In this document: positions 1 to 64,000 of the stretch, piece after piece
How positions within the stretch are numbered: position 1 is the first letter of the stretch
Layout of the letters: each line of letters opens with the position of its first letter
IMG/VR virus record: IMGVR_UViG_3300036859_000186
Span: 12,345 to 76,344 of that record
Direction: 5' to 3' (one strand)
Origin: a virus
DNA length: 64,000 nucleotides
Position numbers and translations under genes: made by a program
Notes under the pieces: generated by a model
What the model saw: the letters and a program-made list of their open reading frames with translations, nothing else
What the model was told of the DNA's origin: nothing
The model's database searches: none

Positions 1-813
1 TGCCCGTTTGAATCCTGGAGCGTAATCGTAGCGCACTTCTCCTGAGATAAAAGGAGGTTGAGCAGAGCGTGCGTAACCGTAACAGAAAGGACTTGACTGT
101 TTTCCATATGACTCATAGCCTTTGTAGAGGCCCTGAACAATGACTGCGGCTACGGGCTGGCCGAGCTTCGCTTCGATGGCCTTAATGGAGGAGTGGACCT
201 GCACCGCAGTGTTCCACGAGTTGATCCACTTGTCCTTCTTGGACATAGTGGACTTGTATTCGATGTAGAAGGCATCCCCGTCTCTGCCTAGCACCAAGTC
301 GGGCTTCGACATGAATCTTATACCGTCATGGTCGTAGGTAAGCTCCTGCTCGATGAGCAGAATCTCCGGGTATTCCGCGATGAGGGCGGGCCAGACAGCC
401 TTATGGAACCCTCGAACAAGCCCCTCAACAAGAGTAGACTGTTCCTTCGCAAAAACGATGGTTTCGAACTCGTCGCCAGTATCACCCGATGTGATTTGAT
501 TGGCGATAGAGTCATACATGTGCTTTCGGGCGGCATCAGCGATAGCGTCGATGTCGATCCCACCTTCCTTGTGTTGGAAGGCAATGGCTGCAAGGGCATC
601 ATGAATGGCAGTGCCCATGTAGAGATAGAAGTCGGTGGATTCTGGCACGACACCGCGACCACCAAACTCGTAGTTCCAGTAACGCTTGCGTGGACACGAC
701 CAGTCCGTAGTAGAGCGGGTTCGGTCATACAGGAGAAGTTCGTGAACCGATGGGGTGTTCTGCTGTTGAATTATGGCAGCAGGGACAAAATGCGCGTCGT
801 TTTTCTCGGACAT
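1..813 (-). CDS. PD-(D/E)XK family nuclease (Cas4/RecB-like exonuclease), runs off window edge
   Basis: Not in the ORF track; translated by hand from ATG at 813: MSEKNDAH...DWSCPRKRYWNY...MGTAIHDAL...IEQEL...KPDLVL...YIEYKS...Q. Has the CPR..GT.IH N-terminal motif and the PD...ExK catalytic motif. Confidence 0.8.
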   Translation of the reverse strand, partial: MSEKNDAHFVPAAIIQQQNTPSVHELLLYDRTRSTTDWSCPRKRYWNYEFGGRGVVPESTDFYLYMGTAIHDALAAIAFQHKEGGIDIDAIADAARKHMYDSIANQITSGDTGDEFETIVFAKEQSTLVEGLVRGFHKAVWPALIAEYPEILLIEQELTYDHDGIRFMSKPDLVLGRDGDAFYIEYKSTMSKKDKWINSWNTAVQVHSSIKAIEAKLGQPVAAVIVQGLYKGYESYGKQSSPFCYGYARSAQPPFISGEVRYDYAPGFKRA

Positions 814-976
814 CTTAAGCGGGCCTCGTAGGCGGTTCCCAGGGAATTGACACGATAAACAGTGCAATTGTAACAACGGTAAGGACGATTAGAACCATGA
901 GTTCCTTCTAGGAACCGAAAGGTTCCTTGTAAACGGCCGGTGACGCCCGGTCGTGGGACGGTTGTTGTGTTGAGGA

Positions 977-1040
977 AGCTTAGCACAAACGGCCCAAGAA
1001 TGTCAAGTCCTTGACATACAGGCGGTTACCATGCTATGAT
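977..1040. promoter_or_regulatory. Back-to-back divergent sigma70-type promoters
   Basis: Plus: TTGACA(1011)-18 nt-TATGAT with TG extension. Minus: TTGACA(1006-1001)-18 nt-TAAGCT with TG extension. Lies between divergent genes. Confidence 0.7.
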
Positions 1041-1108
1041 CCTGCCCTAACTGCGGAAACCTCACCCACTAAGGGTGGCTCTTAAGGGTTAGTCTCCCTG
1101 GAGGGAGC

Positions 1109-2101
1109 ATGAACCTGTTTGATACGAACGCATCACCAATTCCTCCTCTAGAAAAGGTTGGAACACCTATCACTGCCCCTATCGAAGAGGGGCCTGTAGA
1201 CTTAATTCCTGGACTGCTGCCACGAAAGGGCCAGCTCGTTATTGCGGGTGAGACCAACGTAGGTAAGTCCCTCGTCGCTCTCGAAATTTGCTCCGCCCTG
1301 ATTACTGGCGGGCCGCTCTGGGGTGAACTTCAACCGACCGCCCAGGCAAAGAAGATCCTCTACATTCTTGGGGAGCACTACAACGAGGTCATTCAGAGAT
1401 TGTGGCAGTATACTCACCTGCCTATGACGGACCAAGTATATCTCATCGGTCCTGAGCAGCTCGGATACGACAAGTGGCTGGTCGTCAATGGACGACCGAA
1501 CCCTACGGGCATAAACAAGCTGACGCGATGGTCTGAGGGCGTTGATTTGGTGGTGTTTGACCCACTCGCGGCCTTCGTTTCTGGGGTCGATACCGAGAAT
1601 GACAATATCACAATGCGTCTTGTCCTCGACAGCATGAGCGTCATCACGCAGAGGACTGGGGCGAGCTGCCTTATCCTTGCACATCAGGGTAAGCCAATGA
1701 TGGACAAGTTTGGAGCAGAGCATTCCCGCAAGAGCTACGCTATCAGGGGGGCCAGCGGTATCGAGGATGCGGCCACGAACATCTTCTATCTCAGCATGGC
1801 TGAGAAGGGGTCGTCGCAGGCCGCTCAGGAAACGGCTGACACCAAGATTCTCTCGCTCAGGTGCCGCAAGTATAAGGGGCTTGCTCCAGAGGAATACAAG
1901 CTCTCTCGGGACGAGAACACGTTGGTTCATACGCTCCTCGGCAACCGGCCTCACACTGAAGTGCGGGCGATGGAAACGAAGAACAAATCAGGAAGGCTTC
2001 AGGCCGCGTTCCCTGAGATGAAGACCTCTGAGATCATCAAGATCTTGGCGGCAATCAACAACCAGTCAGACAATACAATCAGAAGCTACCTTGCCTCGTA
2101 A
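1109..2101 (+). CDS. RecA-family AAA ATPase / RepA-like helicase (AAA_25-like)
   Basis: Walker A GETNVGKS, Walker B VVFDP, LILAH and RGAS motifs typical of RepA/AAA_25 helicases; GGAG RBS. Confidence 0.85.
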   Translation: MNLFDTNASPIPPLEKVGTPITAPIEEGPVDLIPGLLPRKGQLVIAGETNVGKSLVALEICSALITGGPLWGELQPTAQAKKILYILGEHYNEVIQRLWQYTHLPMTDQVYLIGPEQLGYDKWLVVNGRPNPTGINKLTRWSEGVDLVVFDPLAAFVSGVDTENDNITMRLVLDSMSVITQRTGASCLILAHQGKPMMDKFGAEHSRKSYAIRGASGIEDAATNIFYLSMAEKGSSQAAQETADTKILSLRCRKYKGLAPEEYKLSRDENTLVHTLLGNRPHTEVRAMETKNKSGRLQAAFPEMKTSEIIKILAAINNQSDNTIRSYLAS

Positions 2102-2118
2102 GGCGAGGCAGTAAGAAC

Positions 2119-2150
2119 AAGGCTCCACTCGAAAGGGTGGGGCCTTTTTT
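2119..2150 (+). terminator. Rho-independent terminator
   Basis: GGCTCCACTC-GAAA-GGGTGGGGCC hairpin followed by T6. Confidence 0.85.
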
Positions 2151-2466
2151 ATTTCATAGGGTTTGTCACGTTGATCCACTCGCCTTCGCTGCTACCGACA
2201 AATATCGGACCTCCATAAGGCTGGAAGCGTTGGGTGATGAAACAGTAGCGACACCAACGTTTCTGTTGTGGGTTAGATTGACTTGTGGTGTAGTGCCAGG
2301 TGTGCCAATCAAGGAAACGGCAGGCAAACCAGCGCAAGAAGTCGAACATATAGGAAACCTCGTGTATTTCATCGGATGCACTCCGTCCGGGGAGGAGGGG
2401 GCGTGTCGGTGGACGCCCCTCCAAGACGAGACCAATAGTGTGCACAGAATAGCAAGAAAAACTCAA
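2149..2466 (-). CDS. Hypothetical protein (Cys-containing)
   Basis: ORF track; true start may be internal (MFDFLRW). Confidence 0.4.
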   Translation of the reverse strand: MSFSCYSVHTIGLVLEGRPPTRPLLPGRSASDEIHEVSYMFDFLRWFACRFLDWHTWHYTTSQSNPQQKRWCRYCFITQRFQPYGGPIFVGSSEGEWINVTNPMK

Positions 2467-2561
2467 AGTTCCCCTTACTTATAAGGGGATCAAAGATTGA
2501 GTTTTTAGTATTTGCAAGATAAGAACTTGCGTAATAGCTCGTTCTATGTTATCTTTGCAAG

Positions 2562-2972
2562 ATGAGAATAGCAAAGAATCCAGCGTATTTGAAGAACCCT
2601 GAAGCCTACAACCGACGGGCCAAGGCTTGGAGGGAGGCTAACAAGGAACGCCACGACTTTTTAAAGAAGAGGTGGGCCGTTAACAATGTTGATAAAGTTA
2701 AAGCTTATCAAGCAGAGGCTCGATGGAAGCGTCATGGGATCGTTGGAGCAACTATAGAGGTCTATAGGAAACTCCAAGTAGAACAAAAGGACTGTTGTGC
2801 CATCTGCATAAAGCCTCGTGTGGAACGAGCCCGAGCACTAGCTCTCGATCACAACCATGAGACAGGCAAGATTCGTGGGCTCCTCTGTCAATCTTGCAAC
2901 TACCGTATTGGAATTATTGAGCAATTCAGACGAGATAACTTGCTTGACAAGGTGTTGGACTACATTCAGTAG
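2562..2972 (+). CDS. Endonuclease VII-like (His-Me finger) nuclease, probably a free-standing homing endonuclease
   Basis: CAIC...LDHNHETGKIRGLLCQSCN motif; more AT-rich than neighbours. Confidence 0.88.
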   Translation: MRIAKNPAYLKNPEAYNRRAKAWREANKERHDFLKKRWAVNNVDKVKAYQAEARWKRHGIVGATIEVYRKLQVEQKDCCAICIKPRVERARALALDHNHETGKIRGLLCQSCNYRIGIIEQFRRDNLLDKVLDYIQ

Positions 2973-3073
2973 GCAGGAGGGAGGGATGGGCAGGCATCCC
3001 TCCCCTCTTTGGGAGGTTCCCTAGTCCAGAACCTAGCGGAGAGCGCCTTAGGGCGGGTTTCTCTAGCTGGTGT

Positions 3074-3415
3074 TCAGGTCCTCAACCAAATCCAACCTAA
3101 GCGGTCACGATAGAAGGTTTGGGCACACGCACGCACGAACCTCTGGCAGTCTTCGCAAGGACGCGCGGTCACAGTGCTCTTCGACTTACGCCTTAGGGCA
3201 GCCACATACAAGGTGGCGTTCTTCAGGCGTCTAGGGTTCGCGCGGGAGAATGCGTGTGCCTCCGCGTGCATGCCTAGGCCATTTGAGCCCATGTGGTTGT
3301 GGCCCCAGGCAAAAATACCATGCTTATCTGCAAGCACTGCACCCACTTGAACAGCACAAGTTGAGCGGGAAGCAATTGCAATAGCAAGTTCTCGTGGGTC
3401 TTCAGGTTTTCGCAT
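3074..3415 (-). CDS. Cytidine/dCMP deaminase family protein
   Basis: RSTC..VGAV, HAE and PCEDC zinc motifs; start placed at MRKPED (3415). Confidence 0.85.
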   Translation of the reverse strand: MRKPEDPRELAIAIASRSTCAVQVGAVLADKHGIFAWGHNHMGSNGLGMHAEAHAFSRANPRRLKNATLYVAALRRKSKSTVTARPCEDCQRFVRACAQTFYRDRLGWIWLRT

Positions 3416-3815
3416 GAGTATTCCTAGGTCTTCGTTTGACTCCAGAACGCCCCAAAGCAAGTATTTCTTTAGCACGTTCTTGCCGTCTATGACTAAGCCA
3501 AGGCCACATGTAAGCTATTACAGCTTGGACATACTCAAAGCTGGTTACTCGCCAAGCCCATTGGGATTTTCTGGTTTTGATTGTTTCGTAGCTATAAATT
3601 CGAGGGGGTCGGTAGTAGATATTTCCACAACCAAGGATATGCTGAAGTCTAATGAGCAAATCTTTGTCAGACAACTGCATACCCAAGCTTACACCCTTGC
3701 CTTGGACACTAAACCATCCTTCACCTTCGAATAAGCCAGCGGCCCAAATGACATCCTCTCTTGAGGAGAAAGGCTTAACAGCATCTAGTATAACTGAGTT
3801 CGTGTCTATTTCCAT
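3402..3815 (-). CDS. LAGLIDADG homing endonuclease (single motif)
   Basis: WAAGLFEGEG motif, then LGCGNI; AT-rich; has its own upstream promoter. Confidence 0.85.
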   Translation of the reverse strand: MEIDTNSVILDAVKPFSSREDVIWAAGLFEGEGWFSVQGKGVSLGMQLSDKDLLIRLQHILGCGNIYYRPPRIYSYETIKTRKSQWAWRVTSFEYVQAVIAYMWPWLSHRRQERAKEILALGRSGVKRRPRNTHAKT

Positions 3816-3822
3816 AGATCAG

Positions 3823-3851
3823 ACTCTATCATACTAAGATTTAATTGTCAA
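3823..3851 (-). promoter_or_regulatory. sigma70-type promoter for the LAGLIDADG gene
   Basis: TTGACA-17 nt-TAGAGT with TG extension, just upstream of ATG 3815. Confidence 0.6.
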
Positions 3852-3865
3852 TGGCCCCAATTAAA

Positions 3866-4312
3866 CTACCATCGCTCCCACCCAGGTAGCTGAATTTCGG
3901 TGTGGCACTTTGGGCACTGGTTCATGGGCCAGCCACCCTTGACTTGATTATCACGGGTGAATTCGAACTTCATGCCGCAAGGACATTGAACAATGGACAG
4001 CTCCATGTTCATTTCCTGAACGAGTTTGATGCACTTCGCGGCCATGGCCTTGTCGTAGCAGATGACAATAGGCTTTTCCAGGCCCTTGTCGGGGTCAGGT
4101 CCTACAAACCACCCTTCCCAGACACCGTAATACATCTGGCTGCCACATGAGCCACACATGTGGCGAGTTTGGGGGTCATGGAAGCCGTCATAGTAGCCCT
4201 GAGCATCAAGGTAGCAGCTGCGGCCGCAATGCCTACACTCCACGAGATACTTGTCTCGCTCCTTTTCAATGAAGCGGGTGACTAGGCTGCCTCTTTTCTC
4301 TGTCCAAATCAT
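3866..4312 (-). CDS. Hypothetical Zn-ribbon protein
   Basis: CRHC, CGSC, CPC and CPKC motifs; GGGAGG RBS. Confidence 0.65.
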   Translation of the reverse strand: MIWTEKRGSLVTRFIEKERDKYLVECRHCGRSCYLDAQGYYDGFHDPQTRHMCGSCGSQMYYGVWEGWFVGPDPDKGLEKPIVICYDKAMAAKCIKLVQEMNMELSIVQCPCGMKFEFTRDNQVKGGWPMNQCPKCHTEIQLPGWERW

Positions 4313-4525
4313 GACTAGCCTCCCAATGCGTCGTTCATCAGGTCCTTCAGGTCCTGCTCATACTGAGGGTCCATCGTCCTTCTCCGTTCTTATAGGGCGG
4401 ACTATGCCCTTTAGTCGTATCGGCGGGTCAGACGGTCGAGGTCGTCGATGTCGTAGCCCGCGTTGCCGGAAGAGACTTCGAGTTCGGTGAGGCGCTCTTC
4501 GATCCGCTCCAGCGTGTCCAAGATG

Positions 4526-4834
4526 TCAGAGAACATCTTCAGGACTTCCGTCTCTTGAACCGTGGAAGTTGATGATTCCGTCTGACTCGATTGGATCGGG
4601 GTCTCGGGGAGGAGCGGGGATGTGTCTTTCAGCTTGTCGGTCATGGATGCGTCTCCGAATATCTTCTTTCTTGATGAGTGGAACGAGGTGGTAGACAGCC
4701 AGGGATGTGACTTCCTGACCTTGTTCTTCGAGGCGTTTCTTAGCACGACGGATCAGGTCATCGTAGTCAAGCATCATAGGATCGCGCCACTTGCTCTCCT
4801 TCTGGCGCTTCTTGTGCTTTCCTTTCTTACCCAT
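4526..4834 (-). CDS. Hypothetical protein
   Basis: ORF track 4526..4963; likely start MGKKGK after a TAAGG RBS. Confidence 0.5.
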   Translation of the reverse strand: MGKKGKHKKRQKESKWRDPMMLDYDDLIRRAKKRLEEQGQEVTSLAVYHLVPLIKKEDIRRRIHDRQAERHIPAPPRDPDPIESDGIINFHGSRDGSPEDVL

Positions 4835-4845
4835 TGTCGGCCACC

Positions 4846-5073
4846 TTATCTGAGAACTGCGCCTACGACTGTGCCGGTTGCGGCTGCCAGTGCGTAGAGA
4901 ACGCCCATCTTCCACGACTTGTGGTTGTCGATACGGAATCCCATATTGACCCACCACAGACACTGCTGAACGATGGACGCGACGAAAACCAGCTCCAGAT
5001 GCCCCGTTGCGATAGCCTTAATACCGAGGCCGACGCAAATCTGTTGGCAGAACACCAGGAATAGCATGAACAT
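4846..5073 (-). CDS. Small membrane protein
   Basis: Two to three hydrophobic segments. Confidence 0.6.
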   Translation of the reverse strand: MFMLFLVFCQQICVGLGIKAIATGHLELVFVASIVQQCLWWVNMGFRIDNHKSWKMGVLYALAAATGTVVGAVLR

Positions 5074-5460
5074 TAACGCTAAGCGATCCTTTCCCTAGAT
5101 GAGGATGCGTTGCCTATCATTTCCAGGGTGAACCTCAGGGAGAGCTTGCTCAAGCAGCCGTTGGAGGACATCCCAATCAATCAAGTGGGGCTCAACGGCG
5201 ATGTTGACCTTACGGGGCTCACGTTCACCCTCGTTAAGGACTGCCGCTCTCACGATGAGGGCAACGATTGTTTGTTTCACGGAATGATCTCCATCCTTGC
5301 CACTTGTGGCACGGTCATCGTGGCATTACCGCCTCCGGCATATTCGAATACGAGCCGCTGGACTTGTGTGTTACGCACCCCCTTTACAGCGATGCTAACA
5401 ATGTCGTAGAACACGTCGATGTGACCGTTCCGGTGAGTGACAAGTATGGTCATGATCGTA

Positions 5461-6042
5461 TCACTCCATGATGAAAACGTCAATACGCAGGCCGGACCAG
5501 TTGAACTTGACCCGGTGAGCGTATCGGGAATCCTCGGCAGGCTCTGGATAGTCAGGGATTTTATCCTGAACGATCTCCATACGCCCACGATGATCAGGTG
5601 CGTTTCTCCACTCAACGACAGCTTGAGCACCTTCGCCTCCTGCCGCAGCCCACTGCACAAACTGGTTACGTCCTATGTGCTGGCGTTCGCCGTTGACAAT
5701 GATAAACTGTGCAGCGCCTGCCGGTGGAAGAGGAGGGGCTTCGTCGTGGACCAATACTCTTGGGTCTCTTTCTTTCTTCTCAGGCCGAGGGGGGCCAATC
5801 TCTTCACATGTGCCCCAAGTGTCCTTGAGGAAGGACAACATGCCATCGCAGTCGGTCTTGAACTTTTGCGACTCGAGAGGAAGGAAGTAGAGATCGAGAT
5901 CCTTGCCAGACTTTCCGTTGTTGAGGACACCGCCGCCAAGGGCTAGATGGTAGCCGTAAGACCTCGTATGGGGCTGTATGCCACGAATGAGAGGGAGGGC
6001 ATCTTCCAGTGTCCAGTAAGGGTCCAGTGAAAGTGTAGACAT
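5461..6042 (-). CDS. Minimal Pol-beta-superfamily nucleotidyltransferase with internal insertion
   Basis: LALGGGVL...SGKDLDLYF (hG[G/S]...DxD) and a C-terminal RIDVF third aspartate. Confidence 0.7.
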   Translation of the reverse strand: MSTLSLDPYWTLEDALPLIRGIQPHTRSYGYHLALGGGVLNNGKSGKDLDLYFLPLESQKFKTDCDGMLSFLKDTWGTCEEIGPPRPEKKERDPRVLVHDEAPPLPPAGAAQFIIVNGERQHIGRNQFVQWAAAGGEGAQAVVEWRNAPDHRGRMEIVQDKIPDYPEPAEDSRYAHRVKFNWSGLRIDVFIME

Positions 6043-6618
6043 TTAGACGCCCTCCTTTGCCGCCATGCGCTCACGAAGCGCACGTTCCTGTTCTCGCCGC
6101 TCATCATCCCATACCTTGCGGCAGGGCTCACATAGGGTCCGAATCCATCCCGAGGTCTCGGAGCCGCTGGTAATGGCGAGGTATCTAACCTTTTGCTTTT
6201 CCAGGTCGTAGCCGCTTTGACCGTCCTCCCCACACTCTTCACAGGTGTGGTAGGAAGCGTTCTCGACGGCTCGAATGATGGCATCCAGCGTCTTTGCGTA
6301 GGCTGGGTTGGTGTGCTTGTAGTCGACGTTCCCAACGTAGATGCGGAGGCCACCGAACTTCTCTTTGATCTGGAAGATTTCGACGCCATGCAGCGCAGCA
6401 AGCTCGATGACTGGCTCGTAGAGCTTGGCCCACCCCTTGGCACACTCGATGCCGAACATCTGATAGGAGGTCACGCGACCCTTGGCCTTCTGCTCGTCTG
6501 CCCAGGTGGTCTTGGTCAGACGAGGAAGCTTACCAATCCAATTACTTATGATGTTCATGGCTTTATCTCTTTCTTGCCAACGAGGGCCAATGTCTGATCC
6601 TTCGTAAGTTTGAGGCAC
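6043..6618 (-). CDS. Conserved phage protein (QIKEKFGxLR family) with C-terminal Zn ribbon
   Basis: GW..L...QIKEKFGGLRIY...TCEECG...GWIRTLCEPC. Confidence 0.7.
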   Translation of the reverse strand: MPQTYEGSDIGPRWQERDKAMNIISNWIGKLPRLTKTTWADEQKAKGRVTSYQMFGIECAKGWAKLYEPVIELAALHGVEIFQIKEKFGGLRIYVGNVDYKHTNPAYAKTLDAIIRAVENASYHTCEECGEDGQSGYDLEKQKVRYLAITSGSETSGWIRTLCEPCRKVWDDERREQERALRERMAAKEGV

Positions 6619-6877
6619 GAGTCGGGAGGAATTCTTATACCCAGCCTTCGGGTTACAGATTCACTTTTGAGAGTGACGACGGTCTCTCCGCCAGTGTAGA
6701 TGGTGACGGCTAGAACGAAGGGCGCATTTGTGCTGCGCCACTGTCCCGTCCAGTCGTCGTATCTCAGTTTCTTTCCAGGAATCTTGGCTGAGCTTTTCCT
6801 CGGTATAGGCTCCTTAGCTGCCTTGCGTATTTCGACCCAACCCTTCATCCCGATGGCATAGTAGTTCATGCCGTCTC

Positions 6878-7054
6878 CTAGCGGACAATCAGCTGTCCAG
6901 GTTGTGGCACAACGATCTTTGCAAGGACTAGGCCGATTTCCTTGGCTCGCTTGCAGATTCTTGCGTGTTCAACGAGGCCGTCCGCGTCGATGTAGAACTC
7001 TTCGCCGCAGCTCTTACAGCCACGAATCTTCGTCGCGTTCGCTTGTGATCCCAT
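6878..7054 (-). CDS. Small C2HC Zn-finger protein
   Basis: Hand-translated: ...GCKSCGEEFYIDADGLVEHARICKRAKEIGLVLAKIVVPQPGQLIVR*. Confidence 0.55.
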   Translation of the reverse strand: MGSQANATKIRGCKSCGEEFYIDADGLVEHARICKRAKEIGLVLAKIVVPQPGQLIVR

Positions 7055-7367
7055 TGGCCTTCCCCCACTTGTTAAGAGCCGTCCAGTTGATGGTCCAGAT
7101 ATAAGCTCGGACCCGGTTGCCAGTGTTGGGATTTTTGTTCCATGATGTGAAGATCACAGAGCCAAGGTCATTCTTCTCAATGAACTGGCGGAAGTTGTCG
7201 CCATACTTAGCGTTGGTTCCTGCTTCCGAAAAGACCGCGTATCGGAAGCGCTGGCCGTCACCCTCAGATTCCCGTAGGAATTCGAGCATGGCATCCTCGG
7301 AGTGGCGTATGCCGGAGAGGTTGTCGATCTCTCTCATCCCGCAGCACTGCATGTCTTGGAGATACAT
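7014..7367 (-). CDS. Hypothetical 'CCG' family protein (paralog of 14769..15197; possible degenerate GNAT)
   Basis: CCGMREI...F..FI....LG.V......NP.......W aligns by eye with the 14769 ORF. Confidence 0.7.
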   Translation of the reverse strand: MYLQDMQCCGMREIDNLSGIRHSEDAMLEFLRESEGDGQRFRYAVFSEAGTNAKYGDNFRQFIEKNDLGSVIFTSWNKNPNTGNRVRAYIWTINWTALNKWGKANGITSERDEDSWL

Positions 7368-7370
7368 CGG

Positions 7371-8315
7371 CTACTCCCTTCCCTGCGCCCATTGCCTAAT
7401 GGCGTTGGCGTAAACGTCCACGCTTCCACCCTCAAGACCAGGAGCCCGGTTGACTTCCAGAACGATGAGGCTGCCATCGCGCTTTTCGCCGATGTCCACC
7501 GCACCGAAATCGAGACCAAGGGCCTCGACGGCTTCGTGGGCCAGATCACGGTGGGCCTGTCTAGAGGTTTGCCCATCGTAAAGGATGCGCCAACCCCCGT
7601 CCCATGACCTGATCCATGCGTGAGCACGTCGAGTCCCATTGGCACCGTCGAGAGAGAAGCCCTCTCTCAATGCCTTGACGCCAGCCCGGAGGCTGCGTCC
7701 CTTGAAGGAGTGAACCCGGACTTCCTGCACGAGGTCTTCCTTCTTTGCGTAGTAGTCGCCGCCACGGTTGGCGAGCAGGTCGTTCCCACCGACGTGACTG
7801 TTGGAGCGGCTGAGCCATTCTCCCACAGGTCGGCCCGGTTGTGCAACCGGAGCCGCGATTGCCAGGGCTCCAGTCAGTCCGTTCAGCTTGGCGAGGAGGT
7901 CGCGGACACCGTCCACGAGTGGTCCTCGACGGGGAAGAGGTCCCGCAGGGAGTGTCAGATTGACCAGTTCCTCGGCCGCTTCCTGGGCATCGCGCATGAT
8001 GGCGATTGCAGGATCGACCGCAGCAGCCACCGGAGGAGGCGCTGCTGGGCGCTGGAGTGAGACCTGAATTGTTGGAACCCCTTCCCGCGCCAAGAGTTCG
8101 GCGTCGGAAAACTTGTTGCGGATGGTCGTGCCGTTCAGAACACGCACACCACGGATTTCTGGGACCGCTTCACCCCAGGCAATGACCACGTCACCGGCAC
8201 GGGCCTTGCGTTCGATGGGAACCTCAGTTCCTCGAAAGCGGCGAGCACCCTGTCCAAGCGCTTCCGCAAGCAGACGAGCCCCCGTAGAGGCGTTCTTTCT
8301 GTAAACGTAAATCAC
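7371..8315 (-). CDS. ATP-grasp (RimK-like) peptide/amide ligase
   Basis: NK...L..EGVPT, EVRVH, LGLDFGAVDI, VLEVNRAPGL; GTG start at 8315 after a GGGAGG RBS. Confidence 0.88.
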   Translation of the reverse strand: MIYVYRKNASTGARLLAEALGQGARRFRGTEVPIERKARAGDVVIAWGEAVPEIRGVRVLNGTTIRNKFSDAELLAREGVPTIQVSLQRPAAPPPVAAAVDPAIAIMRDAQEAAEELVNLTLPAGPLPRRGPLVDGVRDLLAKLNGLTGALAIAAPVAQPGRPVGEWLSRSNSHVGGNDLLANRGGDYYAKKEDLVQEVRVHSFKGRSLRAGVKALREGFSLDGANGTRRAHAWIRSWDGGWRILYDGQTSRQAHRDLAHEAVEALGLDFGAVDIGEKRDGSLIVLEVNRAPGLEGGSVDVYANAIRQWAQGRE

Positions 8316-8346
8316 GACTATCCTCCCCGGCGCAGAAATCGCGCCG

Positions 8347-8664
8347 CTAATACCCTTGCCGTTTTCGGTAATTAACCCTCTTCTGCTCACGCTGCTTCCA
8401 ACCACTGAGCCACTGTGTGTAACGGTAGGGCCACGTCGGAAAGATGAAGCCGAACGTCACAATTGTCACTGCGTAAGAGACTACGCAGACTATCGCCGCA
8501 ACCCACGTCAGAACGAGGTCAAAGAACGATATGGGATAGAACGTCACGAACGCCTTACCGGGAGACTGGCCATGGATTACGAGGAAGCCAATGAGCCGGA
8601 GAAGGAACAAGGCCGCAGCGGCCAAGCCAATTATGACGAGGATAAGAGCCACGATTCCCCACAT
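8347..8664 (-). CDS. Membrane protein
   Basis: MWGIVALILVIIG..., several transmembrane-like segments; AAGGAG RBS. Confidence 0.65.
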   Translation of the reverse strand: MWGIVALILVIIGLAAAALFLLRLIGFLVIHGQSPGKAFVTFYPISFFDLVLTWVAAIVCVVSYAVTIVTFGFIFPTWPYRYTQWLSGWKQREQKRVNYRKRQGY

Positions 8665-8813
8665 GTTAGGCTCCTTTCTTGGCCCCACAGACGGTGCAGA
8701 CCCAGCCGTTGTCTTTGGCGGCAAGGTTGTGGACCCTCATGCCAGGACCATACTTCTTGTCCTGGTATTCGTGAACGCAAGTGCAACCTCGCACGGAGGT
8801 AGCTTTCTTAGGA

Positions 8814-9123
8814 TCAGCCATAGGACTCCTCCTTTGTAGCGGGGCTGCCTTTGTCATCTTCCCACTGATCAAGAAACATTTGCACATCAACAGTGATGTT
8901 CTTGAGATCGGTCAAAGCCGTGCCACTCACAGGTCGTTTGGCCATTGCTCGTTTAATTTGACTCTCGAAACTGTCGAGACACTCGTCCAGAAGTTCAAGG
9001 GCTACCTGAAGGTCTGCTTCCAGACTTTCAGTATAAGCGACGTATTGATCGTCGTGCTCAATGCTCACCTCGACGACCGTCTCACCTTCTTTGGCTGGCG
9101 GTTTGTCGGGCTCCGGCACCATG
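8814..9123 (-). CDS. Hypothetical acidic helical protein
   Basis: ORF track; start uncertain. Confidence 0.5.
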
Positions 9124-9138
9124 TCGCATAGTCGCATG

Positions 9139-10248
9139 TTAACCCTCATCATCCCCAATGAGCGGAGCATTATTCCAAGCAATACGCTCATCGGGCTGGA
9201 GTGCTTGAGGAGGAGCCGCAGGTTGCGGCATACGACCCTCTTCAAGAATCATCCGACGAAGTTGCTCCATTGCCAGGGCATGATCTTCTTGCTGTTGTGC
9301 TTGGATTTCACCTCGTCCGATTCCCGCCCATTCCCGGCGGTTCAGCACTGGTCGTGGATCATCCGGCTCAAGCCGATCTCGCTCAAATGGAGCAGGTTCG
9401 GGGAACGGTTGAGGGGGTGCTGGCATATGGAATACCGCTGCACCACCACGTCCTACTGCACGACCGGCCCGACCAACCTGTGCAGGTCGTGGGACATCAA
9501 AGGGACCATCGAGGTCCAGGCCCAAGCGACGGCCCGCTACGGCTCCACCGAATTGTGCATCAGGTGGTCGCACCGGCTGAGGAAGCGGTTGCCCGTCCTC
9601 GGTGTGCTGACCGCAGTTGACCTTCTTCGAGTGCAGATTCTTGTAGCCTCGACCCAACGTGACTGGCGCTTCACAGAAGTCACATGCCACAGCTTGGGGT
9701 CGAACACAGTGGTGGCAGTAGAGGATGGTCCGCCCATCATCCCGACCCACAGTGACCATTTCACCCTCGTTTAGCTTCCGGGAGCAAACGCCACACTGAG
9801 TTTCGGTGAGATTGGAGGCCGCCAACTTGGCCATCTCGTCGGGTCGCAGGAGAACTTGACGCAACTGACGGATGACCTTCCCAGACAGAGTGTTGGCTGG
9901 AAATGGAAGCTGAAGGACCGCAGCGAGTTTGTCGATGAGGTCTCCATCCTCTCCTTTGTATTCCTGCCCAAGCTGCTCCAGAGCAAGGTTGATCATGGTC
10001 TTCCACGAGGTCCGACCCGGATCTTCGTCCGTGCCGTCGTAGAACTGGAGATGACCCCAGTTGCCGAACTTGAAGACCCCGTCCAACTGTTTGTAAGGGT
10101 CCACATAGTCTCGTGAACTGAACCGCCCGTCCTTGTAACTACGCCAGACGTTGGCGTGGACATCCTCAAAGCGTGCGCCAGCACCGTGCTCCAGGTAGAG
10201 CATGGCGATAACAGCTCGCTTCAGGTAGTCGTTGTAAAGCCTGATCAT
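9139..10248 (-). CDS. Hypothetical protein with Zn-finger (CGVC/CHHC/CDFC) inside the ligase cluster
   Basis: Start MIRLYND after an AGGGAGG RBS; Pro-rich C-terminus. Confidence 0.7.
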   Translation of the reverse strand: MIRLYNDYLKRAVIAMLYLEHGAGARFEDVHANVWRSYKDGRFSSRDYVDPYKQLDGVFKFGNWGHLQFYDGTDEDPGRTSWKTMINLALEQLGQEYKGEDGDLIDKLAAVLQLPFPANTLSGKVIRQLRQVLLRPDEMAKLAASNLTETQCGVCSRKLNEGEMVTVGRDDGRTILYCHHCVRPQAVACDFCEAPVTLGRGYKNLHSKKVNCGQHTEDGQPLPQPVRPPDAQFGGAVAGRRLGLDLDGPFDVPRPAQVGRAGRAVGRGGAAVFHMPAPPQPFPEPAPFERDRLEPDDPRPVLNRREWAGIGRGEIQAQQQEDHALAMEQLRRMILEEGRMPQPAAPPQALQPDERIAWNNAPLIGDDEG

Positions 10249-10258
10249 TGTTCCTCCC

Positions 10259-11473
10259 TTACAACCGTCCTTGAAAATGGACCCCACGGACGAAGTCGTT
10301 TCGGCGTCGTTCTCGCTCCGACTCACAATCTGGCATTACACCGGATGCGAGCTGTTGTTCTAATGGAAGGTCCCGGTGCCGTCCTGCGACCCATCGTTGG
10401 GCAGAGCGAGCCACGACCCCTGCTGGCGGAGTTCGTCTCTCAGCCATCTCAGGAATTTCGGGAATTGATGGATCGGTGGCGGGGGCCGCATCGCCGGTCC
10501 AGTGTTTCTGAGCGGCGGCAGAGTTCCCCCCTGCCGCACTTTTGTAATGGGCGGGTAGAACCCCTAGTGGATCAGGGTTTTGCCGCCCTTCTGCTCCAAC
10601 TTCGTTTGCATCACGAACAAGGCTTCCAAGTCTTTGTGATACGCCTTCTTCGCCGCCTTCCACTTCCTCCGACCGATCTTCTTCGCCCGATACAGCCTCG
10701 TCGCCTCGGCGAAAGGTTGTCCCAGGCGGGAGGGAACCTCCGGTCCCCTTAGTCCGTTTCGTGGATTCTTGTGAGGCCCCAGGGCTCCTGGACCCATTCT
10801 TGTCCGTTCCAGTGCTGTCTCCCGTTGCCCCCACCGTAGGGCGGTCATCGTCCTTGCGACCTCCCTGGTTGTTCACATATCCCACGTTCCGGGATACGCC
10901 CCGAAACTCCCAGTGCTTGTTGCTGCACCACACCTCCTCACTCATCGACCAGGGTCCGCCGAACAATTCCAGCTGGCCCTTGGGCGTGAAGACGACGACC
11001 TTCTCGTCGATCATTTCGAGGATGCCAAGACCGTAGTGATGGGCGAGCCAGGCCATCGTGCGGCTGTCGCTCCACTTCCCGGAGGGAAGCTTGAATCCCA
11101 CGTTCTTGACGGCGGCTTCAAGGGCAACGTCCTTGTATTTGCCCCAGTGGCCGTTGTGAAACAGCACCGGATTGGGTCCTTGACCCTCGATGGTTGTGGT
11201 CGCGTTCTCGTCCACCACGAACGGGTGGGTGAGGAAGCGAGATGGCCCACCGCAGCTTGCGATGCGAAAGTGGAGCACGTAAGGCAGCGGAATCTCTTTG
11301 GCAAGGTCCTGGATTTCCCCAAGTTCCATGCCCTTCTTCCACTGCACCCAGGGCTCACCCTTGGGACCCTCGACACGCCAAGCGGCACCGGCCCCCTCAG
11401 CGTTCGTTTCGTAGGCCCTCTCGATCATGCTCTCGGTTGGGCGCTTCTTCTCTGCAATGAAAATGACACACAT
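10259..11473 (-). CDS. Class II glutamine amidotransferase (Ntn hydrolase) with long low-complexity tail
   Basis: N-terminal Met-Cys, N.EG.G, HFRIAS, THPF, LFHNG and SDS motifs. Confidence 0.9.
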   Translation of the reverse strand: MCVIFIAEKKRPTESMIERAYETNAEGAGAAWRVEGPKGEPWVQWKKGMELGEIQDLAKEIPLPYVLHFRIASCGGPSRFLTHPFVVDENATTTIEGQGPNPVLFHNGHWGKYKDVALEAAVKNVGFKLPSGKWSDSRTMAWLAHHYGLGILEMIDEKVVVFTPKGQLELFGGPWSMSEEVWCSNKHWEFRGVSRNVGYVNNQGGRKDDDRPTVGATGDSTGTDKNGSRSPGASQESTKRTKGTGGSLPPGTTFRRGDEAVSGEEDRSEEVEGGEEGVSQRLGSLVRDANEVGAEGRQNPDPLGVLPAHYKSAAGGNSAAAQKHWTGDAAPATDPSIPEIPEMAERRTPPAGVVARSAQRWVAGRHRDLPLEQQLASGVMPDCESERERRRNDFVRGVHFQGRL

Positions 11474-11545
11474 GGTGAATGCTGCCTCCTAGGGGCACAA
11501 AGCGCCCCGTTAAAGTGCCAGTTAACGGACTTCTACCCCTTCTTT

Positions 11546-12286
11546 CTAGACGTTGACTCTCCGATGAACGATGAGCGGCTCGTCGTCGAGAGCGACACCC
11601 CCCACCACTGCACGCTCTCTCCTGGCCGTTGCCACCAGGAAAGCATTCGTGATTCTCATGATCTCCTGCACCGCTTCCAACCCTTGTTCGGGGGTCTTCA
11701 TCATTGGCAGGAGTCTGCACTCAGCCGTCGTGTAACGGCCATAGCAGTAGTTGACGACCGAATACCGATTGCCCTCACGGTTCTGGTCGAAATCCTTGGC
11801 CGCGTTCGTCGCTTGTTCGTCGGCACTGAAGATGTGCTGACAATAGCGGCTCTTCCCAGCAAGGCGGTCCCAGATGGCGTGGTCTTTGGGAAGACCAACC
11901 TTCTTGGCCCATAGCTCCACCTCAGCCAGAATCGTGGCCGGGTAGGTGTTCACCATGATGCGCTGGTAGCTCATGGCGTTCTTGAACGATAGATGGACGT
12001 GCATGCCGCAGGTCTGGTTCACAGCCTGCGGATAGAACTTCGCCATCCATCCGGGCAGCTCTTCGGGTGACAGTGGTGGAGACGGCAGCTCTCCTATGTG
12101 GACAATGGGATGATCCTGATCGAGAGAATCCCCATGTCCCACATGAACAGAGCCGTCGTGACCGATGCGTGTTCCTGCAGGGATCTTAGTCCAACCCCCC
12201 TCCAGCTCCACGCCAACCTTGTAAACCCGATTGAACCTCACCCGAATGCCGCTCAAATCAATCGGCTTTCCGAGTTTCCCTGCCAT
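11546..12286 (-). CDS. Putative amidoligase (glutamine synthetase/GCS fold, Amidoligase_2-like)
   Basis: VGVELEG, HDGSV, GELPSPPL, TCGMHVHLS, RYSVVN, TAECR. Confidence 0.88.
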   Translation of the reverse strand: MAGKLGKPIDLSGIRVRFNRVYKVGVELEGGWTKIPAGTRIGHDGSVHVGHGDSLDQDHPIVHIGELPSPPLSPEELPGWMAKFYPQAVNQTCGMHVHLSFKNAMSYQRIMVNTYPATILAEVELWAKKVGLPKDHAIWDRLAGKSRYCQHIFSADEQATNAAKDFDQNREGNRYSVVNYCYGRYTTAECRLLPMMKTPEQGLEAVQEIMRITNAFLVATARRERAVVGGVALDDEPLIVHRRVNV

Positions 12287-12411
12287 TGCTTTTCCTCCCC
12301 TCCCCCAAAGATGAGGGAAAAATCCACCTCGACCCTCTCAACAAACGACGTTGGCGACGCTTTGCGTTCTCTCGCAAGCGTCTCTCCATATCGGCAGAGC
12401 GCTTGGTCATG

Positions 12412-12942
12412 TTACGGCATTTCCTGGGTGCTCACGAGGACATACATGTCCACGGGCTTCAGGAACTCCTGGTAGAGCGCCCTTGAGGCGTCCTCGATCT
12501 TCTTTGCGATGGCTTGCACCATCTCAGTGGTGTAGACGCCCTTGACGCTGAAGGTCACACCCTCAGCTTCAGAGATGCCCACGAGCCTCAGGAAGCTCAT
12601 GTTAATGCAGTCGTATTCGTCATGGAACAGCAGCCGATCTCCAGGCTTGTCCAAACGATACGCGGAGCCCAGCTTCCGGCCGACGATGTTCGTCAGGCCC
12701 CCATCATTCGCCATGTGATAGCAAGCAAGAGGCTTCGCATCCTCCCCAGTCTGGCCGACCCAGTAGCGAGCCATAGCCCGCACTTCCATGATATCGCCGG
12801 TTCCGATGGCCTTCATGAAGGCTTCGACTTTGGGGTGAGCCCAGATATTGATGCTCAGTCCTTCGTGGTTGCGGCGAATCCGTGTTCTGATGCACTGCTC
12901 GCCACGGGCGTTCTTCTCGATCTGGATGATGTTCGGTTCCAC
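12412..12942 (-). CDS. Hypothetical protein in the ligase cluster
   Basis: GTG start after AGGGAGG; phage-like codon usage. Confidence 0.7.
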   Translation of the reverse strand: MEPNIIQIEKNARGEQCIRTRIRRNHEGLSINIWAHPKVEAFMKAIGTGDIMEVRAMARYWVGQTGEDAKPLACYHMANDGGLTNIVGRKLGSAYRLDKPGDRLLFHDEYDCINMSFLRLVGISEAEGVTFSVKGVYTTEMVQAIAKKIEDASRALYQEFLKPVDMYVLVSTQEMP

Positions 12943-13522
12943 TGCAGTCCTCCCTAAAAACTGAACGGCTTCGCCTCAACAGGGACGCCGGGGTCTTGAA
13001 TGACGGGACGGACGACACCATCCTTGCATCGGACAGTGCCATTCTCGTTGAATTTATGTTCGCACTGATAGCATCCACCGCACCGCGAGCAGCGATACGG
13101 GAAGATCCTATCATCGTGTTCATCGTGCACTTGGCACTTTAAGTTCATGAAGCAACCTCGTTCTGGTTTCGAGATCGACTTGCAAGGCTTCCATCATCTG
13201 GAGGGACGCACCAAGCCTCTTTGACAGGTCATTGAGACTCTGCCCGGCTCCAGTAGCGGCACGAACGTTGTCGATGACAATAGACGCCTCTTCAAGCGTG
13301 TTCCTTACAGAGTGCCACGGATGAAGGACCATCCGCCGAAGAGTCGCTTTGTTGCGTCGGTTTATGTCCATGGCGTTTGGATTCCCAGGCACGCTCCATG
13401 ATTGGCCGTCTCGAAGTAGAGCCCAAAGGCACCCTCGTAAGAGAAGACTCGAATCATGAGCTGACCAGTGGGCCGCTTTTTGAAGCGTCCGATCTTCCAG
13501 AGGTCAACGATGAGGGGATTTC

Positions 13523-14563
13523 TCATGATCGAGCCACCGTCTTCTGGAGGAAGTTTTCCCATCCGCACTCGTGGCCCTCGGGCAGCGTCGTCCAATGCTT
13601 CATGGGATCATCAGGGAACCATGCTTCGAGTCCGTCGGTATCGATCTTGGCAACGAACTTCTGGAACTGCTTCAGTTCGTGACCAGCCGATAGCCCTCGG
13701 TCCGTATTTCCTCCGACGTGGGCTTCGAGGAATTGGGAGAACTTCTCGAAGTTTGCCTTGGCAAGCCCCACGTCATTGAGGTTGATGGCCCGTCGAACCC
13801 TTGGGAGCGGCACCATTCCACGGAGAGTCTTCTCCGCTTCCCAGCGCTTCTCGCCCATGATGTCGCTCACCAAACGCCCCAACCCCATCACGAAGGACAT
13901 GAGCGGGTAAGCTCGAAGCCAGGTGTTGGAGAGCGTTCGGTATTCGACGCCGAAGGGTTGCTCACGGAACTCACCAGCCCGTCCGTAGACGCGCCGACGA
14001 GTTCGCATGAGAGGGTGTCGGTCAAACAGCACCGCTGTGTTGCCGATCACGATGTCACAGAGCGCAACGAAGCGCTCATAGCCATCCTCCTCGTGAAGGA
14101 GTTCGTTGATGTTGCCGAAGTGCAGGTGCCCACCAGCGGACCGCGTTCGATACGTGAACGGGTTCACACGGACACCAACCTGCCGCTTGTAAATGCTCTT
14201 GCTTGGATTGCACCCAAGCATCTTGACCCGATCAGGCATGGCGTCCATGTCCCGTTTCGGGATGCGAATCACCGGAGTCCAACAGACCGTGAGGTCGGTG
14301 TCTTCCAGTTTGTGCTGAAGGCGACGCATGATGTCGGCCATCATATTGCCAATCTCAGCACGACAGAACGCTGCCTGTGGGTTGATCTCCAGCTGGATGC
14401 CGTCTCGGACGATCTTGCCGAGCCCCTTGAGTTTCATCCCTGCTTCTGGAATCAGCTCGGACGATGGAACGATGTGACCGTTCCGCGCCAAGAACAACTC
14501 TGGGTCCGAACCGAACGATGGATCGGAGTTGTTCTCCACCAATTTCGCATACTGCAAAGCCAC
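13523..14563 (-). CDS. phiEco32-like COOH-NH2 ligase type 2
   Basis: GSDPELFL, DGIQLEINP, GCNP, RSAGGHLHFG, RRRVYGRAGEFR, GVEYRTLSN.W. Confidence 0.92.
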   Translation of the reverse strand: MALQYAKLVENNSDPSFGSDPELFLARNGHIVPSSELIPEAGMKLKGLGKIVRDGIQLEINPQAAFCRAEIGNMMADIMRRLQHKLEDTDLTVCWTPVIRIPKRDMDAMPDRVKMLGCNPSKSIYKRQVGVRVNPFTYRTRSAGGHLHFGNINELLHEEDGYERFVALCDIVIGNTAVLFDRHPLMRTRRRVYGRAGEFREQPFGVEYRTLSNTWLRAYPLMSFVMGLGRLVSDIMGEKRWEAEKTLRGMVPLPRVRRAINLNDVGLAKANFEKFSQFLEAHVGGNTDRGLSAGHELKQFQKFVAKIDTDGLEAWFPDDPMKHWTTLPEGHECGWENFLQKTVARS

Positions 14564-14632
14564 GACTTCCTCCCCGCCGCGAAAATCGCGGCACCAACGC
14601 TGCCTTTACTCAGCACTGGCTTGTGTGAAATG

Positions 14633-14697
14633 TGTGGACAAGAGATTGCGAGGGACCATTTTTATCGCCAAAGATAACGGTCCCAATTCGGCCCACA
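14633..14697 (-). ncRNA. Y RNA-like element 1 (Ro60-binding-type stem)
   Basis: UGUGGGCCGAAUU GGGACC GUUAUC...GGUCCC...CUUGUCCACA; intergenic, about 500 nt downstream of rsr; flanking pairing extends to 14621..14715. Confidence 0.75.
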
Positions 14698-14768
14698 ACG
14701 GTTTCTGACACACAAAGGGATTTCAACGGCCCAGTCTAAGGCCCCTTGTAGCTGACTCCGCCGACTGA

Positions 14769-15197
14769 CTAGTAACGTTCTGTCGTCTTGCTGACTTTCC
14801 CTTCCTTCGTCCACTGCGCGATCAGCTTGTTCAGCTGAGTGTAGTCCGGGTTCCACACCACCACGGTTGAGCTGTGGGGAGGATGCACCGGATTCTTGAC
14901 GAACTCAGAGCGAATGACCGCTCCGAGCTTGTGCTCGGTGACGAACGCCATGAAGGCGTCCGCATAGAACTTGTGTTCCCCGAGCCACTTCTTGTAGTTC
15001 GTGCCCCAGTCCGTCACGTCGGCGAGACACAAGATGATGCACGGCGACCGCATACCCTTCTTGAGGGCGGCAGCCAGATACGTCTCAAGACTGTCGGCAT
15101 GGCACAGCCCGCCGATCTCCTGGACGCCACAGTTCTCGACGTAACCCGTTTGTCCCATGGTCAGCGCTCTCCTCGGTGAAAGTGATGGCTCATACAT
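14769..15197 (-). CDS. Hypothetical 'CCG' family protein, translationally coupled to rsr
   Basis: TAATG overlap with the rsr stop; NCGVQEIGGL...F.AFV....LGAV......NP; paralog of 7014..7367. Confidence 0.7.
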   Translation of the reverse strand: MYEPSLSPRRALTMGQTGYVENCGVQEIGGLCHADSLETYLAAALKKGMRSPCIILCLADVTDWGTNYKKWLGEHKFYADAFMAFVTEHKLGAVIRSEFVKNPVHPPHSSTVVVWNPDYTQLNKLIAQWTKEGKVSKTTERY

Positions 15198-16801
15198 TAG
15201 ACTCTCTCCGCGATGAAGTCGCTGACGATCTGGGGAGCGGCAGAATCGAATCCAGCCACGTCCAGCGTGCGACGGTCGTCCGGGTCGGCGATGGTGAAGT
15301 TCGTCGAGGTCATACCCATGACCACTTCGCAAGCGGCCGGGACGCCCATCTTCTGGCGATACTGACGGAGGGCTTGCGACGGATGGATGGCACCGGCGTA
15401 GGTCTCGTTGTCGGTGATGATGACGAAGCCATCGACCTCAACGCGGTTTTCCATGGCCCACAGGACGGGCTGAGCGCAGTCGGTGCGGCCGAAGTTGTTG
15501 CGCTGTGCAGCTCGGCACACCTCATCGAGGCGCATCTTGGGGGTGATGCCGAGGTCCACGAAGCGGTCGCAGAACCCGAACGTGTAGTAGTCCTTCTCGA
15601 CCTTGGCGGTTGCCATCGCCATAGCAGCAGCACCCTCACAGGCACTCAACGGCATGTTGGCAATTGCGGCTGTCCGCATCGAGCCAGACACGTCGATGCC
15701 GAAGACGATCCGTTTGCCGGTCGGCTTCAGAGACTTGAATGCCAGGTAGAACGCATCATCGAGAGCGTCCACAACAGCAGGCACTGGCTTCCACGCACCA
15801 TCACCCCTGACGCCGTGACCAGACGCGTAGGTCTTGAGGGCGATGAGGATCTCGATGGGGTGGACGCGTGCCTTGTTCAGCCATTCCTTGTCACCAAGGA
15901 CAGCGACAACCTTGCGCGAGGCGTCCGAGAGGGGCGCGAGAAGGCCACACTTGGAGAGGTTGCCCAGGTTGCGGATCATCGCAGTTGCAGGCATCTTCTC
16001 CAAAAGAGCAGCCCACACGTCGGGGTCCTTCAGGAATTCGGTGGGGACCATCTCTCGCGTGAGGCCGTGATTCTGGATGAGTCGGCAGAGGTCACGGGCT
16101 GACTCGGCTGACTTGGCAGCCTCAAAGCCTACGATGACCTGGGGAAGCGTGGGTCCGTCTGCCTTGTGTCCCTCGATGCCATCAACGCACCATTTGAAGA
16201 TAGCGTTCCGAGCTTCATCTGAAGTCTTCGGGTGCGCCAATCTGAGGACATCCGCATTGGACCAGCCGTCCCTCGACTGATACTTGACGACGTGTTGGGC
16301 GAGCTTTTCCGTCGGAAGGTCAAGATACCAGTTCGCCAGGGAACTCCGAAGGCCGCGCCCCAACCCACGAAATGTCGTGACGAAGGCCATGAAATGAAAG
16401 AGGTGCGTGGGGATTCGGCAGACCTTCGGGAGAGCAGCCAGTGCCAGCTTTCGAGTGGCAGGATCTGCAGCAGACGCTGCAAGAGCCAAGGCGAAAATCG
16501 CAGGATCGTTCTTCGGTGCTCGTCCTTCATCGGATACCTCCACGATGGTGCGGACCACTCTGGCACCATCCGCTTCGATACACCGGATGGTTCGTGCCGC
16601 ATTCTCCCTCGTCAGTTTCTGAGGAGACGCGTAGTAGCTCCCACCCTCACTGCCGAGGATCAGGAACCGCAGGAACGCTGCGAAGTCGTCAAGGGCATAG
16701 ACGTAGCCCCCGGCGCTGTTCTGAACCTGAGCCTCACCCAGGAGTGGTGAAGTCTGAGGCTGGGCAACACGCGGCCCAATCGAGCTGAACGGTCTCTTCA
16801 T
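15197..16801 (-). CDS. rsr: Ro60 / TROVE-domain RNA-binding protein (Rsr) with vWA domain
   Basis: NSAGGY, RFLILGSEGGSYY, GRAPK, PTHLFHF, KYQSRDGWS..DVLRLAHPK, AMIRNLG, IDVSGSM (MIDAS), TDNET, DVAGFD. Confidence 0.96.
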   Translation of the reverse strand: MKRPFSSIGPRVAQPQTSPLLGEAQVQNSAGGYVYALDDFAAFLRFLILGSEGGSYYASPQKLTRENAARTIRCIEADGARVVRTIVEVSDEGRAPKNDPAIFALALAASAADPATRKLALAALPKVCRIPTHLFHFMAFVTTFRGLGRGLRSSLANWYLDLPTEKLAQHVVKYQSRDGWSNADVLRLAHPKTSDEARNAIFKWCVDGIEGHKADGPTLPQVIVGFEAAKSAESARDLCRLIQNHGLTREMVPTEFLKDPDVWAALLEKMPATAMIRNLGNLSKCGLLAPLSDASRKVVAVLGDKEWLNKARVHPIEILIALKTYASGHGVRGDGAWKPVPAVVDALDDAFYLAFKSLKPTGKRIVFGIDVSGSMRTAAIANMPLSACEGAAAMAMATAKVEKDYYTFGFCDRFVDLGITPKMRLDEVCRAAQRNNFGRTDCAQPVLWAMENRVEVDGFVIITDNETYAGAIHPSQALRQYRQKMGVPAACEVVMGMTSTNFTIADPDDRRTLDVAGFDSAAPQIVSDFIAERV

Positions 16802-16989
16802 TGCATTGTCTCCCCTCTGTTGTGTTGAACGAGTTTCTGAGCTTGCGTTGCCGCCGCAATCATGGCCTGATCAGACAGCTCGCGCCACACCCTTGCCCAT
16901 TGCGACAAGGGAGCCCGAACGTCCTTGGGCATGCCAGCGATGGCATCTTCAACCGCTCTCTTCAACTCTTGATCGGTCACGGCCCCCTC

Positions 16990-17409
16990 CTAGTCGGTCA
17001 TGTCCTGGTCTACATCGAGCATCCCAGGCGCATCGCCCAGGATGAGAGTGTTTTGATTCGTTCGCACGTCCCCATCGTTGAAGCGGATGAAGAAGTGGTC
17101 AGGATTGATTGTGCACCTGTAGTAAGTGAGTTTCGAGCCCTCAATAAGTGGAGGGTCCACCTTGATTACGTGGTGGCACGTAGGGCATGACAACTTGGCT
17201 AGACAGTTTTGCACATGACGGTGCCACGCATCGCCAAAGCGCGTTATCCCCATGGGCTGCCCAGGAACAATCGTGGGCGCATTGGCTATTGGAGTTATCC
17301 TCTGGAGGAAGTCTCTGGCCGGTTCCCGGTATGGAGGGAGGGCCAGCTGAGTAGGGCGGCGTTCCACCCTCGGCTTCCTCTGTTCCTCCTTGAAGTCGTC
17401 CATCTTCAT
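16990..17409 (-). CDS. Hypothetical Zn-ribbon protein
   Basis: CPTC...C...H; ORF track. Confidence 0.6.
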   Translation of the reverse strand: MKMDDFKEEQRKPRVERRPTQLALPPYREPARDFLQRITPIANAPTIVPGQPMGITRFGDAWHRHVQNCLAKLSCPTCHHVIKVDPPLIEGSKLTYYRCTINPDHFFIRFNDGDVRTNQNTLILGDAPGMLDVDQDMTD

Positions 17410-17813
17410 TTCTACCGCCTCTCCTCATCGACACGCAGTAGCTCTTCCTGTCGCCGTCGCCGTCTTGCGATGGGCACTAGGTATTGTCGCTCCAGTGACT
17501 CCAACGCGTTCCTTAGTTCCAGGGACGCATCTATCGCATCTTCGCGGCCTCCATTTTCTTGGGCAAGAGCATATTTGACGAAAGCAACAAGGAGTCGTTC
17601 TTGGCGCTGGTTCATGGTTAGCTCTCCTTTTGGCATGCGCCAACATCCCCATGAGCTGGTGTCAGGTCGGCCCCACAGTAGGGGCACAGGCCAGCCTCAA
17701 CACATACTCGGATGTAGCGCTCCAGCTCACGGCGCTGACTTAGACGATCCTCTGCCTTCAGGAGGATGCGAGTATCGAGTATGGGGCTCTTCAACATGAG
17801 CTACCTCAAAAGT

Positions 17814-17881
17814 GCGTCGGATAAATTTCGTAGGCAGCGGTTTTATCTTAGAAGGATAACGCTACCAGAGCGACCCGACAC
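17814..17881 (-). ncRNA. Y RNA-like element 2
   Basis: GUGUCGGGUCG...GGUAGC GUUAUC...GCUGCC...UUUAUCCGACGC; same motif as element 1 with compensatory changes. Confidence 0.72.
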
Positions 17882-17889
17882 GTCAAATT

Positions 17890-17994
17890 TGGTGGAGGCT
17901 TGATAGGCATATGGACAGAGCGGAGCGGTGATGAGGAGACACAATGCTCGTCAATCGTTGCTGCGTAATCTGCCGCCAACCCACAACAGCCCCC
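17890..17994 (-). ncRNA. Rod-like RNA with Ala-type acceptor stem and encoded CCA
   Basis: 5' GGGGGCU / 3' AGCCUCC-A-CCA (G3.U70, A73); interior is a long imperfect hairpin with no D or T loop; sits between two Y-like RNAs with 8-nt spacers. Confidence 0.55.
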
Positions 17995-18002
17995 ATAAAT
18001 AG

Positions 18003-18103
18003 TGGAGCCAAGGACAAGTGTTTGCAGAGGGGTATTCCTGTGCGCTGCCTTTCGGCCCGCTTCTAGGTGCCAGATAACCCTCATGCGTCGGCCCTAGGCT
18101 CCA
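18003..18103 (-). ncRNA. Y RNA-like element 3
   Basis: UGGAGCCUAGGGCCGA...GAGG GUUAUC...(GCC GAAA GGC)...CCCCUC...CUUGUCCUUGGCUCCA. Confidence 0.72.
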
Positions 18104-18249
18104 AGCTTACTTCCTTGATTCTGGATACAGCACGTCGAGAACTTTCTTTTGCTCACCCTTCGCAAGGTCGGGGAGCATGGTCAGTAGGAGCCTTTCTAGC
18201 TCCTTCACGCGTGCCTCCAGAACTTGAACGTGCTTGAAATAGTCCATGG

Positions 18250-18693
18250 CTATTCATCCCTTATGGTCTTGTGCCAGAAGGCAACGGTGTTCTTGGTCCG
18301 CTTGTTGAAAAATTCGAACCCCTTCCACCAGCCAAACTTTTCGAGGATGTGAGCCTCAGCTGGGTTGCCAGTCATGTTGACCGTAGCAGCGAGGCTCGAA
18401 TATCCGAACTCTCTGGCGATGGCTTCCTTGAAGGGCATCAGTGCTTGAGCAATACCCTGCTTTTGATGCTTCGTTTCGACCCATGTCTTGGTGCTCACGA
18501 GCACACCGCAACAGTTGACCTGCTCGACGAGGGTAAAGCCGCATGCCCGTTCGTTGTTCAGGAAGCCCGTGAACTCCAACAGGAACGGACTCTTGCGGAT
18601 GCGGATCTGCACGTCGCCCCACTCGTAGAACTCCTCACTGAGGGTTCTAATAGATGCAACGGCCTTTGGCACGTCACGAATTGAGAATGGCAT
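18250..18693 (-). CDS. GNAT-family N-acetyltransferase
   Basis: Motif A V...HQKQGIAQAL; ATV...N....ILEKFGW; also has a CCG motif. Confidence 0.8.
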   Translation of the reverse strand: MPFSIRDVPKAVASIRTLSEEFYEWGDVQIRIRKSPFLLEFTGFLNNERACGFTLVEQVNCCGVLVSTKTWVETKHQKQGIAQALMPFKEAIAREFGYSSLAATVNMTGNPAEAHILEKFGWWKGFEFFNKRTKNTVAFWHKTIRDE

Positions 18694-18832
18694 TAGAGGG
18701 TCCTCCGCAATGCTTCGCAGACCATTTCGATCTTGGTCTGGATGTCTTCCAGATCAGCGATCTGATCTAGGGTGGCGATGCGTTCTTTCAGATCGAGGGT
18801 AAATGGAGCGTGGCGCATGGCACCATTGGGGG

Positions 18833-18907
18833 TGGCGGGACGGCGTGGACTCGAACCACGAACCTTTCGTTTTGGAGACGAACACTCTGCCATTGAGCTA
18901 CCGACCC
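18833..18907 (-). tRNA. tRNA-Trp (CCA)
   Basis: GGGUCGG UA GCUC AAUGGCA GAGU G UUCGU CU-CCA-AA ACGAA AGGUU CGUGG UUCGAGU CCACG CCGUCCC G CCA. Confidence 0.93.
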
Positions 18908-19611
18908 CTTTCGCAAAATGCGCGAAGTAAAATTCCCTAGATTTTGCCACCAAGACGAACGATTTCGAGTTCGACTTCCTCAGCGGCTTTAGTTATGGCC
19001 TTTGCTACACACTGATGGCCATCTTCATCTGCTTTCGTGGCAAGGCGAGCCAAGACATCCCAATAGCCACTATCAGTCACGATCTTATCGAGTTCCACTT
19101 TGTGTTGGTGTCGCATGATTCTCTCGACAGTCAGGGCTATTTCTACAAGCACAATTCTTTGCAGATTGTGTGCCTCTGAGAATCCTCTGACACTCCGCGA
19201 CGATGGCGTCTTCGGTTGACAACGAGTAGTGCTCCATCTCACAGCCTCCAGTGTAGACCACGTAGAAGACCAGAGCGATGAAGACTACCCGATGCCAGTG
19301 AATCATCTACTTGACCGATCCCAGCTGAATGAGCGGCGCCGTCGAGGTGAGAAGTGACGCGATGAACAATCCTGCCCAGAACTTCGATCTCATGACATGA
19401 GCCTCCAGAGGTAACGAAACAAGCGGACGAACCAGAAGCCTGGCGCGGCCACAGCGAGTATGACACCCGCCAACACAGCGGCATCATTGGGTCGGCTGAT
19501 CAGGTAGAGCGCTTGGGTGAGCGCCAGTGATGTGAGCAGCACGAGAAGGACTTCACGAAGGACCCGAAGGACGGACCAGTATGTCGGCATAGTGTCTCCA
19601 AACACGAAAAA

Positions 19612-19688
19612 GGGAGGTGACATGGATGAGTGGTTGTCCAGGGAACATTTGGAAGGTAACCCTAGAACGCCGACCCATGTCATCTCCC
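19612..19688 (-). ncRNA. Y RNA-like element 4
   Basis: GGGAGAUGACAUGGGUCGG...CUAGG GUUACC...CCCUGG...CUCAUCCAUGUCACCUCCC followed by U5; intergenic. Confidence 0.68.
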
Positions 19689-19710
19689 CAGCGGGGCACA
19701 ACGGCAACTT

Positions 19711-20529
19711 CTAACGACTTGGCATGAGAATTGGATGACCCTCGTCACCAACCTCCTTGTAAAGCGCTTCTTTCAGCTGATACATAGCTCGTGCCCACAG
19801 CGCTACTGCGTCCGGTGAGGCCGCTTGCAGCACCATTGGGAATTCCCGAGCTGTCTTCTTGAAGTAGTTCTCTGCCCAACGACGGGCATCCTTCGGCTTG
19901 ATTCGACAGCCCTCAGGCTTCGTGAGCATTCGAGTCATGTCGTTCAGGTTGTCGGCCCGGTCTAGAGTCTTAAGTGAGGCCGCGTCCTGATCGTTCGATA
20001 TCTTCGAGTAGTAGACCACCTTCATGGCCGCTTGAAGGTCTTCGGGCGTCTCGTCCTTCCAATCCTTCGTGAGGAGCATGACAAGATCGACCGTTCGGTC
20101 TGGGAACTTTAACGCAATGAGGTCGTGCTGCATGATATAAGTGTCTTCCACCACATCGTGGAGCAATGCTGCTGCCTGTGCTTCCTCATTGAGGCCGATG
20201 TCACGAGCCATCTCGAACACCCGAATGGGATGCACGATGTATGGGTCATCGAAGGCTTTACGCTTCTGTGAGATGTGTGCAGCCGTCGCACACTCCAGCG
20301 CTACATTGATGAGCGTATCGCCTTCAGGTTCAGCCACAGGAATCTCCGTATAGGGTGGTCGCGTCCTAATCAAGTGGTGCTTGCAGACAGGGCAGTCGCC
20401 CCAGCTGTAAGTCTCTGAATGGACGGGGTGAGCGATGGGGATTAGGCACCACTCACACCACAATTCATCTGCCATAGCACTAGTTCCTTCGAGGAACAAA
20501 AGCTTTTCGTCGAGTGAGCGCCAAGGCAT
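19711..20529 (-). CDS. HD-domain small alarmone ((p)ppGpp) hydrolase, RelA/SpoT-HD/Mesh1-like, with N-terminal Zn ribbon
   Basis: AHISQKRK...PYIVHPIRV...AALLHDVVEDT...LTK...KTLDRADNL. Confidence 0.88.
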   Translation of the reverse strand: MPWRSLDEKLLFLEGTSAMADELWCEWCLIPIAHPVHSETYSWGDCPVCKHHLIRTRPPYTEIPVAEPEGDTLINVALECATAAHISQKRKAFDDPYIVHPIRVFEMARDIGLNEEAQAAALLHDVVEDTYIMQHDLIALKFPDRTVDLVMLLTKDWKDETPEDLQAAMKVVYYSKISNDQDAASLKTLDRADNLNDMTRMLTKPEGCRIKPKDARRWAENYFKKTAREFPMVLQAASPDAVALWARAMYQLKEALYKEVGDEGHPILMPSR

Positions 20530-20969
20530 CAGTGCTTGATGTCGTCGCCGCTGATGTCGATGTCCACCGCTGGCAACACCTCAGCCACATCGCTCTCGAC
20601 AACCTCACCATCGATCACTGGCTCGGGCTTCTGTCCAGCCTTCGGATCTTTCGGACGAGGCCGATTGAAGTAGGTCGTCCAGATGACCTCACGGTCTTCC
20701 TTCGAGAACGTCTCGTCACCAGTTGCGGCAAGAGCGAAGGTGATGGCCGATTTACGGCCCTTTTCCTTGTTGAAGACATCCTGACGAGAGCACACCGCAG
20801 TCGCAGAGGTGATGAGGTTCGCCGTGACGAGCTTGCCGTCCTTCTGAACGGTCTCCCAGATGTCACAGATCGTCGTTCGACGCCCCGGTCGCTTTCCGCG
20901 TGGTTTCTCTTGCTGGCGTTCGAATGCCAGAGCAATCGTTCTGTTCTTTGGCAATGTGACGTGTATCAC
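20529..20969 (-). CDS. Conserved phage hypothetical protein
   Basis: AVCSRQDVFNKEKGRKSA motif; AGGAGG RBS. Confidence 0.7.
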   Translation of the reverse strand: MIHVTLPKNRTIALAFERQQEKPRGKRPGRRTTICDIWETVQKDGKLVTANLITSATAVCSRQDVFNKEKGRKSAITFALAATGDETFSKEDREVIWTTYFNRPRPKDPKAGQKPEPVIDGEVVESDVAEVLPAVDIDISGDDIKH

Positions 20970-21017
20970 GGCTGACTCCTCCTGATAGGCGCATTTAACG
21001 CCGCGCCCTTAGCGGCT

Positions 21018-21146
21018 TGGTGGGTCGTGGTGGATTCGAACCTGCCCAGATCCCTCTCCCGTGGACATCTATCGTTACCCCACTACTGTTGCCGAGGAGG
21101 CCCCAGCAGTGACGATAGCCCAGCCGTCCCAGCTGGCTGACGACCC
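21018..21146 (-). ncRNA. tRNA-like RNA with greatly extended anticodon arm
   Basis: Acceptor GGGUCGU/ACGACCC-A-CCA; D-like arm GCC..GG..GGC; T loop GG-UUCGAAU-CC; anticodon arm replaced by a long hairpin (CUAUCGU/ACGAUAG, CACUGCUG/CAGUAGUG). Confidence 0.65.
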
Positions 21147-21150
21147 AAAC

Positions 21151-23666
21151 TTACTCGCCCTTATGACATAGGGTTGAGATGTATCGGCGTTCCTTCTGAT
21201 GGTTGTGGGCTGGCCCTTCGCACCATGGACACCACATCCATGCGTTGACGGAGTTCTGCGACATGGGGCGTAGGACGTGCCAGATGTGACCACAGACAAC
21301 CCACTTTAGGTATTGCAATGGTAGATACCAATGCAGATACAGAGCGAGTCGCTCTTGCCACGTCTTCTGACGCTTCCCAATGCAGCCACACTTAGCACAG
21401 TGGGGCACAGGGGCGTCGTGGCATTCGTCGGTGACGAGTGGGCCGCCACACTCGCAGGTTCCGATTCTATCGGTCACGGTCCTTGTCACCTTTCCAACCC
21501 CGCTTGAGCTGTTCGAGGTTGTATTTTGCCATGATGTCGTTCAATGCTCGGATGGTCATGAAAACTGCCAACTCGTTGGGTTCACCATAGTGGAGCTGGT
21601 CCCACAGCTTCTGAGACTCATCCTTGAGCAGTTCATGGGCGGGATGCTTCAACAGTGGCATTGCTTCTCTCCTTATCCCAACGCCAGACACCGTCCTCGT
21701 AGATCATGACGGTGATGCAGTCGAACTTGCACTTGTGGATGGTGCCGTTGGCCGGGGGCTCGTTCTGTGTGCTCATAAAGTCCCCAAGGGACGAGAGGCA
21801 ACACCTGAAAAGCCCACCTTGAGCAATGCCGTAAGGCACGCGGCTACCCATTACCATTCCTCATCGTTGTCGGGAAAGGCTCGGGTCTCCTTGGCATAGC
21901 GCTTGCACTTGGTGCAGAAAGCAGGCCAACAGTCCCCAGTCATGCCAAGTAACACACGATGGCTCTCACCGTCGTCGCAGGTGCCGCTTTCCAACTCTTC
22001 GCTGGTGGTCAGGAGAGCGGGATCAGGAGGCTTCTCATCGTTGTCACAGGCTCCGGCCTCTATGACTTCGAGGGCCTCACGCATGTCATCGAGGTTCATC
22101 ACCACATCACCTTTTTACAGCGCCTACATTGTGCGAACGCCTCAGAGAGGAGCACCGGCCCATGAAAGAGCGGTGGATACCACACCGGATCGTGTCCCCA
22201 CACATTGCATTGGGTCATGAGGGGCATCAGCTCCCAATAGAGCAAGAGCGCAATGAATGTGAGGACAAAGATACCGAGCAGGTCCATTAGCCCTTCCGTC
22301 GATTCTGGCGGTTGATGGCACGCTTCGACAAGATGCGGCCACGGTTGTGGCGCTTCGATGCCTGACGAGCAGCCCAGCCCACACCAGCCTTCTCAGTGCC
22401 AATGCGGTTCAGTTCCCGCTTGATTCGTTTCTCTCTTTTCCGCATGTCAGCCCCGGTCTCGCTGGTGAAGGTCGTCGGTGTATTCGACATCGTCGATCTT
22501 GAAGTTCTCCAGCACCTTCGTGAGGGCGATCTTGGCATCGACCAGTTGGGCTTGCGTCTGTTGAGCGGCCTTAATCTGGTCGTCGATCACGATGATTTGA
22601 CGGTCGAGGGCCAACTGAGCATCACGAAGCTTGAGAAGGGCACTGTTGTTCATCGTAAACACGGTAGTCTCCTCCTTGAGAAAAAGGCAGCACTGATCGT
22701 CATTGGGGCACAACCTCACCCCATCCCTACAAATGAGGGTGCAGCGCAGCGTCATGAGAGGTTGAACCTCACCTTGCCGAAGTCCACGACACGGCCGAAG
22801 ATGCGGCGTCTAGCGAGGGAGCCCATGCTCTCTTCCATAGCTTCGGCACAGTCGCGCAGCATGATGTATTCCTCAACGGAGACGGGCACAGATATTTGGA
22901 GGCCACGGCCGCCGTTGGCCATCTTTTGACGAACGCTCTTAACGTGGCGCTTAGTCGAGGGTAGGCCACCCAAACGCCGACGAAAGACTTCTAAGAGCAT
23001 GTCCGGTCTCTGCCTCAGAAAGCCTGTCAAAATCTTCCTCTCCGTCTTCGAGCCTGAGAGCCTGTTGACGATGGTTGAGAGGCTCTGACCCTTCATCAGA
23101 TCCTTCGACCTCAAGAGCCCTGAGCTTTCCAAGCTCGCGTTCGAGTTCGAAGTAGTCGTCGGGGCTGAGTTTGTCTTCTTCGCCATGCCTGAGCACGTCC
23201 TCGATGTCTGTGATACGCTGAGTGTATCGGCTAGGCACGGTCGCGTTCCTTGAGCCGGGGGGCACGAACCTTGTGGATGCGTTCGACAAGGAGCTTGTGG
23301 TTGACCTGGGGCTGAAGCTCCTCGCCGCATCGATCGACGAGGATGGCTAGTCCTTCGGGGCTGACCCTCAACTCCTTGACAATCTCGGTGCCCTTACTGA
23401 CGAGGGTTTCGCCGTTGGGCAGCAGGTTTCTGTAGGTGACGGGTCGCACAATGGCGATCACCTTTCGCATAGGGACGCCGAGCTTTGTCACTTCTTGTGT
23501 TACTTCGCAACGGAACATCACGAACTCCTTGTAGCTTCATCTCATGAAGGTGTTGCTGCTCACTATCATGCAAGAGATATGCACGATTGTGAGGATTTAA
23601 GTCTCCTTGCAGTATGAGGGCTGCAGCGTTCTTGTCTCGCACGACCTTTGGAAAGTGTGACCACAT
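21151..23666 (-). other. Run of small hypothetical ORFs, many with CxxC motifs
   Basis: Overlapping or coupled ORFs at 21151, 21467, 21851, 22099, 22287, 22447, 22752, 22951 and 23231; no recognisable domains. Confidence 0.55.
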
Positions 23667-23677
23667 GAGAACCTTAT

Positions 23678-23863
23678 TGGAGTGCTGGGGGTTCAGACTC
23701 TCAAACTTTAGGGACCTATCCGCCTACGAACGACTTCCACCATTGTCGAGCGAACCCAACACACGTGTCCATCGAGTGACAGCTATAATAATGGAATCCC
23801 ACTCAATTACCATGGTCAGTGAGCTTCGATTCCCAAGGCAAATCCTCTCTACTCCAGCTCCCC
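23678..23863 (-). ncRNA. Candidate structured RNA with Ala-like terminal stem
   Basis: 5' GGGGAGCUGG pairs with 3' CCAGCACUCC-A (G3.U70); internal helices UUCCAUUAUU/AAUGGUGGAA and GGAAUC/GAUUCC; non-coding gap. Confidence 0.4.
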
Positions 23864-23865
23864 TT

Positions 23866-23947
23866 GTTATCGCAAATGCTTTACCGCTAAGCTACCAGCC
23901 CCATTGCTGGGGCCGGGGTGGGTTCGAACCACCGACCTTTTGCGAAC
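23866..23947 (-). ncRNA. Circularly permuted tRNA-like RNA (YrlA-type tRNA-mimic domain)
   Basis: UCGCAAA AGGUC GGUGG UUCGAAC CCACC CCGGCCCCA-GCAA-UGGGGCUGG UA GCUU AGCGGUA AAGC A UUUGCGA. The T arm precedes the D arm and the acceptor stem is closed by a GNRA loop. Confidence 0.85.
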
Positions 23948-23990
23948 TTGGGCACGCTTCGTTCAAGAATGATTGCCCGTCCCCCCAACC

Positions 23991-26900
23991 TTAGCCGTGA
24001 ATGAGCCATCCAATGACGAGAGATGCCTCTTCAGGGTTCATTTTCCCTTGGGCTCGCAACTCTTCGGCGAATTCTTTCTTGATCTCCGACGGTACCTCAT
24101 CGTAGCGGTGGTCTTTGCCAGTGAGGTTGTCGCGGAGCCACGGCTCGTCAAAGAAAGCACCCTCATCGCTCAAAATTGAGAAGCGACGATCCTGTTTCAC
24201 GCTCATGACTGCTCCTTGAACAATTCTCGATATTGCGTGTGCCAGAGACATTCATCGGGGAACACGTTCAGAATGTGCCGCCCAAGCCTGCGAAGAGCAT
24301 GCTTCTCACGGTAGCTACCGTGAATGTCAGCATCGCCCAACAGTTGAGCGATAGCAGCGAGCACTTGCGACACATGCCTCATCGGAGATCCTCGCATCTC
24401 GTCGCAGTAGTGATTGGAATACCAGACCAATTCGAGACCAAAGTATTCGTAGATGGCGAACAACTTATGACAGAAGTCACACTTCACCCAAACGCCACGA
24501 CGAATCCTCATCGGTTAGTCCTCCGTGATGCTTTCTGCATCTTGGACACGGACTTGTTTCGCTTCTTGCGTCCACGACGGCAGTGGAGCCTAGATGTTGG
24601 AATCACAGGCTGCAGTGACGAGAGGGGATGACCTGTGAGAGCGGCCATCAGCAGAAAGCTTGTCAGGTTTCGAGCCATCGAGCACCTCAGTCTGAATGGT
24701 CTTGCACTTCTTGCAGGTATGGATCGCCCAATACTCAGCCACTGTGTCGGCTAAGTGCTTGTGTTCCCACTCATGCCCACATTCGGGGCACCTATGTCGA
24801 AAGAGCACGGCTACCAATACCACCGATGCACATGACGGCCCACAACGATGTAGACGTATCCTATACCAATCTCAAAGCCGAATGAGCGGCATGTCTCGTC
24901 TTGAACGAAGTGGTCATGATACACCATTGGGTTAGCCCCTGAATTTGGGAGGCATCTGGACAGTGCCCTTGCCCGCTTTGCAGGCTTGTGGCTTACTCAT
25001 GAGGAGGCCATGCTCTTGTCGAATGTTGATGACGTAGTTGCGTTGGCACCGGATAGCGCTGTCGTAGTCACCATGCGCCTTATAGTCCTTGGGGCCGCCC
25101 TTATTCGTCGATTTGGCAGCACCCTTGCAAGATTCTGGGGGCACGCCACAATCCCATGCTACTTTGCGAGGGCCTTGCCGTTTGCCTGCGAATGCGGCCA
25201 TTAGACGATATTCCTTCCCCTGACAAACCGCATTCCAACGAGAAACGCGGGTAATAGGAACCAAGGCCCAAACCAGTAGCAGCCCCAGATCAACCCAATG
25301 ATGTTCACTACGGGGGTCTTCCAGCCCTTAGGGAATGTAATGACATCGCCCATTAGCTCGGTTCCTCTTGAGGCGTGACTTCGTTCTTGGCCTCAGTGAT
25401 GGTCACATCGATGTTGTCGCCCTTACGGACTACAACAAAGGTGACGTTGATAAGACCTTTACATAGCTGAACCAACGCGGGTCCAGCGATGTTGAGGTCG
25501 AGGCCATCGTCCATACTGATTTGTTCGATCTCAGTGGACAGGTTGATCGTGCGAGGCATCAGTGGGCCTTTCCCTTTATTGGCGTCTCGGCGAGGAGGAC
25601 CGCTTCGAGTTCATCTTTGTATTCCGCCGCAACTTCAACGGCGGCATCGACCAATTCCTTGATGATCTTCCAATCCTTGGCGTCACCACCGTTGACGTTG
25701 ATGGTAGTGGCAACGGCACGGGCCAACACAATGTGGCGAGGGGAAGCCTCTATCTTGGCCACACGCTCCTCAAGATCCTTGATGAGGGCCTCAGACACTT
25801 CACTAATGGCGCTCATGACTTCTCCTTATCTTCTTTGCACGAATACCAGCACGCTTTGGCTTTGCCTTCGTGGCGAGTTCTCTTAGCGTAGCCAAGTGCT
25901 CATTCGTCACGGCGTAGGACGTAGAGACATCATACATCGGTCTCTTGTCCTCGAACTTGAACCTCATGACACCTCCATGTCCCAAACCTTACGTGTGTTT
26001 AGCTGCTGCGTGTCTTCACGAACGATGCTGCTATCAGGAGCAGCGTGGCACATGCCATGTAAAGCATCGACTACCTCGCAAGGAAGTAATCTCGCGTTTT
26101 TGGGTATTGACCCCAGTTAGGGGCTTTTGATGAGTTCTTGGGGTCATGTAGCCATGCGAGTATGGCCTTGCGACCTTGCTCCAGGGGCTTGGCCATCTGT
26201 TTTGCTAACCCCTTGACGAAGATGTCCTCCATCTGCCGAAGGACAGTATCAAGCTCAGGGGTTGTAGACGATTGATTGGCCATTTCCCTCTCTCAACACC
26301 AAAAGGCCCACCCCAACATTATCAGAGGTAGGCCAATCAGTGTGCGCTTGCATGGAGGTGCGATGCGCTTACAAATGGCAAAAGGCCACGCCCATAGGGG
26401 TGGCCTCAAGGCTCTCTCCCAGCACGGAAGGGCTCAACCCCCACCGTAAAGAGCCTAACAGGATTGCAAGACGGCAGCAACGATCAAAGCAATGACTATG
26501 ATGGCACGCATAGCCCAAACGCCCCAGTTGGGGTCTCCAGTGTCAAGCAGGATCGGGGCCATCGCTGTTACGTGCATGGAGTATGTCAGTCTCACCGTCC
26601 GCTGATTCCCTTCCACCTTCCAGTGAATGAGGCGAACCGCTTTCAGATGAGACTGGCACAACCCACCACATCTGACGATCACGCTCAAGGACAATCTCAA
26701 TGCCCATGAGGAAGTCAAGGATGGCGTTAATCATCAGCTTTCCCCAAAGATGATGATAGGGCTTGTGCGTTGGATTCTCCCCAATTGAATCACGGGGTAG
26801 TCCCCACGCTCAATCAATTGGAGGAACGCCCTGTCCATCGTCTCCACATCGGTGGTGTATGAGCGACACTCAAACACCTGCCCTAAGAGCATCTCTTGTG

Positions 26901-27694
26901 GGCTCTCTGATAGCCAGATGGTGTATGTTTGCTGAGGTGCGAACATTACTCCATACTCCATCGTGCTACGCCTACCATGATGCTGATTGCCAAGGTGAGG
27001 TAGAGCACTGCAACGCCGATAGACCAAAGGATCTCGCCCACCTTAGCACCTCCCCAGTTTGCGAAGCTCGACTGTCTCTGCGCTCAAGTAACGAGCAGTG
27101 AGGAGAGCATCATGTGCGTCATTGGTGTAATACGCACGAGCCTCGGTATCCTCAACACTCAAGTCCTTGACTGTGATGCGAAACTCTTGCACCTCAGGCT
27201 TCCAGTTTGCCATCATGTATGGCAATTCACGGATTAGCCTTAGGGCCTCCATCTTCGATAGTGGGCTCATCACTGGCCTCCAGATTGGGGGGCAACCTGA
27301 ACATGTAACTGAACGCGATCCAACCTATGGAGATTGAAGCACAATGCAGGCAGAGATGCAAGTCAAGCCTGAAGTGTGTGTTGTCCTCCATTGCGAAGCG
27401 CCTCACCGAAGCCTTCCGATCTCAATCATGTCGAGGGTGTTCTCACTCACTCGTCAGTAGGGCCAAGTAGCTCTACCTTAACGACCCAAGACCATACAGG
27501 CGAAGCGCATTGGGGCTATCACCCATGATTATAGTCCACCACAGCACATTCTCTAAGTGGGATACTTGCTTACTATCTCCCATATAGTAATCAACCGTAT
27601 TAGGCTTCGATCCACTACGAACAAGAGAGACATGCCCGATTGTCTCAATCTTATGAGGGAGCCAAGCTATTAAGGTCATTTGCGAGTGCCCCAT
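23991..27694 (-). other. Early region of small hypothetical ORFs
   Basis: ORFs at 23991, 24203, 24590, 24932, 25353, 25559, 25803, 26071, 26734, 27043 and 27473, many with GGAG RBS; none assignable. Confidence 0.55.
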
Positions 27695-28587
27695 CCCTTG
27701 GTAGATGGTGATTGTTGACCTGTTACCTTGACATTAGCCCTTCGTCTTGGCTTAGTGAAGTCAGGTGGCGTAGGTCTAACGTGTATCATGAAGCACTTCT
27801 GACACTCGTTAAGCATAACCTTACGGTTACGGATATTGAGTCTTGCCTCTTCCCATGTAGTGTAGCTCTCTAAGTCTTTACACTCAACCTTAGGCACATA
27901 ACGCCTTGTGGGAATGTCAGCTAAGAGCCCCAACTTAATGAGGGGAGACTTAAGCGTTTGGTCCTTTAAGGGGACGCCAATGGGTTCTCTCTCACTCATA
28001 CCTAATGCTGTGTGATCAGGTCTAAGTGGGATGATCTGAGTATTGCGTTCCTCAATACGTCTTACACAAGCCCAAGGGCCACGGTTACTACCTGTATAGG
28101 GATGTTCTTTGTCGGGTATGTGATTGATCAGAGTGACATGAAAGTGACTAGTATCGTTGATACAAGCTTTACACAAGTCACCTTGCTTATACTTGGGAAC
28201 GTATGATATGATCTTCACCACATCACCCGTTAGGGGATCTAGTGTGCCGCTAGGATCGTCTATTTCTCTCTTGACGAACCTATCAATCATTGTGACTGGT
28301 AGAGAAGTGCTTACTTCTACATTACCGCCACAAACGATACACTTAATGAGTGAATCACTAACCTTAGCGATGAGTGTTTCAAGGTCAGCGAAAAGGCTAG
28401 AGTCTTTCACTCTAGTGCCTTGATTCTTGATCTGTGGGGCAGTATGAATGACTTCACACACTGTAGGATGGGAGTTTAGAACCGTCTTACCCTTAACAGT
28501 GTGAGTCTGTAAGGTGCCACACTGAGCACAAGTGAAACGGCCATACCGTTTCTTGCTGTGCTTAGTGTTACACTCTATACAGTTCAC
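27676..28587 (-). CDS. Hypothetical multi-Zn-finger protein, AT-rich
   Basis: CIEC, CAQC, CIVC, CKAC and CQKC motifs; base composition differs from flanks. Confidence 0.7.
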   Translation of the reverse strand: MNCIECNTKHSKKRYGRFTCAQCGTLQTHTVKGKTVLNSHPTVCEVIHTAPQIKNQGTRVKDSSLFADLETLIAKVSDSLIKCIVCGGNVEVSTSLPVTMIDRFVKREIDDPSGTLDPLTGDVVKIISYVPKYKQGDLCKACINDTSHFHVTLINHIPDKEHPYTGSNRGPWACVRRIEERNTQIIPLRPDHTALGMSEREPIGVPLKDQTLKSPLIKLGLLADIPTRRYVPKVECKDLESYTTWEEARLNIRNRKVMLNECQKCFMIHVRPTPPDFTKPRRRANVKVTGQQSPSTKGWGTRK

Positions 28588-29004
28588 ATCACACCATAGA
28601 GGGTAAGGGTTAATCTTTAGTTCCCTATATGTCCCTACTACTAATGGTATTATATAGGAAACTGGACACGGCTAGCGCCCGGTTGCCGCTGGCGCTCCGG
28701 GCGGTCGGCGCGGGTGGTCTGCTGACCGACCTGCCGATGATGCGCCCGGTTTTGGCGGTTGTCAAGCCTGCCTCGGAGCGGTCGGGCGGTCGGGCTGGAA
28801 TGGTCGCCAAACCGCTCAGGATGGCCCAGGACGCGCGATCGACCGTCTAGCGCGGTCAAGCGGCCTGTAGCTGGCCCGGAGTCGAACAACGGGCTTGTGA
28901 GCGGTTTTCGCTGGCAGGTCGGCTTGCGGGCTGGAATGCCGCTCTGAGCCGCTAGGATGGCTCAGGTTGAACGATAGCAGATTTGGCAGGGTTACGTGGG
29001 GCAG

Positions 29005-29040
29005 AAAAGGAAACGGCCTAGGGGTTAGCCTAGGCCGCTT
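29005..29040 (-). terminator. Rho-independent terminator
   Basis: CGGCCTAGG/CCTAGGCCG hairpin followed by a T-rich tract on the minus strand, downstream of the 29064 ORF. Confidence 0.7.
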
Positions 29041-29063
29041 GCCTTGCCGACGATTGCGACGTG

Positions 29064-29573
29064 CTACAGGCTGAACAGTCCAGCCCGCGCCGCGACGCCT
29101 GTGGGGTTCGACCGTGCCGCCGCTTGTTCGGGTCGCGTCGCTTGCTCCGTGAGCCAGTCCTGAAACTGATCCGAGAGCTTGTCACGGAACGCTCCATGCA
29201 CGGCCGCGCCGTCGTCAACGTAGTCGAACATAGCCGTTGGCGGAGCGTTCGGGCCAGAGTAGCGACCGGGATACGAGACGACGATGCTCTGTGCTCCGCT
29301 GACGATGCCTGCCGCCGTCTTCGTGTCCGGCTGTGCAACCAACGTCACGTTGCAGGAGAATTGCGTGCCGTCGATCTGCCGAAGAATGGCGAAACCGACC
29401 TTGCGCCGTCGAACGTTGGTCTTTTCGTCGGTGTAGGTTTGCTGCGCCTTCGGTGGCAGAGCGAAACGCACGAGTGAGAACGGAAATACGGGCGCTTTCG
29501 ACTCGCCCTTGTCCGCCGCCTTTGCAGCGTTTGCCGCCGCGTTTACGTTGATGATGCTATCGCCTTTCGCCAT
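29064..29573 (-). CDS. Hypothetical protein, first gene of the early arm (GC-rich)
   Basis: Start MAKGDS after an AGGTAGG RBS; has its own terminator. Confidence 0.7.
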   Translation of the reverse strand: MAKGDSIINVNAAANAAKAADKGESKAPVFPFSLVRFALPPKAQQTYTDEKTNVRRRKVGFAILRQIDGTQFSCNVTLVAQPDTKTAAGIVSGAQSIVVSYPGRYSGPNAPPTAMFDYVDDGAAVHGAFRDKLSDQFQDWLTEQATRPEQAAARSNPTGVAARAGLFSL

Positions 29574-30289
29574 TGTCCTACCTGCCTGCCGACCAGCTAG
29601 CGCCCGGTATGGGCGGAAACGGTCGAACGCTCCGAGCCTAGCACGGCACCTAGCGCGGTTGTCAAGCCTGCCCGTTGAAGCGTGCAATACCATGTTAAAC
29701 GCTACGCCTTGCAATGGCCTAACCCTGCCCTACCTATTGCTACCTAGCAGCGTAGACTAGCTATGCTACGTAAGTGTATGCGTATGCTAGGGTTACTGAC
29801 TAGTTAGCAGTGACGAAGGCGTGACATGACACAGACTGACAGAGCTAGCGCCTATGGAGCGTAGGCTGACATAGTAGAAGTGTGCAACTAACTGACAGGA
29901 GGGGACCCCCTCACACTCTTTGGGACTCCTGCGACTCCGCCGGGGGGTCCATTTACCAGAAAAAACTCAAAAAGGGTCAATGTGACTCTAAGTCCTTTAC
30001 TTTCAGTCACTTAACTCACAACGCATTGCTAAGAGGAGACTGCACAGTCTGGCACAAAAAACGCAAAATTCCCCCTCTTATATACTAGAACAAACACTGA
30101 GTTTTTGGGATTTGCAAGAGAGGAATTTGCGTCGGGGGTCCCATCTAGCCGACCTTTAAGACCACCCCAAACTGAGCCCAAAATGGCGCATTGCATGGCC
30201 CCTGCGAGACTCGCTAGTCTCATGCAACGGCCCCTGGGAGTCACTACGCAATCCCAAATGGCCCTTTGGAGCCTCTTGTGGTCTTTTCC

Positions 30290-30318
30290 TTGACAACCCC
30301 CATATATCGTGTTATAAT
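30290..30318 (+). promoter_or_regulatory. Perfect-consensus sigma70 promoter
   Basis: TTGACA-17 nt-TATAAT with TG extension, upstream of the RNA cluster and terminase genes. Confidence 0.88.
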
Positions 30319-30419
30319 CACTCCTACTGGCTGACAATTATCCCTTTCCTGTCACCTCCCCGCCCCTGAGGCTTCGAGAGAAGCCGATTTTGCCACTGGC
30401 TTCCTCCCCTCCCTCCTAA

Positions 30420-30532
30420 GCCGGGCTCGGCAGGGCAAATTGCGTTAGGGTTGAATATCGGAGCTTACAGCTCCTTCGCGGCGGGAACCCTACATTCTCG
30501 GGGGCCAGGTCTAAAGCCTGTGTCCCCGGCCA
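30420..30532 (+). ncRNA. Candidate tRNA-like structured RNA
   Basis: GCCGGG/CCCGGC-CA ends; UAGGGUU/AACCCUA enclosing GGAGC-UUACA-GCUCC; CAGG-UCUAAAG-CCUG T-like arm; 6 nt upstream of tRNA-Gly. Confidence 0.45.
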
Positions 30533-30538
30533 TTTTGA

Positions 30539-30613
30539 GCCACTGTAGTATAACGGTAGTATCCTTGCCTTCCAAGCAGGTGGGTGCGAGTTCGACTCTC
30601 GCCAGCCGCTCCA
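30539..30613 (+). tRNA. tRNA-Gly (TCC), acceptor stem with two mismatches
   Basis: CUUGC CU-UCC-AA GCAGG; T arm GCGAG UUCGACU CUCGC; U73-CCA; acceptor GCCACUG/CAGCCGC. Confidence 0.85.
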
Positions 30614-30779
30614 TGCCGGGGCGGTGCACACAAACTCTTCCCCGGCCCCAATCTATTTAGCAGCGTCCGAAACTACCTTGATTGGTCAACACCAAGCGAC
30701 GCCTCCGGTGAATCCCGGCCCTGGTTGGTGATCCTAACTCCAGGCTGCTAACTACCTTTTAATCACGAGCATCTCTCGC

Positions 30780-31532
30780 ATGGCCTTTCCTAAGGCAACT
30801 CGCCGATATACTCAATTGGCCCTTGAAGAGGCTCAGAAGCACGAAGATGACACCTCTCGAAGAACTGGACCTCTTTTGCCAGAACCAACTCCAACGACTC
30901 CAAGAAAGTCTAGGGGCGGACCCGATTTCCATAAGCCCGGCTGCGGCTGTATTGCCTGCCGTGCACGCCGTCGGAAGGCGGAAGCCCTCGCTGGACCAAC
31001 TAGAAGCGATACCAGCCTTGAGGATTACGCCCAGGCCGTGGTCAACACGCCTGCGGAAGAAGTTCTAGACGCCGATCTCCCGGTCCACGTCTTCCGAGAC
31101 AAGACGCCTCGCGCCCGAGTAGCTCAATGGATGGCTATCAAGGCCCAAAACCCCAAGCTCAACAACCGAGAAATCTCGGAGGAAATGGGGATTGCCTACT
31201 CAACTCTTAAATCCATCCTCTCTCGTGCCAACAAAGCGGGCTGGCTGGTCTTCGATGACCCCCTCTCTCGGATTGAGCACGAGATTATCCCCCAAGCTCT
31301 TGACAACGTCGCCTACTGGCTTGCCAAAAAGGACAAGTCGGTCACGATTGAGACCGTCAAGAACACCGTCTACCGCCAATATCTCGACTCTAAGGGTATT
31401 TCTGAGACGCCTAACAACGTTATTGCCCTGAAAATTGAGATGCCCCCCACTCTGAGCGGTCCAGTAAACTCCCTTCCCATCATTACCGGCCAAATCGTCG
31501 GTAAACCACGCCTTCCTGAGGGTGAGAGCTAG
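30780..31532 (+). CDS. Probable terminase small subunit / HTH protein
   Basis: HTH-like NREISEEMGIAYSTLKSIL; lies upstream of the large terminase. Confidence 0.6.
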   Translation: MAFPKATRRYTQLALEEAQKHEDDTSRRTGPLLPEPTPTTPRKSRGGPDFHKPGCGCIACRARRRKAEALAGPTRSDTSLEDYAQAVVNTPAEEVLDADLPVHVFRDKTPRARVAQWMAIKAQNPKLNNREISEEMGIAYSTLKSILSRANKAGWLVFDDPLSRIEHEIIPQALDNVAYWLAKKDKSVTIETVKNTVYRQYLDSKGISETPNNVIALKIEMPPTLSGPVNSLPIITGQIVGKPRLPEGES

Positions 31533-31571
31533 AAATCAGCTCATTAAATTCGGCAAGAAAGCGAATTTTTT

Positions 31572-31742
31572 ATGCCATGGAAATCTAGAGCCCAAGCGGC
31601 CTTCATGCACATTCACCATCCTGAGATTGCTGAACATTTTGACGAGGAAACTCGCAAAGCTGGCAAGAAAAAGCTTCCCTACAAGGTCGGAAAGCGCGCC
31701 GTGGATGGTCTAAAATCGGCTCACAAGCGTAAAAAGGACTAA
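31572..31742 (+). CDS. Small conserved phage protein (MPxKSxAQ family)
   Basis: Hand-translated MPWKSRAQAAFMHIHHPEIAEHFDEET...LPYKV. Confidence 0.65.
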   Translation: MPWKSRAQAAFMHIHHPEIAEHFDEETRKAGKKKLPYKVGKRAVDGLKSAHKRKKD

Positions 31743-31755
31743 ACGACGAGTTTCT

Positions 31756-33213
31756 ATGGCTAAGTGGACCCCAATAACTGCTGAGCCATTCTTCTATCAG
31801 CCAGACCAGCAGGCATTCCTTGCTGGAATGAAGAAACGCTGGTGCAAAACCTGCAAAGAGCCCTACCAAACAGTCCCGCCAATCGTAGCATGCCCAAAAT
31901 GTCTACTTAAGGGCTCCCGAATGTTTGACCGGATGACAATCATCGCCGGACGACGTTGGGGCAAGTCCAAAGTAGGCTCCGTAGCGGGAGTTGAAGAGGC
32001 TACAGTTCCAGGAACCATCGGATGGGCCTGTGCTCCTACCAATCAGAAGCTCCACCGCTACGTAATTCCTGCCTTCGAAGAACTGATCCCAGAAAATTGG
32101 GTCAAAAGCTGGTCAGCTGAGTTCAATGATCTCCGACTCATCAACAATTCCTTAATTCACTTCCAGACACTCGAAGATCCCGACCAGGGACGAGGGCAGG
32201 GACTGGATTGGCTATGGATTGATGAGGTCTGCGAGCTTACTCGTAAGCACTGGGACATTATCCGACCCTCTCTAGCTGGTGATACGGTCGCTTTCTTCAC
32301 AACCTCTCCCCGTTCTTACGACTGGGTCTATGAGGAACTCTACAAACCCGCTGAAGATGGTCTTCCAGGCTACTGGGCCTGCCACGCCCGAACCGCAGAC
32401 TCTGCAAACCCTCGAATCAACGCCGAATTCCTGGCGAGAGAGCGTGAGCAGATGTCTGAGACGATGTATCGGCAGGAATATGAAGCCGACTTCGTTCACT
32501 TTACTGGATCGGTGTATGGGGATGCCCTCTCTGGTCAGATTCTGCGAACAGATGCAGAAATCAAGCGGCTCATTCCTGAATGGCCCGAGGTGGCCGGGTG
32601 GCGACAGGTTATCGTCGGAATCGACACCGGAGCAGACCACCCTTTCGGCGCAGTCAAGCTCGTCAACACCGAATCCGGCCTCGTTGTCATCGGAGACTAC
32701 CTCGAACGGCACCGCACGTTCATGACGCACTGCTCTGACCTCCACAGACTTGCTGCAAGCACCTCCACACGGTGGGCATGCAACAAAAATGAGCGTCAGG
32801 GTATGCTAGAACTCTCTCAGCACAACATTACATGCTGGCCCGCCAACAACGACGTTGTTGCTGGCACAGAACGAGTCAAATCGTGGCTGGAACACAAGCA
32901 GCTCTTCTTTTACGAGCCAATGTGTCGTCGGACCATCCAACAGATGATGGCCTACCGCTGGGCCGAGAACACATCACCCAAAACTGACGAAAAGCGCACG
33001 GAAAAGGTCTTCAAGAAGGATGACGAACTTCCAGACTGCCTCCGCTACGCCCTCATGACCTGGCCACAGCTTCCAGGCCCTCGTCTCGTTGCGAAACCCC
33101 AACGAGACATCACAAACCTTCCACCAGAAATGCGTAGCGCCATCGAAAGGATGCGCCGCATCGACGCGGAACCAGAACCGGCCAAAGATACCACTGGCGA
33201 CTTCTGGAAATAG
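31756..33213 (+). CDS. terL: Terminase large subunit
   Basis: Walker A AGRRWGKS, GRGQGLDWLWIDE Walker B, TTSP, YRQEYEADF, nuclease GIDTG...DDELPDCLRY. Confidence 0.95.
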   Translation: MAKWTPITAEPFFYQPDQQAFLAGMKKRWCKTCKEPYQTVPPIVACPKCLLKGSRMFDRMTIIAGRRWGKSKVGSVAGVEEATVPGTIGWACAPTNQKLHRYVIPAFEELIPENWVKSWSAEFNDLRLINNSLIHFQTLEDPDQGRGQGLDWLWIDEVCELTRKHWDIIRPSLAGDTVAFFTTSPRSYDWVYEELYKPAEDGLPGYWACHARTADSANPRINAEFLAREREQMSETMYRQEYEADFVHFTGSVYGDALSGQILRTDAEIKRLIPEWPEVAGWRQVIVGIDTGADHPFGAVKLVNTESGLVVIGDYLERHRTFMTHCSDLHRLAASTSTRWACNKNERQGMLELSQHNITCWPANNDVVAGTERVKSWLEHKQLFFYEPMCRRTIQQMMAYRWAENTSPKTDEKRTEKVFKKDDELPDCLRYALMTWPQLPGPRLVAKPQRDITNLPPEMRSAIERMRRIDAEPEPAKDTTGDFWK

Positions 33214-33221
33214 CTACTATT

Positions 33222-33662
33222 ATGTATAGAAAGTTAGCTGGAGAAAAACTTGTTGCTTACCGTGCTTATCAGCGTGAGTGGATGAAAAAGTATAGGCAAA
33301 ATCCATTGATCGCTAAACGTGGTTCTCAGCAAGCTCGTGAATGGCAGCTTAAAAATCCAATTAGATTTGCATTTAGTTCATATAGTAGACGAGCTAAAAG
33401 AAAGCAATATGAATTCGAGTTTACTATTAAAGAATTTGAGCAAATGCTAAAAGCATCTTGTTATTATTGTGGAGCAATACCACCTCCCTTTAATGGCATT
33501 GATCGTATTGACAGCTCTATAGGCTATACCAAACTAAATTCTGTTACTGCATGTCAGACTTGTAATTTAGCAAAAAATGATTTGTCAATAAGAGAATTCA
33601 CAAGTTGGATTGAAAGAGTATCCAATCACATGCTTGGAGGCGCAAATGGCGTCTTATGTTAA
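33222..33662 (+). CDS. HNH homing endonuclease
   Basis: CYYCG...NGIDRIDSSIGY...NSVTACQTCNLAK; strongly AT-rich. Confidence 0.88.
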   Translation: MYRKLAGEKLVAYRAYQREWMKKYRQNPLIAKRGSQQAREWQLKNPIRFAFSSYSRRAKRKQYEFEFTIKEFEQMLKASCYYCGAIPPPFNGIDRIDSSIGYTKLNSVTACQTCNLAKNDLSIREFTSWIERVSNHMLGGANGVLC

Positions 33663-34077
33663 GATACTTGATTTCGTGGAGCAACTAGGTCTTGCTAAGC
33701 ACAATTGCAACACCGATACGTTCAAGGTCATGCTCACAAACGTGGCCCCAGTTGCCACGAACACGGTGAAGGCCGACCTAACCGAAATCTCTGCCGGTTC
33801 CGGCTATACAGCCGGTGGAGAGGACGCCCAGAACACCTATGCTGAGGCTGCCGGCACAGCAACCTGCACCTGCACCAAGATTGTTTGGACCGCTACGGGT
33901 GGGTCAATCGGACCTTTCCGTTACTTCACGATTTACAACGACACGCAGACCTCCCCAGCCGATCCACTTATCGCTTTCTGGGACTATGCCTCCTCGGTCA
34001 CTCTACTAGATGGCGAAACTTTCACAATCAAATTCAACAATGGCGCAGTCACAGGAACTCTCTTCACCATCGCCTAA
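33646..34077 (+). CDS. Virion structural protein
   Basis: GGAGG RBS; Thr/Ala-rich; GYTAGG...WTA..G.IGPFRY pattern common in phage tail-associated proteins. Confidence 0.65.
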   Translation: MASYVKILDFVEQLGLAKHNCNTDTFKVMLTNVAPVATNTVKADLTEISAGSGYTAGGEDAQNTYAEAAGTATCTCTKIVWTATGGSIGPFRYFTIYNDTQTSPADPLIAFWDYASSVTLLDGETFTIKFNNGAVTGTLFTIA

Positions 34078-34255
34078 CACGGCCCCTAACAAGTGCTGTG
34101 CTGAATCACTTGCGGGTGAACGAGCAGTCATGTATACCCATCGTGGTGATCTCTCAATTACCACATGTATCGAGTGTGGTCGTAAGCACTACGAGCTAAC
34201 CCTAGATCCTGGGCGGTTCGGCATCAAATTCTTTGGTCCTAACTAAGCTGCGCAA

Positions 34256-35392
34256 ATGGCCAATTTCAACTTCAGAACATTCACACACTCTGGCCGACTA
34301 GAGCGCTGGCTCGGACCCAACCATGTTGAGTCCATGAGCACGTCGATGAAGGACTGGTATGGTCCTCCTATTGCTGTCTCTGGCGTCCCAGGAAACGTGT
34401 GGGCAATGAAGGGCGGTGACTTCACTGGCCCTTGCAATTGGGGTCAGTTTGCTAACATCAAGGACTACACGACCCAACACATTAAGCGTATCCTTAGGAA
34501 TGTAGCAAAGCGTCAGCTCTCCACAACCAATGCCGGCTTTGCCTCCCTTTCCGACATCATCTCTGAAGCTACAGTTGGTGGGAAGGCTCGCTTTTTCCAT
34601 TACCATAAAAATGGTGTGACTGGCGCAGTGAACGTAACTAGCTCTCTTTGGGGACTAGGAACTATGCCCACAGCTGGTGCAAATGCTGCCGCGGCACCCG
34701 GTGGAGAAGCTCCAGTCGATTCCACAGTTGGAGCTTATGCATTTACTAATCCAACGGGTGGTGACACACAACATATCATAAACCTAGCAATGGGTGGATC
34801 TGTTGCTGCTAACAATCTTCTTCTATACGATCGAATCTTCCAAGTTGATAAGACCATGAACTCCAGTGCCACCGAGTCGGTAACAGGAGTTCCCACTCGC
34901 TATCAATCCTCTACTTCGACCGATGCCAACTATGCTGGAGGCAATTTCTTTTTCCCAGAAGTCGGTGGCACTGCTCTAGCTAATACTGCTCATAACTGGA
35001 CAGTGTGCCAATACCGCAACCAGGCCGGCACGGATGCTCAAACTGCACCCTCAGCAACAGGAGTGAACTCAGCCATTGCACGCCGTATTGATCTCAGTGC
35101 GGCGGGTGCATGGTTCATGCCACTGGCTTCAGGTGACACGGGCGCAATGGACCTGGCACAAATCCAATGTTCAGCTCTTGTGGCCACAGGTGTCATCAAC
35201 TTCGTTATAGGTCACCCGATCGCGTGGTGCCCTTGCCCAGTTGCCAACATCATCAATATCAATGACAATATCATGACTGCCTTCAATCTAGTCAGGGTAT
35301 TTGATGATGCTGCTCTCGCCTGGTTAGAGGTTAATAAGCCTGCTACAACTGCTACGACCTACACGGGAACTATTACAACGGTAAGCGGCTAG
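34256..35392 (+). CDS. Structural protein, paralog A
   Basis: Shares long identical peptides with 35408..36526. Confidence 0.75.
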   Translation: MANFNFRTFTHSGRLERWLGPNHVESMSTSMKDWYGPPIAVSGVPGNVWAMKGGDFTGPCNWGQFANIKDYTTQHIKRILRNVAKRQLSTTNAGFASLSDIISEATVGGKARFFHYHKNGVTGAVNVTSSLWGLGTMPTAGANAAAAPGGEAPVDSTVGAYAFTNPTGGDTQHIINLAMGGSVAANNLLLYDRIFQVDKTMNSSATESVTGVPTRYQSSTSTDANYAGGNFFFPEVGGTALANTAHNWTVCQYRNQAGTDAQTAPSATGVNSAIARRIDLSAAGAWFMPLASGDTGAMDLAQIQCSALVATGVINFVIGHPIAWCPCPVANIININDNIMTAFNLVRVFDDAALAWLEVNKPATTATTYTGTITTVSG

Positions 35393-35407
35393 AGACTTTT
35401 CCCTAAA

Positions 35408-36526
35408 ATGTATATCCTTAACCAACGTAGCACGCATTCCTCCAGGCTAGAGAGGTGGTTAGGTCCAGAACAGGTAACTAAGCTATCTCTTAGCATGCAT
35501 GGATGGTATGGTCCACCCATCGCTTTAGCTAGTGTTCCTGGTTCAGTGTGGGCTACTGGCGATGGCGACTTTGTGGGGCCTATTACTGCGGGTCGTCTCG
35601 CCCATGCTTACGATTACCTTCGTGATCGTGTGCGAGCCCGCATCCGCCACATTGGTCGCAGCCAGATGACCAAACTTGGTTCTGGTTTTGTTGACCTAGC
35701 AGATGTCACATCCTCACTACATACAACTCAATATCTAAATTTCTACAAGGATGTCACCACAAACGGACTTATTACAGCTTCCTATTGGGGGCTTGGTGGT
35801 GTGCCATCTGCTGGTGCCAACGCTGCAGCAGCTCCTGGCGGCGAAGCTCCTACCCGTGCCACTACAGGTGCCCTAGGTCAATACAATCCGCCGGCAAGCA
35901 ATACACAGCATTTTTCTCGTGCCAATACCTTCACTGACGGACAGGCTTCATCCTATCTTCTATATGATAGATTGTTCCAAGTGAACAAGACTATGAACTC
36001 TACCACTGCAGAATCAGTAACTGGAGTCCCTACTCGCTATCAGTCCTCAACCTCCACTGACATGGACTATGCGGCAGGAAACTTTTGTTTCCCTGAAGTT
36101 GGTGGCACCGCTCTTGCAGCCACAGCTCACAACTGGACAGTTTGCCAATATCGTAATCAAACAGGAACAGATGCTCAATCATTCCCATCAGTAGCCGGAC
36201 GATCAGCCGCACAGGCTCGAACTATCGATCTCCCGACTTCTTCATGGTTCATGCCACTATCCTCAGCTGATACTGGCGTAATAGACTTAGCACAAATACA
36301 GTGTGATGCTTTGGTGGCCACAGGCGTCATTAATTTCGTCATTGGCCATCCAATTGCATGGTTCACTAATCCAATCATCAATAACGTCTTCCAGTCCGAC
36401 GGCATTCTAACTGCCTTCAATATGGTTAGAATATTTGATGATGCTGCCCTCACCATACTGGACATCTACAGAACAAATTCGACAGCATCCACAGTAACTG
36501 GAAATATTGAAACCATCTGGGGTTAA
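35408..36526 (+). CDS. Structural protein, paralog B
   Basis: Shared with paralog A: RLERWLGP, WYGPPIA, AGANAAAAPGGEAP, ESVTGVPTRYQSSTSTD, ALVATGVINFVIGHPIAW. Confidence 0.75.
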   Translation: MYILNQRSTHSSRLERWLGPEQVTKLSLSMHGWYGPPIALASVPGSVWATGDGDFVGPITAGRLAHAYDYLRDRVRARIRHIGRSQMTKLGSGFVDLADVTSSLHTTQYLNFYKDVTTNGLITASYWGLGGVPSAGANAAAAPGGEAPTRATTGALGQYNPPASNTQHFSRANTFTDGQASSYLLYDRLFQVNKTMNSTTAESVTGVPTRYQSSTSTDMDYAAGNFCFPEVGGTALAATAHNWTVCQYRNQTGTDAQSFPSVAGRSAAQARTIDLPTSSWFMPLSSADTGVIDLAQIQCDALVATGVINFVIGHPIAWFTNPIINNVFQSDGILTAFNMVRIFDDAALTILDIYRTNSTASTVTGNIETIWG

Positions 36527-36528
36527 GA

Positions 36529-37047
36529 TTGGCCACCTACAATTCCTCAATTCCCAGGGGGACACTGATAGGTTCCTTAGCTTGGGCACCTACTAGCACT
36601 TCCCACAATCCTAATCCGCCCATCACTATTGAGGGAACGGGCCTTGTCAATTACGAGCTGAATCTAGAGCCGGGCACCTACACGCTCACAGGTGCCGATC
36701 TCACACTACTCCGAACTTACATTCTTAACCTGGAACCAGGTGTCTATACACTAACAGGCTTCTTTGTTTCGAACGCCAAGGATTATGAGCTAAACCTGGA
36801 ACCAGGTGTCTACACCCTTACTGGCTCAGATACAACCCCATCAGTAGGTCGGTTCCTCAATCTTGAGCCTGGCACCTACACACTCACTGGCTTCTTCGTT
36901 GACAATACACCTTCAATCACCTCTCTAGCTGTGCGCGATGGCCACATGCAGCGAGCCTACGTAGCAGGAGAAATCCTCCAGTCTACACAAGTCATGGACG
37001 AGCTGCTTTCAGCCTTTGTTAGTGACGAAATTCTAGAGGAAATCTAA
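36529..37047 (+). CDS. Structural protein with four internal repeats
   Basis: Four copies of LNLEPG(T/V)YTLTG. Confidence 0.7.
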   Translation: MATYNSSIPRGTLIGSLAWAPTSTSHNPNPPITIEGTGLVNYELNLEPGTYTLTGADLTLLRTYILNLEPGVYTLTGFFVSNAKDYELNLEPGVYTLTGSDTTPSVGRFLNLEPGTYTLTGFFVDNTPSITSLAVRDGHMQRAYVAGEILQSTQVMDELLSAFVSDEILEEI

Positions 37048-37463
37048 TGGCATCTCCTATCAAAGATTTTGGTCCGAATGATGCTATCCCAGAAGGATCA
37101 GATCGCCGCTACAAGTGCAAGTTCTTCGAGGCAGCTGACGGCGAGCCCCAAATCGATGACTCGGCCATCCTCACCATCACTGCTACCCTTCGAGACATCT
37201 CACCACAGGGCTCGAACAACATCATTAATAGCCGTCTCGATCAGAGCGTTCTGAACACGAATGGAGGCACCCTCGCCACCGACGGCACCTTTGCCCTGTT
37301 CCTCACAGGCAATACAGACAACGTCTGTATGACCCCACAAGAATCAGGCAAACTGGAACTGCACAAACTAACTATCAAGGTGACCTACACAAAGTCTGGT
37401 GGTGGCACGGGTTACCTGAATCATGAAATTCGCTTCTACGTTATGAATCTGGGAGATGTCTAA
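37047..37463 (+). CDS. Hypothetical structural protein (beta-sandwich-like)
   Basis: Coupled ORF in the late operon. Confidence 0.65.
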   Translation: MASPIKDFGPNDAIPEGSDRRYKCKFFEAADGEPQIDDSAILTITATLRDISPQGSNNIINSRLDQSVLNTNGGTLATDGTFALFLTGNTDNVCMTPQESGKLELHKLTIKVTYTKSGGGTGYLNHEIRFYVMNLGDV

Positions 37464-37816
37464 TGGCAGTAACCTCTACACGCCGAGAAGAAATCACCTT
37501 CGACGGGGACGTTGTTGGTGCCGAGATCCTGGAAGCAGCCGATAACCTGGTATCGCCAGGCTCCATCGAAATCAAAACACTCGCCTCAGGCTTCACCTCA
37601 ATCTCGGTCCCCACGGGTGGCTCAACCGTCACCGCCTGCACAATTGTCCCGCCAGCAGGCAACTCCACCTCCATCACTCTTAAGGGTGTCACAGGGGACA
37701 CAGGAATCCGTATCCACAATACGGACCCAACAACCATCGCAATCCATTCCTCGGTCACTGCCATCGGCATCACTACAGGTGCTATCATCACTGGCGTTCG
37801 TTTCTTCTGGTCCTAA
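37463..37816 (+). CDS. Hypothetical structural protein
   Basis: Thr/Gly-rich coupled ORF. Confidence 0.65.
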   Translation: MAVTSTRREEITFDGDVVGAEILEAADNLVSPGSIEIKTLASGFTSISVPTGGSTVTACTIVPPAGNSTSITLKGVTGDTGIRIHNTDPTTIAIHSSVTAIGITTGAIITGVRFFWS

Positions 37817-37830
37817 GGAGCTTCCATCGT

Positions 37831-38169
37831 ATGTGGCTTTCGTCTCGTCTCGTTGAAATCTTCGGCATCTCTAAAGAATCGTTTGACGACCTCCGTCAAG
37901 AACTAGCCACCACCAAGGCTGAGCGAGACTCCTACAAAGAGGAACTCTCTCGCACGACCATCATGGCTGACTGGCTCCGTATGCAAATCAACCAGCTCCA
38001 GATTGAGCGCACTCAGCTCCTGGACAAGGCATATGGCATCAAGACCCCAATCCCCGAGATAGCTCGGGCCAGACACGCCATCGCCCCCCACCTGGATGAA
38101 TTCTCATTCGAGGACGTAGGCGATGAAATGGCTAAAAAGCTGGGTCTACCAACTTACCACACCTCTTAA
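37831..38169 (+). CDS. Coiled-coil hypothetical protein
   Basis: TAAGGAG RBS; immediately precedes the portal. Confidence 0.65.
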   Translation: MWLSSRLVEIFGISKESFDDLRQELATTKAERDSYKEELSRTTIMADWLRMQINQLQIERTQLLDKAYGIKTPIPEIARARHAIAPHLDEFSFEDVGDEMAKKLGLPTYHTS

Positions 38170-38176
38170 GTAGCTA

Positions 38177-40471
38177 ATGGCTGACACACTTCTAGGCTCG
38201 ACTAATCTGGCCCCCGCACCTCCCGCAGAGCAACAGCCTGCAGGTCCAGGACAGCCACCAGCACAGCAGCCCATCTACGACGACGCCCGCATCCTGGAGC
38301 TATTCGACACCCTCAAGCGTGAGTCAATGGACTACCGTTGGGTGTTCGAGAAGGAATGGCTTCGAGATCAGAACTACGTTGGCAACCGACAGTGGATCAC
38401 ATATCACCCATCACGGCGTGAGTGGATCGACAAGCGGCTCCACAAGTGGATTCCCCGCCCTGTCACCAACAAGATGGCCGAAATCGTGCAGTCCATCCGC
38501 ACGAACTTTGGAGCCATCAACCTAACTGTCAAGGTCCGTCCAGTCGGTAACACTCCCGTCTCGCAGGCAGCAGCTGAGATTGCGGACCAGATGTCTCCCA
38601 TGATCCATGAGGAGCACGACATGAACCAGGTTATGCGTGAGGCCGACTATTGGCTCATCACCGCCGGTTCAGTCGTCCTTCAAACGTCCTGGGACCGAGA
38701 CATCCGTTCTAACCGACTTTTCGTTGCATCCGAACAATGCTTGACCTGTGGGACCGTCAATACACCCAAGGTCATTCAACAATCTGGTAACATCTGCCCA
38801 ACCTGCGGCGGCCAGCAGTTTCAAGCTGCTACCGACCAAGCAACTGGGCAACCCGTAGGCGAGTGGCTCGCATTCGGTAAAGGCAAGACAACCGCCCTCT
38901 CTCCTTTCGAGTGGGCCGTTCCTGTCAACATTACTCGATTCGACGAACTCCCCTACCTAATCCGTATCCGCTGGCGTGACAAGCACTGGTTCGAGGCTAA
39001 TGCCCCCGACCTCGTCCCCAAGATCACTTGGGAGAAGTCGCCCTCGGATCGGTCGATGCAAATCTACAAGTCCCTAGCCACCTCCAACGATATTGGGGGC
39101 GTGCCAAACTTCATGGGCGTCGGCTCATCTGGTGGCCAGTCCGTCGATGGCATCACTGAATACGAACTGTGGCTCAAACCCACTCCAGAGTTCCCACAAG
39201 GACTCGTCTGCCGCATTATCGGTGACAATCAGCCCATTGTGCTCCACATGCCCGAGGAAGGGCTCCCTGGACCGTTCCCCTACAAGGACATCCAACAGAA
39301 GCCAATCTTCCCCTTCACCTTCGCTCAATACGAGCACGTTGGAGGCCGTCTCTACGGTCGGTCCGCCATCAGTCCCCTCATTCAGAAGCAAGACCAGCTG
39401 AACCAGCTCGATTCTCTCATCCAGCTGATCGTTCAGCGTATGGCCAACCCCATCTGGGTCGTTCCAGAGGGGGCAGGCATCGACACCTTCTCAGGTGAGC
39501 CTGGCTTCGTCATGAAGTGGAACCCGCTAGCCGCTGGAGGAACCGCCAAGCCAGAACGTATCGCAGGCTCAGAAGTCCCAACCTCCCTCCAACTCCTCCG
39601 TGCCCAAATTCTCAAGGACATCGAGGAACTTTCGGGAGCATTCGACATCATCAAGGGTCAAAAGCCCAGCGGTGTCGAAGCCTTCTCAGCTCTTCAGCTC
39701 CTTGTCGAGCGTTCCCAATCTCGTTTCACTTCGGTCTTCCAATCCCGTGGTGAGATGTATCGGAAGTGGTTCGCAATCGCTATCGAGCTAGAGCGTCAGT
39801 TTGGTCCAGAACAGCGTGTCATGACCGTCGTGGGTCCCAACCGGGGCTTCACGTTCCAACAATTCCAGAACGCCCAACTACAGGGCGATATCACGATTGC
39901 GCTGGAAGACGGCTCAAACATGCCCAAAACCGCTCTGGGCAAGCGAGCTGCCATCGAACAAGCTAATCAACTTCGTCTCCTAGACCCCTCAGATCCCGAC
40001 CAGCGTTACGCCCTTCTCAACACGTTCGGCCTCTCGGACCTCGTGCCAACCCTTGATTATCATGTCCAGGCCGCACTCAAGGTCCAGGACGACTTCGAAC
40101 GTTGGGCCGTCAATCCAATGGGACCACCTCCCCTGGTGTTCAAGCCTTGGTTTGATCCGATGGTTCACTGGGTCGAGCACATTAAATGGCTCAACACAGA
40201 CCGTATGCGTGACATGCTAGCACAGAATCCGATGCTAGAGCCTATCGTCATTCAGCATCTGCAACAGCTACAGTTCATTATGAACCCACCAGTCCAGGTA
40301 GGACCCGACGGGCAGCCCATTCAACAGGGTCCCGGCGGCCAACCTGGAGGCCCTCCTCAACCAGGAGGCGGTGGGCGAGCAATGGCAAATTCGAACCAGA
40401 ACGCAGGAGCCCCTAACAGCTCCCAGCCTTCTGGGAACAAGCAGTTTGGTCCTAACGTTGGACCTGCGTAA
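38177..40471 (+). CDS. Portal protein (podovirus/P22-like) with Zn-ribbon insertion
   Basis: 764 aa between terL and scaffold/capsid; YGRS....LI..Q..LN pattern; Q/P/G-rich tail. Confidence 0.85.
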   Translation: MADTLLGSTNLAPAPPAEQQPAGPGQPPAQQPIYDDARILELFDTLKRESMDYRWVFEKEWLRDQNYVGNRQWITYHPSRREWIDKRLHKWIPRPVTNKMAEIVQSIRTNFGAINLTVKVRPVGNTPVSQAAAEIADQMSPMIHEEHDMNQVMREADYWLITAGSVVLQTSWDRDIRSNRLFVASEQCLTCGTVNTPKVIQQSGNICPTCGGQQFQAATDQATGQPVGEWLAFGKGKTTALSPFEWAVPVNITRFDELPYLIRIRWRDKHWFEANAPDLVPKITWEKSPSDRSMQIYKSLATSNDIGGVPNFMGVGSSGGQSVDGITEYELWLKPTPEFPQGLVCRIIGDNQPIVLHMPEEGLPGPFPYKDIQQKPIFPFTFAQYEHVGGRLYGRSAISPLIQKQDQLNQLDSLIQLIVQRMANPIWVVPEGAGIDTFSGEPGFVMKWNPLAAGGTAKPERIAGSEVPTSLQLLRAQILKDIEELSGAFDIIKGQKPSGVEAFSALQLLVERSQSRFTSVFQSRGEMYRKWFAIAIELERQFGPEQRVMTVVGPNRGFTFQQFQNAQLQGDITIALEDGSNMPKTALGKRAAIEQANQLRLLDPSDPDQRYALLNTFGLSDLVPTLDYHVQAALKVQDDFERWAVNPMGPPPLVFKPWFDPMVHWVEHIKWLNTDRMRDMLAQNPMLEPIVIQHLQQLQFIMNPPVQVGPDGQPIQQGPGGQPGGPPQPGGGGRAMANSNQNAGAPNSSQPSGNKQFGPNVGPA

Positions 40472-40562
40472 GGGGCAGCGCTAATTGCCCCATACTGCTC
40501 CCCTCCGTTCTGGGGAGCCTTCCAAACGCGGACCTCACCCGCGACACCAAAGGTAAGGAAGC

Positions 40563-41426
40563 ATGTCTGACGTAAACGTGACCGATAACAACCCGCAGGG
40601 TGGAGCACCTGCGACACCAACTCCCGCTCCATCAACACCAGCGTTCGTTCCCACTCATCTTGAGATGGGGACGGCGGTGGCACCCGCTGTTCCAGCCGCC
40701 CCAGCGATACCACAGGTAGCCACGCCCGCACCCGCGACAGATGGTGATAGAAGCAACTGGGTTCCGCCACACCGAATCCGAGAGACCCGAGAAGCTGCAA
40801 TCAGGGAGGCTACCACGCAGTTCCAACAGCGTGAGGCCGCTCTTCAAGCGCAGGTTCAAGCGGTTCAGCAACAGCTTCAGGCACTAGTAGGTGTGCGACA
40901 GCCAAGCCAGCAAGTCGCTGAGCAGGAAGCCATCAAACAGCAGTTCGCCTCTCTATATCCAGGACTAGCTACCCTGGAGCAGAAGCACAAAGAACTACTG
41001 GGCATCCTGGAGCGAGCTGGAGACTTCGAGCAGAGCACGAGCCATTATTGGCAGAACTACGGTCGCCAGTCAATGGACAAGCTCTTTTCACTAGCTTCAA
41101 CAGCTAATGGGGGAAGCCCTGTTACGCCCGAGGCTAAGGAACAGCTCCATGCCGCTTTCAGTGGTTGGGTTCAAGCGAGCCCAGAACGCGTTGAGCGTTA
41201 TACCAATGACCCCACAATCGTGGATGACTTCTGGAAGGCTTTCACTGCCTCCTTTATCGACCCCGCACGTCGGGCCGCAGTCACAGCACCAGCCGCACGG
41301 CTAGGCGCTCCAGTCCCACAGGACACACCAGGAGTAGCCCCAGCCCAGCGACCAGCGCCAAAGGCTGGCGACCTCGATGAGATGGTTGCTAGAGCGTGGA
41401 TTAACTACCAACAGGGGGTAAAGTAG
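40563..41426 (+). CDS. Scaffolding protein
   Basis: P/A-rich N-terminus, VP..R..E motif, coiled coil; lies between portal and capsid. Confidence 0.75.
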   Translation: MSDVNVTDNNPQGGAPATPTPAPSTPAFVPTHLEMGTAVAPAVPAAPAIPQVATPAPATDGDRSNWVPPHRIRETREAAIREATTQFQQREAALQAQVQAVQQQLQALVGVRQPSQQVAEQEAIKQQFASLYPGLATLEQKHKELLGILERAGDFEQSTSHYWQNYGRQSMDKLFSLASTANGGSPVTPEAKEQLHAAFSGWVQASPERVERYTNDPTIVDDFWKAFTASFIDPARRAAVTAPAARLGAPVPQDTPGVAPAQRPAPKAGDLDEMVARAWINYQQGVK

Positions 41427-41477
41427 GCGCATAAACCGCGCCGTAAAGACCCCTTTCTATCTCATAGGTAAATACCA

Positions 41478-42779
41478 ATGGGTCTAGATCGTCAGGCACT
41501 CGATGCTGCGCTAAAAGATGTCCTAGAGGACGGCGTTGCAGAGGGTGTCAATAACAAAAACCCACTACGGGACCTAATCAAGACTGAGAAGGTTCCGTTC
41601 CGTGGTCGTGAGATTGTGCGTGTCACGCACACCACGCGTAACGTCTCGCCAATGTTCGTTGGTGAAGACTCAGCATTCGCGGATGCTGGACAGCAGGGCT
41701 ACTCACGGATGAGCGTTGATCAGCGTAAGCTGATGGCGCGTATTCGTATGACCTGGGAAGTCATGGTGGACTCGACCTCTTCAGAGGGCGCGTTCGTCTC
41801 CGCACGTAAGTCAGAGATGCAATACCTCATCGACGACCTGGCTCGTCGAGACGAGTTTGCTCTAAACTCTGACGGTCGTGGTGTGCTCGCCCTTGTGGAC
41901 GAGGCACCTTCAGGAACCACACTAGATGTGGACGCCCCTGCAGGAATCACCAACGACAACTTTGGTAACCGCTTCATCTCGGCCGGGATGTTCATCGGCG
42001 CAGTCGATCCTACCTCAGGAACACTACGCACGACCATCCACAAGGTGTCAAGCGTTACCAATGCCGGTAACCAGATCGAAGTCGATTCATCCACTCACAC
42101 TGGCTGGGCTGATAACGATTTCATCGTGCAGGTTGCGAACTCAGCAGTCACTGATGTTCTCGACAGCTCATATGAGCACGCATGGTGGGGCCTGATGGCC
42201 CTGGTTGACGATGGCACGTATCGTGCATCCTACTTCGGTCTCGACCGAACACAAGTGCCCGCCTACTCGGCCTACGTTACGGCATCAACCGGCGCAATCT
42301 CGACCGACCTCATTCAGCGAGTGTCGGACGTGGTTGACCAGAAGCTCGGCGGAAAGATTGGCATTATCCTGTGCCATCACTCAACACGCCGACTAGTCAT
42401 CCAGCTAACGGATGGCGACCGTCGATACACTCAGGGAAACCTGATGCGTCCCGACCCAGCCACGGTGGCATTCAAGCAGGGCGACATCCCCTTCGGTGAT
42501 GTTCCTGTGCGAGCCCTCCGTGACTTCCCTCTCGACGTGATGATGTTCCTCGACCTGCAGAACGCAGGATTCAAGGAATACGTCTCAGAGAGCGGCAAGT
42601 GGGCTGACGAAGACGGTTCAGTCCTAGCACGTATTGGCACGGGCACATCAGCTCGTGACAGCTACGAGGCATGGTATCGTATGCGTAAGCAGTATTTCCT
42701 GGAGTATCCTGCATACTGTGCCAGACTTGATGGAATTACGGGACAAAGTCTCGTGGTCCAAAGAGCAGCAGGTAGCTAA
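41478..42779 (+). CDS. Major capsid protein
   Basis: 433 aa following the scaffold; strongly biased codons; composition consistent with an HK97-fold capsid. Confidence 0.85.
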   Translation: MGLDRQALDAALKDVLEDGVAEGVNNKNPLRDLIKTEKVPFRGREIVRVTHTTRNVSPMFVGEDSAFADAGQQGYSRMSVDQRKLMARIRMTWEVMVDSTSSEGAFVSARKSEMQYLIDDLARRDEFALNSDGRGVLALVDEAPSGTTLDVDAPAGITNDNFGNRFISAGMFIGAVDPTSGTLRTTIHKVSSVTNAGNQIEVDSSTHTGWADNDFIVQVANSAVTDVLDSSYEHAWWGLMALVDDGTYRASYFGLDRTQVPAYSAYVTASTGAISTDLIQRVSDVVDQKLGGKIGIILCHHSTRRLVIQLTDGDRRYTQGNLMRPDPATVAFKQGDIPFGDVPVRALRDFPLDVMMFLDLQNAGFKEYVSESGKWADEDGSVLARIGTGTSARDSYEAWYRMRKQYFLEYPAYCARLDGITGQSLVVQRAAGS

Positions 42780-42785
42780 AGCTAA

Positions 42786-43238
42786 ATGGCTACTCCTACT
42801 CATTGTCCTCGTGGCCATGAGTATGATGAAAAGAACACGTATTGGCAGGGAAGAGCAAACGGCCATAAAACAGCCTGTTGCCGAACCTGCCAGCGTGCTC
42901 GCCTAAAAGCTAAAAAGGGTTACCACACAGCCTATATGAGAGAGTGGCGTGCATCGAATGGTGGACGCCACCGACTCACTTGGACAGAGCTACGAAAACG
43001 AAAGAAGGCGTGGCTTGAAGAATACAAGTCCCTCAACGGATGTAATAGGTGTGATGAGAACCATCCAGCTTGTCTAGACTTTCATCATAGGAATCCAGAG
43101 GATAAAACGTTCAATCTTTCGGAAGCAATTGCTCGTGCATCATTGGCACGAATTCAGGTGGAAGTCGCCAAATGCGACATCCTCTGCTCAAACTGTCATA
43201 GAAAGCTCCACTATGAGGAGCGAAAGGAAACTCACTAA
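42786..43238 (+). CDS. HNH endonuclease
   Basis: THCPRGHEY N-terminal domain; CNRC...LDFHH...KCDILCSNCHRKLH. Confidence 0.88.
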   Translation: MATPTHCPRGHEYDEKNTYWQGRANGHKTACCRTCQRARLKAKKGYHTAYMREWRASNGGRHRLTWTELRKRKKAWLEEYKSLNGCNRCDENHPACLDFHHRNPEDKTFNLSEAIARASLARIQVEVAKCDILCSNCHRKLHYEERKETH

Positions 43239-43269
43239 TGCGTCTATCGGTAACAGATCGCTTGATAGT

Positions 43270-43374
43270 ATGAAAGAAGAGATCGCTAAATGCGATATTC
43301 TTTGTTCTAATTGTCATCGTAAACTACATTACGAAGAAAGACAACGGGTAGCTATATCAGATACGTTAAGTTAG
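43270..43374 (+). pseudogene. Remnant C-terminus of a second HNH gene
   Basis: Encodes EIAKCDILCSNCHRKLHYEER, matching the upstream gene but with different synonymous codons. Confidence 0.7.
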
Positions 43375-43745
43375 TCAATAGGTCGTCCCGTGTTCTCAAG
43401 GGCGTATGGGACGGTCGTCACTACGACCTCCTACCAGGAGAGACATACTCCTTCCCGCAACAAATTGCGGAGAAGTTCAAGGAGCAGAACCCAGTGATGG
43501 GCTCTGAAGATCCTTACACATTACAAAAGCAATATCTAATCGGCATTGTGGAACTCGGCGATGACATAACGCCCATCGAGCAATCCAATGCTATTGAGCT
43601 TCAGGATCGCTCCAAGCTCAACGACGGCCGAACCTACGAAGTGGTCAAGGGCACCGGCCTTTACCGCCCAGCAACTGACAGAGCCGAACCTCTCCCATCG
43701 GGAGCAGGCGGACCAGTGTCTAGCGCCTTCGTAAACCCCAAGTAA
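43371..43745 (+). CDS. Hypothetical protein (5' end lacks an ATG)
   Basis: Open frame extends upstream of GTG 43494 as LVNRSSRVLKGVWDGRHYDLLPGETYSFP. Confidence 0.55.
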   Translation, partial: LVNRSSRVLKGVWDGRHYDLLPGETYSFPQQIAEKFKEQNPVMGSEDPYTLQKQYLIGIVELGDDITPIEQSNAIELQDRSKLNDGRTYEVVKGTGLYRPATDRAEPLPSGAGGPVSSAFVNPK

Positions 43746-43750
43746 CGTCG

Positions 43751-44287
43751 ATGAACAACTACATCCCAGATCAGAATCGCTTCAAGCTGACGGGACCACC
43801 TTCCTGGTGGCTCCGGCATCTCTGGGAGTTCGATAGCAGCCTGGTGGTTATTCCTAGCCGCCAGGACTGCGTTTACCGTCTGGCTCAGCGACGCCAGCCC
43901 GACCTTCGTGCCAACATCACCAACGATGCGCTCTGGAACATGAGCGACACGCAGATGCTGGCTTCCTACAGCCTCATCCCCGTTACTACCATCATCGCCA
44001 CTGCTAACTGGTCCAACCCACTCATGTGGGAAGACCTTCGTCAGCGTGCCCCATGGCGTAACGGCGGAGCTGATGCAGTCATCAAGCACATCGAAGGTAA
44101 CGAACGTAAGAAAGAACTTGACATCGCTGCCAAGAACGACGCTTACAACGACTACCTTGCAAAGGATGCTTGGCGTTATTACGAAATGAAACAGGGCCTT
44201 CGTTCAAACGTCTACTCACCAAAGACACCTGACCGACGCCCCAAGATAGCTAGTAAGGCTCCCCTTATCCAGGTTGCTACAAGATAG
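43751..44287 (+). CDS. Hypothetical late protein
   Basis: ORF track; phage-like codon usage. Confidence 0.7.
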   Translation: MNNYIPDQNRFKLTGPPSWWLRHLWEFDSSLVVIPSRQDCVYRLAQRRQPDLRANITNDALWNMSDTQMLASYSLIPVTTIIATANWSNPLMWEDLRQRAPWRNGGADAVIKHIEGNERKKELDIAAKNDAYNDYLAKDAWRYYEMKQGLRSNVYSPKTPDRRPKIASKAPLIQVATR

Positions 44288-44376
44288 GCGCACCCCGTGC
44301 CTAGGCGATCCGATACCCGCCTTTAGAGTATCGGCCGTTGCTCATCCGAGAAGAATGAGCGTGCTAAGGAAACAAC

Positions 44377-44847
44377 ATGGCAGTATCACTAGAGTCCGCA
44401 GGACGAGTGCGGCAGAAGGCCCGAGAAATCACCCTGGCCCCAGGCGTGTTCTATGCTCTCAAGGCTTTCTTCCTCAATCATGCGGCAAACAAGGGAAACC
44501 TGGACCTCCAGTTTATCCCCTACACGGAAGTGCAGGCGGACGTAGCCGGTGGAACGGTTCTCCTAACAGGCGCGGCACGTCTCTATTTCGCTTATGCGAA
44601 AAAGGAGAACTCAGCAACCGATAATATCACGTTCTTCTACGATGATGCTACGGACGACACGACAGACGCCAATGCACGTATTGGTCTCTCAGTGCTCGAA
44701 GCTAACGAGTCGTGCTGGGTCTCGTATCCAAACGGTATGCCTCTTGCAACCGGAATCGTTGTCACGCAGTATACTAGCGCCTCTGGCCTAGGTAAGGCTG
44801 ACGGTTCAAACGGTGCAAACGGCTTCGTCATTGTAGGCGCAGCATAA
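44377..44847 (+). CDS. Probable virion protein
   Basis: TAAGGA RBS; capsid-gene-like codon bias. Confidence 0.7.
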   Translation: MAVSLESAGRVRQKAREITLAPGVFYALKAFFLNHAANKGNLDLQFIPYTEVQADVAGGTVLLTGAARLYFAYAKKENSATDNITFFYDDATDDTTDANARIGLSVLEANESCWVSYPNGMPLATGIVVTQYTSASGLGKADGSNGANGFVIVGAA

Positions 44848-44961
44848 GCAGCATAAGACGCTGCTTAAGAAGACCTAGCTCAGTAGGTGCTCTATACCTC
44901 TAGCCGAGGTGGTGTGTGTAGCTGAGCCTACGCACATCGACTAAGGCAAGGAACCCACAAC

Positions 44962-45510
44962 ATGCCTTCACGTAATATTCGGCGTAACGCCACGGTCCAA
45001 GGACCAGTTACGCCACAGGTCGCCCCAATCTACGTCGATTCGGACGACAACAAGCTCAAGATCATCCCAGCAGGCTCCGGCACCACCGAGGAAGTCATTC
45101 CTTACGCGTCGAGCCCAGCCCTAACTGAGGCTGTAACCGCAACCAACGTCATCACAGCTGCAGAGTCGGGCAGCACCTTCTTTCTGGCAGCTGCAGGGGG
45201 TTTTGTCTCCACTTTGCCAGCTCCAGCTAATGGTCTACAGTTTAGCTTCATTGTGTCTACAGCCCCATCAGGAGGTTCTTACACAATTGTCACTGCGGGT
45301 GGAACTGATCTTATCCACGGTGCTGTAGCTTCAGCGGCTGATGCAGGTGGCTCTGTGGACTCTACTGCAGGGACAGCAGCAGACACGATTACTTTTGTGG
45401 ATGGTCAGGCCCTTAAGGGTGATCGTGTAGATGTCGTTTCTGATGGCACGTCATGGTATGCAACCGGAACGTGCTCAGACGAAGATGCAGTCACATTCAC
45501 ACAGACGTAA
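44962..45510 (+). CDS. Probable head decoration/fibre protein
   Basis: Ala/Thr/Gly-rich; GDRV.VVSDGTSWY beta-rich motif. Confidence 0.65.
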   Translation: MPSRNIRRNATVQGPVTPQVAPIYVDSDDNKLKIIPAGSGTTEEVIPYASSPALTEAVTATNVITAAESGSTFFLAAAGGFVSTLPAPANGLQFSFIVSTAPSGGSYTIVTAGGTDLIHGAVASAADAGGSVDSTAGTAADTITFVDGQALKGDRVDVVSDGTSWYATGTCSDEDAVTFTQT

Positions 45511-45526
45511 ACCTAAAGGAGAATGA

Positions 45527-45799
45527 ATGGCATATAACAGCGCTAATATGATTCCGCAGATCCACGCAGGAGGAGACGACTCTCCGTTTATTTGGGATTA
45601 CTCTACTTCCGACCCCATAGCCACAGTAGAAGGTTCTACGTATTTTGATTCTGCGTTTAACTTTCTGCGTAGAGGAGATTTGGTTAGAGTGACTGCGGAC
45701 GACGGTAAAGGCATGTATTTTGTCTCTAGTGCCAGTCCTGTTTTTGAGGATACCGCCTTAATCAAGATTGCTGTTGTTACTAGCTTTCCTTCCCTGTAG
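45527..45799 (+). CDS. Small structural protein (AT-rich)
   Basis: AAGGAG RBS; W.Y.T.D....V....YF......L..GD pattern. Confidence 0.6.
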   Translation: MAYNSANMIPQIHAGGDDSPFIWDYSTSDPIATVEGSTYFDSAFNFLRRGDLVRVTADDGKGMYFVSSASPVFEDTALIKIAVVTSFPSL

Positions 45800-45840
45800 T
45801 TTGAGTGGGGGCTTCGGCCCCCTCTCTCCAGAACCCAAAC

Positions 45841-46275
45841 ATGGCAAATCACATTAATCAGCCCGTTCCATCTCCACTTCCGGCGAGCTTCACAGCGGCA
45901 GGTAACACCAATATTAACGGTGTTATCTTCCCGTCAGCTTCAAGAGCGGCTGCCACTTACGACTCGGATGTCATGTATAATCCGGGAGCAAAGGGCGTCC
46001 GCCTCTTCATCGCCATCTCAGACCCAGGTGCTGCAGGAACCGTTACCGTATCCATACAGGTAAAAGACCCGGTCACGGACGCCTTCGTCACTATCACCGG
46101 AGCAACCAGCACCGCACTCGCGGCAGCTGCTACCACAACGCTCACGGTCTTTCCTGGCATCACCGTCTCAGCCAACGTCGACCTCTCCAATCATGTAGGA
46201 CCAGAATGGCGAGTTCGTGCAGTCGTCGCAGCCAACGCCGTTGTATTCTCAATTGGCGCTGACTACCTGCTCTAA
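45841..46275 (+). CDS. Probable virion protein
   Basis: Ala/Thr/Val-rich beta-type sequence. Confidence 0.65.
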   Translation: MANHINQPVPSPLPASFTAAGNTNINGVIFPSASRAAATYDSDVMYNPGAKGVRLFIAISDPGAAGTVTVSIQVKDPVTDAFVTITGATSTALAAAATTTLTVFPGITVSANVDLSNHVGPEWRVRAVVAANAVVFSIGADYLL

Positions 46276-46376
46276 AGTTCCCTACGTGAACTCATGCGCA
46301 TCATCGACAAGGGGGCTCCTCTCCTCTTCGACGGAGAGGAACTTACCATCGTAGCTCCATTTCCAATTAGGCGATC

Positions 46377-46649
46377 ATGGCTTACACGAGTGGCCGCATC
46401 TTTGCGGGCCAGAAAACGGGCATCACGGGAACGGCTGGCCAGCTGGATACAGCGACTACGAACATTCGTGAAGTCATTGTTCAGTCAGACGTAGCCAACA
46501 CCACAAACCTTCTAATCGGTGACGTGACTGGCCAGTTCATTGCCCTAACGCCCGGCCAAGCTATCACGATTCCCATCATTTCGATGCGCCTAATCTATGT
46601 CAAGATGGCCTCCTTAACGGGAACCGCCAACTGGATTGCCAGGGATTAA
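46377..46649 (+). CDS. Small structural protein
   Basis: V.VQSD..NT....IG......L.PG motif. Confidence 0.6.
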   Translation: MAYTSGRIFAGQKTGITGTAGQLDTATTNIREVIVQSDVANTTNLLIGDVTGQFIALTPGQAITIPIISMRLIYVKMASLTGTANWIARD

Positions 46650-46651
46650 AG

Positions 46652-47677
46652 ATGCCTGATCTTTTTCTCTCACTTGGAAGTGATAATGATTCAGCTGCGG
46701 TATGGGGAAACATTACTGGGACCCTAACGAACCAGACTGATCTACAAGCATCACTCACGGCTGCCGCAACCACTGCGGTTTGGGGCAGCATTTCTGGGAC
46801 GCTCTCTGCTCAAACGGATCTCCAAACTGCCCTCAACGCCAAGATTACAGCCTTTGCTGATCCGAACGCTGACCGAATCGTATTCTGGGACGACTCAGCT
46901 GGAGCCTTTGCAGCCTTAGCTCCCGACTCTACTCTCACGGTCTCAGGAACCACTCTCTCAGTAACTGGCCCAACCGAAGCCACCACTACCTCAACTGGCA
47001 CCCAGGACAATTTCTCCTTTTCGAACGCTTCCGTCCTCCGCTGCAACAACGCCTCCCTCCTCACGATTCGTGGGCTGGTCGCAGGCGTGACCGGACAAAT
47101 CCTGCATATCGTTTCTGTGGGGGCTGGTAACGTCGAACTCGCTCATCAGAATAGCAACTCAACTGATGTCAATCGCCTAGTTAACCAGGCAACCTCAGCC
47201 AACACTCCACTGTTTGCGGGTAATGGCACAGCAACCTATGTCTACGATGGCACCACCCAACGGTGGCGACTCATAGCTCACGATCAAGGTGGGTGGATCA
47301 CTCCTACCTTCTCAGCCGGCGACTACACAGCCAATGGCTCTATGACCTGGACAGTAGAGTCGGGTGATGTCACAACTATGGCATACTGGTTAAAGCATAA
47401 GACCCTTTTCCTTAACTTCCGTGTTCTGACTACCTCCATCGGTGGCACACTCAACACACAGCTTCTCCGTGTCATCCCAGGTGGCTTCACGAATGTTAAC
47501 TCCATCTTGACACCTATCTCCATTCAGAGCAATGGAGTTGCTGCAGTTGGACTAGTTGTTATTGCAGCTGCAGCCACGAACCTAAGCTTCCGAACTACTC
47601 AGGATGGTGCGACTAACTGGACTGCATCGACTAACAACGCCTCAGTGAATGGCTGCATCACACTAGAAGTTTCCTAA
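46652..47677 (+). CDS. Tail fibre/spike protein
   Basis: Two WG.I.GTL..QTDLQ..L repeats; DPNADRIVFWDDSAG; beta-rich C-terminus. Confidence 0.8.
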   Translation: MPDLFLSLGSDNDSAAVWGNITGTLTNQTDLQASLTAAATTAVWGSISGTLSAQTDLQTALNAKITAFADPNADRIVFWDDSAGAFAALAPDSTLTVSGTTLSVTGPTEATTTSTGTQDNFSFSNASVLRCNNASLLTIRGLVAGVTGQILHIVSVGAGNVELAHQNSNSTDVNRLVNQATSANTPLFAGNGTATYVYDGTTQRWRLIAHDQGGWITPTFSAGDYTANGSMTWTVESGDVTTMAYWLKHKTLFLNFRVLTTSIGGTLNTQLLRVIPGGFTNVNSILTPISIQSNGVAAVGLVVIAAAATNLSFRTTQDGATNWTASTNNASVNGCITLEVS

Positions 47678-47679
47678 AC

Positions 47680-48387
47680 ATGGCCACACAAATCTCCGCC
47701 ATTGAAACCCTCGCTCGCCAGCGCCTTGTTGAGGCCACGCCCAATTTCTGGTCCTCCCAGGAAATCGTGGACATCATCGCTGCAGGAATCCGGGACCTGT
47801 GGCGCGACATCGCCGATCTTAAGCAGGAACACTTCCTAACCATCGACGACACGGTTACATTAGCGGCCAACGACGACGAGCTGACCAGCCTTCCCACGGA
47901 TATCCACAAAATCTATCTCATCGAGCCACTTGACATCTCAATAAATGGCTCGAATCGGGGACTGGTCTTCCGGCCCATGGACTACAACCATACTACCTTC
48001 CAGGCGGCTCGCTCCCAGACCGCTGTAGATCCATCCAACACCATCATTTATTACTCGATCATTGGGCAAGGCGCACCGACCAGCAGCGGACCATCGATCA
48101 AAATCGCACCGCAAGTCACTGCAGCAGTCGATATCTCACTGAGCTATGTCCCCACTCTAGGATCGTTTACAGCAGCAGACGAAGTTCCCATCCCAGGTGA
48201 AGCGGATAACGCCCTCGTTGCCTGGACCGTCGCTTTCGCACGGGCGAAGGAACGGGAAGATCGCTCTCCTGACGCCAATTGGCTCGCCATCTATGCGACA
48301 GAGAAGGAGCATCTCCTTCAATCACTAGGACTCCGGCAATATCAGGAGCCCTCTTTCGCAGAGGCCGTCTTCGAGGACCTCTGGTAG
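47680..48387 (+). CDS. Head-tail adaptor (tail tubular A-like)
   Basis: 235 aa; position and the N-terminal AR..L.E....FWS..E pattern. Confidence 0.7.
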   Translation: MATQISAIETLARQRLVEATPNFWSSQEIVDIIAAGIRDLWRDIADLKQEHFLTIDDTVTLAANDDELTSLPTDIHKIYLIEPLDISINGSNRGLVFRPMDYNHTTFQAARSQTAVDPSNTIIYYSIIGQGAPTSSGPSIKIAPQVTAAVDISLSYVPTLGSFTAADEVPIPGEADNALVAWTVAFARAKEREDRSPDANWLAIYATEKEHLLQSLGLRQYQEPSFAEAVFEDLW

Positions 48388-48407
48388 GACCTCCTAAGGA
48401 GGTTACC

Positions 48408-48686
48408 ATGCTAGAGCTAGAATCAGATAAGAGTTCAGAGTTCACGGCTACAGACCCAATCATGGTGGAAACCTTGGTTGTCGCTGCCGCACGAGCCATC
48501 CATGACCACAGCATTCCTGACGTGACTACGCCATCCGAAGTGCTATCGGCTACCTTCACTCTTTTAGATCGAACGCTCCGAGCAATCTCGCGTATGCAGC
48601 TCCCAGAGGAGCGCATGCACAATGCCAAACAAGTTGAACTTGCTCTACAAGCTATGATTATAGAGCACGGAAAAGTTCCAAACTAG
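48408..48686 (+). CDS. Hypothetical protein
   Basis: TAAGGAGG RBS before MLELESDK. Confidence 0.65.
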   Translation: MLELESDKSSEFTATDPIMVETLVVAAARAIHDHSIPDVTTPSEVLSATFTLLDRTLRAISRMQLPEERMHNAKQVELALQAMIIEHGKVPN

Positions 48687-48720
48687 ACCTAAAAATTAGG
48701 TCATCAATACACCATCTTTT

Positions 48721-48951
48721 ATGTCTCAGAGCCTGGCCGTTTACAATCTTGGCCAAAATGGTGTTGATCTAGTGAATAGCCCTATTCAGGTTTCTGATGG
48801 GGCTCTTCTCCAATGCCAGAACGGTCAAATCTTTCCCAACGATGCCGACCTTGCCATCCGCAAGCGCGATGGCATCGTCAAAATCAACCAGTCGCAAGCT
48901 CCTGGCACCATTCTCGCAATCGCTAACATTCCTCTCGCGGACCCTTCCTAA
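48721..48951 (+). CDS. Stand-alone 76-aa module, paralogous to the N-terminus of the next gene
   Basis: VYNLGQNGV...SPIQVSDG.LLQ.QN...KRDG..KIN.SQAPG.IL. Confidence 0.75.
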   Translation: MSQSLAVYNLGQNGVDLVNSPIQVSDGALLQCQNGQIFPNDADLAIRKRDGIVKINQSQAPGTILAIANIPLADPS

Positions 48952-48952
48952 C

Positions 48953-50161
48953 ATGGGCGCCAAGCTCGACGTGTATTCTCTAGGGCAGGTGGGAGTCAAT
49001 CGCACTCGCTCACCTATCCAAGTCAAGGATGGTGAACTCCTCCAGTCCCAGAACGCCACCGTCCGCCCTGTTCGAGCCCAACTCGCCCTCACCAAGCGTG
49101 ACGGCATGGCCAAAATCAACTCCTCACAGGCCCCAGGCTCAATTCTTTCCATCACTAACCTGCCCTTTGTCGACCCGGGCTCTGGGGCAGCTGAATTCGC
49201 CTTCTACATTGCAACAAATACCAACCCACTGTTCGGTTGGATGTATACTGAGGACGGCACAACCTTCCAGGAAATTACGACTGGCGAAGATGTCCAAAAT
49301 GCCAACGCTAATGGCAAAGTCAATCAATCACTTGGCCCCGACGACCTACTTTATTTCATTAGCCTCAATACTGACACAGTCTGGTCATGGGATGGCACAA
49401 CACCAACTGAACTAGCCGGTGCTCCTGCTGAAGTTGTAACCTATATCCATTACGACTCTGTTGATGACCGGCTCTATGCTGGTGCAGAAGCCGGAGCTTC
49501 GGACAAGGTCTTCTACTGGGACGGCGCGTCCTGGACCATCGTTGACGACACGGGGCTGGCTGCTGGTTTCAACGGCAACCTTGCTACAGCGAACGGTGAT
49601 CTCTTTGGCATGAACGCTACTGGAGGAGATGTTTACATCTTCGACGGTGTCTCATCATGGTCCATCGACCTAGATGTGTCAGTCACGGTCACTGCCAACG
49701 CGGTCCGCACCGACTTCTGCCGCGCCCTAAACACTACCGATCTTATGTGGTTTGGTAACGACGACGTTACCAACCAGCTTCTAGTGTGGAAGCGCAACAG
49801 CTCAGGTGTCTGGTCAGACGTGACCCCAGCCGGTTACGGCGACAGTATTGTCAACAATGGCTTTGCAATCGATGGAACCATATATATCTCCATCTTCAAT
49901 CTCGGCACTTCAGACATGTTCGTCCTTTCCTACGACGGCACATCCTGGACTGAACTTGCCGATGTTGTGGCCAATATCGATGCCGGGGCCTTCGACGTAA
50001 ATTATCTTTACGTGTGGGATGACAAACTCTACGTTACCATGGGCTCGAACACTCAAGGTGGCACAAATACTGTTGGGTTCACTGAGCTATCAGCAATCTC
50101 TTGGTCGCTCATTCCCGCTTGTGACGGCTACTTCTTCTCCGAAGGGCCACTGATACCCTAA
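48953..50161 (+). CDS. Tail protein: duplicated N-module plus beta-propeller-like W/YDG..W repeats
   Basis: True start MGAKLDV at 48953; repeats WDGT, WDGASW, FDGVSSW, YDGTSW. Confidence 0.75.
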   Translation: MGAKLDVYSLGQVGVNRTRSPIQVKDGELLQSQNATVRPVRAQLALTKRDGMAKINSSQAPGSILSITNLPFVDPGSGAAEFAFYIATNTNPLFGWMYTEDGTTFQEITTGEDVQNANANGKVNQSLGPDDLLYFISLNTDTVWSWDGTTPTELAGAPAEVVTYIHYDSVDDRLYAGAEAGASDKVFYWDGASWTIVDDTGLAAGFNGNLATANGDLFGMNATGGDVYIFDGVSSWSIDLDVSVTVTANAVRTDFCRALNTTDLMWFGNDDVTNQLLVWKRNSSGVWSDVTPAGYGDSIVNNGFAIDGTIYISIFNLGTSDMFVLSYDGTSWTELADVVANIDAGAFDVNYLYVWDDKLYVTMGSNTQGGTNTVGFTELSAISWSLIPACDGYFFSEGPLIP

Positions 50162-51753
50162 TGGCATTCTATCTAGCACACGCAGGCACCACACTTCAGA
50201 AGGTCTCCGTCGAAGGAGACTTAGTGGCTATCACACTCCCATCTGGAGTTACGATGGTTGATACTCGGCCAGCACGGTTTGCCGTTCTGGCCAATAGTGT
50301 CGTGGTAGTGAATGCCCCTAGCGTCAACATTGTCATCAATCCTGCCGACCTCACCACCCGTCGCCTCTCGATTGCCGGTCCCACAACCGGCCTGACAGCG
50401 GTCTCGGGTGGAGCTGGAACGCTTTCGGGTGATTATCGGTGGGCATATACCTTCGCTATCCTCGATGGTAGTGGGGATATTCTCACTGAATCGCCCATGT
50501 CGGCGACCTTTGGCCCTCTCACACTCAACGACAACGATGCTGACCTGGCCTCCATTGACACCTCAGGAACTGCTGGCGTTAATGCTCGAATCATCTACCG
50601 CACAACTAACGGCGGGACAGCCTTCTTCGAAGTCGATAGAATCGAAGACAACGTCACCACAACCTTCACCGACAACATCTCAGACTACGACCTAGCCCTC
50701 CTAGCCAGTGCTGAACCCAAGGGCAACCCCCCTGGCGTAGACGGCACAAACCGCTTCCGACTCATCACGACCTGGAAGGACCGGCTCTGGGCCGCAGAAG
50801 CTAACGACCCGGACAATGTTTGGATCTCGGGTAACCGGGAAATCTACTCGTGGTCGGAGCAGCGCAAGTTCACGGTCAAATCGGCTGGCGAGGATTCCTA
50901 CGGTGTCACTGCCTTCATGGCACGCCGTGATGAACTCGTCATCGCCAAGCGCCGGAAGCTCTGGAAAGTCATCGGCAACTCTCCCTCGGATTTCGAGCAA
51001 ATCCTGATCGCTGACGGCATTGGAGCGGTCTCACAAGACGCTGCTATTGTCATTCGCGATACCTGCTACTTCCTAGGCGAGGACGGCTTCTACGAATACG
51101 GCAATGAAGGCGTTAAGCGCCTCAGCCGTGAGAAGGTTCAGCCCTGGTTCACCACGGAGGAATTCTTCAATCGCGCCAAGTTCGACATTGCCTTTGCCAA
51201 ATATAACGCACTTTATGACAAAATCGAGATCCACCTTGCCGCTCCAGAATCTGAGGACATTGACCGATGGGTCGAGTTCGACCTCAAACAAAATGAGTGG
51301 TTCGGACCCCATCTCACGAACGCTTTCACGCCTACCTGTGGTGGAGCAATGGACAATGAGGATGGGTTCTCTACTCCAGTCATGGGTGCCTCCAATGGTT
51401 TCATTTATCGACAGAACCAATCCGATTGCACTGACGCCGGGACGCCTATTCCAATGGACATCATTACCAAGTTCCATAACGGAAATGCGCCCGACATCGA
51501 ACATTACTGGGGTGAACTAGCTCTCCTCACCAAACCTGAGGAAGATGGCACCCTCGAAGTCATCCCAACTGTGGGTGACCTCGACGCCATCGCCCAGTCA
51601 TCAATCGATGTGGATCTGACAGAAGACCGGCACCGTCTTCGTCGCCTTGGAGTAGGCCGCTTCGTGCAGCTACGCTTCAAGAACGACGAGAACCATCAAT
51701 CCGTAACCATCTACGGTTACGAAATTCCCTTCCATGAGATGGGCCGCAGGTAG
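50161..51753 (+). CDS. Tail nozzle / stabilisation protein (P22 gp10 / tubular B-like)
   Basis: WKDRLW, GIGAVS, CYFLGEDGFY and GRFVQLRF patterns; position in the tail module. Confidence 0.7.
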   Translation: MAFYLAHAGTTLQKVSVEGDLVAITLPSGVTMVDTRPARFAVLANSVVVVNAPSVNIVINPADLTTRRLSIAGPTTGLTAVSGGAGTLSGDYRWAYTFAILDGSGDILTESPMSATFGPLTLNDNDADLASIDTSGTAGVNARIIYRTTNGGTAFFEVDRIEDNVTTTFTDNISDYDLALLASAEPKGNPPGVDGTNRFRLITTWKDRLWAAEANDPDNVWISGNREIYSWSEQRKFTVKSAGEDSYGVTAFMARRDELVIAKRRKLWKVIGNSPSDFEQILIADGIGAVSQDAAIVIRDTCYFLGEDGFYEYGNEGVKRLSREKVQPWFTTEEFFNRAKFDIAFAKYNALYDKIEIHLAAPESEDIDRWVEFDLKQNEWFGPHLTNAFTPTCGGAMDNEDGFSTPVMGASNGFIYRQNQSDCTDAGTPIPMDIITKFHNGNAPDIEHYWGELALLTKPEEDGTLEVIPTVGDLDAIAQSSIDVDLTEDRHRLRRLGVGRFVQLRFKNDENHQSVTIYGYEIPFHEMGRR

Positions 51754-51788
51754 TCGCATAGTTCGCGACGTAAGAAAGTCAATCGAAC

Positions 51789-52640
51789 ATGCCTCTGAAC
51801 GAAGATATCAAGCCAACAGCGCTTGCCTTCCTGAACAAGCCTCACTCAATTCGTGAGCCCCTACGTGTTCAGGATGTGGATGACAACTTTGACAAGCTCT
51901 TCAAGGGTGTCAATCAGCTTCTCCAAGAACAGACCGTGCTCCCTCCTTTCCGAGGAGGAACCGGTCTGACTTCGTTCCATCGAGGCGATCTGCTTGTTGC
52001 CACGGGTCCAGGGACTATCGCTCGCCTACCAGACGTAGCCACCGGCAACGCTCTCATCAGCGGTGGTATCGACGAACTTCCATCCTACGGAAAAATCAAT
52101 CTCACCGCCGGTTTCCACGTCTCTGGCGACCTTCCCTTCGCCAACATCGTTCAGATCGCCGACCAGCGTATCCTAGGAAACGTCTCTGGCGGCACAGCAG
52201 ATATCGCTGCTCTCACAGCAGCTCAAGTCAAGACCTTCCTAGGCACGTCCGGCTATGCCATCGGCGTGCAGGCTCACGAATTCGACCCAATAGACGCCGA
52301 AGTCCTTTATTTCGGAATGCTCCCTGTTGAGCCATCAACGACAGCAGCAAACAATAAGGTTCATATTCGAACAGCTGGCACCCTCAGAATTGCCAATATC
52401 TATAGCTACTCCCAGGTGGCTGGTTCAAACGAGAGCTGGACAATTGCGGTTCGGCTGAATAACACGACAGACACGACCATTGCTACGGTGGCCGCCGCTA
52501 CGAACGAACGTATCTTTTCGAACACTGGGCTATCCATTGCTGTGGTCGCGGGCGACTACGTCGAAATTAAATCTACCAACCCTACCTGGGCAACGAACCC
52601 AGAAATGACCACATTTGGTGGTTACATCTACATCGAGTAA
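51789..52640 (+). CDS. Tail fibre-like protein
   Basis: RGGTGLTSF..GDLLVA motif typical of phage fibres. Confidence 0.7.
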   Translation: MPLNEDIKPTALAFLNKPHSIREPLRVQDVDDNFDKLFKGVNQLLQEQTVLPPFRGGTGLTSFHRGDLLVATGPGTIARLPDVATGNALISGGIDELPSYGKINLTAGFHVSGDLPFANIVQIADQRILGNVSGGTADIAALTAAQVKTFLGTSGYAIGVQAHEFDPIDAEVLYFGMLPVEPSTTAANNKVHIRTAGTLRIANIYSYSQVAGSNESWTIAVRLNNTTDTTIATVAAATNERIFSNTGLSIAVVAGDYVEIKSTNPTWATNPEMTTFGGYIYIE

Positions 52641-52649
52641 GGACATAAC

Positions 52650-55437
52650 ATGGCAGGAATGGTCTCCTCAAATGCTAACGACTACATGCAGCAGTATTAT
52701 GCTAGTCTGGGTATCAATCCATATCAGCAGCCTACAGCGCAACCACAGCCCATCCAGACGGTTCCTAATGATCCCAATGCGATCTATCAGTCATATAAAT
52801 CTTCGGATATGGCTGGGCCAGTCTTTACTCAAATTGGGGTGAAGCCACAGCAGGCACCTGTGTATCAACAGCAACAACAGGCTGCCCCGAGAACACAGCC
52901 TGATTATTCAGCTCAATTTCAAGCGGCTCTTCAGGCATTACAAACTCCCCCACGCATAGAAGCTCCACCTCCTCCAGCACGGATTTCCAGGCCCACACCT
53001 GTGCTAGAAAAGCCGGGTGCTGCTTTTGCCCGAGCTAAAGATGTTTCTGGGCGAACTGGACAAGCTGCTCTCAAAGCTCTCCATGACATCATGACACGGC
53101 GTGGCTTCTCTGACTCAGGCATTGAATCTGAGGGCGAATCACAAATCCTTTCAGGTGTTCAGCAGCATCAAGCTGGGGCTGAATACGACGCCGCAAACCG
53201 TGACACCGAACGACAAAATCAGTTTGGTCTTGCCGGCTATGAAGGAGATCTAGGTCAACGCTCGGGAGACCTTGGTTACCAATCAAATATCTTTGGTGGA
53301 AATATCTCACAGCGAGGACAAGATATTCAAGCTCTCCTCCAACTACTTAACCTCCAGAAACAATACTAATTAGGATAATCTAAGACGATTATGGCTAAAT
53401 TCATTGATGGAGTGCGTTATGATGAGGACGACTATCCCATTGATCCAATGGGTAATAGAATTGGCCCTCGTCGTGTCTCGAAAGACCCAGTTCCCGTGGC
53501 AGCAGAGCCTACAGCCCCCAGTGGAGGAGGAGGGGGAGGGGGTGGACAAGAATTAAATCTGGCCGGGCTAGGGGGTGCACAAGAGCCTCCCGAAGCCACC
53601 ATCTTCCAAATTGGTCAACCTTCCCAAGCTAATCCCTATCTGGGGCGGCGCTCTCTCCCAATCATGGGCCTAGAAACTGCCATGAAGGGAGCCAAGAACT
53701 ACTAGAGGGCACAAACCGCCCTGTTAAGACAGTAGATTATTCCTATGGCTCAACAAAAGATTGGGGGCTGGCATTCGGTTGCACAGCTCCTAAAAAAGAA
53801 TCCGCTCAAGCCCAAAAAGAACAAGGCGAAGAGCAAGGTGGACGAAATCCTTAAGCTCCTCAAGGACAAGAAATAATGGCTCGCCCATTTGATCCTAACT
53901 CATTCCTCCTCGACAACGGCCAATATCTCTCTGGTCAATCCCAACAGGGGCAGAGTCCTCTTGCCATGAAGGAGCTTGGAGTTCAACAGAACCGCCTTCG
54001 TGGTACACAAGTCGCCAATGAGGATTTCAATCGGGCCTATCAGGGTGGAAACCCAGGATTCGGCCCTCTTCCTCGTGCTGCCGGTCCGCTTCCCGATTCC
54101 AATTGGGATGCCTACTTTGGCCTCCTTCAAGCCCGCGAGAACTCTGCCAATCAGTCTGGTCGCAATTTCAACTTTGACGAACGTTCATGGGGCAACCCCA
54201 AAGCTCTAGATATCCCTACCGGCCGCACCTACGACCAAAGTCCTGTAGGTTACGGTTATGGAGAGGGCGGTAAGATTGGATACAACCCCAATCTTAGGGA
54301 ACTCGCGCCCGGTCAGCGTGGAAGGCCCAACGCATATACAGCTGCTATTCAAGGACTCAATCCTAACCAGGGCGGCTATTATAATGAAGACGAATACAAC
54401 TCGATGAATAGTGGGGGTGTCAATACCCTTCAGCCGTCCATCCAACGAGCCCTCGAAGCTCTTTTTGGTCGCCGATAACCATGCCTACATTTAATCCATT
54501 CGCTTCGGCTCAGGCTCTGCGCGCTCTCCAGCTCCAAAATCAAGCAGTTCCTGGTTCAGCATTCAACTTCGACGAGAATGAAGATCCTGCCGTCCAGCTC
54601 TACGGCCTCCAGAACCAGATGAAGGATGAACTCCTTCGTCGTGGCTCAGCCGCAGCAGGCACCGGAGATCAGGCGGGGCTCGCACGTCTCAAAGCGCTTC
54701 TTGGTGGCGTAGAAAACGACATTGAGGGTGGCACGATTGCTCAGCAAATTCCTCAGGTCGAGGCCAATCGCACTGCTCTCGAAGGCGCTCGTCGTCAGGG
54801 ATTCGTTGGTGACAATGCTCTTGGTCAACAAGGCATCTATCAGCGTAACCTTGCCACAGAGAAGATGCGCCAACCTCAAGCTATCGCTCGTGAGAATATT
54901 CAAGGCGATCTTGAGCGTCAGAAGCTGGCTAACCAGGGTCAAATCGAACTTGCCAACGTTTATGGAGAGAACCAACGACAACTTGCTGCTGAATCTCCCA
55001 ATCAGATTCGCTCTGTTGGTCCTCGCTCAATGAGCTTCGCTGTTCCAAACCAATCTCAGACAGCTGGCAATATCACGCCACTTCTTCAGACAGTCACGAC
55101 TGCTCGAAACAATCTTGCAGCAGCAAAGAACGCCCCTCAAGGTCCAATGGGTGATTTTTGGGGCACACAAGCATCCAAAGTCAAAACAGCTGAAGAAACC
55201 CTTCAACAGGCACTTGGTGCTGTCTTTGGTCGTTTGGGTGGTGACCCCGAACTACAAAACATGGCAACTGAAATTGCCCAAGATCCAGAACTGAACCAGC
55301 TCAATATTGAACAGCTGTGGGCACATCCTAAGGCTCAACAGACATGGGATCTCAATCAGATCACTCCTCAAGAACGAGCCCAACTCAATTCACTCCTCAA
55401 TTACGTTCGCGGCCTCGCAGGTGGCGGAGGTTTCTAA
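52650..55437 (+). other. Cluster of Q/G/P/A-rich probable internal virion (ejection) proteins
   Basis: ORFs 52650..53369, 53391..53705, 53745..53876, 53876..54478 and 54481..55437; composition and position after the tail genes. Confidence 0.6.
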
Positions 55438-58179
55438 ATGCCAGTCATCCGACGAACCCCAGTCACACAACCTACAACTCAAGCTCCTCCACAAGAGCAA
55501 CAGCCCGACAATCAGCCAAGCGGTCTTCGCCGACTTTTGGCTGCCGGTGCCCGAGTTGTGCCCGGACTCGCCTTCCCTGGTGGGTGGCCTGGAGCCATTG
55601 CTTCAGGTGCCGGAGAACTTGGTGCCGAGTTAATTGAAGGAAGCGCACCCGATATTACTCGTATTGGAACTGAAGCCGGAATTGGAGCCATTCCCTTCTC
55701 AAAGTGGACCAAAGTGGCCGGAGAACTTCCAGCACTCCGAGCAGGAATTCGTGGTGCAGGCATTACCGGCTCTTCCGAAGCGCTTCGACAAGCTATTGAT
55801 AACGAGCCTGGATTTGATCCAAAGCGTATTCTTGGAAATACTTTGCTTGGTGGCGGTATTTCAGGCGTTCTTGCAAAGCTATTTGGAGTCCGGGGTGTAG
55901 AGGAAGCTGTCCCGTCTCCGATAACTTCATCTTATACCGGACGTATCAACAAAAAGGATATCCTTCCTATTGGTGTGAACCCTGCTGGTGCTACAGCTGC
56001 TGAAGCAGTTCCTACTATTCTCAATCAGCCTCCATCTCTTCCAAAGCAGGCGCTTCCTACCGAATTCTACCAGTTCTTGAATGAAGCTCAGGGTCAGCGA
56101 GTAGCTCAAGCGACACTGCCATTTGACGTTGCTGAAGAAGCCGCAACGAGTGGTGGTCGGCAGCCCTACACAGGTTACGTGCCAGACGCTTCTACACCAG
56201 CGCGTTTCAAAGCTGATCAGAAGGCTGCAGCTGCTGCCAAAGTAGCTCTAGCTAAACTTGAAGAAGAAGAGGCAGCCGCAACACAAATTGCTAAGGCTCG
56301 CAAGAATTTTGGTGAACCCACCGAAACCGTCTCCGAGTCCTTTTCAGCCCCAATCCCAGGTGGTAAGGAGCGGCTCACTCGCCGATTCGCTCCAGAAGGG
56401 GAGGCAGGTGCAGAGGGCGGCGGTCGTCCAGGCACCTTTAAGGGTGGCCTTCCAACGGAAGGGCCTGCTCGACAGGTCTTTGACCAGCTCCTCGCCTCCG
56501 GCATGGACGAGATTGAAGCTCTCCAACGCACCATCTCAGGAAACCTCCCACGAGGCTTCACTCTCCCTAGCTCTGTTAGTGCAGCTCCAGGTGTTCCAGT
56601 CCGCTCAAAGGTGGCTGAACTTCTAGGCGTCAGTCCTCAGCCCGAACAACAAGCAGTTGAGGCTATCGAGCAAGGTAATCGGGTCCCAAAATTCGGCTCC
56701 GCATTTCCTGAGCAGAAGATTGGAGAGGCTCCAGCCGAATATGATTACGATACCGCCTATAAATACTTCCTTCGGGAGGTTGGCGACCCTGAAGAGGCCC
56801 GTCGGCTAGCCGATGAGAGAGAAATCCCCATTGGCCTCAATCAGGCCGTTCAGGGATGGCGTCGGCCGGTAAACGCCCCCGTAATGCCTCCAGGACGGGG
56901 TGTAGCTCAGGCTGTGTCCCAGAATGCCCCTGAGGGCGCTCAGGTTGCCCCAGGAGCGACGAACGCCCCACCTTGGGTCCAAGAACAGCTCAGCATCGTA
57001 GATAGGCTTAAAAAGCTTGCTACCGAGGAATCTGGGGAGATTAACCCGGAGCTGGCCATGCAGCTAGGAAGTGCCGCTGCAGGAGGCGTTGTTGGGGCCG
57101 CTACAGATCCATTCGACGACCCACTTCTAAGCGGGGTTGCTGGTGCAGGTCTAGGATTAGCGGGACAGCAAGCCGTCCGGAATCCTCAAGATCTCAAAGA
57201 CCTTCTAAAGATGGTTCCTCAGGCATATCGTGCTAACCTACTCACCTCAACCAGTCTACCAGCCAATGCTATCGTGGGTCCCTACGGCTCGGTCTTTTCT
57301 GGAGCCCTAGAATCCATGCTTTCTGGAGATCCTCGTGGTAAGACTCTCATGAAGAGCCTTAATCCAGTAAAGTTCTCTAAAGATTGGTGGGCTGCGCGCG
57401 AGGAGGCTAAGGACCTTATTGCTCATGGTGAACTAGGACGAGCTGAAGAAATCGCTTTTGATCCCTCAAATCCTATCAAAGGAGTGCTAGCAGCTCCTGG
57501 TGTAGCTATGACGGCAGGGGACGTGGCCGCACGAAAACTTGCAGAAGGAGCCAATTACTCCCCTGCTGAATCCAAGATCATGACCATGACCTCGGAGCCA
57601 GAAAGCCCAACACTTCACAGGCTGTCACACGCTGTGGATAGTAGCGACTTATTTGGATGGCTTGGTCAGATGGCGTTCCCGTTCCGTCGAACTCCTATGA
57701 ACGTGGCTGAGCAAGGCATGCGCCGTATTCCAGGTGTAGGTTTTGTGGCTCAAGCCATGAGAGAGAATCCTGATGACCTCAGAACACAACTGGCTCAGCA
57801 GGGACTTGGAGCTGCCTATGGACTAGGAGGAGCCGCGCTCGGCTCTCAGCTTGATCCAGAAACTGCAAAGTATGTGCGTCCGTATGTGACGAACTTTGCG
57901 GGCCGTTACTCACTCCCAGCTGGACTTGGCTTTGCCGCCGGTCAAGCTATTGAACGTGGAGGGTCACCAACAGACATTTTAGGACAAACTCGAACTATTG
58001 AGGATATATTCCCCCTGCCTACCACAGATCCATTGGTGGAGGCAGGAAAGCTTATCTCTGGTCAGGGAGGTGCTCCTCGTGGTTCCTATCCTATACTCCT
58101 TCGACAATTGTTTGGGGAGCCTACAACACAAACTACGTCACCTACCAGACCACTCGGTAGCCTTCGACGCACTCCGTAA
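55438..58179 (+). CDS. Large internal virion / DNA ejection protein
   Basis: 913 aa, Ala/Gly-rich; FPFRRTPMN motif typical of podovirus ejection proteins. Confidence 0.7.
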   Translation: MPVIRRTPVTQPTTQAPPQEQQPDNQPSGLRRLLAAGARVVPGLAFPGGWPGAIASGAGELGAELIEGSAPDITRIGTEAGIGAIPFSKWTKVAGELPALRAGIRGAGITGSSEALRQAIDNEPGFDPKRILGNTLLGGGISGVLAKLFGVRGVEEAVPSPITSSYTGRINKKDILPIGVNPAGATAAEAVPTILNQPPSLPKQALPTEFYQFLNEAQGQRVAQATLPFDVAEEAATSGGRQPYTGYVPDASTPARFKADQKAAAAAKVALAKLEEEEAAATQIAKARKNFGEPTETVSESFSAPIPGGKERLTRRFAPEGEAGAEGGGRPGTFKGGLPTEGPARQVFDQLLASGMDEIEALQRTISGNLPRGFTLPSSVSAAPGVPVRSKVAELLGVSPQPEQQAVEAIEQGNRVPKFGSAFPEQKIGEAPAEYDYDTAYKYFLREVGDPEEARRLADEREIPIGLNQAVQGWRRPVNAPVMPPGRGVAQAVSQNAPEGAQVAPGATNAPPWVQEQLSIVDRLKKLATEESGEINPELAMQLGSAAAGGVVGAATDPFDDPLLSGVAGAGLGLAGQQAVRNPQDLKDLLKMVPQAYRANLLTSTSLPANAIVGPYGSVFSGALESMLSGDPRGKTLMKSLNPVKFSKDWWAAREEAKDLIAHGELGRAEEIAFDPSNPIKGVLAAPGVAMTAGDVAARKLAEGANYSPAESKIMTMTSEPESPTLHRLSHAVDSSDLFGWLGQMAFPFRRTPMNVAEQGMRRIPGVGFVAQAMRENPDDLRTQLAQQGLGAAYGLGGAALGSQLDPETAKYVRPYVTNFAGRYSLPAGLGFAAGQAIERGGSPTDILGQTRTIEDIFPLPTTDPLVEAGKLISGQGGAPRGSYPILLRQLFGEPTTQTTSPTRPLGSLRRTP

Positions 58180-58190
58180 GGAGACTGCTC

Positions 58191-58424
58191 GTGCTAATGG
58201 AAGTTGTTTCTGGCGTCGGCACTCTTCTCGCCGCTCTCGCTGGATGGGGGGTCCGACTGGAAAGCCGGATCTCTGTCCAGAAAGCTCTACACGAAAGCTA
58301 TGTTGAATCTCAGGAAGACGAAAAGGAAAGCATCAAGGAACTCATCAATGTGCAGTTCATCGCTGTTCATCAGCGACTAGACCGTATCGAACGCTCAATG
58401 AACGGACACTACGCGAGGGAATAA
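58191..58424 (+). CDS. Putative holin-like membrane protein
   Basis: N-terminal hydrophobic helix, coiled coil ending RLDRIE; coupled to the endolysin. Confidence 0.55.
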   Translation: MLMEVVSGVGTLLAALAGWGVRLESRISVQKALHESYVESQEDEKESIKELINVQFIAVHQRLDRIERSMNGHYARE

Positions 58425-58897
58425 TGGATGTTATCGACGAAATCATCGAAAGAGAGGGTCCTGAAACAAACGACCCCGTCGATAAGGGAGGCCGCACTGC
58501 CTTTGGCATCTCCGAAGCCACCAACCCTGAAGCGTGGGCCGACGACACCGTCTCGCGGGAGGAAGCCCGGGCCATCTACGAAGAGAAATACATTCGGAAG
58601 CCCGGCTTCCACCACATCCATGACCTCAAACTGCGTGCCCAGCTCATCGACTTTGGAGTCAACTCTGGTCCCAAGCTTGCCATCATCAAGCTCCAAGAAA
58701 TCCTCAAGGGAGACCCTGATGGCATTATTGGTCCAGATACTCTCACGCGACTTAGTGTCGCCGAAACCGTCGTTGACATTAACGTGCTGCTGGTAATCAG
58801 TAGGGTCAAGATGATTGGCCGTATCGTCACGAAGGACCCTACTCAACTCAAGTTTCTCAATGGATGGCTCAATAGAGCCCTCTCGTTCCTCGCATGA
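58424..58897 (+). CDS. Endolysin, glycoside hydrolase family 108 with peptidoglycan-binding domain
   Basis: IIEREG...NDPVDKGGRTAFGIS, DFGVNSG, DGIIGPDT, KFLNGWLNR. Confidence 0.92.
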   Translation: MDVIDEIIEREGPETNDPVDKGGRTAFGISEATNPEAWADDTVSREEARAIYEEKYIRKPGFHHIHDLKLRAQLIDFGVNSGPKLAIIKLQEILKGDPDGIIGPDTLTRLSVAETVVDINVLLVISRVKMIGRIVTKDPTQLKFLNGWLNRALSFLA

Positions 58898-59256
58898 TAG
58901 TCGCACTTCTACTACTTCTACTAGCAAATGGCCCTAGTCTTCAACTAAAGGCTCGCCCACAGATAGTAGCTGCTCCTGCCAAGATAGCCTTTAACGCCGA
59001 GCTGAAAAATGGAACGGATGAAGAGGTCTATTGCCCCAGAATGGAATGGGATTGGGGCGACGGCACAACCTCGGAGCATGTGTGGGATTGCACACCATAT
59101 GAGCCGGGCAAGACCATCGTTTTGCGACGCTTCTATGGTGAGCGAAAGTTCACTGAAGAAGGAGAATACACTGTGACCCTTCGCCTTTACAAGGGCAATA
59201 AAGTTTTGGCCGTTGGTAAAACCTTTCTACGCATACTTCCTCCATTTCCCAAATGA
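58894..59256 (+). CDS. Secreted PKD-domain protein
   Basis: Signal peptide; WDWGDG...GEYTVTL PKD signature. Confidence 0.8.
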   Translation: MIVALLLLLLANGPSLQLKARPQIVAAPAKIAFNAELKNGTDEEVYCPRMEWDWGDGTTSEHVWDCTPYEPGKTIVLRRFYGERKFTEEGEYTVTLRLYKGNKVLAVGKTFLRILPPFPK

Positions 59257-59666
59257 ACGAACAGCTTGTGCAGCGAGCACACTTCCCCGAACCACTAGAA
59301 GGTGAGTTTCTCGGGAACGGCCGTATGCTACGCCTTACCGAGGACTTCACATTCATCACCAAAGATGGTGAGACGATTGAAGTTCCAAAAGGCTTCATCA
59401 CAGACTTTAACAGCGTCCCTAGAGGCTTATGGAATGTCTTCCCACCATGGGAGTATCCTGAGGCCGGGGTCGTTCACGATTGGCTCTATCGCCATCCTGC
59501 TGGCAAAAGCCGGGGAGAAGTAGACTCATTACATCGGCAGATCCTAGACCTTCTAGGAGCCCCTTGGTGGAAACGACAAGCAGCTTGGAGTGCTCTCCGT
59601 GTCGGAGGGCGCTTTTCTTGGAGTCGATATCGGGAACAAGAGGCTCCTTCAGATCATGAATCGTAG
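59253..59666 (+). CDS. DUF1353 family protein
   Basis: VPKGFITDFNSVPR...AGVVHDWLY...D......L...G....R......R.GG. Confidence 0.88.
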   Translation: MNEQLVQRAHFPEPLEGEFLGNGRMLRLTEDFTFITKDGETIEVPKGFITDFNSVPRGLWNVFPPWEYPEAGVVHDWLYRHPAGKSRGEVDSLHRQILDLLGAPWWKRQAAWSALRVGGRFSWSRYREQEAPSDHES

Positions 59667-59723
59667 ATGCTCGAAACTCAGCCTTGACAAGTCCTTCAAC
59701 ATCATTTTGCAGAAAGAATCGTA

Positions 59724-60257
59724 ATGCCGCACAATCCTTCAGGACCCCAACAACCCGTCCCTTCGCAGGGCATTGGGTCGAGTATTTATGATTGGCTCAA
59801 CAAGTCCATCATTCCTCAGGAGTGGACTGAAGGAGCCCAAGACGCCATCGATTCCCCATCCCTAGAGCGAAGTCCCCTTGCTGCTCAAATTCAGGGCTTT
59901 GGAGCCGGTGCCATTGGAGGGCTTACTGATCTGGCAACCCCACTCAATATTGGAGCCTTAATGCTCCCAGGTGGAGCTGCTGCGCGTGGTGTGCGTATGG
60001 GAGCCGAAGCCGCCCCAGAAGCCATGGCTGGTCTTAAGGGGGCTGCCCAGGCCACAAAGCCCATCCTCCAAGACATTCCAGCTGAAGAAGCGGCTTCAAT
60101 GTATGCTCGCTATCGAAATCCTCAGGCCACCGCAGCAAATCTAGGCAATCGTCCACTCAATATCCCTCAAAATCCACGCGCACAGGCTCTAGAGTCCTGG
60201 CGCACCGCAGCTCCCGATGCTCAGCAGGCCCTCATGGGTCTCATGCGAGGACGGTAA
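59724..60257 (+). CDS. Hypothetical Ala/Gly-rich protein
   Basis: ORF track. Confidence 0.6.
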   Translation: MPHNPSGPQQPVPSQGIGSSIYDWLNKSIIPQEWTEGAQDAIDSPSLERSPLAAQIQGFGAGAIGGLTDLATPLNIGALMLPGGAAARGVRMGAEAAPEAMAGLKGAAQATKPILQDIPAEEAASMYARYRNPQATAANLGNRPLNIPQNPRAQALESWRTAAPDAQQALMGLMRGR

Positions 60258-60416
60258 AATGACTTACAAGGAGACCTTGTAATGGCAGCTTGGATGCCCT
60301 TACCAGTTAAGAAAGTTTCTTCTCCCCCACCTCTACAAACCGAGAAGGAGCCCGCGACCGCCGCAAGCGCTGCGTTAAGTCAAGCAGAATTTGCTCTGAA
60401 GGGCCTCATGGGTGCA

Positions 60417-60445
60417 TTGACACCCAAGCGCTAACATGCTATACT
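60417..60445 (+). promoter_or_regulatory. sigma70-type promoter
   Basis: TTGACA-17 nt-TATACT with TG extension, upstream of the exonuclease gene. Confidence 0.8.
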
Positions 60446-60507
60446 CGTCGATGGTTTGCGATAGCGAACCGGAGCGTTACGAAACCCTCTCTCGATAAGG
60501 AGCACCA

Positions 60508-61218
60508 TTGAGAATTCTCGCTTGGGATCTTGAATGTTCGAGCCTCTCTGCAGACTTCGGTATCATTCTGTGTTGCGGTTTTAAGGAAGTGAACAAGGGC
60601 CGAGCAGAGGTCCACAGCATCCTGGATTACACGGACGCCTCAGGTGACCTTATCAAGGCCGAAAAGCGCCTTCTAAAGGATATTTCCAAGCGTCTGATGG
60701 AATCTGATGTGTGGCTCACCCATTACGGCACATGGTATGATACCATTTTCGTCAACACTCGACTTCTCTACCATCGACTTCCCGTTCTTCCGCCCAACTT
60801 TCCCCATATCGATACTTGGAAAGTAGCTCGGAACCGTCTGAAGCTACGGAACAACCGTCTTATCACGATTTCTGAGTTCCTTGGAACGGATGAAGAGAAG
60901 AACGCCATAAAACCTGAGCAATGGATTCGGGCTCTTGGTGGACACCGCTCCTCAATGAACTATATTGTGGAGCACTGCCGACGGGACGTGGTCGTCCTCG
61001 AAGAAGTCTATAACCTCATCAAACCGCTCATCCTCGACCACCCACACACTGGATTAGTTGGGAAGAAGGGTGAATGTCCCTACTGTGGCAGCAAGCGCCT
61101 TCAAAAGCGCGGCGAACATCGCACACGGACTCGCTTCTACCAACGTTACCACTGTCAGAATTGCCTACGTTGGCCCCGAAGCGCCAAACCCACGCAAGTC
61201 TTTACGACCGCTGTTTAA
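60508..61218 (+). CDS. RNase H-fold DEDD 3'-5' exonuclease (YprB/RNase_H_2-like) with Zn ribbon
   Basis: WDLE, HYG..YD, HIDT, HC..DV motifs; CPYCGS...CQNC. Confidence 0.85.
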   Translation: MRILAWDLECSSLSADFGIILCCGFKEVNKGRAEVHSILDYTDASGDLIKAEKRLLKDISKRLMESDVWLTHYGTWYDTIFVNTRLLYHRLPVLPPNFPHIDTWKVARNRLKLRNNRLITISEFLGTDEEKNAIKPEQWIRALGGHRSSMNYIVEHCRRDVVVLEEVYNLIKPLILDHPHTGLVGKKGECPYCGSKRLQKRGEHRTRTRFYQRYHCQNCLRWPRSAKPTQVFTTAV

Positions 61219-61230
61219 CTCTCCTGCCAA

Positions 61231-62817
61231 ATGGGGCCAGTGCAACGCTGGCCCTCCCATCTAATGGCCTTCACAATCACTGACGAAGAATTTACTGAAT
61301 CCAAGAACGACCAGGAGCGCGTCTACAAAGACGTGTTGCTGCGCGGTCCAGCGACCACGTATATGGACCCTCTTGGACACGCACGTTGGGACACCGACTA
61401 TTTCACCCTCCGTGCCACCGGGCTGAGCCATCCCGCCGCCCTGAAGGAGGTCCGACGCCGCATTTATGCAGAAGCCGGAGTTCCCAATCCTGAGGTCCCA
61501 CCACAACCTCCCAACCCGCAGCCTGGACAAGGTGCTCTTGTCGGCAGACTCCGCCTAGAAAACGGAATGTTTGTCGATGATACGGGTCCAGTGCTGCCCA
61601 TTTTCGCCCACGTTGGCGATCTCTTCAGTAAGTTTGTGAGAGATCCAGGCTTCGCGTTTGGACAAATGGACGAGTTGGTCCGCGCGGGATATCATGGGGC
61701 TCGTGTGTGGATGCAACTAGGCTGCGGAAACGAGCATGTATGCCCCGCTATTGACGATCATGGACGGGTCCCCTATTGGCTAGGTCGAGAAGTCGGCCCA
61801 AGCCCAGAAATCACCTCAGACTACTGGGGAAAAGTCTCAGAATTCCTGCTGGCTTTCAAGAATCGTGGCCTACGCATTGCATGGTCACAGGGCGACCCAG
61901 CCCAAACTGGCCATTCGATTGCAGCCCGGAAGGATTATGCTCGAAAGGCTGCCCAGGTAGCCACCTCAGTAGACGCCCATATTGTGGCATTCTTCGACGC
62001 AGGTAATGAGGCGTGGCAGAACGACGCTGACCGTTTCTACGATATTGGGAATCCCAATGCCGTAGCGAACATGACTGAGTTTGTCAATGCTTACAAGGAT
62101 ACCGGAGGCTCTGCTCTTTGCACCCTTACAGACACTCCAGGTGAGGCTGTTCAAGGTCCTTATGGAGCAGACGCCCTCTGTATTCCACAGACGGATCTTT
62201 GGGATGTCCATAGCTGGCGTGGCTCTCATTCGTGGGACAAGCGTCGCCATATCTTCTCGCTACCCTATGAGGGTAAGCCTCGACTGCGAAACGGAATCAA
62301 TTCGGAGTCCCCAGGTAATGGGGATCTGGTGTCCGCCTCGGAGAATAAGGGTGAGCTAGACCATGAAGCCGTTGCACTGCTTGGTGCAATGGCCGCCATC
62401 TCGCGGCAGGCGTTCGTCTGGTTCTCTGGTGAAGGTGTCAAGCTCAATGCTGGCCTGCAGGGTGAGCAAGGGTTTGAATCGACTCCTCGTCTGATTCGTT
62501 TGCTTCCAAAGGATGTCATGCGCTATGAAAGGCTGCATCACTCAGGAGATACCTGGAATGGAACACGAGTATTCTCTATTCCTTCCACTTCCACCAACAA
62601 TGAAATTCGTTGCGATGGTGCCGTTTCGTCTGATGGTCACTTCGCCTACGTCGTTGATGGTCCCATTGGCTCACACACTCTTCGTGTGGAGCGTCCCTTT
62701 ACAGGCTCGATCATCACTCCACATACTGGGGTGGTAGATCCTTTCAATGGTAGCGCTGGAGAAGTGAAAGCAGTTGAATTCACACGAGGCCGAGTTATCA
62801 CAGGAAAACTATCATGA
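61231..62817 (+). CDS. Putative glycoside hydrolase (clan GH-A TIM barrel)
   Basis: AGYHGARVW, DAGNEA (acid/base NE), DVH, NSE nucleophile-like motif; Pro-rich linker after a small N-domain. Confidence 0.6.
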   Translation: MGPVQRWPSHLMAFTITDEEFTESKNDQERVYKDVLLRGPATTYMDPLGHARWDTDYFTLRATGLSHPAALKEVRRRIYAEAGVPNPEVPPQPPNPQPGQGALVGRLRLENGMFVDDTGPVLPIFAHVGDLFSKFVRDPGFAFGQMDELVRAGYHGARVWMQLGCGNEHVCPAIDDHGRVPYWLGREVGPSPEITSDYWGKVSEFLLAFKNRGLRIAWSQGDPAQTGHSIAARKDYARKAAQVATSVDAHIVAFFDAGNEAWQNDADRFYDIGNPNAVANMTEFVNAYKDTGGSALCTLTDTPGEAVQGPYGADALCIPQTDLWDVHSWRGSHSWDKRRHIFSLPYEGKPRLRNGINSESPGNGDLVSASENKGELDHEAVALLGAMAAISRQAFVWFSGEGVKLNAGLQGEQGFESTPRLIRLLPKDVMRYERLHHSGDTWNGTRVFSIPSTSTNNEIRCDGAVSSDGHFAYVVDGPIGSHTLRVERPFTGSIITPHTGVVDPFNGSAGEVKAVEFTRGRVITGKLS

Positions 62818-62906
62818 GATGCGTTCACTGCTCACTAAATTGCGAGTGCTCACCTAAAATCTGTCCTTGCTGTGCAAAGGACCCCAAAAAGTAAGGGGGG
62901 CTCCCC

Positions 62907-63482
62907 GTGTTCAAGTTCCTTCCAGCTTTAGTTGTTGCCCTGGCACTCATTTTCACCGCCCCTGCTCCATGTCCAGCCGATGTGATATTGGACCTCACCC
63001 GGTCAATTGTTAAGGTGCAGACACTCGCACCTGACGATAAGATGATGTCCTGTTCAGGATTCGTGGTCAATGCTGCAAAAGGTTGGGTTGTCACCGCTGC
63101 TCACTGCATCGTTGAAGGTTATCAAGGCGTGCGAGTGGATGGTATAGACACAGAAGTTGTCAAAAAGAACGACGTTCTTGCCATCGTCGCTATGGAGCCC
63201 ATGACAAAGCCTCCAGTTGAGCTGCGTAACCCAAAGATAGGCGAGAACACCCGTTCGGTAGGATTTGCCCTCAATGAATATCTCAGCATTCTCTGGCGAC
63301 ACGTTGCTAACATCAAAGATCAAGATTTTCTACTGGATGGCCCCTTCATTCCTGGAATGAGCGGCGGTCCGATTTTTGGAGATGACGGAAAGGTGGTCGG
63401 GCTCGTTCAAGGCTCAACCCAAGTGTTCGGAGTGGCCTGCGGAGGTGAGGAAATCAAAGACTTCATCAAATCGGTCAAATAG
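62907..63482 (+). CDS. Secreted trypsin-like serine protease
   Basis: Signal peptide; CSGF, VTAAHC, D, PGMSGGP catalytic motifs. Confidence 0.92.
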   Translation: MFKFLPALVVALALIFTAPAPCPADVILDLTRSIVKVQTLAPDDKMMSCSGFVVNAAKGWVVTAAHCIVEGYQGVRVDGIDTEVVKKNDVLAIVAMEPMTKPPVELRNPKIGENTRSVGFALNEYLSILWRHVANIKDQDFLLDGPFIPGMSGGPIFGDDGKVVGLVQGSTQVFGVACGGEEIKDFIKSVK

Positions 63483-63543
63483 GAGCAAAATTAGCATGCT
63501 CAGCAGCATCAAAATCGTTCATCTTTGGAAAGGATGCTAGCTT

Positions 63544-63861
63544 ATGAGTCTATCAAAGTATCATCTCGCGGCCGTGATTTGGGATGATGCTCACCACTCA
63601 CTCGATGAATTTTCCAAGGAAGAGATAGGACGACAGTTCCACAAAGCAGCTAGAGAGACCAACTATGGCCTTCTAGTTGAAGATGACGAGGCGGGTGTCA
63701 CTATAGCGATGGAGGAAGGCGCAGACGGTCAGTTCCGTCATCCTTTCTTCATCCCCCGCCAGATGATCATCGAAGTCATTGACCTAGGCATCCCGAGACG
63801 CAAAATCAAACGTAAACAGAAAATTAGACCAGAAACACAAAGAGCCCCAAATCCTGAATAA
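63544..63861 (+). CDS. Conserved phage hypothetical protein (W.DA...G......IP..M.I)
   Basis: ORF track. Confidence 0.7.
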   Translation: MSLSKYHLAAVIWDDAHHSLDEFSKEEIGRQFHKAARETNYGLLVEDDEAGVTIAMEEGADGQFRHPFFIPRQMIIEVIDLGIPRRKIKRKQKIRPETQRAPNPE

Positions 63862-63882
63862 GGACTGGGGCTCTTTTTTTTT
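63841..63882 (+). terminator. Rho-independent terminator ending the late arm
   Basis: AGAGCCCCA...TGGGGCTCT stem followed by a long T run. Confidence 0.85.
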
Positions 63883-63894
63883 GGTCTCTAGACG

Positions 63895-64000
63895 CTAGTC
63901 TTCACAAATGTGAAAGCTTGAGGGGTCACTCTTAAGGAACTGAGCAAGCTTCTTATCTTCTAGTCGCTCTTTGACGTATTCTGCACCGTTGATGTTGAAG
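63895..64000 (-). CDS. 3' end of a convergent gene (partial)
   Basis: Open frame ...FNINGAEYVKERLEDKKLAQFLKSDPSSFHICED*. Confidence 0.5.
   Translation of the reverse strand, partial: FNINGAEYVKERLEDKKLAQFLKSDPSSFHICED

What the first reader, a model, noticed from the sequence alone, without database searches (positions are those of the whole stretch)
14633..19688. Four dispersed copies of a covarying Y-RNA-like motif
Minus-strand elements at 14633-14697, 17814-17881, 18003-18103 and 19612-19688 all read outer stem-GGGYCG-N-inner stem-GUUAYC-variable loop-inner stem-linker-YUYRUCC-outer stem. Stem sequences differ between copies but pairing is kept: GGGACC/GGUCCC, GGUAGC/GCUGCC, GAGGG/CCCUC, CUAGGG/CCCUGG. 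The GGYCG/UYRUCC bulged helix resembles the Ro60-binding site. All four are short and lack a tRNA-like domain. Two are followed by U-runs, so they could instead be cis-acting Rsr-responsive attenuators in the early transcript.
Basis: partly seen in the sequence, partly recalled or inferred. Interest (0 to 1): 0.85.

Follow-up and report, generated by a model that had tools for sequence, protein, structure and literature searches.

The report
Phage Ro60 partner Y RNAs
A soil phage that carries its own Ro60 (Rsr) gene also carries several short genes for Y RNAs, the small RNAs that dock onto this ring protein; this is a real but already known kind of system, here in unusually many short copies.

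Summary
All four minus-strand elements are present at the stated coordinates. They share an exact GGGYCG-N10-GUUAYC core, found 4 times in the 76-kb genome. Their two stems covary.

They lie in intergenic gaps around a full-length phage Ro60/Rsr gene (15197-16801). A covariance model built from three copies found the fourth. It also gave 103 matches in 80 other Rsr-encoding viral contigs, all on the Rsr strand. A refined model gave 189 viral matches, all on the Rsr strand, and 215 bacterial matches, 212 of them on the Rsr strand.

The refined model found two more copies in this phage, outside the window, inside a tRNA gene array with 7-8 nt spacers. This favours processed small RNAs over attenuators.

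The handle matches the published bacterial and phage Yrl scaffold (GNCGAA motif, YUAY loop start). It also matches the metazoan Y/sbRNA layout (GGUCCG-N10-GUUAUC).

The four copies are short, YrlB-like Y RNAs without a tRNA-like domain. A separate YrlA-like tRNA mimic lies at 23853-23956.

Verdict: a new member of a known kind. Earlier notes of this scan describe similar Ro60-plus-RNA sets in other phages. One open lead is that some apical loops look like anticodon loops.

The parts
14633..14697 (-). Y RNA copy e1 (65 nt). It has an outer stem with the GGGCCG/UUGUCC bulged helix, a 7-bp inner stem GGGACCG/UGGUCCC, and an apical hairpin UUAUC-UUUGGC-GAUAA. It lies in the 205-nt gap after the gene downstream of rsr.
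   Evidence: R3 70.7 bits, E=1.2e-13; fold z=-2.9.
17814..17881 (-). Y RNA copy e2 (68 nt). It has the GGGUCG/UUAUCC helix, an inner stem GGUAGCG/CGCUGCC, and an apical 5-bp stem UUAUC/GAUAA with the 7-nt loop CUUCUAA. UUUU follows it.
   Evidence: R3 61.2 bits; R1, built from e1 alone, finds it at E=0.0015; loop pattern.
18003..18103 (-). Y RNA copy e3 (101 nt). It has a longer outer stem UGGAGCC/GGCUCCA, the GGGCCG/UUGUCC helix, and an inner stem GAGGG/CCCUC. A 40-nt apical insert carries a GAAA-capped hairpin and no T-loop.
   Evidence: found as a held-out copy by R2 (E=0.0014); R3 39.2 bits.
19612..19688 (-). Y RNA copy e4 (77 nt). It has a long outer stem, the GGGUCG/UCAUCC helix, an inner stem UCUAGGG/CCCUGGA, and a 16-nt loop starting UUACC. 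UUUUU follows it.
   Evidence: R3 50.4 bits; Rfam RF01656 (nematode sbRNA) 26.9 bits, E=0.029, below the gathering score; fold z=-3.8.
15197..16801 (-). rsr, a phage-encoded Ro60 orthologue of 534 aa and the presumed protein partner of the RNAs.
   Evidence: Pfam TROVE 4.2e-40 and vWA_Ro60 1.6e-60. Full-length matches to D. radiodurans Rsr 2nvo (7.6e-134), RO60 9nen (1.5e-126) and Xenopus Ro60 1yvp (2.1e-124).
23853..23956 (-). YrlA-like RNA. It has a T arm, a closed acceptor-like hairpin and a D arm in the permuted YrlA order. Its putative Ro motif is degenerate: GCCCAAG in place of GNCGAA.
   Evidence: Rfam RF02553 YrlA 34.8 bits (gathering score 69), E=4.8e-5 in 4 kb and 7.6e-4 in the whole window; fold z=-3.1; intergenic.
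18833..18907 (-). tRNA-Trp(CCA) gene within the same co-oriented cluster (context).
   Evidence: ARAGORN and Rfam tRNA 64 bits.

Best explanation
The four elements, plus two more copies outside the window, are genes for short Y RNAs. These are small non-coding RNAs that dock onto the phage's own Ro60/Rsr ring protein.

Shown here:
- Each RNA closes its 5' and 3' ends into a helix that reads G-G-G-Y-[bulged C]-G on one strand and Y-Y-R-U-C-C on the other.
- Then come a short internal loop, a covarying 7-bp upper stem, and a loop that always starts UUAYC.
- The apex is variable.

Inferred from the Ro60/Y RNA literature:
- The bulged helix is the Rsr docking site on the outer face of the ring.
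- The bound RNA gates access to the central cavity.
- The variable apex recruits or excludes a partner. The known partner is the host exoribonuclease PNPase, as in the D. radiodurans RYPER complex and in Thermus phage phiLo.
- Several RNAs with different apices would give the phage Rsr several specificities.

Inferred from gene arrangement:
- The RNAs are made as parts of long minus-strand transcripts and cut out, as tRNAs are. Two copies lie in a tRNA array with 7-8 nt spacers.
- Rsr binding would protect the mature ends.

The biological role during infection is not known. It is probably remodelling or quality control of structured RNA, such as tRNA or rRNA, in a stressed host.
For: 1. A canonical Ro60/Rsr gene lies among the copies.
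2. The motif is exact and not due to chance, and both stems covary.
3. The model built from three window copies finds the fourth. It also gives 103 matches in 80 Rsr-encoding IMG/VR loci, all on the Rsr strand and mostly within 0.5 kb of the gene.
4. In 73 of these matches, 95.5% of cells are paired against 40-47% when partners are slid. There are 351 double-sided changes.
5. A regex-plus-pairing scan made without Infernal finds 137 modules on the Rsr strand and 1 on the other strand.
6. Model R3 gives 189 matches in viral loci, all on the Rsr strand, and 215 in bacterial loci, 212 of them on the Rsr strand.
7. The same module lies just upstream of the annotated Ro gene in the phages Sparky, Alice, Cashline and FuzzBuster.
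8. The module matches published Y RNA features. Bacterial YrlA/YrlB have the GNCGAA motif and a conserved YUAY at the start of the loop (PMC4201824). Nematode sbRNAs and vertebrate Y RNAs have UUAUC at the 5' end of the loop (PMC4450293, PMC4726728). The sbRNA consensus printed has the same GGUCCG-N10-GUUAUC spacing.
9. Copies c5 and c6 lie in the array tRNA-Cys, Gln, Leu, c5, Phe, Ala-like, c6, Met.
10. All four window copies fill intergenic gaps.
Against: - There is no expression or binding data. No RNA run holds this DNA, so discrete RNAs and Rsr binding are inferred.
- None of the four reaches any Rfam gathering score. RF00019 (Y_RNA) gives nothing at E<=10.
- The strict bacterial motif GNCGAAN0-1G is not met. 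Only GNCG is constant, and the AA is present in e1 only.
- Alignments made by the covariance model lean towards its structure, although the slid controls and the regex scan argue against an artefact.
- No promoter-like or terminator-like site was called on the minus strand of this region.
Confidence: 0.85

Rival explanations
1. Handle-plus-cargo display RNAs. The Rsr handle is a carrier, and the functional part is the apex. In a subset the apex copies a tRNA anticodon arm (e2: CUUCUAA, anticodon UCU; c6: CUCAUAA, anticodon CAU). It could then act as bait or decoy for enzymes that read or cut anticodon loops, such as anticodon nucleases or modification enzymes. This elaborates the Y RNA reading rather than replacing it.
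For: - e2 has a 5-bp stem and a 7-nt loop of the form C-U-NNN-A-A.
- The c6 apex shares the 10-nt string CUCAUAAGCC with the anticodon arm of the adjacent tRNA-Met.
- Among 99 short viral forms, the apical loops of 68 hairpins have modes at 4 and 7 nt. Of 24 seven-nt loops, most of them on 5-bp stems, 13 fit Y-U-NNN-R, against 0.1 in shuffles.
- The pattern recurs in bacterial loci, where 17 of 30 loops fit against 0.05 in shuffles, with varied middle triplets.
- Some long relatives carry a nearly whole, non-permuted tRNA body on the same handle.
- Earlier notes of this scan report the same pattern in other phages. These are leads, not independent evidence.
Against: - Only 2 of the 6 copies here have such an apex. 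e1 has a 6-nt loop, e4 an open 16-nt loop, and e3 and c5 have other hairpins.
- Any C-U-NNN-A-A loop equals some tRNA's loop, so identity with a tRNA loop is weak evidence.
- The conserved loop flanks could reflect shared ancestry of the UUAUC/GAUAA hairpin.
- No anticodon nuclease or target is known for the unknown host.
Confidence: 0.2
2. Cis-acting elements in the early transcript. These would be Rsr-responsive attenuators or intrinsic terminators that control downstream genes.
For: e4 is a long G+C-rich hairpin followed by UUUUU. e2 is followed by UUUU and then a ribosome-binding site and ATG. All copies lie between co-oriented genes.
Against: - The terminator scan called none on the minus strand.
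- e1, e3 and c5 lack U-runs; in c6 the U-run comes only after CCA.
- Two copies lie between tRNA genes with 7-8 nt spacers, where attenuation makes little sense.
- Relatives stand in arrays of many units back to back, with no ORFs between them. L052 has 14 R3 matches upstream of rsr.
- Conservation is concentrated in a protein-docking helix and a loop motif, not in a stem-plus-U-tract design.
Confidence: 0.05
3. Structured intergenic repeats unrelated to Rsr. They would act as RNA processing or stabiliser hairpins, or be remnants of a mobile repeat, and lie near rsr by chance.
For: They are short, dispersed and palindromic. No direct evidence links them to Rsr in this phage.
Against: - In the Rsr-encoding loci examined from distant phages and bacteria, the module lies almost only on the rsr strand and usually within 0.5 kb of rsr; DNA without an rsr gene was not searched.
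- The invariant positions match the published Ro60-contact motif.
- There are no target-site duplications or terminal inverted repeats, and the stems covary instead of being copied.
Confidence: 0.03

Closest known systems
Bacterial and phage Y RNA-like RNAs YrlA/YrlB (Chen et al. 2013, 2014; Rfam RF02553; PMC4201824)
   Same: - They are encoded within a few kb of rsr on the same strand.
- The terminal stem carries a GNCG(AA) motif near the 5' end.
- A conserved YUAY begins the loop.
- There is more than one Y RNA per genome.
- They occur in mycobacteriophages. Model R2 hits the region just upstream of Ro in Sparky, Alice, Cashline and FuzzBuster.
- YrlB, and Yrn2 of D. radiodurans, are short hairpin forms without a full tRNA-like domain, like these four.
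   Different: - None of the four has the T/AS/D tRNA-like domain that defines YrlA, and none matches RF02553.
- The AA of GNCGAA is not conserved here.
- There are six short copies, dispersed over 21 kb, two of them inside a tRNA array.
- The tRNA-like module is on a separate RNA (23853-23956) with a degenerate handle.
Metazoan Y RNAs and nematode stem-bulge RNAs (Rfam RF00019, RF01656; Stein et al. 2005; Kowalski et al. 2015, PMC4450293)
   Same: - The layout and register are the same: GG-N-Y-C-G with a bulged C and a following G.U pair, 10 nt to G-UUAUC at the 5' end of the loop, and CUUG-N-CC on the 3' strand.
- e4 scores 26.9 bits against the sbRNA model.
- The phage Rsr is as close to vertebrate Ro60 as to bacterial Rsr.
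   Different: - All four fall below every Rfam gathering score, and RF00019 gives no hit.
- The third helix position is G.U, not U-A.
- The upper stem lacks the GUG/CAC motif.
- There is no Pol III or La context.
- The loops are far shorter.
Thermus phage phiLo Ro60 with Yrl1/Yrl2 (PMC12135203; PDB 9KOP, 9L5Y)
   Same: A phage encodes its own Ro60 and Y RNA-like RNAs next to it. The RNAs bind the phage Ro60 and host PNPase in vitro. This gives a tested precedent for the mechanism proposed here.
   Different: - The phiLo Ro60 is very distant from this Rsr (E=7e-10).
- It has two RNAs directly upstream of the gene, identified by a CGAA motif.
- No multi-copy dispersed family was reported, and no UUAYC motif was described in the passages read.
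D. radiodurans Yrn1/Yrn2 with Rsr and PNPase (RYPER)
   Same: It has a long terminal stem with the Ro-binding box and several Y RNAs upstream of rsr. The Y RNA tethers Rsr to PNPase and gates substrate entry. This is the functional model used here.
   Different: Yrn1 carries T-arm-like features and three stem-loops. No sequence comparison with Yrn1 or Yrn2 was made here.

Membership tests
Y RNA (Ro60/Rsr-binding non-coding RNA, broad sense) | Encoded with or near a Ro60 orthologue, on the same strand in bacteria and phages | tested here: met
   rsr lies at 15197-16801 (-). e1 is 0.5 kb downstream, e2 and e3 are 1.0-1.3 kb upstream and e4 is 2.8 kb upstream, all on the minus strand.
Y RNA (Ro60/Rsr-binding non-coding RNA, broad sense) | 5' and 3' ends pair into a stem that holds a conserved helix with a single bulged C (the Ro60 site) | tested here: met
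   All six copies read G-G-G-Y-[C]-G paired with Y-Y-R-U-C-C. The Y-R pair covaries (C-G 3, U-A 3). In 73 relatives G4 and G9 are invariant and the bulged C is present in 71 of 73.
Y RNA (Ro60/Rsr-binding non-coding RNA, broad sense) | Physically bound by Ro60/Rsr, with Rsr-dependent accumulation as a discrete small RNA | not testable with these tools
   No RNA run holds this DNA. EMSA, RIP and Northern blots are needed.
Bacterial Yrl scaffold (Chen et al. 2014) | GNCGAAN0-1G motif near the 5' end | tested here: inconclusive
   GNCG is present in all six copies. The AA is in e1 only (GCCGAAUUG, where two nt rather than 0-1 precede the next G). e3 has GCCGAC, c5 GCCGAU, e2 GUCGCU, e4 GUCGGC and c6 GUCGUU.
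Bacterial Yrl scaffold (Chen et al. 2014) | Conserved YUAY at the start of the loop after the stem | tested here: met
   UUAUC or UUACC follows the inner stem in all six copies. UUAYC follows it in at least 70 of 73 aligned viral relatives (two have C at the A position, one has A at the Y position) and in 137 of 148 bacterial relatives (PMC4201824).
YrlA (Rfam RF02553) | tRNA-like domain with T arm, acceptor-like hairpin and D arm | tested here: not met
   The four have no RF02553 match at E<=10 in 14000-20500 and no T-loop motif. They are 59-101 nt long, against 120-166 nt for the long class. A separate element at 23853-23956 has the domain (34.8 bits, below the gathering score of 69).
Metazoan Y_RNA / sbRNA (RF00019, RF01656) | Score at or above the family's gathering threshold | tested here: not met
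   RF00019 gives no match at E<=10. RF01656 gives 26.9 bits against a gathering score of 38, for e4 only.
Intrinsic terminator / attenuator | G+C-rich hairpin followed directly by a U-run, at a position where termination controls a downstream gene | tested here: not met
   A U-run directly follows only e4 and e2; in c6 CCA comes first. The scan calls no minus-strand terminator in 14000-20600. Copies in the tRNA array argue against this role.

The most novel reading that the evidence does not exclude
The short Y RNAs are a modular display system. One conserved Rsr-docking handle carries interchangeable apical cargo. In part of the family the cargo copies a tRNA anticodon arm (here e2 with UCU and c6 with CAU, the latter matching the neighbouring tRNA-Met). 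A separate RNA at 23853-23956 copies the tRNA elbow. The phage Rsr particle would then present tRNA parts as bait for host enzymes that cut or modify tRNA, such as anticodon nucleases, or would guide repair of such tRNAs. A second, independent point is that the shared GG-N-Y-C-G / N10 / UUAYC register suggests that bacterial and phage Y RNAs and metazoan Y RNAs are homologous over the whole stem module, contrary to published statements.
Probability: 0.2. Interest if true: 0.8.

Novelty: new member of a known kind. Interest (0 to 1): 0.45.

Why it matters
Phage-encoded Ro60 with Y RNAs is known from mycobacteriophages and Thermus phage phiLo, so the core finding is not new.

Three things are useful beyond that.
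- The published searches found only the tRNA-like YrlA class and reported that short Y RNAs escape homology searches. The handle model built here from this phage recovers several hundred short and long Y RNAs next to rsr in phages and in many bacterial phyla, often in arrays of 5-14 genes.
- This phage shows Y RNA genes interleaved with tRNA genes. That points to tRNA-style processing.
- The invariant UUAYC at the start of the loop is the same motif reported as conserved in nematode and vertebrate Y RNAs. This suggests it belongs to the Ro60 particle itself rather than to a eukaryote-specific function.

Tried and rejected
- RNA evidence: no RNA holder is listed for this DNA. Only two soil-metagenome DNA runs hold it, one of them the probable source. 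Read laying was not used, because contigs cannot show RNA ends.
- Rfam at gathering scores found only two tRNAs in the window. RF00019 found nothing.
- RF02553 at gathering score found nothing even in the cultured Ro-encoding phages. Its threshold is therefore too strict to be a negative test.
- The promoter and terminator scan found nothing on the minus strand.
- A single-protein search of viral contigs with Rsr found nothing. The profile search worked.
- MAFFT alone misaligned the 3' strands. I built the seed alignment through a single-sequence model instead.
- The regex hit at 54103-54291 was rejected as chance. It has no CM support.
- Weak CM hits at 3701-3748, 9694-9745 and 61759-61802 were not pursued (E>2).
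- Pfam on ten neighbouring ORFs gave no family.
- The 2020 review PMC10870794 could not be read.
- I did not check the Y RNA-contact residues of Ro60, because I could not recall them reliably.

Full report
**What the window is.** The window is bases 12345-76344 of a complete 76,344-bp virus record with direct terminal repeats. The only runs that hold the DNA are soil metagenomes. No close relative exists among cultured phages. The region of the finding is a co-oriented minus-strand gene cluster with these members:
- an HD-domain protein (19711-20529);
- a GNAT acetyltransferase (18250-18693);
- tRNA-Trp (18833-18907);
- a 534-aa Ro60/Rsr with TROVE and Ro60-type vWA domains (15197-16801);
- a phiEco32-type COOH-NH2 ligase (13523-14563).

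The Rsr aligns over its full length with D. radiodurans Rsr (7.6e-134), an RO60 entry 9nen (1.5e-126) and Xenopus Ro60 (2.1e-124).

**The observation.** GGGYCG-N10-GTTAYC matches exactly four times in the whole genome, all on the minus strand. Shuffles give 0.71 matches even with one mismatch allowed. Each element fills an intergenic gap:
- e1 lies in the 205-nt gap 14564-14768;
- e2 and e3 lie in the 309-nt gap 17798-18106;
- e4 lies in the 120-nt gap 19591-19710.

Three of the four fold clearly better than shuffles (z = -2.9, -3.1 and -3.8); e3 is weaker at z = -1.9.

The common anatomy has six parts:
- an outer stem of variable length;
- the helix G-G-G-Y-[bulged C]-G-R paired with Y-Y-R-U-C-C;
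- a 3-nt linker;
- a 7-bp inner stem whose last G belongs to GUUAYC;
- a variable loop that starts UUAYC;
- a roughly 10-nt 3' linker, often CAA-N-CAC.

**Test against chance.** MAFFT misaligned the 3' strands. I therefore built a model from e1 alone with its structure (R1). It found e2 (E=0.0015) and e4. A model from e1, e2 and e4 (R2) found the held-out e3 as the best non-training match in 64 kb on both strands (25.8 bits, E=0.0014).

**Relatives.** A profile of Rsr homologues fetched 80 Rsr-encoding IMG/VR loci.
- R2, trained only on this window, gave 103 matches there. All are on the Rsr strand, most just upstream or downstream of the gene.
- In 73 matches (69 from these loci plus the window's own four), 95.5% of cells pair, against 40-47% after sliding. 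There are 351 double-sided changes and every inner-stem pair covaries. G4, G9, U25, U26 and C29 are invariant.
- A scan that uses only a regular expression plus eight required pairs found 137 modules on the Rsr strand and 1 on the other.
- R3, built from the 73, gave 189 matches in the viral loci, all on the Rsr strand. It gave 215 matches in 80 bacterial rsr loci from Chloroflexota, Armatimonadota, Verrucomicrobiota, Myxococcota, Planctomycetota and others, 212 of them on the Rsr strand.
- R2 also matches just upstream of the annotated Ro gene in the phages Sparky, Alice, Cashline and FuzzBuster. Y RNAs were published for mycobacteriophages (PMC4201824).

The module is therefore the general bacterial and phage Y RNA handle.

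**Two size classes.** Matches are bimodal, at 56-90 nt and 120-166 nt. Among long forms 27 of 38 viral and 28 of 32 bacterial matches carry a T-loop motif, so they are the YrlA class. Short forms mostly lack it. The four elements (59-101 nt) lack it and have no YrlA or tRNA match. They belong to the short class, the counterpart of the experimentally found YrlB and Yrn2. Chen et al. could not trace those RNAs by homology.

**More copies and processing.** R3 found two further copies in this phage outside the window, at genome positions 10923-11002 (45.2 bits) and 10662-10750 (30.8 bits).
- They lie inside a minus-strand tRNA array in the order Cys, Gln, Leu, c5, Phe, an Ala-like tRNA, c6, Met.
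- The spacers from c5 to tRNA-Phe and from c6 to tRNA-Met are 8 and 7 nt.
- The six copies together have 93.8% paired cells and 10 of 16 pairs with compensatory change.
- Related loci hold dense arrays. L052 has 14 matches in 2.3 kb upstream of rsr, with no genes between them.

These arrangements fit RNAs that are cut out of a precursor like tRNAs. M. smegmatis YrlA and YrlB are likewise processed from a single precursor. They do not fit attenuators.

**A tRNA-like partner after all.** I found a sub-threshold YrlA match at 23853-23956 (34.8 bits; E=7.6e-4 for the whole window). It has a T arm, a closed acceptor-like hairpin and a D arm in the YrlA order. Its handle is degenerate: the otherwise invariant G of the CG is a C. 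The phage therefore keeps the published rule of at least one tRNA-like Y RNA per genome, but on an RNA that may not dock in the usual way.

**Comparison with known families.**
- Chen et al. 2014 define GNCGAAN0-1G near the 5' end and a conserved YUAY that begins the loop. The four have GNCG and UUAYC, but not the AA.
- Kowalski et al. 2015 report UUAUC at the 5' end of the loop as conserved in nematode sbRNAs and vertebrate Y RNAs.
- The Rfam sbRNA consensus printed reads GGUCCG, then 10 nt, then GUUAUC. This is the same register as here. e4 scores 26.9 bits against that family, below its threshold of 38.
- From my own knowledge, human Y1, Y4 and Y5 have the same spacing.
- A review states that bacterial Y RNAs are not homologous with vertebrate ones. 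The shared register argues the other way, but I did not test this formally.

**Mechanism.** Three things are shown: conserved docking-helix geometry, covarying stems, and exclusive linkage to rsr. The rest is inferred from D. radiodurans, Salmonella, Xenopus and phage phiLo work:
- Rsr binds the bulged helix on its outer face;
- the RNA gates the cavity;
- the apex selects a partner such as PNPase;
- several apices give several specificities.

**Open lead.**
- e2 ends in a 5-bp stem with the loop CUUCUAA.
- The c6 apex shares CUCAUAAGCC with the adjacent tRNA-Met.
- In short relatives, apical loops cluster at 4 and 7 nt. Of the 7-nt loops, 13 of 24 viral and 17 of 30 bacterial fit Y-U-NNN-R, against at most 0.1 in shuffles.
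- Some long relatives carry an almost whole, non-permuted tRNA body on the handle.

This fits a display or bait role for tRNA parts, which earlier notes of this scan propose for other phages. Only two of the six copies here show it, and shared ancestry of the hairpin could explain part of the pattern. I give it about 0.2.

**Verdict.** The attenuator alternative is not supported. This is a new member of a known kind, with moderate added value.

Noticed in passing
L093:10662-10750 and L093:10923-11002 (minus strand; genome coordinates, 1.3-1.7 kb before the window start): Two further Y RNA copies of the same family lie inside a tRNA array in the order Cys, Gln, Leu, c5, Phe, Ala-like, c6, Met, with 7-8 nt spacers. 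c6 is followed by CCA, and its apex shares 10 nt with the anticodon arm of the adjacent tRNA-Met.
   Followed up: yes
window 23853-23956 (-): An intergenic YrlA-like RNA with a T arm, a closed acceptor-like hairpin and a D arm. It scores 34.8 bits against Rfam RF02553, below the threshold. C replaces the invariant G of the Ro motif.
   Followed up: partly
window 17890-17994 (-): A rod-like structured RNA lies between e3 and e2. It has a 7-bp terminal stem with G3.U70 followed by ACCA. Its interior (UGUGGGUUGG ... CUCUGUCCAUA) looks like a degenerate Y helix. It has no CM match, and its fold z-score is only -1.9.
   Followed up: partly
window 21012-21152 (-): A tRNA-like element starts GGGUCGU and ends ACGACCC-ACCA, with a GGUUCGAAUCC T loop. 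A roughly 50-nt hairpin stands where the anticodon arm should be. Neither ARAGORN nor Rfam calls it.
   Followed up: no
L093:10761-10831 (-): A tRNA-Ala(UGC)-like gene is called by Rfam (48.8 bits) but not by ARAGORN. By my reading of the sequence its acceptor stem is largely mismatched.
   Followed up: no
window 30615-30646 (+): A 32-nt hairpin lies directly after tRNA-Gly, on the strand opposite to rsr. It has a handle-like helix (GGGGCG / CUCUUCCCC) and a CAAACUC linker but no inner stem. R3 gives 16 bits, E=0.25.
   Followed up: no
window 18833-18907 (-): The phage tRNA-Trp starts with GGGUCGG, the same letters as the Y handle. It has a U4.U69 mismatch in its acceptor stem.
   Followed up: no
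L052:3640-5940 (+), an IMG/VR contig with an Rsr homologue: An array of 14 handle-bearing RNAs lies upstream of rsr. It includes classical permuted YrlA forms, short hairpin forms, and one (4178-4309) that carries a non-permuted tRNA body with an anticodon arm (Rfam tRNA positions 6-65).
   Followed up: partly
L094-L173 (bacterial rsr loci): Arrays of 5-12 handle-bearing RNAs lie next to rsr in MAGs of many phyla, for example L116 and L152. Among anticodon-like 7-nt loops, CUGUUAA and CUGUCA(A/C) recur. These are GUU and GUC, the queuosine-type anticodons.
   Followed up: partly
window 14633-14697 and L012:1849-1911: e1 and a Y RNA of an unrelated viral contig share the identical 22-nt apex GUUAUCUUUGGCGAUAAAAAUG, although their stems differ. 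The apical loop sequence itself therefore seems to be under selection.
   Followed up: no

What the first reader, a model, noticed from the sequence alone, without database searches (positions are those of the whole stretch)
17890..17994. Rod-shaped RNA with alanine identity elements and CCA between two Y-like RNAs
The ends form GGGGGCU/AGCCUCC-A-CCA, giving G3.U70 and A73, the established minimal AlaRS determinants also used by tmRNA and minihelices. The interior is a long bulged hairpin (GGCAGA/UCUGUC, GAG/CUC and others) without D or T loops. It sits in a tight three-RNA array with 8-nt spacers, like a tRNA operon. Inference: an aminoacylatable non-decoding RNA, acting as an Ala donor or as a synthetase/EF-Tu/RelA decoy.
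Basis: partly seen in the sequence, partly recalled or inferred. Interest (0 to 1): 0.78.

Follow-up and report, generated by a model that had tools for sequence, protein, structure and literature searches.

The report
Alanine-type tRNA-end mimic between phage Y RNAs
A soil phage carries, wedged between two genuine Y RNA genes next to its Ro60 gene, a 105-base hairpin whose tip copies the acceptor end of an alanine tRNA; it most likely serves as a handle for tRNA-processing enzymes, and nothing shows whether it is ever loaded with alanine.

Summary
On the minus strand, 17890-17994 reads GGGGGCU...AGCCUCC-A-CCA. It fills the gap between two RNAs (8-nt spacers) that I confirmed as bacterial-type Y RNAs, about 1 kb upstream of a phage Ro60/Rsr gene.

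It is not a tRNA, a tmRNA or a Y RNA by ARAGORN, Rfam or a Y-RNA covariance model built here. The overlapping 78-aa ORF has no homologue.

The terminal stem is robust. The interior "rod" folds no better than shuffled sequence, and no sequence homologue exists in 84 searched sources, so covariation could not be tested.

In related phage arrays, the slot just 5' of this Y-RNA type often holds a CCA-ended tRNA or a CCA-ended non-tRNA hairpin: 5 of 43 Y RNAs against 1.4% of random anchors.

The alanine marks are real. The stem plus A73 is letter-identical to 54 genuine tRNA-Ala genes. But the best positional counterpart (L150) lacks G3:U70.

Best reading: a tRNA-acceptor-end mimic cut out by RNase P and ended at its encoded CCA, which punctuates the Y-RNA array. 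It is chargeable in principle, untested.

Closest known: TLD-only tmRNA of phage DS6A, and the RNase P-cleaved, CCA-tailed YrlA of M. smegmatis.

This scan has noted similar CCA-ended hairpins in other phage Ro60 arrays before. Verdict: new variant of a known kind, moderate interest.

The parts
17890..17994 (-). RNA2: a 105-nt hairpin RNA with a tRNA-Ala-type acceptor end (the finding)
   Evidence: Sequence. Fold. No tRNA, tmRNA or Y RNA match. No homologue.
17988..17994 (-). 5' strand of the acceptor-like stem, GGGGGCU (G3 at 17992)
   Evidence: Pair probabilities 0.94-1.0. Identical to the 5' strand of 54 tRNA-Ala genes.
17890..17900 (-). 3' strand AGCCUCC (U70 at 17896), discriminator A (17893), encoded CCA (17890-17892)
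   Evidence: The phage's tRNA-Trp, tRNA-Gly and the tRNA-like RNA at 21018-21146 also encode CCA.
18003..18103 (-). RNA1: a Y RNA with the bulged helix AGGGCCGA/CUUGUCCU, the GGGUUAUC motif and a larger apical insert. Its 3' end lies 8 nt before RNA2.
   Evidence: The motif matches the consensus of the covarying Y family. Model R2 did not hit it, because its interior differs.
17809..17884 (-). RNA3: a minimal Y RNA (CGGGUCG/UUUAUCCG helix, GCGUUAUCC...GAUAAAACCGCUGCC inner hairpin). Its stem starts 8 nt after RNA2's CCA.
   Evidence: nhmmer homologues. Alignment with 9 of 21 covarying pairs. R2 score 84 bits.
15197..16801 (-). Ro60/Rsr orthologue (TROVE + Ro60 vWA domains), the expected ligand of the Y RNAs
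   Evidence: Pfam E 1.6e-60 and 4.2e-40. PHROG 850. Thousands of homologues.
14626..14702 (-). Another minimal Y RNA of the same family, downstream of Ro60
   Evidence: R2 41.1 bits, E 3e-9.
19614..19684 (-). A weaker Y RNA copy
   Evidence: R2 17.2 bits, E 0.035. Rfam nematode sbRNA (a Y-RNA homologue family) 26.9 bits.
18833..18907 (-). tRNA-Trp(CCA) with encoded CCA, on the same strand about 0.8 kb upstream
21018..21146 (-). A second CCA-ended tRNA-like RNA. Acceptor GGGUCGU/ACGACCC-A-CCA (G3:C70), GGUUCGAAUCC T loop, and a ~60-nt hairpin in place of the anticodon arm.

Best explanation
RNA2 is a small non-coding RNA gene that keeps only the acceptor end of a tRNA: a 7-bp stem, a discriminator A and an encoded CCA. 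It sits in a 'tRNA slot' of a co-transcribed array of Y RNAs upstream of a phage Ro60 gene.

Inferred mechanism. The host's tRNA-maturation machinery treats it like a pre-tRNA. RNase P cuts at G17994, which also frees the 3' side of Y RNA1. Downstream cleavage in the AU-rich 8-nt spacer, followed by exonucleolytic trimming back to the CCA, frees the 5' side of Y RNA3. This leaves a stable CCA-ended hairpin.

Its end is that of an alanine tRNA. The released RNA should therefore be a substrate for AlaRS in principle. The comparative data, however, point to the tRNA-type end as the recurring feature of the slot, not to alanine identity.

Shown here: the sequence features, the independent folding of the stem, the Y-RNA identity of both neighbours, the enrichment of CCA-ended tRNAs and hairpins in this slot, and the identity of the stem to natural tRNA-Ala stems.

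Inferred, not shown: transcription, RNase P cleavage, 3' trimming and any charging.
For: (1) The ends fit the gap exactly. RNA2 is separated by 8-nt spacers from two verified Y RNAs. The chance of a 7-bp GC-rich stem + NCCA landing in such a slot is about 3.5e-4, estimated from the background of 41-44 per strand per 64 kb.

(2) The terminal stem forms with probability 0.94-1.0 in the 326-nt context, and the three RNAs fold independently.

(3) All four tRNA or tRNA-like genes of this phage encode CCA.

(4) Among 43 Y RNAs hit by model R2 in related loci, 5 have a CCA-ended 7-bp stem ending within 12 nt upstream, against 1.4% of 8600 random anchors. Three of these are true tRNAs (L155 Arg, L045 Ser, L152 Glu). 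Two are non-tRNA hairpins (RNA2 and L150 132-195). L008 has a weak tRNA-Trp in the same place.

(5) L005, with one of the closest Ro60 genes in IMG/VR (58%), has an 85-nt tmRNA-TLD-like Ala-type RNA 8 nt after a Y RNA.

(6) The acceptor stem plus A73 is identical to 54 genuine tRNA-Ala genes.

(7) No promoter or terminator consensus was found inside 17300-19300 on the gene strand, consistent with one long transcript that needs cutting.

(8) There is published precedent. M. smegmatis YrlA is cut by RNase P and receives CCA in vivo, and YrlA and YrlB come from a single precursor (PMC4201824).
Against: No expression data exist: the only public run holding the locus is DNA.

No homologue of RNA2 was found, so there is no covariation for any pair.

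The interior folds no better than shuffled sequence. The whole molecule is z -1.7 only.

U(-1) can pair with A73 and extend the stem to 8 bp. In a substrate without a T arm this might shift the RNase P cut.

A punctuation role does not explain why the interior is 87 nt long, nor why the Ala-type G1-G4/A73 set is kept.

Only 5 of 43 Y RNAs have such a neighbour, so Y RNAs can be released without one.
Confidence: 0.6

Rival explanations
1. RNA2 is charged with alanine by the host AlaRS, and that charging is its selected function. It would act as a non-decoding Ala-RNA: a donor for a tRNA-dependent transferase, or a sink or decoy for AlaRS or EF-Tu.
For: The complete identity set is present: G3:U70 within G1-G4/C69-C72, A73, and a single-stranded CCA. 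The 7-bp stem plus A73 is identical to natural tRNA-Ala genes.

Ala-type ends recur among non-tRNA CCA-ended RNAs near Y RNAs: L005 3784-3868, L045 3612-3686 and L155 4415-4613.

At least 36 TLD-like Ala-type RNAs of 79-130 nt turned up in IMG/VR contigs.

From established knowledge, not tested here: minihelix and microhelix substrates with G3:U70 are charged by AlaRS (Francklyn and Schimmel 1989).
Against: The positional counterpart in L150 has C3:G70 and U73. L045 3111-3170 and the window's own 21018-21146 element also lack G3:U70.

RNA2 has no T arm, so the SmpB-titration idea proposed for TLD-only tmRNA (PMC4131195) does not transfer to it.

No aminoacyl-tRNA-using enzyme was recognised nearby.

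No conservation data exist.
Confidence: 0.2
2. RNA2 is a decaying remnant of a tRNA-Ala or TLD-only tmRNA gene with no function of its own.
For: It is an orphan sequence. Its interior is not more structured than random. The related phage L005 has a fuller TLD version in the same kind of place.
Against: Both strands of the stem remain perfectly complementary over 7 bp, and the CCA is intact, while the 87 nt between them keep no tRNA feature. That pattern is hard to reconcile with neutral decay.

The element still fills its slot to within 8 nt on both sides.
Confidence: 0.1
3. RNA2 is a divergent third Y RNA bound by Ro60. Its terminal GGG/UCC, with the G.U wobble, would be the Ro60-binding helix.
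For: Y RNAs of this family have a conserved GGG.../...UCC helix with a G.U. L030 has three Y RNAs in tandem, and nhmmer aligns RNA2's GGGGGCUG with the middle one's GUGGGCUGAAG.
Against: Model R2 gave no hit with filters off at E<=10. Rfam gave no YrlA or Y_RNA hit.

The bulged C, the following G.U/A-U pairs and the GUUAYC motif are all absent. The wobble sits in a different register. There is no outer stem below the GGG.
Confidence: 0.05
4. There is no RNA gene here: the stem is a chance inverted repeat, or the region encodes the 78-aa ORF 17848-18084.
For: Stem + NCCA combinations are common by chance. The fold z-scores are weak.
Against: The ORF has no homologue and no family match. It also overlaps two RNAs that are conserved as RNAs.

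The exact fit to the slot and the parallel arrangements in L150, L008, L045 and L155 argue against chance.
Confidence: 0.05

Closest known systems
TLD-only ('tag-less') tmRNA of mycobacteriophage DS6A (Hudson, Lau and Williams 2014, PMC4131195)
   Same: It is phage-encoded, non-decoding, and has an Ala-type acceptor stem with G3:U70, A73 and CCA. The related locus L005 carries such an RNA (Rfam tmRNA 31.2 bits, E 4e-9) right next to a Y RNA.
   Different: RNA2 has no T arm and no tmRNA-type 5' D-loop analogue, and it gives no Rfam tmRNA hit. The proposed SmpB titration therefore has no structural basis here.
YrlA of Mycobacterium smegmatis, cut by RNase P in its acceptor-like stem and given CCA in vivo (Chen et al. 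2014, PMC4201824)
   Same: It is an RNA of the Ro60 locus with a 7-bp acceptor-like stem. It is handled by RNase P and ends in CCA. It is processed together with another Y RNA from a single precursor. The authors raise possible aminoacylation.
   Different: In YrlA the acceptor-like stem is part of the Ro60-bound RNA and comes with D and T arms. RNA2 is a separate molecule with no Ro60-binding motif, and its CCA is encoded.
Synthetic minihelix-Ala and microhelix-Ala substrates of AlaRS (Francklyn and Schimmel 1989; my own knowledge, paper not read here)
   Same: It is a hairpin with a G3:U70 acceptor helix, A73 and CCA, and no anticodon.
   Different: Those are laboratory constructs of 24-35 nt. 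RNA2 is a natural 105-nt gene, and its charging is untested.
tRNA-like punctuation elements: RNase P model hairpin substrates with 3' RCCA, tRNAs that separate genes in polycistronic transcripts, mascRNA at the MALAT1 3' end (my own knowledge)
   Same: A tRNA-shaped or acceptor-shaped module lets RNase P define the ends of neighbouring RNAs.
   Different: No such role has been described for Y-RNA arrays. RNA2 lacks the T arm that natural punctuation elements keep.
Phage T4 RNAC and RNAD, small stable RNAs in the tRNA gene cluster with unknown roles (PMC3014915)
   Same: They are non-tRNA stable RNAs encoded among phage tRNA genes.
   Different: There is no known link to Ro60 or Y RNAs. I made no sequence or structure comparison here.

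Membership tests
Canonical tRNA (Rfam RF00005 / ARAGORN) | Cloverleaf with D arm, anticodon arm and T arm | tested here: not met
   No ARAGORN call. No RF00005 hit even at E<=10. The 17 nt before the 3' acceptor strand cannot form a T arm.
Canonical tRNA (Rfam RF00005 / ARAGORN) | 7-bp acceptor stem, discriminator base, 3' CCA | tested here: met
   GGGGGCU/AGCCUCC-A-CCA. Pair probabilities 0.94-1.0.
tmRNA / TLD-only tmRNA (RF00023) | Ala-type acceptor (G3:U70, A73, CCA) | tested here: met
tmRNA / TLD-only tmRNA (RF00023) | T arm with GGUUCGA-type loop, preceded by GGAC, and a 5' GGNUUCGAC-like D-loop analogue | tested here: not met
   No RF00023 or RF04321 hit at E<=10. L005 3784-3868 scores 31.2 bits. 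RNA2 shares only a GCAGAUU(A)CGC-like string with L005, which I read by eye in the sequences and did not test statistically.
Bacterial/phage Y RNA (YrlA RF02553; minimal Y family, model R2) | Bulged Ro60-binding helix GGGY[C]G / UURUCC under an outer stem | tested here: not met
   Model R2 with filters off finds three Y RNAs in the window but not RNA2 at E<=10. No YrlA hit. Only GGG/UCC is shared, in a different register.
Bacterial/phage Y RNA (YrlA RF02553; minimal Y family, model R2) | GUUAYC motif in the inner stem | tested here: not met
   Absent from the sequence. Invariant in the 13-member alignment.
AlaRS minimal substrates (minihelix/microhelix-Ala class) | G3:U70 in a continuous acceptor helix with G1:C72, G2:C71 and G4:C69, plus A73 and a free CCA | tested here: met
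   Identical over 7 bp + A73 to 54 tRNA-Ala(UGC/GGC/CGC) genes of GTDB genomes.
AlaRS minimal substrates (minihelix/microhelix-Ala class) | Actual aminoacylation with alanine | not testable with these tools
   Needs an in vitro charging assay or an acid-gel northern.
RNase P hairpin substrates | Acceptor-type helix of at least 7 bp with 3' RCCA and a single-stranded 5' leader | tested here: met
   7 bp + ACCA, with leader ...ACUAUUUAU and U at -1.
RNase P hairpin substrates | Cleavage at +1 by RNase P | not testable with these tools
   Needs an M1 RNA or holoenzyme assay.

The most novel reading that the evidence does not exclude
RNA2 is a natural, T-arm-less 'minihelix-Ala'. It would be released from the Y-RNA array, charged by the host AlaRS during infection, and used as a non-decoding alanyl-RNA. 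Possible uses are feeding a tRNA-dependent transferase, or soaking up AlaRS, EF-Tu or an acceptor-end-directed host defence enzyme. That would make alanine-type tRNA-end mimics a working part of phage Ro60/Y-RNA modules.
Probability: 0.2. Interest if true: 0.75.

Novelty: new variant of a known kind. Interest (0 to 1): 0.45.

Why it matters
Bacterial and phage Ro60/Y-RNA systems remain poorly understood. Their known link to tRNA is mimicry inside the Y RNA itself (YrlA).

Here, and in several related phage loci, free-standing CCA-ended tRNA-end mimics and true tRNAs are interleaved with Y RNAs at fixed 5-9 nt spacings. This suggests that Y-RNA biogenesis in phages rides on the tRNA-processing machinery.

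It also provides a natural molecule on which to test whether AlaRS charges an anticodon-less, T-arm-less RNA in vivo.

If the alanine end proves functional, it would extend the small class of non-decoding aminoacyl-RNAs (tmRNA, TLD-only tmRNA). If not, the element is still a compact example of tRNA-type punctuation outside tRNA operons.

Tried and rejected
- Sequence homologues. blastn-short and nhmmer of RNA2 against 80 IMG/VR Ro60 loci gave nothing beyond chance 12-13-mers. A single-sequence covariance model (R1) over 84 sources hit only itself. blastn against 50,697 phage records found no match for the whole intergenic region.
- Close relatives through Ro60. The single-protein scan of IMG/VR found none. 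The best Ro60 relatives (59-63% identity) come from Logan and ENA assemblies.
- IMG/VR scan with a loose Y-RNA pattern. It returned 67 loci, of which 64 were chance matches.
- Expression. No RNA holder is listed for the locus; the only run is DNA, from soil, and is probably the source sample.
- tmRNA reading of RNA2: rejected.
- Y-RNA reading: rejected.
- Coding reading: rejected.
- Host inference from the acceptor stem. The exact stem occurs in tRNA-Ala genes of many phyla, including Dehalococcoidia, Armatimonadota, Deinococcus, Actinomycetota, Planctomycetota and Melainabacteria. It therefore says nothing about the host.
- GNAT next door as an aminoacyl-tRNA acetyltransferase. No informative PDB, NCBIfam or PHROG relative was found.
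- CCA-adding enzyme and SmpB in the phage. No Pfam match in the 76-kb record.
- One review (PMC10870794) is not held in the library.

Full report
WHAT IS THERE

The window is part of a complete 76,344-bp virus record with direct terminal repeats. The only public run holding the locus is a soil metagenome.

The finding lies on the minus strand. Read 5'->3' from 17994 to 17890, the RNA is GGGGGCU-(87 nt)-AGCCUCC-A-CCA. The seven terminal pairs are G1:C72, G2:C71, G3:U70, G4:C69, G5:C68, C6:G67 and U7:A66. They are followed by an unpaired A and CCA.

ARAGORN finds only tRNA-Trp (18833-18907, -) and tRNA-Gly (30539-30613, +) in the window. Rfam finds nothing at 17890-17994, even at E<=10. The described features are therefore present, and the element is not a cloverleaf tRNA or a tmRNA.

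THE NEIGHBOURHOOD

The gene at 15197-16801 (-) is a Ro60/Rsr orthologue: Pfam vWA_Ro60 E 1.6e-60, TROVE E 4.2e-40, PHROG 850.

The 309-nt gap between two small ORFs (17798-18106) is filled completely by three hairpins that fold independently.

The downstream one (RNA3, 17809-17884) has nhmmer homologues upstream of Ro60 genes in other phage contigs. A pattern scan of JGI metagenomes added a dozen more. An alignment of 13 members gives a consensus structure in which 9 of 21 pairs show compensatory changes. It also has a conserved bulged helix GGG(Y)CG/UU(R)UCC with a G.U wobble and an invariant GCGUUAUC motif.

A covariance model of this family (R2) finds three copies in the window: 17809-17884 (84 bits), 14626-14702 (41 bits) and 19614-19684 (17 bits).

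The upstream hairpin (RNA1, 18003-18103) has the same AGGGCCGA/CUUGUCCU helix and a GGGUUAUC motif around a larger insert.

Rfam also gives a sub-threshold YrlA match at 23853-23956.

The two neighbours are therefore genuine Y RNAs. The spacers to RNA2 are 8 nt on each side.

IS IT MORE THAN CHANCE?

A bare '7-bp stem followed by NCCA' is not rare. With spans of 46-230 nt, at most one G.U and at least four G-C pairs, there are 41 on the minus strand and 44 on the plus strand of this window.

That background is about 3.5e-6 per start/end combination. The chance that such a stem starts within 10 nt of the end of RNA1 and ends within 10 nt of the start of RNA3 is therefore about 3.5e-4. This is my estimate.

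The stem is also robust: pair probabilities are 0.94-1.0 in the 326-nt context.

The interior is another matter. The whole molecule is only z -1.7 against dinucleotide shuffles. With the ends held fixed, the interior is no more stable than shuffled interiors (z -0.57). I therefore regard the acceptor-like end as real and the 'rod' as unproven.

WHAT IT IS NOT

- Not coding. The overlapping 78-aa ORF (17848-18084) has no Pfam or PHROG match and no homologue among 5.8 billion proteins. It also overlaps two RNAs that are conserved as RNAs.
- Not a Y RNA. R2 with filters off does not touch it at E<=10. The bulged C, the following G.U/A-U pairs and GUUAYC are absent. nhmmer's alignment of its GGGGGCUG to the 5' strand of a Y RNA in L030 rests on a GGG/UCC match in a different register.
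- Not a tmRNA tRNA-like domain. It has no T arm and gives no RF00023 hit.

COMPARATIVE EVIDENCE

RNA2 has no sequence homologue in 80 IMG/VR Ro60 loci, 16 metagenome loci or the phage database. No covariation test is therefore possible.

What can be compared is the slot. Of 43 R2-type Y RNAs in related loci, five have a CCA-ended 7-bp stem ending within 12 nt upstream, against 1.4% of 8600 random anchors in the same sequences.

Three of the five are ordinary tRNAs: L155 tRNA-Arg, L045 tRNA-Ser and L152 tRNA-Glu. L008 has a weak tRNA-Trp in the same position.

Two are non-tRNA hairpins: RNA2 and L150 132-195. L150 is the closest parallel. Its arrangement is [YrlA]-9 nt-[64-nt hairpin GACCGUC...GACGGUC-U-CCA]-6 nt-[a Y RNA very similar to RNA3, 81.9 bits]. 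The Y RNA and the spacer align with the window. The hairpins do not, and the L150 hairpin has C3:G70 and U73.

Further CCA-ended non-tRNA elements sit beside Y RNAs:
- L045 3111-3170: GUCGGAG/CUCCGGC-A-CCA, no G3:U70.
- L045 3612-3686: GGGGCUA/AGGCUCC-A-CCA, with a T arm.
- L155 4415-4613: GGGCCGG/CCGGUCC-A-CCA, 199 nt, with a T arm.
- L005 3784-3868: GGGGCGU/ACGCUCC-A-CCA, 85 nt, 8 nt after a Y RNA.

The L005 element matches the Rfam tmRNA model across both termini (31.2 bits, E 4e-9). It is a 'TLD-only' tmRNA.

In L004, L006, L021, L024 and L153 there are tRNA-shaped RNAs with a true acceptor end whose anticodon arm is replaced by a Ro60-binding helix.

The window itself has a second CCA-ended tRNA-like RNA, at 21018-21146, with G3:C70.

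The recurring theme is a tRNA-type acceptor end next to Y RNAs. The alanine signature is frequent but not constant.

THE ALANINE MARKS

By sequence the end of RNA2 is a complete alanine acceptor. A scan of one genome per GTDB species for the 3' strand plus a T loop returned more than 120 loci. In 54 of them the gene is a tRNA-Ala (anticodons UGC, GGC or CGC) whose 7-bp stem and discriminator are letter-identical to RNA2.

From established knowledge, not tested here: AlaRS charges minihelices and microhelices that carry G3:U70 and A73. A released RNA2 would therefore be expected to accept alanine to some degree.

Whether selection acts on this is open. The L150 counterpart argues against it. 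The Ala-type elements in L005, L045 and L155 argue that an alanine or tmRNA-derived lineage of such RNAs exists in Ro60 phages. So do at least 36 TLD-like RNAs of 79-130 nt found in IMG/VR, none of which had a Y-RNA motif within 600 nt.

MECHANISM

All genes of this arm are on the minus strand. No sigma-70-type promoter and no intrinsic terminator on that strand was found between 17300 and 19300. The three RNAs are therefore probably cut out of a longer transcript.

The phage's tRNA-Trp, tRNA-Gly and both tRNA-like RNAs encode their CCA.

I infer the following steps:
- RNase P cleaves 5' of G17994. There is a U at -1 and an RCCA 3' end, which are the features of model hairpin substrates.
- An endonucleolytic cut falls in the AU-rich spacer AAUUUGAC.
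- Exonucleolytic trimming stops at the CCA.

This would release Y RNA1 and Y RNA3 and leave a stable hairpin.

Published precedent exists. M. smegmatis YrlA is cleaved by RNase P in its 7-bp acceptor-like stem and gains CCA in vivo. YrlA and YrlB come from one precursor, and the authors mention possible aminoacylation (PMC4201824).

For TLD-only tmRNA, phage DS6A is the described case. Its proposed role is inhibition of trans-translation by titrating SmpB (PMC4131195). That role needs the T-arm/D-loop elbow, which RNA2 lacks.

VERDICT

My best explanation (0.6) is a tRNA-acceptor-end mimic gene that uses the tRNA-processing machinery to punctuate a Y-RNA array, with an alanine-type end of uncertain significance. 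The alanine-function rival stands at about 0.2.

Earlier notes of this scan describe similar CCA-ended hairpins in other phage Ro60 arrays, with the same split between 'processing mark' and 'alanine carrier' readings. I used them as leads only.

Novelty: a new variant of a known kind, namely tRNA mimicry at Ro60/Y-RNA loci and TLD-only tmRNA. Interest is moderate.

Noticed in passing
IMG/VR loci L167-L281, e.g. L216 minus strand (reverse-complement coordinates 881-961): At least 36 phage RNAs of 79-130 nt have a perfect G3:U70 acceptor stem, A73, CCA, a T arm and a tmRNA-like 5' GGNUUCGAC motif, with only a short hairpin in between. These look like TLD-only mini-tmRNAs. ARAGORN calls nothing for 18 of the 23 tested. 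Only phage DS6A is described in the paper I read.
   Followed up: partly
L004 1668-1796 and 1882-2022; L006 4421-4585 and 4671-4830; L021, L024, L153: These are tRNA-shaped RNAs with a true 7-bp acceptor end (some with CCA). Their anticodon arm is replaced by an inverted Ro60-binding helix closed by a loop. In effect they are circularly permuted YrlA-type Y RNAs whose free ends are the tRNA acceptor end.
   Followed up: partly
window 21018-21146 (-): A second CCA-ended tRNA-like RNA: acceptor GGGUCGU/ACGACCC-A-CCA, a D-like hairpin, a GGUUCGAAUCC T loop and a ~60-nt hairpin where the anticodon arm should be. Neither ARAGORN nor Rfam calls it.
   Followed up: partly
window 23853-23956 (-): A sub-threshold Rfam YrlA match (34.8 bits, E 1.4e-4). 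It has a permuted tRNA module with T arm, closed acceptor hairpin and D arm, and a degenerate Ro60-binding strand.
   Followed up: no
window 17809-17884 (-) and 13 relatives (alignment A3): The apical hairpin of the RNA3-type Y RNA is a 5-bp stem with a 7-nt loop, CUUCUAA in most members. This has the form of an anticodon loop with UCU (Arg). The stem and most of the loop are invariant across phages.
   Followed up: no
window 30494-30535 and 30610-30653 (+): tRNA-Gly(UCC) is flanked on both sides by small hairpins with GGGCC.../...GUCCCC-type stems. They give weak hits to the Y-RNA model (about 11 bits, E 2-3). They may be minimal Y-like or processing hairpins.
   Followed up: no
window 19711-20529 (-): This 272-aa HD-domain protein matches the hydrolase part of RelA/SpoT (TIGR00691 E 7.7e-18, Pfam HD_4). 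It is a candidate small alarmone hydrolase in the same arm as Ro60 and the RNAs.
   Followed up: partly
window 18250-18693 and 18107-18247 (-): A 147-aa GNAT acetyltransferase (weak Pfam match) and a 46-aa ORF lie directly upstream of the three-RNA array. No informative relative was found in PDB, NCBIfam or PHROGs.
   Followed up: partly
L163 minus strand, just upstream of its Y RNA (376-459): What looks like the 5' half of a tRNA-Arg(CCG) (acceptor strand, D arm, anticodon arm) runs straight into an RNA3-type Y RNA, with no T arm after it. It may be a truncated or fused tRNA/Y arrangement.
   Followed up: no

What the first reader, a model, noticed from the sequence alone, without database searches (positions are those of the whole stretch)
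21018..21146. tRNA-like RNA whose anticodon arm is replaced by a ~60-nt hairpin
It has a perfect 7-bp acceptor with ACCA, a D-like arm and a canonical UUCGAAU T loop, but an imperfect T stem and a multi-helix extension where the anticodon should be. The insert is too small for a group I intron and shows no clear bulge-helix-bulge. It exactly fills an intergenic gap and is another anticodon-less tRNA mimic.
Basis: partly seen in the sequence, partly recalled or inferred. Interest (0 to 1): 0.72.

Follow-up and report, generated by a model that had tools for sequence, protein, structure and literature searches.

The report
Anticodon-less tRNA-shaped RNA in Ro60 phage
A soil phage that carries a Ro60 gene and many small structured RNAs also encodes a 129-base RNA with the ends and elbow loop of a tRNA, but a long hairpin sits where the anticodon should be, so it is almost certainly a tRNA-derived non-decoding RNA whose job is not yet known.

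Summary
On the minus strand, 21146..21018, lies a 129-nt element with a perfect 7-bp acceptor stem, A73 and an encoded CCA. It has an exact GGUUCGAAUCC T-loop box, a D-like hairpin and a very stable 50-nt hairpin (z -4.8) in place of the anticodon arm. It starts 4 nt after one ORF and ends 48 nt before the next.

It is not a normal tRNA. Rfam's tRNA model and default ARAGORN do not call it. The T stem has two mismatches, U8/A14 are absent, and no removal of the insert gives a canonical anticodon loop.

No homologue was found in any collection searched, and the flanking proteins are orphans, so covariation cannot be tested.

Context is the main lead. The element lies 4.2 kb upstream of a phage Ro60 gene, on the same strand, among Y-like RNAs. 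Next to Ro60 in many other phage contigs I found covarying 120-140-nt RNAs of the same length and layout, with a tRNA body and a loop-closed Ro60-binding helix as the anticodon arm. This element lacks that helix motif and scores only 12 bits with their model.

Best reading, at about 0.45: a processed, non-decoding tRNA mimic that is a divergent relative of those RNAs. A decaying relic is the main rival.

The scan noted this same stretch once before (e1-6096684), and never on other DNA.

The parts
21018..21146 (-). Whole 129-nt tRNA-shaped element (RNA position i = 21147 - i)
21140..21146 (-). Acceptor 5' strand GGGUCGU; U at -1
   Evidence: 7/7 pairs in the MFE fold and the ARAGORN model
21120..21137 (-). 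D-like arm. It folds either as a 3-bp stem GCC/GGC with loop GCUGGGA (ARAGORN) or as the 7-bp hairpin CCAGCUG-GGA-CGGCUGG (MFE). G18/G19 are present; C8 and G14 replace U8 and A14
   Evidence: z -3.1
21118..21122 (-). UGGGC copy 1. It can pair with GUCCA to give the 'anticodon stem' of the cloverleaf model, and is the same GGGC/GUCC helix with a G.U as in this phage's Y-like RNAs
21069..21118 (-). 50-nt hairpin replacing the anticodon stem-loop (7 bp, GGGUA bulge, 8 bp, GG/AA loop, GCC-UCCUC-GGC)
   Evidence: -25.1 kcal/mol, z -4.76; pair probabilities 0.86-0.99; no other copy in the genome
21062..21066 (-). GUCCA, which can pair with either UGGGC copy
21043..21067 (-). Variable-arm-like hairpin of the MFE fold (UGUCCA-C-GG ... 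UC-UGGGCA). It includes UGGGC copy 2 (21044-21048) and overlaps the 5' strand of the T stem
   Evidence: pair probability 0.8; on its own it is no more stable than shuffles
21029..21045 (-). T arm: stem GCAGG/CCACC (G-C, C.C, A.A, G-C, G-C) and loop UUCGAAU
21018..21028 (-). Acceptor 3' strand ACGACCC, discriminator A, encoded CCA
21151..21489 (-). Upstream ORF (112 aa, Cys-rich, orphan); its stop codon lies 4 nt before the element
20529..20969 (-). Downstream ORF (146 aa, orphan); AGGAGG-GTG lies 48 nt after the CCA
15197..16801 (-). Ro60 (TROVE + vWA) gene, 4.2 kb downstream in the direction of transcription, same strand
   Evidence: PF05731 4e-40, PF25045 2e-60

Best explanation
The element is a tRNA-derived, non-decoding small RNA, i.e. 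a tRNA mimic.

Inferred steps:
- It is transcribed as part of the leftward gene array, because no promoter or terminator flanks it.
- RNase P releases it at G1, aided by U-1, the 7-bp acceptor, A73 and CCA.
- It is trimmed at the 3' end to the encoded CCA.
- It persists as a stable RNA whose acceptor, T loop and D loop still imitate the upper half of a tRNA.

Shown: the anticodon arm has been replaced by a rigid 50-nt hairpin, so the RNA cannot read a codon.

It has the same layout and length as the tRNA-bodied Y RNAs that sit beside Ro60 genes in many other phages. I read it as a divergent member or offshoot of that design that has lost, or never had, the consensus Ro60-binding helix.

Its likely role (inference) is to present a tRNA-like surface to a tRNA-binding factor, such as a processing or repair enzyme, a nuclease, a toxin or an exoribonuclease partner. 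This would fall within or beside the phage's Ro60/Y-RNA system, with the long arm serving as a handle for a protein.
For: - Non-random tRNA parts at canonical spacing: 7/7 acceptor, A73-CCA and an exact GGUUCGAAUCC. ARAGORN with relaxed settings makes this its only extra call in the genome, with exactly these ends.
- The insert is far more structured than chance (z -4.76) and is not a repeat.
- It fills an intergenic gap on the coding strand of a tightly packed phage arm, with no promoter or terminator match next to it.
- Context: Ro60 is 4.2 kb away on the same strand. Six Y-like RNAs share GGGYCG...GUUAYC...YRUCC. A YrlA-type permuted tRNA lies at 23866-23947.
- In 80 IMG/VR loci around Ro60 homologues, many 120-140-nt RNAs have a tRNA acceptor, D arm and T arm, with the anticodon arm replaced by a loop-closed Ro60-type helix. 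They covary strongly: 96.9% of cells paired, 17 of 20 pairs with double changes, 0 of 500 shuffles as good.
- The element aligns end to end with them at the same length. Its GGGC/GUCC helix with a G.U matches the helix of this phage's own Y-like RNAs.
- YrlA RNAs are established tRNA mimics. One is cut by RNase P and receives CCA (PMC4201824; bioRxiv 10.1101/312249).
Against: - No homologue was found anywhere searched, so there is no covariation and no evidence of selection.
- There are no expression data.
- Rfam's tRNA model gives no hit even at E<=10.
- The model of the tRNA-bodied Y RNAs gives 12.3 bits, against 60-112 bits for members.
- The consensus Ro60 site (CUUG-helix-loop-helix-C-C/U-GA) and GGUUAUC are absent; there are only partial look-alikes.
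- The T stem has two mismatches and U8/A14 are missing.
- The MFE fold (-58.3) beats the cloverleaf (-44.5) and breaks the T arm.
Confidence: 0.45

Rival explanations
1. It is a decaying relic: either a former tRNA or a former tRNA-bodied Y RNA that has lost function and is drifting. On this reading the hairpin is what remains of the old arm.
For: The T stem has two mismatches, and C8/G14 replace U8/A14. The D stem has an A.C mismatch. No tRNA or family model scores it. The Ro60 motif is absent although the layout is kept. It is a singleton.
Against: The acceptor stem is perfect and the CCA and T loop are intact. The insert has 18 pairs with a single G.U (z -4.76). The two 'mutant' T-stem bases are exactly those that create a second pairing partner for GUCCA, which looks more like remodelling than drift. 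A 129-nt dead segment would not be expected to last in a compact phage arm (inference).
Confidence: 0.25
2. It is a cis-acting processing or stability element. A tRNA-like fold would make RNase P cut the polycistronic transcript between the two ORFs and would leave structured ends, with no function in trans.
For: It lies between two co-oriented ORFs with no promoter or terminator of its own. It begins 4 nt after a stop codon. It has good RNase P determinants (U-1, G1, 7 bp, ACCA), seen in the sequence.
Against: A minimal acceptor-T minihelix would be enough for this role. The elaborate 50-nt hairpin and the D-like arm are unexplained. The other structured RNAs of this arm carry Ro60-type motifs and are therefore probably trans-acting.
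Confidence: 0.15
3. It is an intron-containing decoding tRNA. ARAGORN reads it as Leu-UAG. A Tyr-GUA reading is possible if the MFE arms are used. Either way the hairpin would have to be removed.
For: ARAGORN -i -ps calls tRNA-Leu(UAG) with a 44-nt intron. It has A73 and a long variable region, as in class II tRNAs.
Against: Every way of removing the insert leaves UAUAGAU or UAUCGAU, with A33 instead of the universal U33 (my enumeration on the sequence). The insert is too short for group I, has no BHB, and no splicing enzyme was recognised in the arm. The T stem is defective. Rfam's tRNA model, which tolerates the 60-90-nt inserts of the relatives, does not score it. Its nearest tRNA matches are a mix of isotypes.
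Confidence: 0.04
4. It is a copy of a host tRNA 3' part (an attP-type core or a recently captured host tRNA), or a chance resemblance.
For: Phage attachment sites often copy the 3' ends of tRNAs (general knowledge).
Against: The 25-nt and 22-nt 3' parts have no exact match in one genome each of 185,579 species. No integrase was recognised next to it. The genome has direct terminal repeats and a T5-like terminase. The chance expectation is about 5e-6.
Confidence: 0.03

Closest known systems
YrlA-type bacterial and phage Y RNAs (Chen et al. 2014, PMC4201824; Wang et al. 2018, bioRxiv 10.1101/312249)
   Same: Both are tRNA mimics encoded near Ro60 on the same strand. Both have acceptor, D and T elements, no anticodon loop, and a long helix leaving at the anticodon-stem position. 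M. smegmatis YrlA is cut by RNase P and receives CCA.
   Different: YrlA is circularly permuted: its acceptor is closed by a loop and its two ends form the Ro60-binding stem. Here the acceptor is open with an encoded CCA and the long arm is closed. [quoted passage not shown]
tRNA-bodied Y RNAs beside Ro60 in IMG/VR phage contigs
   Same: They have the same topology (acceptor formed by the two ends, sometimes with CCA), the same length (119-138 nt) and the same order of parts. The anticodon arm is replaced by a long arm. They lie in a Ro60 neighbourhood on the same strand.
   Different: They have canonical D and T arms, an invariant GGUUAUC and the CUUG-helix-tetraloop-helix-CCGA Ro60 site. They score 60-112 bits with model R2 and 43-50 bits with Rfam's tRNA model. 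This element scores 12.3 bits with R2 and nothing with Rfam, and it lies 4.2 kb from Ro60 rather than within 0.5 kb.
T4 RNAC and RNAD (small stable RNAs from the T4 tRNA region, roles unknown; PMC3014915)
   Same: They are phage-encoded stable small RNAs co-transcribed with tRNA-type genes, with no known function.
   Different: The resemblance rests on the literature statement and my memory only.
tmRNA tRNA-like domain
   Same: It has an open acceptor with CCA and a T arm, and a large insertion between the 5' and 3' parts of the tRNA-like domain.
   Different: There is no G3.U70, no tag reading frame and no pseudoknots. The element is 129 nt, not about 350. ARAGORN's tmRNA search finds nothing.

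Membership tests
Canonical tRNA (Rfam RF00005 / ARAGORN) | Reaches the covariance-model gathering score (29 bits) or the default ARAGORN threshold | tested here: not met
   No RF00005 hit at the gathering score or at E<=10. ARAGORN default makes no call.
Canonical tRNA (Rfam RF00005 / ARAGORN) | 7-bp acceptor stem, discriminator base, 3' CCA | tested here: met
   GGGUCGU/ACGACCC pair 7/7, followed by A73 and an encoded CCA.
Canonical tRNA (Rfam RF00005 / ARAGORN) | 5-bp anticodon stem with a 7-nt loop carrying U33 | tested here: not met
   The loop is replaced by a 44-50-nt hairpin. Every possible excision leaves A33 (and my enumeration).
Canonical tRNA (Rfam RF00005 / ARAGORN) | 5-bp T stem with a UUCRANY loop; D arm with U8, A14, G18G19 | tested here: not met
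   The loop UUCGAAU and the GG are present. The T stem has only 3 of 5 pairs, C8/G14 replace U8/A14, and the D stem has 3 bp plus an A.C mismatch.
tRNA with group I intron | An intron of about 200 nt or more with the P1-P9 core | tested here: not met
   The insert is 44-50 nt and forms a simple hairpin. There is no Rfam intron hit.
tRNA with archaeal-type intron | Bulge-helix-bulge: 3-nt bulges on opposite strands, 4 bp apart | tested here: not met
   Both bulges (GAU, GGGUA) lie on the 3' strand.
Y RNA / YrlA | Ro60-binding bulged helix (here GGGY-C-GA paired to CUUG-RYCC, or its loop-closed form) | tested here: not met
   Only the 4-5-bp core UGGGC/GUCCA with a G.U is shared. The bulged C, the GA/UU pairs and CUUG are absent in either orientation.
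Y RNA / YrlA | Encoded within about 4 kb of Ro60 on the same strand (criterion of PMC4201824) | tested here: inconclusive
   Same strand, but 4.2 kb upstream of the Ro60 start.
Y RNA / YrlA | Binds Ro60 | not testable with these tools
   This needs EMSA or co-immunoprecipitation.
   12.3 bits with filters off, against 60-112 bits for members. It was not reported in the filtered search at E<=1.
   It aligns end to end at 129 nt.
   GGGUAAC sits at the equivalent place (5 of 7 to GGUUACC), and GAUGUCC was aligned there by MAFFT. Both are compatible with chance.
tmRNA | G3.U70, tag ORF, pseudoknots, about 300-400 nt | tested here: not met
   It has G3-C70 and is 129 nt. ARAGORN -m finds nothing.

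The most novel reading that the evidence does not exclude
The phage may have taken the tRNA apart on purpose. Anticodon stem-loops are displayed on minimal Ro60-bound Y RNAs, as other notes of this scan report. Separately, CCA-ended, anticodon-less tRNA bodies such as this one imitate the acceptor/elbow half. This RNA would then be a chargeable or toxin-titrating decoy. Alternatively it could be a two-state switch, using the duplicated CUGGGC to flip between a tRNA-like fold and a Ro60-type hairpin. Either way it would protect host or phage tRNAs from tRNA-targeting defences, or recruit repair enzymes.
Probability: 0.12. Interest if true: 0.85.

Novelty: new variant of a known kind. Interest (0 to 1): 0.5.

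Why it matters
Ro60 and its Y RNAs are conserved from bacteria to humans, yet what the tRNA-like modules of bacterial and phage Y RNAs are for is still open. One phage Ro60-like protein has been reported to counter a defence system, with the suggestion that nearby 'tRNA genes' are really Y RNAs (PMC11482910).

This phage arm, and the tRNA-bodied Y RNAs found beside Ro60 in other phages during this work, show that phages build many versions of 'tRNA without an anticodon'. This element is the most stripped-down version: tRNA ends and elbow loop, a long arm, and no recognisable Ro60 site. If it is expressed, it would show which part of the tRNA shape these systems actually need. If it is a relic, it records how such RNAs decay.

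Tried and rejected
- **Homologue searches, all empty.**
  - blastn of the region against 50,697 phage records.
  - Exact 25-mer in IMG/VR.
  - 25-mer and 22-mer in 185,579 species genomes.
  - tblastn and pattern scans with both flanking ORFs.
  - A search of 5.8 billion proteins with the downstream ORF, which found only itself.
  - The HD protein finds only bacterial small alarmone hydrolases at 50% identity or less.
  - The single-sequence model R1 over 80 Ro60 loci and five whole records finds only ordinary tRNAs of mixed isotype.
  - The scan's own index holds nothing on other DNA.
- **Closest Ro60 relatives not inspected.** The contigs of the closest Ro60 relatives (59-63% identity, P0123, P0124, P0138 and others) therefore could not be examined.
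- **Sequencing runs.** No RNA holder is listed. Only the probable source soil run holds the stretch. A second soil run covers 21552-21955 only, not the element.
- **Hairpin as a mobile repeat.** There is no second copy in the genome.
- **Parent isotype.** It cannot be assigned.
- **Model of this phage's six Y-like RNAs.** MAFFT misaligned their 3' halves. Hand-made alignments cannot be entered, so the Y-motif comparison was made by eye.
- **Pairing between a Y-like apical loop (CCUUCU) and AGAGGG in the element.** The chance expectation is about 0.07, so I dropped it.
- **Rod-shaped RNA at 17890-17994.** A UGGGU/GUCCA helix there is not what its MFE fold uses, so I did not pursue it.

Full report
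**What is there**

The window is part of a 76,344-bp IMG/VR virus record with direct terminal repeats. It comes from a soil metagenome. Its terminase is only about 24% identical to T5-like phages.

Genes in this arm run on the minus strand. Read on that strand, 21146..21018 is a 129-nt element with these parts:
- GGGUCGU pairs perfectly with ACGACCC and is followed by A-CCA.
- The box GGUUCGAAUCC, with T loop UUCGAAU, is exact. It is the only exact copy in the window.
- The T stem GCAGG/CCACC has C.C and A.A in the middle.
- Positions 10-27 form a D-like arm with GG in its loop, but C8 and G14 stand where U8 and A14 should be.
- Positions 29-78 form a 50-nt hairpin of 18 pairs (-25.1 kcal/mol, z -4.76).

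The upstream ORF stops 4 nt before G1. The next ORF starts 48 nt after the CCA, behind AGGAGG. No promoter-like or terminator-like site flanks the element.

By simple arithmetic, the combination of an exact T box, a 7/7 acceptor at tRNA spacing and CCA is expected about 5e-6 times in this genome. The element is therefore derived from a tRNA and is not a chance resemblance.

**What it is not**

Default ARAGORN and Rfam's tRNA model do not report it, even at E<=10.

ARAGORN with introns allowed and a 95% threshold calls it tRNA-Leu(UAG) with a 44-nt intron. This is its only extra call in the genome, with exactly these ends. That setting also gives 2.3 calls per shuffled genome, 0.2 of them with short introns, so the call adds little.

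Whatever part of the insert is removed, the remaining loop is UAUAGAU or UAUCGAU, with A33. The insert is too short for group I and has no bulge-helix-bulge. No splicing or ligase gene was recognised nearby.

The 3' part matches no tRNA gene in 185,579 species genomes. This argues against an attachment-site copy or a recent capture.

The hairpin is not a repeat.

**Fold**

The minimum-energy fold (-58.3 kcal/mol, z -2.6) keeps the acceptor, the D-like hairpin and the long hairpin. It pairs GUCCA (81-85) with the downstream UGGGC (99-103), which uses up the 5' strand of the T stem.

The cloverleaf fold pairs GUCCA with the upstream UGGGC (25-29) and costs 14 kcal/mol more, tertiary contacts not counted.

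The two bases that spoil the T stem (C103, A104) are the ones that create the downstream partner. A single sequence cannot decide between the two folds.

**No relatives**

Both flanking ORFs are orphans in every collection searched. DNA and pattern searches found nothing. A single-sequence covariance model found only ordinary tRNAs of mixed isotype in 80 related loci and five whole phage records.

The contigs of the nearest Ro60 relatives (59-63% identity) could not be read.

**Context, the main lead**

A Ro60 gene (TROVE + vWA) lies at 15197-16801 on the same strand.

Earlier notes of this scan pointed to Y-like RNAs around it. I read six of them. They do share outer stem-GGGYCG...GUUAYC...YRUCC-outer stem, which is the pattern of the Ro60-binding bulged helix.

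A YrlA-type circularly permuted tRNA lies at 23866-23947.

**A related design in other phages**

Using an alignment of Ro60 homologues I fetched 80 IMG/VR loci. Beside Ro60 in many of them, on the same strand, lie 120-140-nt RNAs with these features:
- an acceptor stem formed by the two ends, some with CCA;
- a canonical D arm and T arm;
- in place of the anticodon arm, CUUG-helix-tetraloop (GCAA, CUUG)-helix-C-C/U-GA followed by GGUUAUC.

Rfam's tRNA model calls several of them tRNAs with 60-90-nt insertions.

In 15 of them, all four helices covary: 96.9% of cells are paired, 17 of 20 pairs show changes on both sides, 0 of 500 shuffles do as well, and slid controls give 38-47%.

A model built from them finds more such RNAs in many loci, including tandem and interleaved arrays.

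Published YrlA RNAs are described as circularly permuted tRNAs with a closed acceptor (PMC4201824; bioRxiv 10.1101/312249). The RNAs found here are the unpermuted counterpart. I found no description of them in the papers I could search. One preprint does suggest that 'tRNA genes' next to a phage Ro60-like gene may be Y RNAs (PMC11482910).

**How the element compares with that design**

It has the same topology, the same order of parts and the same length, and it aligns end to end. It differs as follows:
- It scores only 12.3 bits with the family model, against 60-112 bits for members.
- At the apex of its arm sits a 3-bp stub (GCC-UCCUC-GGC) where the Ro60 helix would be.
- GGGUAAC stands where GGUUAYC is expected, a 5-of-7 match that is compatible with chance.
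- Its only real similarity to a Ro60 site is the UGGGC/GUCCA helix with a G.U at the same place as in this phage's Y-like RNAs. That helix can form in the canonical order or in the loop-closed order, but in neither case with the bulged C and flanking GA/UU pairs.

Membership in the Y RNA families was therefore tested and not met. The resemblance in design and the genomic context remain.

**Verdict**

The most likely reading (0.45) is a processed, non-decoding tRNA mimic: a divergent offshoot of the tRNA-bodied RNAs that accompany phage Ro60. It would be released by the host's tRNA-processing enzymes and would offer a tRNA-like upper half plus a long arm to some protein partner. Processing, stability and partner are all inferred.

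The rivals are:
- a decaying relic (0.25), supported by the degenerate D and T arms and the model scores, and opposed by the perfect acceptor, the intact CCA and the highly ordered insert;
- a purely cis-acting RNase P punctuation element (0.15);
- a spliced decoding tRNA (0.04);
- a host tRNA copy or a chance resemblance (0.03).

T4's RNAC and RNAD are a loose precedent for phage small RNAs of unknown role in tRNA regions (PMC3014915).

Noticed in passing
L020:9542-9670, L023:3507-3632, L028:9541-9664 and 9733-9854, L037:9120-9247 and 9268-9396, L003:1663-1791 and 1882-2018, L045:3671-3808, L056:11726-11844, L079:9831-9957 (and many more): A widespread, strongly covarying class of 120-140-nt RNAs lies beside phage Ro60 genes. 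They have ordinary tRNA topology (open acceptor, D arm, T arm, some with CCA), and a tetraloop-closed Ro60-binding helix plus GGUUAUC replaces the anticodon arm. They are the unpermuted counterpart of YrlA. Rfam calls several of them tRNAs with long insertions.
   Followed up: partly
window 14633-14697, 17814-17881, 18003-18103, 19612-19688 (all minus); L081:260-354 and 522-605 (minus): Six Y-like RNAs of this phage share GGGYCG ... GUUAYC ... YRUCC inside a covarying outer stem. Their apical parts are variable and include anticodon-loop-like heads.
   Followed up: partly
window 23866-23947 (minus): This is a circularly permuted tRNA of the YrlA type: variable loop, perfect T arm GGUGG-UUCGAAC-CCACC, 9-bp acceptor closed by GCAA, then a D arm, opening at a UCGCAAA/UUUGCGA stem. 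It has only weak model hits (RF00005 12.2 bits, R2 17.3 bits).
   Followed up: partly
window 17890-17994 (minus): A 105-nt RNA has a GGGGGCU/AGCCUCC acceptor (G3.U70), A73 and CCA but no T loop. It lies between two Y-like RNAs.
   Followed up: no
window 19711-20529 (minus): An HD_4/HD protein lies here. Its nearest relatives are bacterial small alarmone (ppGpp) hydrolase-type proteins at 50% identity or less. The called product is 208 aa, so the true start is probably downstream of the first ATG.
   Followed up: partly
L053:9467-9890, L001:12129-12473, L074:12134-12744: These are tandem arrays in which Y-RNA halves and tRNA arms are interleaved. The same DNA can be read as permuted (YrlA-like) or unpermuted units, so the RNA ends need experimental mapping.
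   Followed up: no
window 20970-21017 (minus): The 48-nt spacer after the CCA can form GC-rich hairpins (GCCGC...GCGGC or GGCGC...GCGCC) just before the AGGAGG of the next ORF. It may be a 3' processing or translation-control structure.
   Followed up: no

What the first reader, a model, noticed from the sequence alone, without database searches (positions are those of the whole stretch)
23866..23947. Free-standing circularly permuted tRNA
A complete set of tRNA parts in permuted order: variable AGGUC, T arm GGUGG-UUCGAAC-CCACC, 9-bp acceptor closed by a GCAA tetraloop, U8A9, D arm GCUU-AGCGGUA-AAGC. The molecule opens at the anticodon stem (UCGCAAA/UUUGCGA). It has no anticodon loop and no free CCA end, so it cannot decode. 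This is the YrlA tRNA-mimic topology, but I see no flanking Ro-binding helix and it lies about 7 kb from rsr. It may be an elbow decoy that cannot be cleaved at an anticodon.
Basis: partly seen in the sequence, partly recalled or inferred. Interest (0 to 1): 0.85.

Follow-up and report, generated by a model that had tools for sequence, protein, structure and literature searches.

The report
Stand-alone YrlA-type tRNA mimic in phage
A soil phage that encodes the ring-shaped RNA-binding protein Ro60 also encodes one small RNA shaped like a tRNA turned inside out (the known YrlA design), but here it lies 7 kb from the Ro60 gene on a stem of its own and lacks the conserved handle carried by six other small RNAs of the same phage, so it could show whether the tRNA-like part works without being tied to Ro60.

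Summary
On the minus strand, 23870-23946 folds into a V loop, T arm, 9-bp acceptor closed by GCAA, U8A9, D arm and a 7-bp closing stem. Rfam YrlA matches it end to end at 34.8 bits. This is below the gathering score, but bona fide phage YrlAs beside rsr score the same (33-42 bits).

The topology is the published YrlA one, already called a circularly permuted tRNA with a closed acceptor, so the kind is known. The setting is unusual:
- The window is part of a complete 76-kb soil phage that encodes Ro60.
- The phage carries six minus-strand Y-like scaffold RNAs (GGGYCG...GUUAYC...YRUCC, strongly covarying). All six lack a tRNA module.
- The only tRNA-like module lies 7.05 kb upstream of rsr, outside any such scaffold.
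- In 83 other viral Ro60 loci, 59 of the 70 best hits lie within 1 kb upstream of rsr, and all 38 aligned typical ones are embedded in that scaffold.

The flanks pair (z -2.9) and carry a CGAAG motif at the usual position, so Ro60 binding stays plausible, at about even odds.

Earlier notes of this scan describe YrlA-like mimics in many other phages. No homologue or expression data were found.

The parts
23877..23938 (-). tRNA-like core: V loop AGGUC, T arm, 9-bp closed acceptor with GCAA tetraloop, U8A9, D arm, nt 26
   Evidence: MFE fold. Basis of model R1, whose best hits elsewhere are YrlAs beside viral Ro60 genes. ARAGORN calls the un-permuted form a tRNA.
23939..23945 (-). 5' strand of the 7-bp anticodon-stem-like closing helix (UCGCAAA)
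   Evidence: Ours has 7 contiguous pairs; none of the other top-70 R1 hits exceeds 5.
23870..23876 (-). 3' strand of the closing helix (UUUGCGA)
23957..23964 (-). GAACGAAG: candidate Ro60/Rsr recognition motif (6 of 7 match to GNCGAAN0-1G) at an internal loop between two helices of the 5' strand
   Evidence: Sequence and fold. Motif definition from PMC4201824. CGAA criterion from PMC12135203. Chance of CGAA with a following G in a 40-nt flank is roughly 0.07-0.13 (my estimate).
23947..23995 (-). 5' flank forming the long imperfect terminal stem. The proximal part (about 23947-23964) is robust; the distal part is uncertain.
   Evidence: Flank-flank duplex z -2.9. In a 344-nt fold the proximal pairs are kept but the distal part finds other partners. 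RNA ends not mapped.
23809..23869 (-). 3' flank forming the other strand of the terminal stem. The proximal part (about 23851-23869) is robust.
15197..16801 (-). rsr: Ro60 orthologue (534 aa), the presumed protein partner
   Evidence: Pfam vWA_Ro60 1.6e-60 and TROVE 4.2e-40. 44-48% identical to Ro-like proteins of Gordonia, Mycobacterium and Microbacterium phages.
14629..14702 (-). Y-like scaffold RNA E1 (context): outer stem-GGGCCG-inner stem-GUUAUC-small apical hairpin-linker-GUCC-outer stem. No tRNA module.
   Evidence: 53.9 bits.
17811..17884 (-). Y-like scaffold RNA E2 (context)
   Evidence: 69.7 bits.
18004..18102 (-). Y-like scaffold RNA E3 (context), with a larger apical module
   Evidence: 28.3 bits; not in the training set of R3.
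19616..19684 (-). Y-like scaffold RNA E4 (context)
   Evidence: 68.9 bits.

Best explanation
It is a gene for a YrlA-class Y RNA: a non-decoding tRNA mimic with an intact T/D-loop elbow and an acceptor closed into a hairpin, carried at the tip of an imperfect stem formed by its 5' and 3' flanks. It belongs to the Ro60/Y-RNA system of a complete 76-kb soil phage.

Shown:
- the fold and its homology to the tRNA-like module of viral YrlAs;
- the presence of rsr on the same strand of the same leftward gene block;
- the absence of the canonical scaffold motifs.

Inferred:
- The RNA is cut out of the leftward polycistronic transcript; no promoter or terminator of its own was found.
- Ro60 docks on the internal loop that carries CGAAG between two helices, a non-canonical version of the usual site.
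- The L-shaped domain then presents a tRNA elbow to tRNA-recognising host proteins. For Salmonella YrlA, TruB and DusA are documented and the effector is unknown. This would tether such a protein to Ro60, as described for other Y RNAs.

Compared with typical viral YrlAs, it has lost the GGUUAYC element and the V hairpin, has a continuous 7-bp anticodon-like stem, and has moved 7 kb from rsr.
For: - Fold and statistics.
- Full-length Rfam YrlA match at 34.8 bits. This equals the 33-42 bits of YrlAs lying 49-284 nt upstream of rsr in the phages Cashline, Sparky and FuzzBuster.
- Only YrlA-like core in the genome.
- The best hits of the core model R1 elsewhere are YrlAs next to viral Ro60 genes.
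- The flanks pair better than chance, and the proximal stem survives in a 344-nt fold.
- AACGAAG lies 23 nt before the core, against 25-29 nt for CGAA in V-less viral YrlAs such as L072 and L075.
- A phage Ro60 was shown to bind Y-like RNAs that were picked by a CGAA motif in a stem-internal loop (PMC12135203).
- In this genome the Y-like RNAs are dispersed over 21 kb in any case, so distance from rsr counts for less here.
Against: - The flanks lack GGGYCG, GUUAYC and YRUCC. These are present in all six scaffold RNAs of the same phage, in 42 scaffold RNAs of other viral Ro60 loci, and, as GGUUA, in all 38 aligned typical viral YrlAs.
- Model R3 finds nothing here at E<=10 with filters off, yet it spans embedded tRNA modules in 5 control YrlAs.
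- Five of this phage's six scaffolds conserve only CG, not CGAA, so CGAAG may not be what this Ro60 reads.
- The internal loop at CGAAG is small (2 x 3 nt), not the usual 5-6 x 10-12 nt.
- CGAAG could be chance (about 0.1).
- 59 of the 70 best R1 hits in the viral Ro60 loci lie within 1 kb upstream of rsr; this one is 7 kb away.
- There is no expression, end-mapping or binding data, and no homologue to test covariation of the stem.
Confidence: 0.5

Rival explanations
1. Split Y RNA. The tRNA-like effector module has been uncoupled from Ro60. Ro60 is occupied by the six scaffold RNAs, which carry other apical modules. The tRNA mimic works on its own stem, for example by competing for or sequestering a host protein that reads the tRNA elbow, T arm or acceptor helix, while being immune to anticodon cleavage, aminoacylation or 3'-end modification.
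For: - Absence of the genome's own Ro-scaffold signature, with a working positive control.
- All six scaffolds of this phage are 'empty' of tRNA modules, while the only tRNA module is scaffold-less.
- 7 kb from rsr against the usual under 1 kb.
- A uniquely long, continuous 7-bp closing stem.
- Two viral contigs (L016/L049), and the locus L036, carry closed-acceptor tRNA-like modules. No R3 scaffold was found in L016 or L036, and no TROVE gene in the held parts of the L016 and L049 contigs.
Against: - Every characterised tRNA-like module of this type is part of a Ro60-bound RNA.
- The long terminal stem with CGAAG at the canonical place is what a Ro-binding module looks like.
- R3 loses most of its score on long insertions, so a degenerate scaffold would escape it.
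- The L016 and L049 contigs are 24% and 70% complete.
- No target of the proposed decoy is known.
Confidence: 0.33
2. Decaying relic. A former scaffold-embedded YrlA lost its Ro-binding motifs after relocation and is no longer functional.
For: Loss of GGUUAYC, the V hairpin and the GGGYCG/YRUCC motifs. Singleton with no homologue.
Against: - The core is flawless: 25 of 25 pairs formed, a GNRA-capped 9-bp acceptor, and all tertiary-contact nucleotides canonical.
- The flanks still form a better-than-chance stem.
- It occupies a 324-nt gap in an otherwise tightly packed gene block.
Confidence: 0.1
3. A permuted or split tRNA gene that is matured into a decoding tRNA, or a tRNA-derived attachment site, or two truncated tandem tRNAs.
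For: The un-permuted sequence is tRNA-like. Phages carry tRNAs: tRNA-Trp at 18833-18907 and tRNA-Gly at 30539-30613.
Against: - No anticodon loop can be read at the open end, and the flanks pair instead.
- The phage has no RtcB, and no bulge-helix-bulge splicing system is known in bacteria (my knowledge).
- An attP would hold only the 3' half of a tRNA, whereas both halves are present here, joined by a tetraloop.
- The flanks contain no D, anticodon or T arms of neighbouring tRNAs.
- The genome ends in direct terminal repeats.
Confidence: 0.03

Closest known systems
YrlA (Y RNA-like A; Rfam RF02553): Rsr/Ro60-bound tRNA-mimic Y RNAs of Salmonella, Mycobacterium smegmatis and 22 phages (Chen et al. 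2014, PMC4201824; structure in Wang et al. 2018, bioRxiv 10.1101/312249)
   Same: Same permuted order (V, T arm, closed acceptor-like stem-loop, D arm) opening at the anticodon-stem side. Same conserved tertiary nucleotides. Terminal stem made of the 5' and 3' ends. A CGAA-type motif on the 5' strand. Same strand as rsr in a Ro60-encoding genome.
   Different: 7.05 kb from rsr (the published filter was within 4 kb). No YUAY/GGUUAYC element and no V hairpin. A continuous 7-bp closing stem instead of 2-5 bp plus internal loops. A 9-bp acceptor. The first G of GNCGAA is A. Below the Rfam gathering score, as are other actinophage YrlAs.
Scaffold-only Y-like RNAs (YrlB of Salmonella; Yrl1/Yrl2 of Thermus phage phiLo, PMC12135203; the six GGGYCG...GUUAYC...YRUCC RNAs of this phage and 42 in other viral Ro60 loci)
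   Same: 5'-3' stem with an internal loop bearing a CG(AA) motif. Encoded on the rsr strand.
   Different: Those carry the conserved scaffold and small non-tRNA apical modules. This RNA has the tRNA module but not the scaffold motifs.
Circularly permuted tRNA genes of the red alga Cyanidioschyzon merolae (from my own knowledge, not checked here)
   Same: The 3' half of the tRNA is encoded before the 5' half.
   Different: Those are matured through a circular intermediate into decoding tRNAs with an anticodon loop and a free CCA end. Here there is no anticodon loop and the acceptor is a closed hairpin.

Membership tests
YrlA (RF02553; Chen et al. 2014) | tRNA-like module in permuted order: T arm, closed acceptor-like stem-loop, D arm | tested here: met
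YrlA (RF02553; Chen et al. 2014) | Nucleotides for tRNA tertiary contacts (U8-A14, G15-C48 Levitt pair, G18G19 with U55C56, T54-A58) | tested here: met
   Read from the sequence in the register of the fold. All are canonical.
YrlA (RF02553; Chen et al. 2014) | Score at or above the Rfam gathering threshold (69 bits) | tested here: not met
   34.8 bits. YrlAs directly upstream of rsr in three annotated actinophages score 33.3-42.2 bits, so the threshold is too strict for phage members.
YrlA (RF02553; Chen et al. 2014) | GNCGAAN0-1G motif near the 5' end (proposed Rsr recognition) | tested here: inconclusive
   AACGAAG at 23963-23957, 6 of 7, between two helices. Could be chance (about 0.1).
YrlA (RF02553; Chen et al. 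2014) | Conserved YUAY (kink UA), seen as GGUUAYC in viral members, 5' of the V/T region | tested here: not met
   Nearly invariant in the 38 aligned viral YrlAs. Absent here.
YrlA (RF02553; Chen et al. 2014) | Long stem formed by the 5' and 3' ends | tested here: met
   Flank duplex -34.8 vs -24.0 +/- 3.7 kcal/mol, 1 of 500 shuffles. The distal half is not robust.
YrlA (RF02553; Chen et al. 2014) | Encoded within 4 kb of rsr on the same strand | tested here: not met
   Same strand, but 7,052 nt away. 59 of the 70 best R1 hits in the viral Ro60 loci lie within 1 kb upstream.
YrlA (RF02553; Chen et al. 2014) | Bound by Rsr/Ro60; modified by TruB and DusA | not testable with these tools
   Needs binding and modification assays. 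No RNA run is listed for this phage.
Viral Y-like scaffold (model R3: outer stem-GGGYCG-inner stem-GUUAYC-apical module-linker-YRUCC) | Match to the covariance model built from this phage's own scaffold RNAs | tested here: not met
   No hit in 23800-24000 at E<=10 with filters off. Controls: the six scaffolds score 28-70 bits, and 5 embedded YrlAs in other phages score 11.9-20.3 bits under the same settings.
Canonical tRNA | Cloverleaf in native order with an anticodon loop and a free acceptor end | tested here: not met
   Not called by ARAGORN or the Rfam tRNA model. No anticodon loop, and the acceptor is closed by GCAA.

The most novel reading that the evidence does not exclude
A natural split of a Y RNA. 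In this phage the Ro60-binding scaffold and the tRNA-like effector module, fused in every described YrlA, are encoded as separate RNAs. The free tRNA mimic acts without Ro60, for example as an uncleavable and unchargeable competitor for a host factor that reads the tRNA elbow or acceptor. That would mean the tRNA-like module has an activity of its own.
Probability: 0.33. Interest if true: 0.7.

Novelty: new variant of a known kind. Interest (0 to 1): 0.45.

Why it matters
What the tRNA-like module of YrlA does is still unknown; its effector has not been identified (Wang et al. 2018). Here one genome holds six Ro-binding scaffolds without a tRNA module and one tRNA module without the canonical scaffold. 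That gives a clean, testable contrast: does Ro60 bind the off-scaffold RNA, and does the tRNA mimic have a phenotype independent of rsr? Either answer helps define the real Ro60 recognition element in phage Y RNAs. The search also showed that arrays of scaffold-only Y-like RNAs upstream of viral Ro60 genes are common. Searches limited to 4 kb around rsr and to the Rfam threshold would miss RNAs like this one.

Tried and rejected
- **Phage collection, DNA search:** the RNA region gives no match in near or distant mode.
- **Close relatives of the phage:** none found through Ro60 peptide words or through the two neighbouring ORFs. PHROGs and Pfam give nothing for the flanking ORFs.
- **T-arm pattern in viral contigs:** 50 loci, mostly ordinary or tandem tRNAs.
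- **Metagenome pattern** (T loop, 18-40 nt, this D arm): 100 loci. 87 overlap ARAGORN tRNAs. None of the other 13 has the long closing stem or is a close homologue. So covariation of the stem could not be tested.
- **Sequencing runs:** no RNA holder listed. The only full holder is the probable source soil metagenome. Laying contigs added nothing.
- **Trans-pairing** between this RNA and the six scaffold RNAs: no convincing signal. One z of -2.5 among six tests, with a method ill-suited to long RNAs.
The rest of the gap, 23660-23812, is unstructured (z +0.95).
- **Promoter and terminator scan:** nothing usable next to the RNA.
- **RtcB:** absent from the phage.
- **Second Rfam YrlA hit in the genome** (10805-10874): two tandem tRNAs.
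- **Plus-strand ORF 23614-23994 over the RNA:** no family match, and it runs against the gene direction of the block, so it was treated as spurious.
- **Literature:** two Wolin-lab reviews and the paper sought under DOI 10.1093/nar/gkw722 (intended as Burroughs & Aravind 2016) are not held, so they are not cited for content.

Full report
**Observation.** The element is on the minus strand. The energy is -35.2 kcal/mol against -24.65 +/- 3.29 for shuffles (z -3.2). All nucleotides used for tRNA tertiary contacts are canonical when read in that register. ARAGORN and the Rfam tRNA model ignore the native order, but ARAGORN calls a tRNA in all 36 un-permuted constructs.

**What family it resembles.** Rfam's YrlA model matches 23853-23956(-) over its full length at 34.8 bits (gathering score 69), with E 1.4e-5 locally and 7.6e-4 for the window. 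It is the only real hit in the genome. The window is bases 12345-76344 of a complete 76,344-bp IMG/VR virus record with direct terminal repeats, from a soil metagenome. ORF 15197-16801(-) is a Ro60 orthologue with TROVE and vWA_Ro60 domains, 44-48% identical to Ro-like proteins of actinophages.

In the phages Cashline, Sparky and FuzzBuster, the YrlA hit scores 33-42 bits and lies 49-284 nt upstream of rsr. Sub-threshold scores are therefore normal for phage YrlAs. Published work already describes YrlA as an Rsr-binding module plus a tRNA-like module. [quoted passage not shown] The topology is therefore known.

**How typical viral YrlAs look.** I built a core model (R1) and searched 80 IMG/VR loci encoding Ro60 relatives plus the three phages, which gave 139 hits. 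Of the best 70, 59 lie within 1 kb upstream of Ro60 on its strand. Several of the distant ones are tandem tRNAs.

An alignment of 38 typical hits with flanks, and its consensus fold, show a shared architecture:
- a covarying 9-bp outer helix ending GAGC;
- a CCGRA motif, which is the published GNCGAA motif;
- an inner helix;
- a nearly invariant GGUUAYC;
- usually a V hairpin;
- a 2-5-bp stem next to the tRNA-like core;
- a 3' strand ending CACACGCUCAC.

Our RNA has a 7-bp closing stem, against at most 5 bp in every other top-70 hit. It has no GGUUAYC and no V hairpin.

**The phage's own Y-like RNAs.** Earlier first-reader notes of this scan pointed to dispersed minus-strand elements, and I checked them. 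A regular expression for GGGYCG...RUUAYC finds six on the minus strand. Four are in the window, starting at 14694, 17876, 18094 and 19676. Two lie just before the window, at genome positions 10747 and 10999. About one match is expected by chance. They fold as outer stem, GGGYCG, inner stem, GUUAYC, variable apical module, 10-12-nt linker, YRUCC, outer stem.

On a model-fitted alignment of five of them, 100% of cells pair and 12 of 16 pairs show compensatory changes (such an alignment leans towards its structure). Model R3, built from these five, recovers all six at 28-70 bits, including one it was not trained on. The next best hit in the window is 13 bits. R3 also finds 42 such scaffold-only RNAs in other viral Ro60 loci, almost all within 1 kb upstream of rsr. 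This scaffold is plainly the Ro-binding half of the typical viral YrlA. None of this phage's six copies carries a tRNA-like module.

**Is our RNA inside such a scaffold?** No. R3 gives no hit in 23800-24000 at E<=10 with filters off. Under the same settings on 82 kb of control loci, it spans the embedded tRNA modules of five typical YrlAs at 11.9-20.3 bits, E 0.012-1.4. The control is marginal, and long insertions cost score, so a badly degenerate scaffold could escape. The canonical signature is nevertheless absent.

**Does it have a flanking helix at all?** Yes. The 49-nt 5' flank and the 62-nt 3' flank pair along their length at -34.8 kcal/mol, against -24.0 +/- 3.7 for shuffled pairs (z -2.9; 1 of 500). 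In a 344-nt fold the proximal part persists: the 7-bp stem, then GU/AC, CCC/GGG, AGC-U/AGCU and AC/GU. The distal part finds other partners, so the ends are unknown.

On the 5' strand, between two of these helices, lies AACGAAG (23963-23957). It matches GNCGAAN0-1G in 6 of 7 positions. It lies 23 nt before the core, like the 25-29 nt seen in V-less viral YrlAs (L072, L075). A Thermus phage Ro60 binds Y-like RNAs that were identified by exactly such a CGAA motif in a stem-internal loop. Against this:
- five of this phage's six scaffolds conserve only CG after GGGY;
- the loop here is small;
- the motif could be chance (roughly 0.1).

**Weighing.** Three points favour Ro60 binding: the prior that tRNA-like modules of this type belong to Ro60 RNPs, the shared strand, and the stem with CGAAG. 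Two points count against it: the missing scaffold motifs and the 7-kb distance. In this genome the Y-like RNAs are scattered over 21 kb in any case. I put about 0.5 on a Ro60-bound, non-canonical YrlA. I put about 0.33 on a module truly uncoupled from Ro60, 0.1 on a relic, and a few percent on tRNA-gene or attachment-site readings. Those last readings are contradicted by three things: there is no anticodon loop, both halves are joined by a tetraloop, and the flanks lack neighbouring tRNA arms.

**Limits.**
- No relative of the phage or of this RNA was found, so the stem cannot be tested by covariation.
- No RNA run is listed.
- Two viral contigs (L016/L049), and the locus L036, carry closed-acceptor tRNA-like modules. 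No R3 scaffold was found in L016 or L036, and no TROVE gene in the held parts of the L016 and L049 contigs. Those contigs are incomplete and R3 may not reach such different phages.

**Verdict.** This is a real, well-formed YrlA-type tRNA mimic of a known kind in an unusual configuration: off-scaffold, 7 kb from rsr, in a phage whose six scaffold RNAs all lack a tRNA module. It is a new variant of a known kind and of moderate interest. It becomes more interesting if binding assays show it is independent of Ro60.

Noticed in passing
window 14629-14702, 17811-17884, 18004-18102, 19616-19684 (minus strand); also genome 10657-10755 and 10918-11007 (L002:1353-1451, 1614-1703): Six dispersed Y-like scaffold RNAs (GGGYCG...GUUAYC...YRUCC) with strong covariation and differing apical modules, scattered over 21 kb around rsr rather than in the usual tandem array. 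First pointed out by earlier notes of this scan and confirmed here.
   Followed up: yes
L062/L063/L108:9677-9940, L064:3429-3826, L080:9393-9911, L070:11655-12127 and others: Arrays of 2-8 scaffold-only Y-like RNAs directly upstream of (in a few cases downstream of) Ro60 genes in many IMG/VR contigs. R3 gives 42 hits at E<0.01. Several such viruses have no tRNA-like module at all in the held record.
   Followed up: partly
L016:8330-8392 (same element in L049:10274-10336), L036:2832-2888: YrlA-type closed-acceptor tRNA-like modules in an AT-rich viral contig pair and in a giant-virus MAG fragment. No R3 scaffold in L016 or L036 (L049 was not searched with R3). No TROVE gene in the held parts of the L016 and L049 contigs (24% and 70% complete); L036's record was not held. 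Possibly a Ro-independent class.
   Followed up: partly
window 21018-21146 (minus strand): tRNA-like RNA with a 7-bp acceptor ending ACCA and a GGUUCGAAUCC T loop, but with a roughly 60-nt hairpin where the anticodon arm should be. Not called by ARAGORN.
   Followed up: no
window 17890-17994 (minus strand): Rod-like structured stretch filling the space between scaffold RNAs E3 and E2, so three RNAs sit in a 300-nt array. Only folded here.
   Followed up: no
genome 10760-10920 (L002, outside the window): Tandem tRNA genes lie between scaffold RNAs E5 and E6. They produce a false weak YrlA hit (T arm of one tRNA plus D arm of the next).
   Followed up: partly
window 13523-14563, 18250-18693, 19711-20529 (minus strand): The same leftward block as rsr encodes a phiEco32-type COOH-NH2 ligase, a GNAT acetyltransferase and an HD_4 (alarmone-hydrolase-like) protein. 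Most other ORFs in the block have no family match.
   Followed up: no
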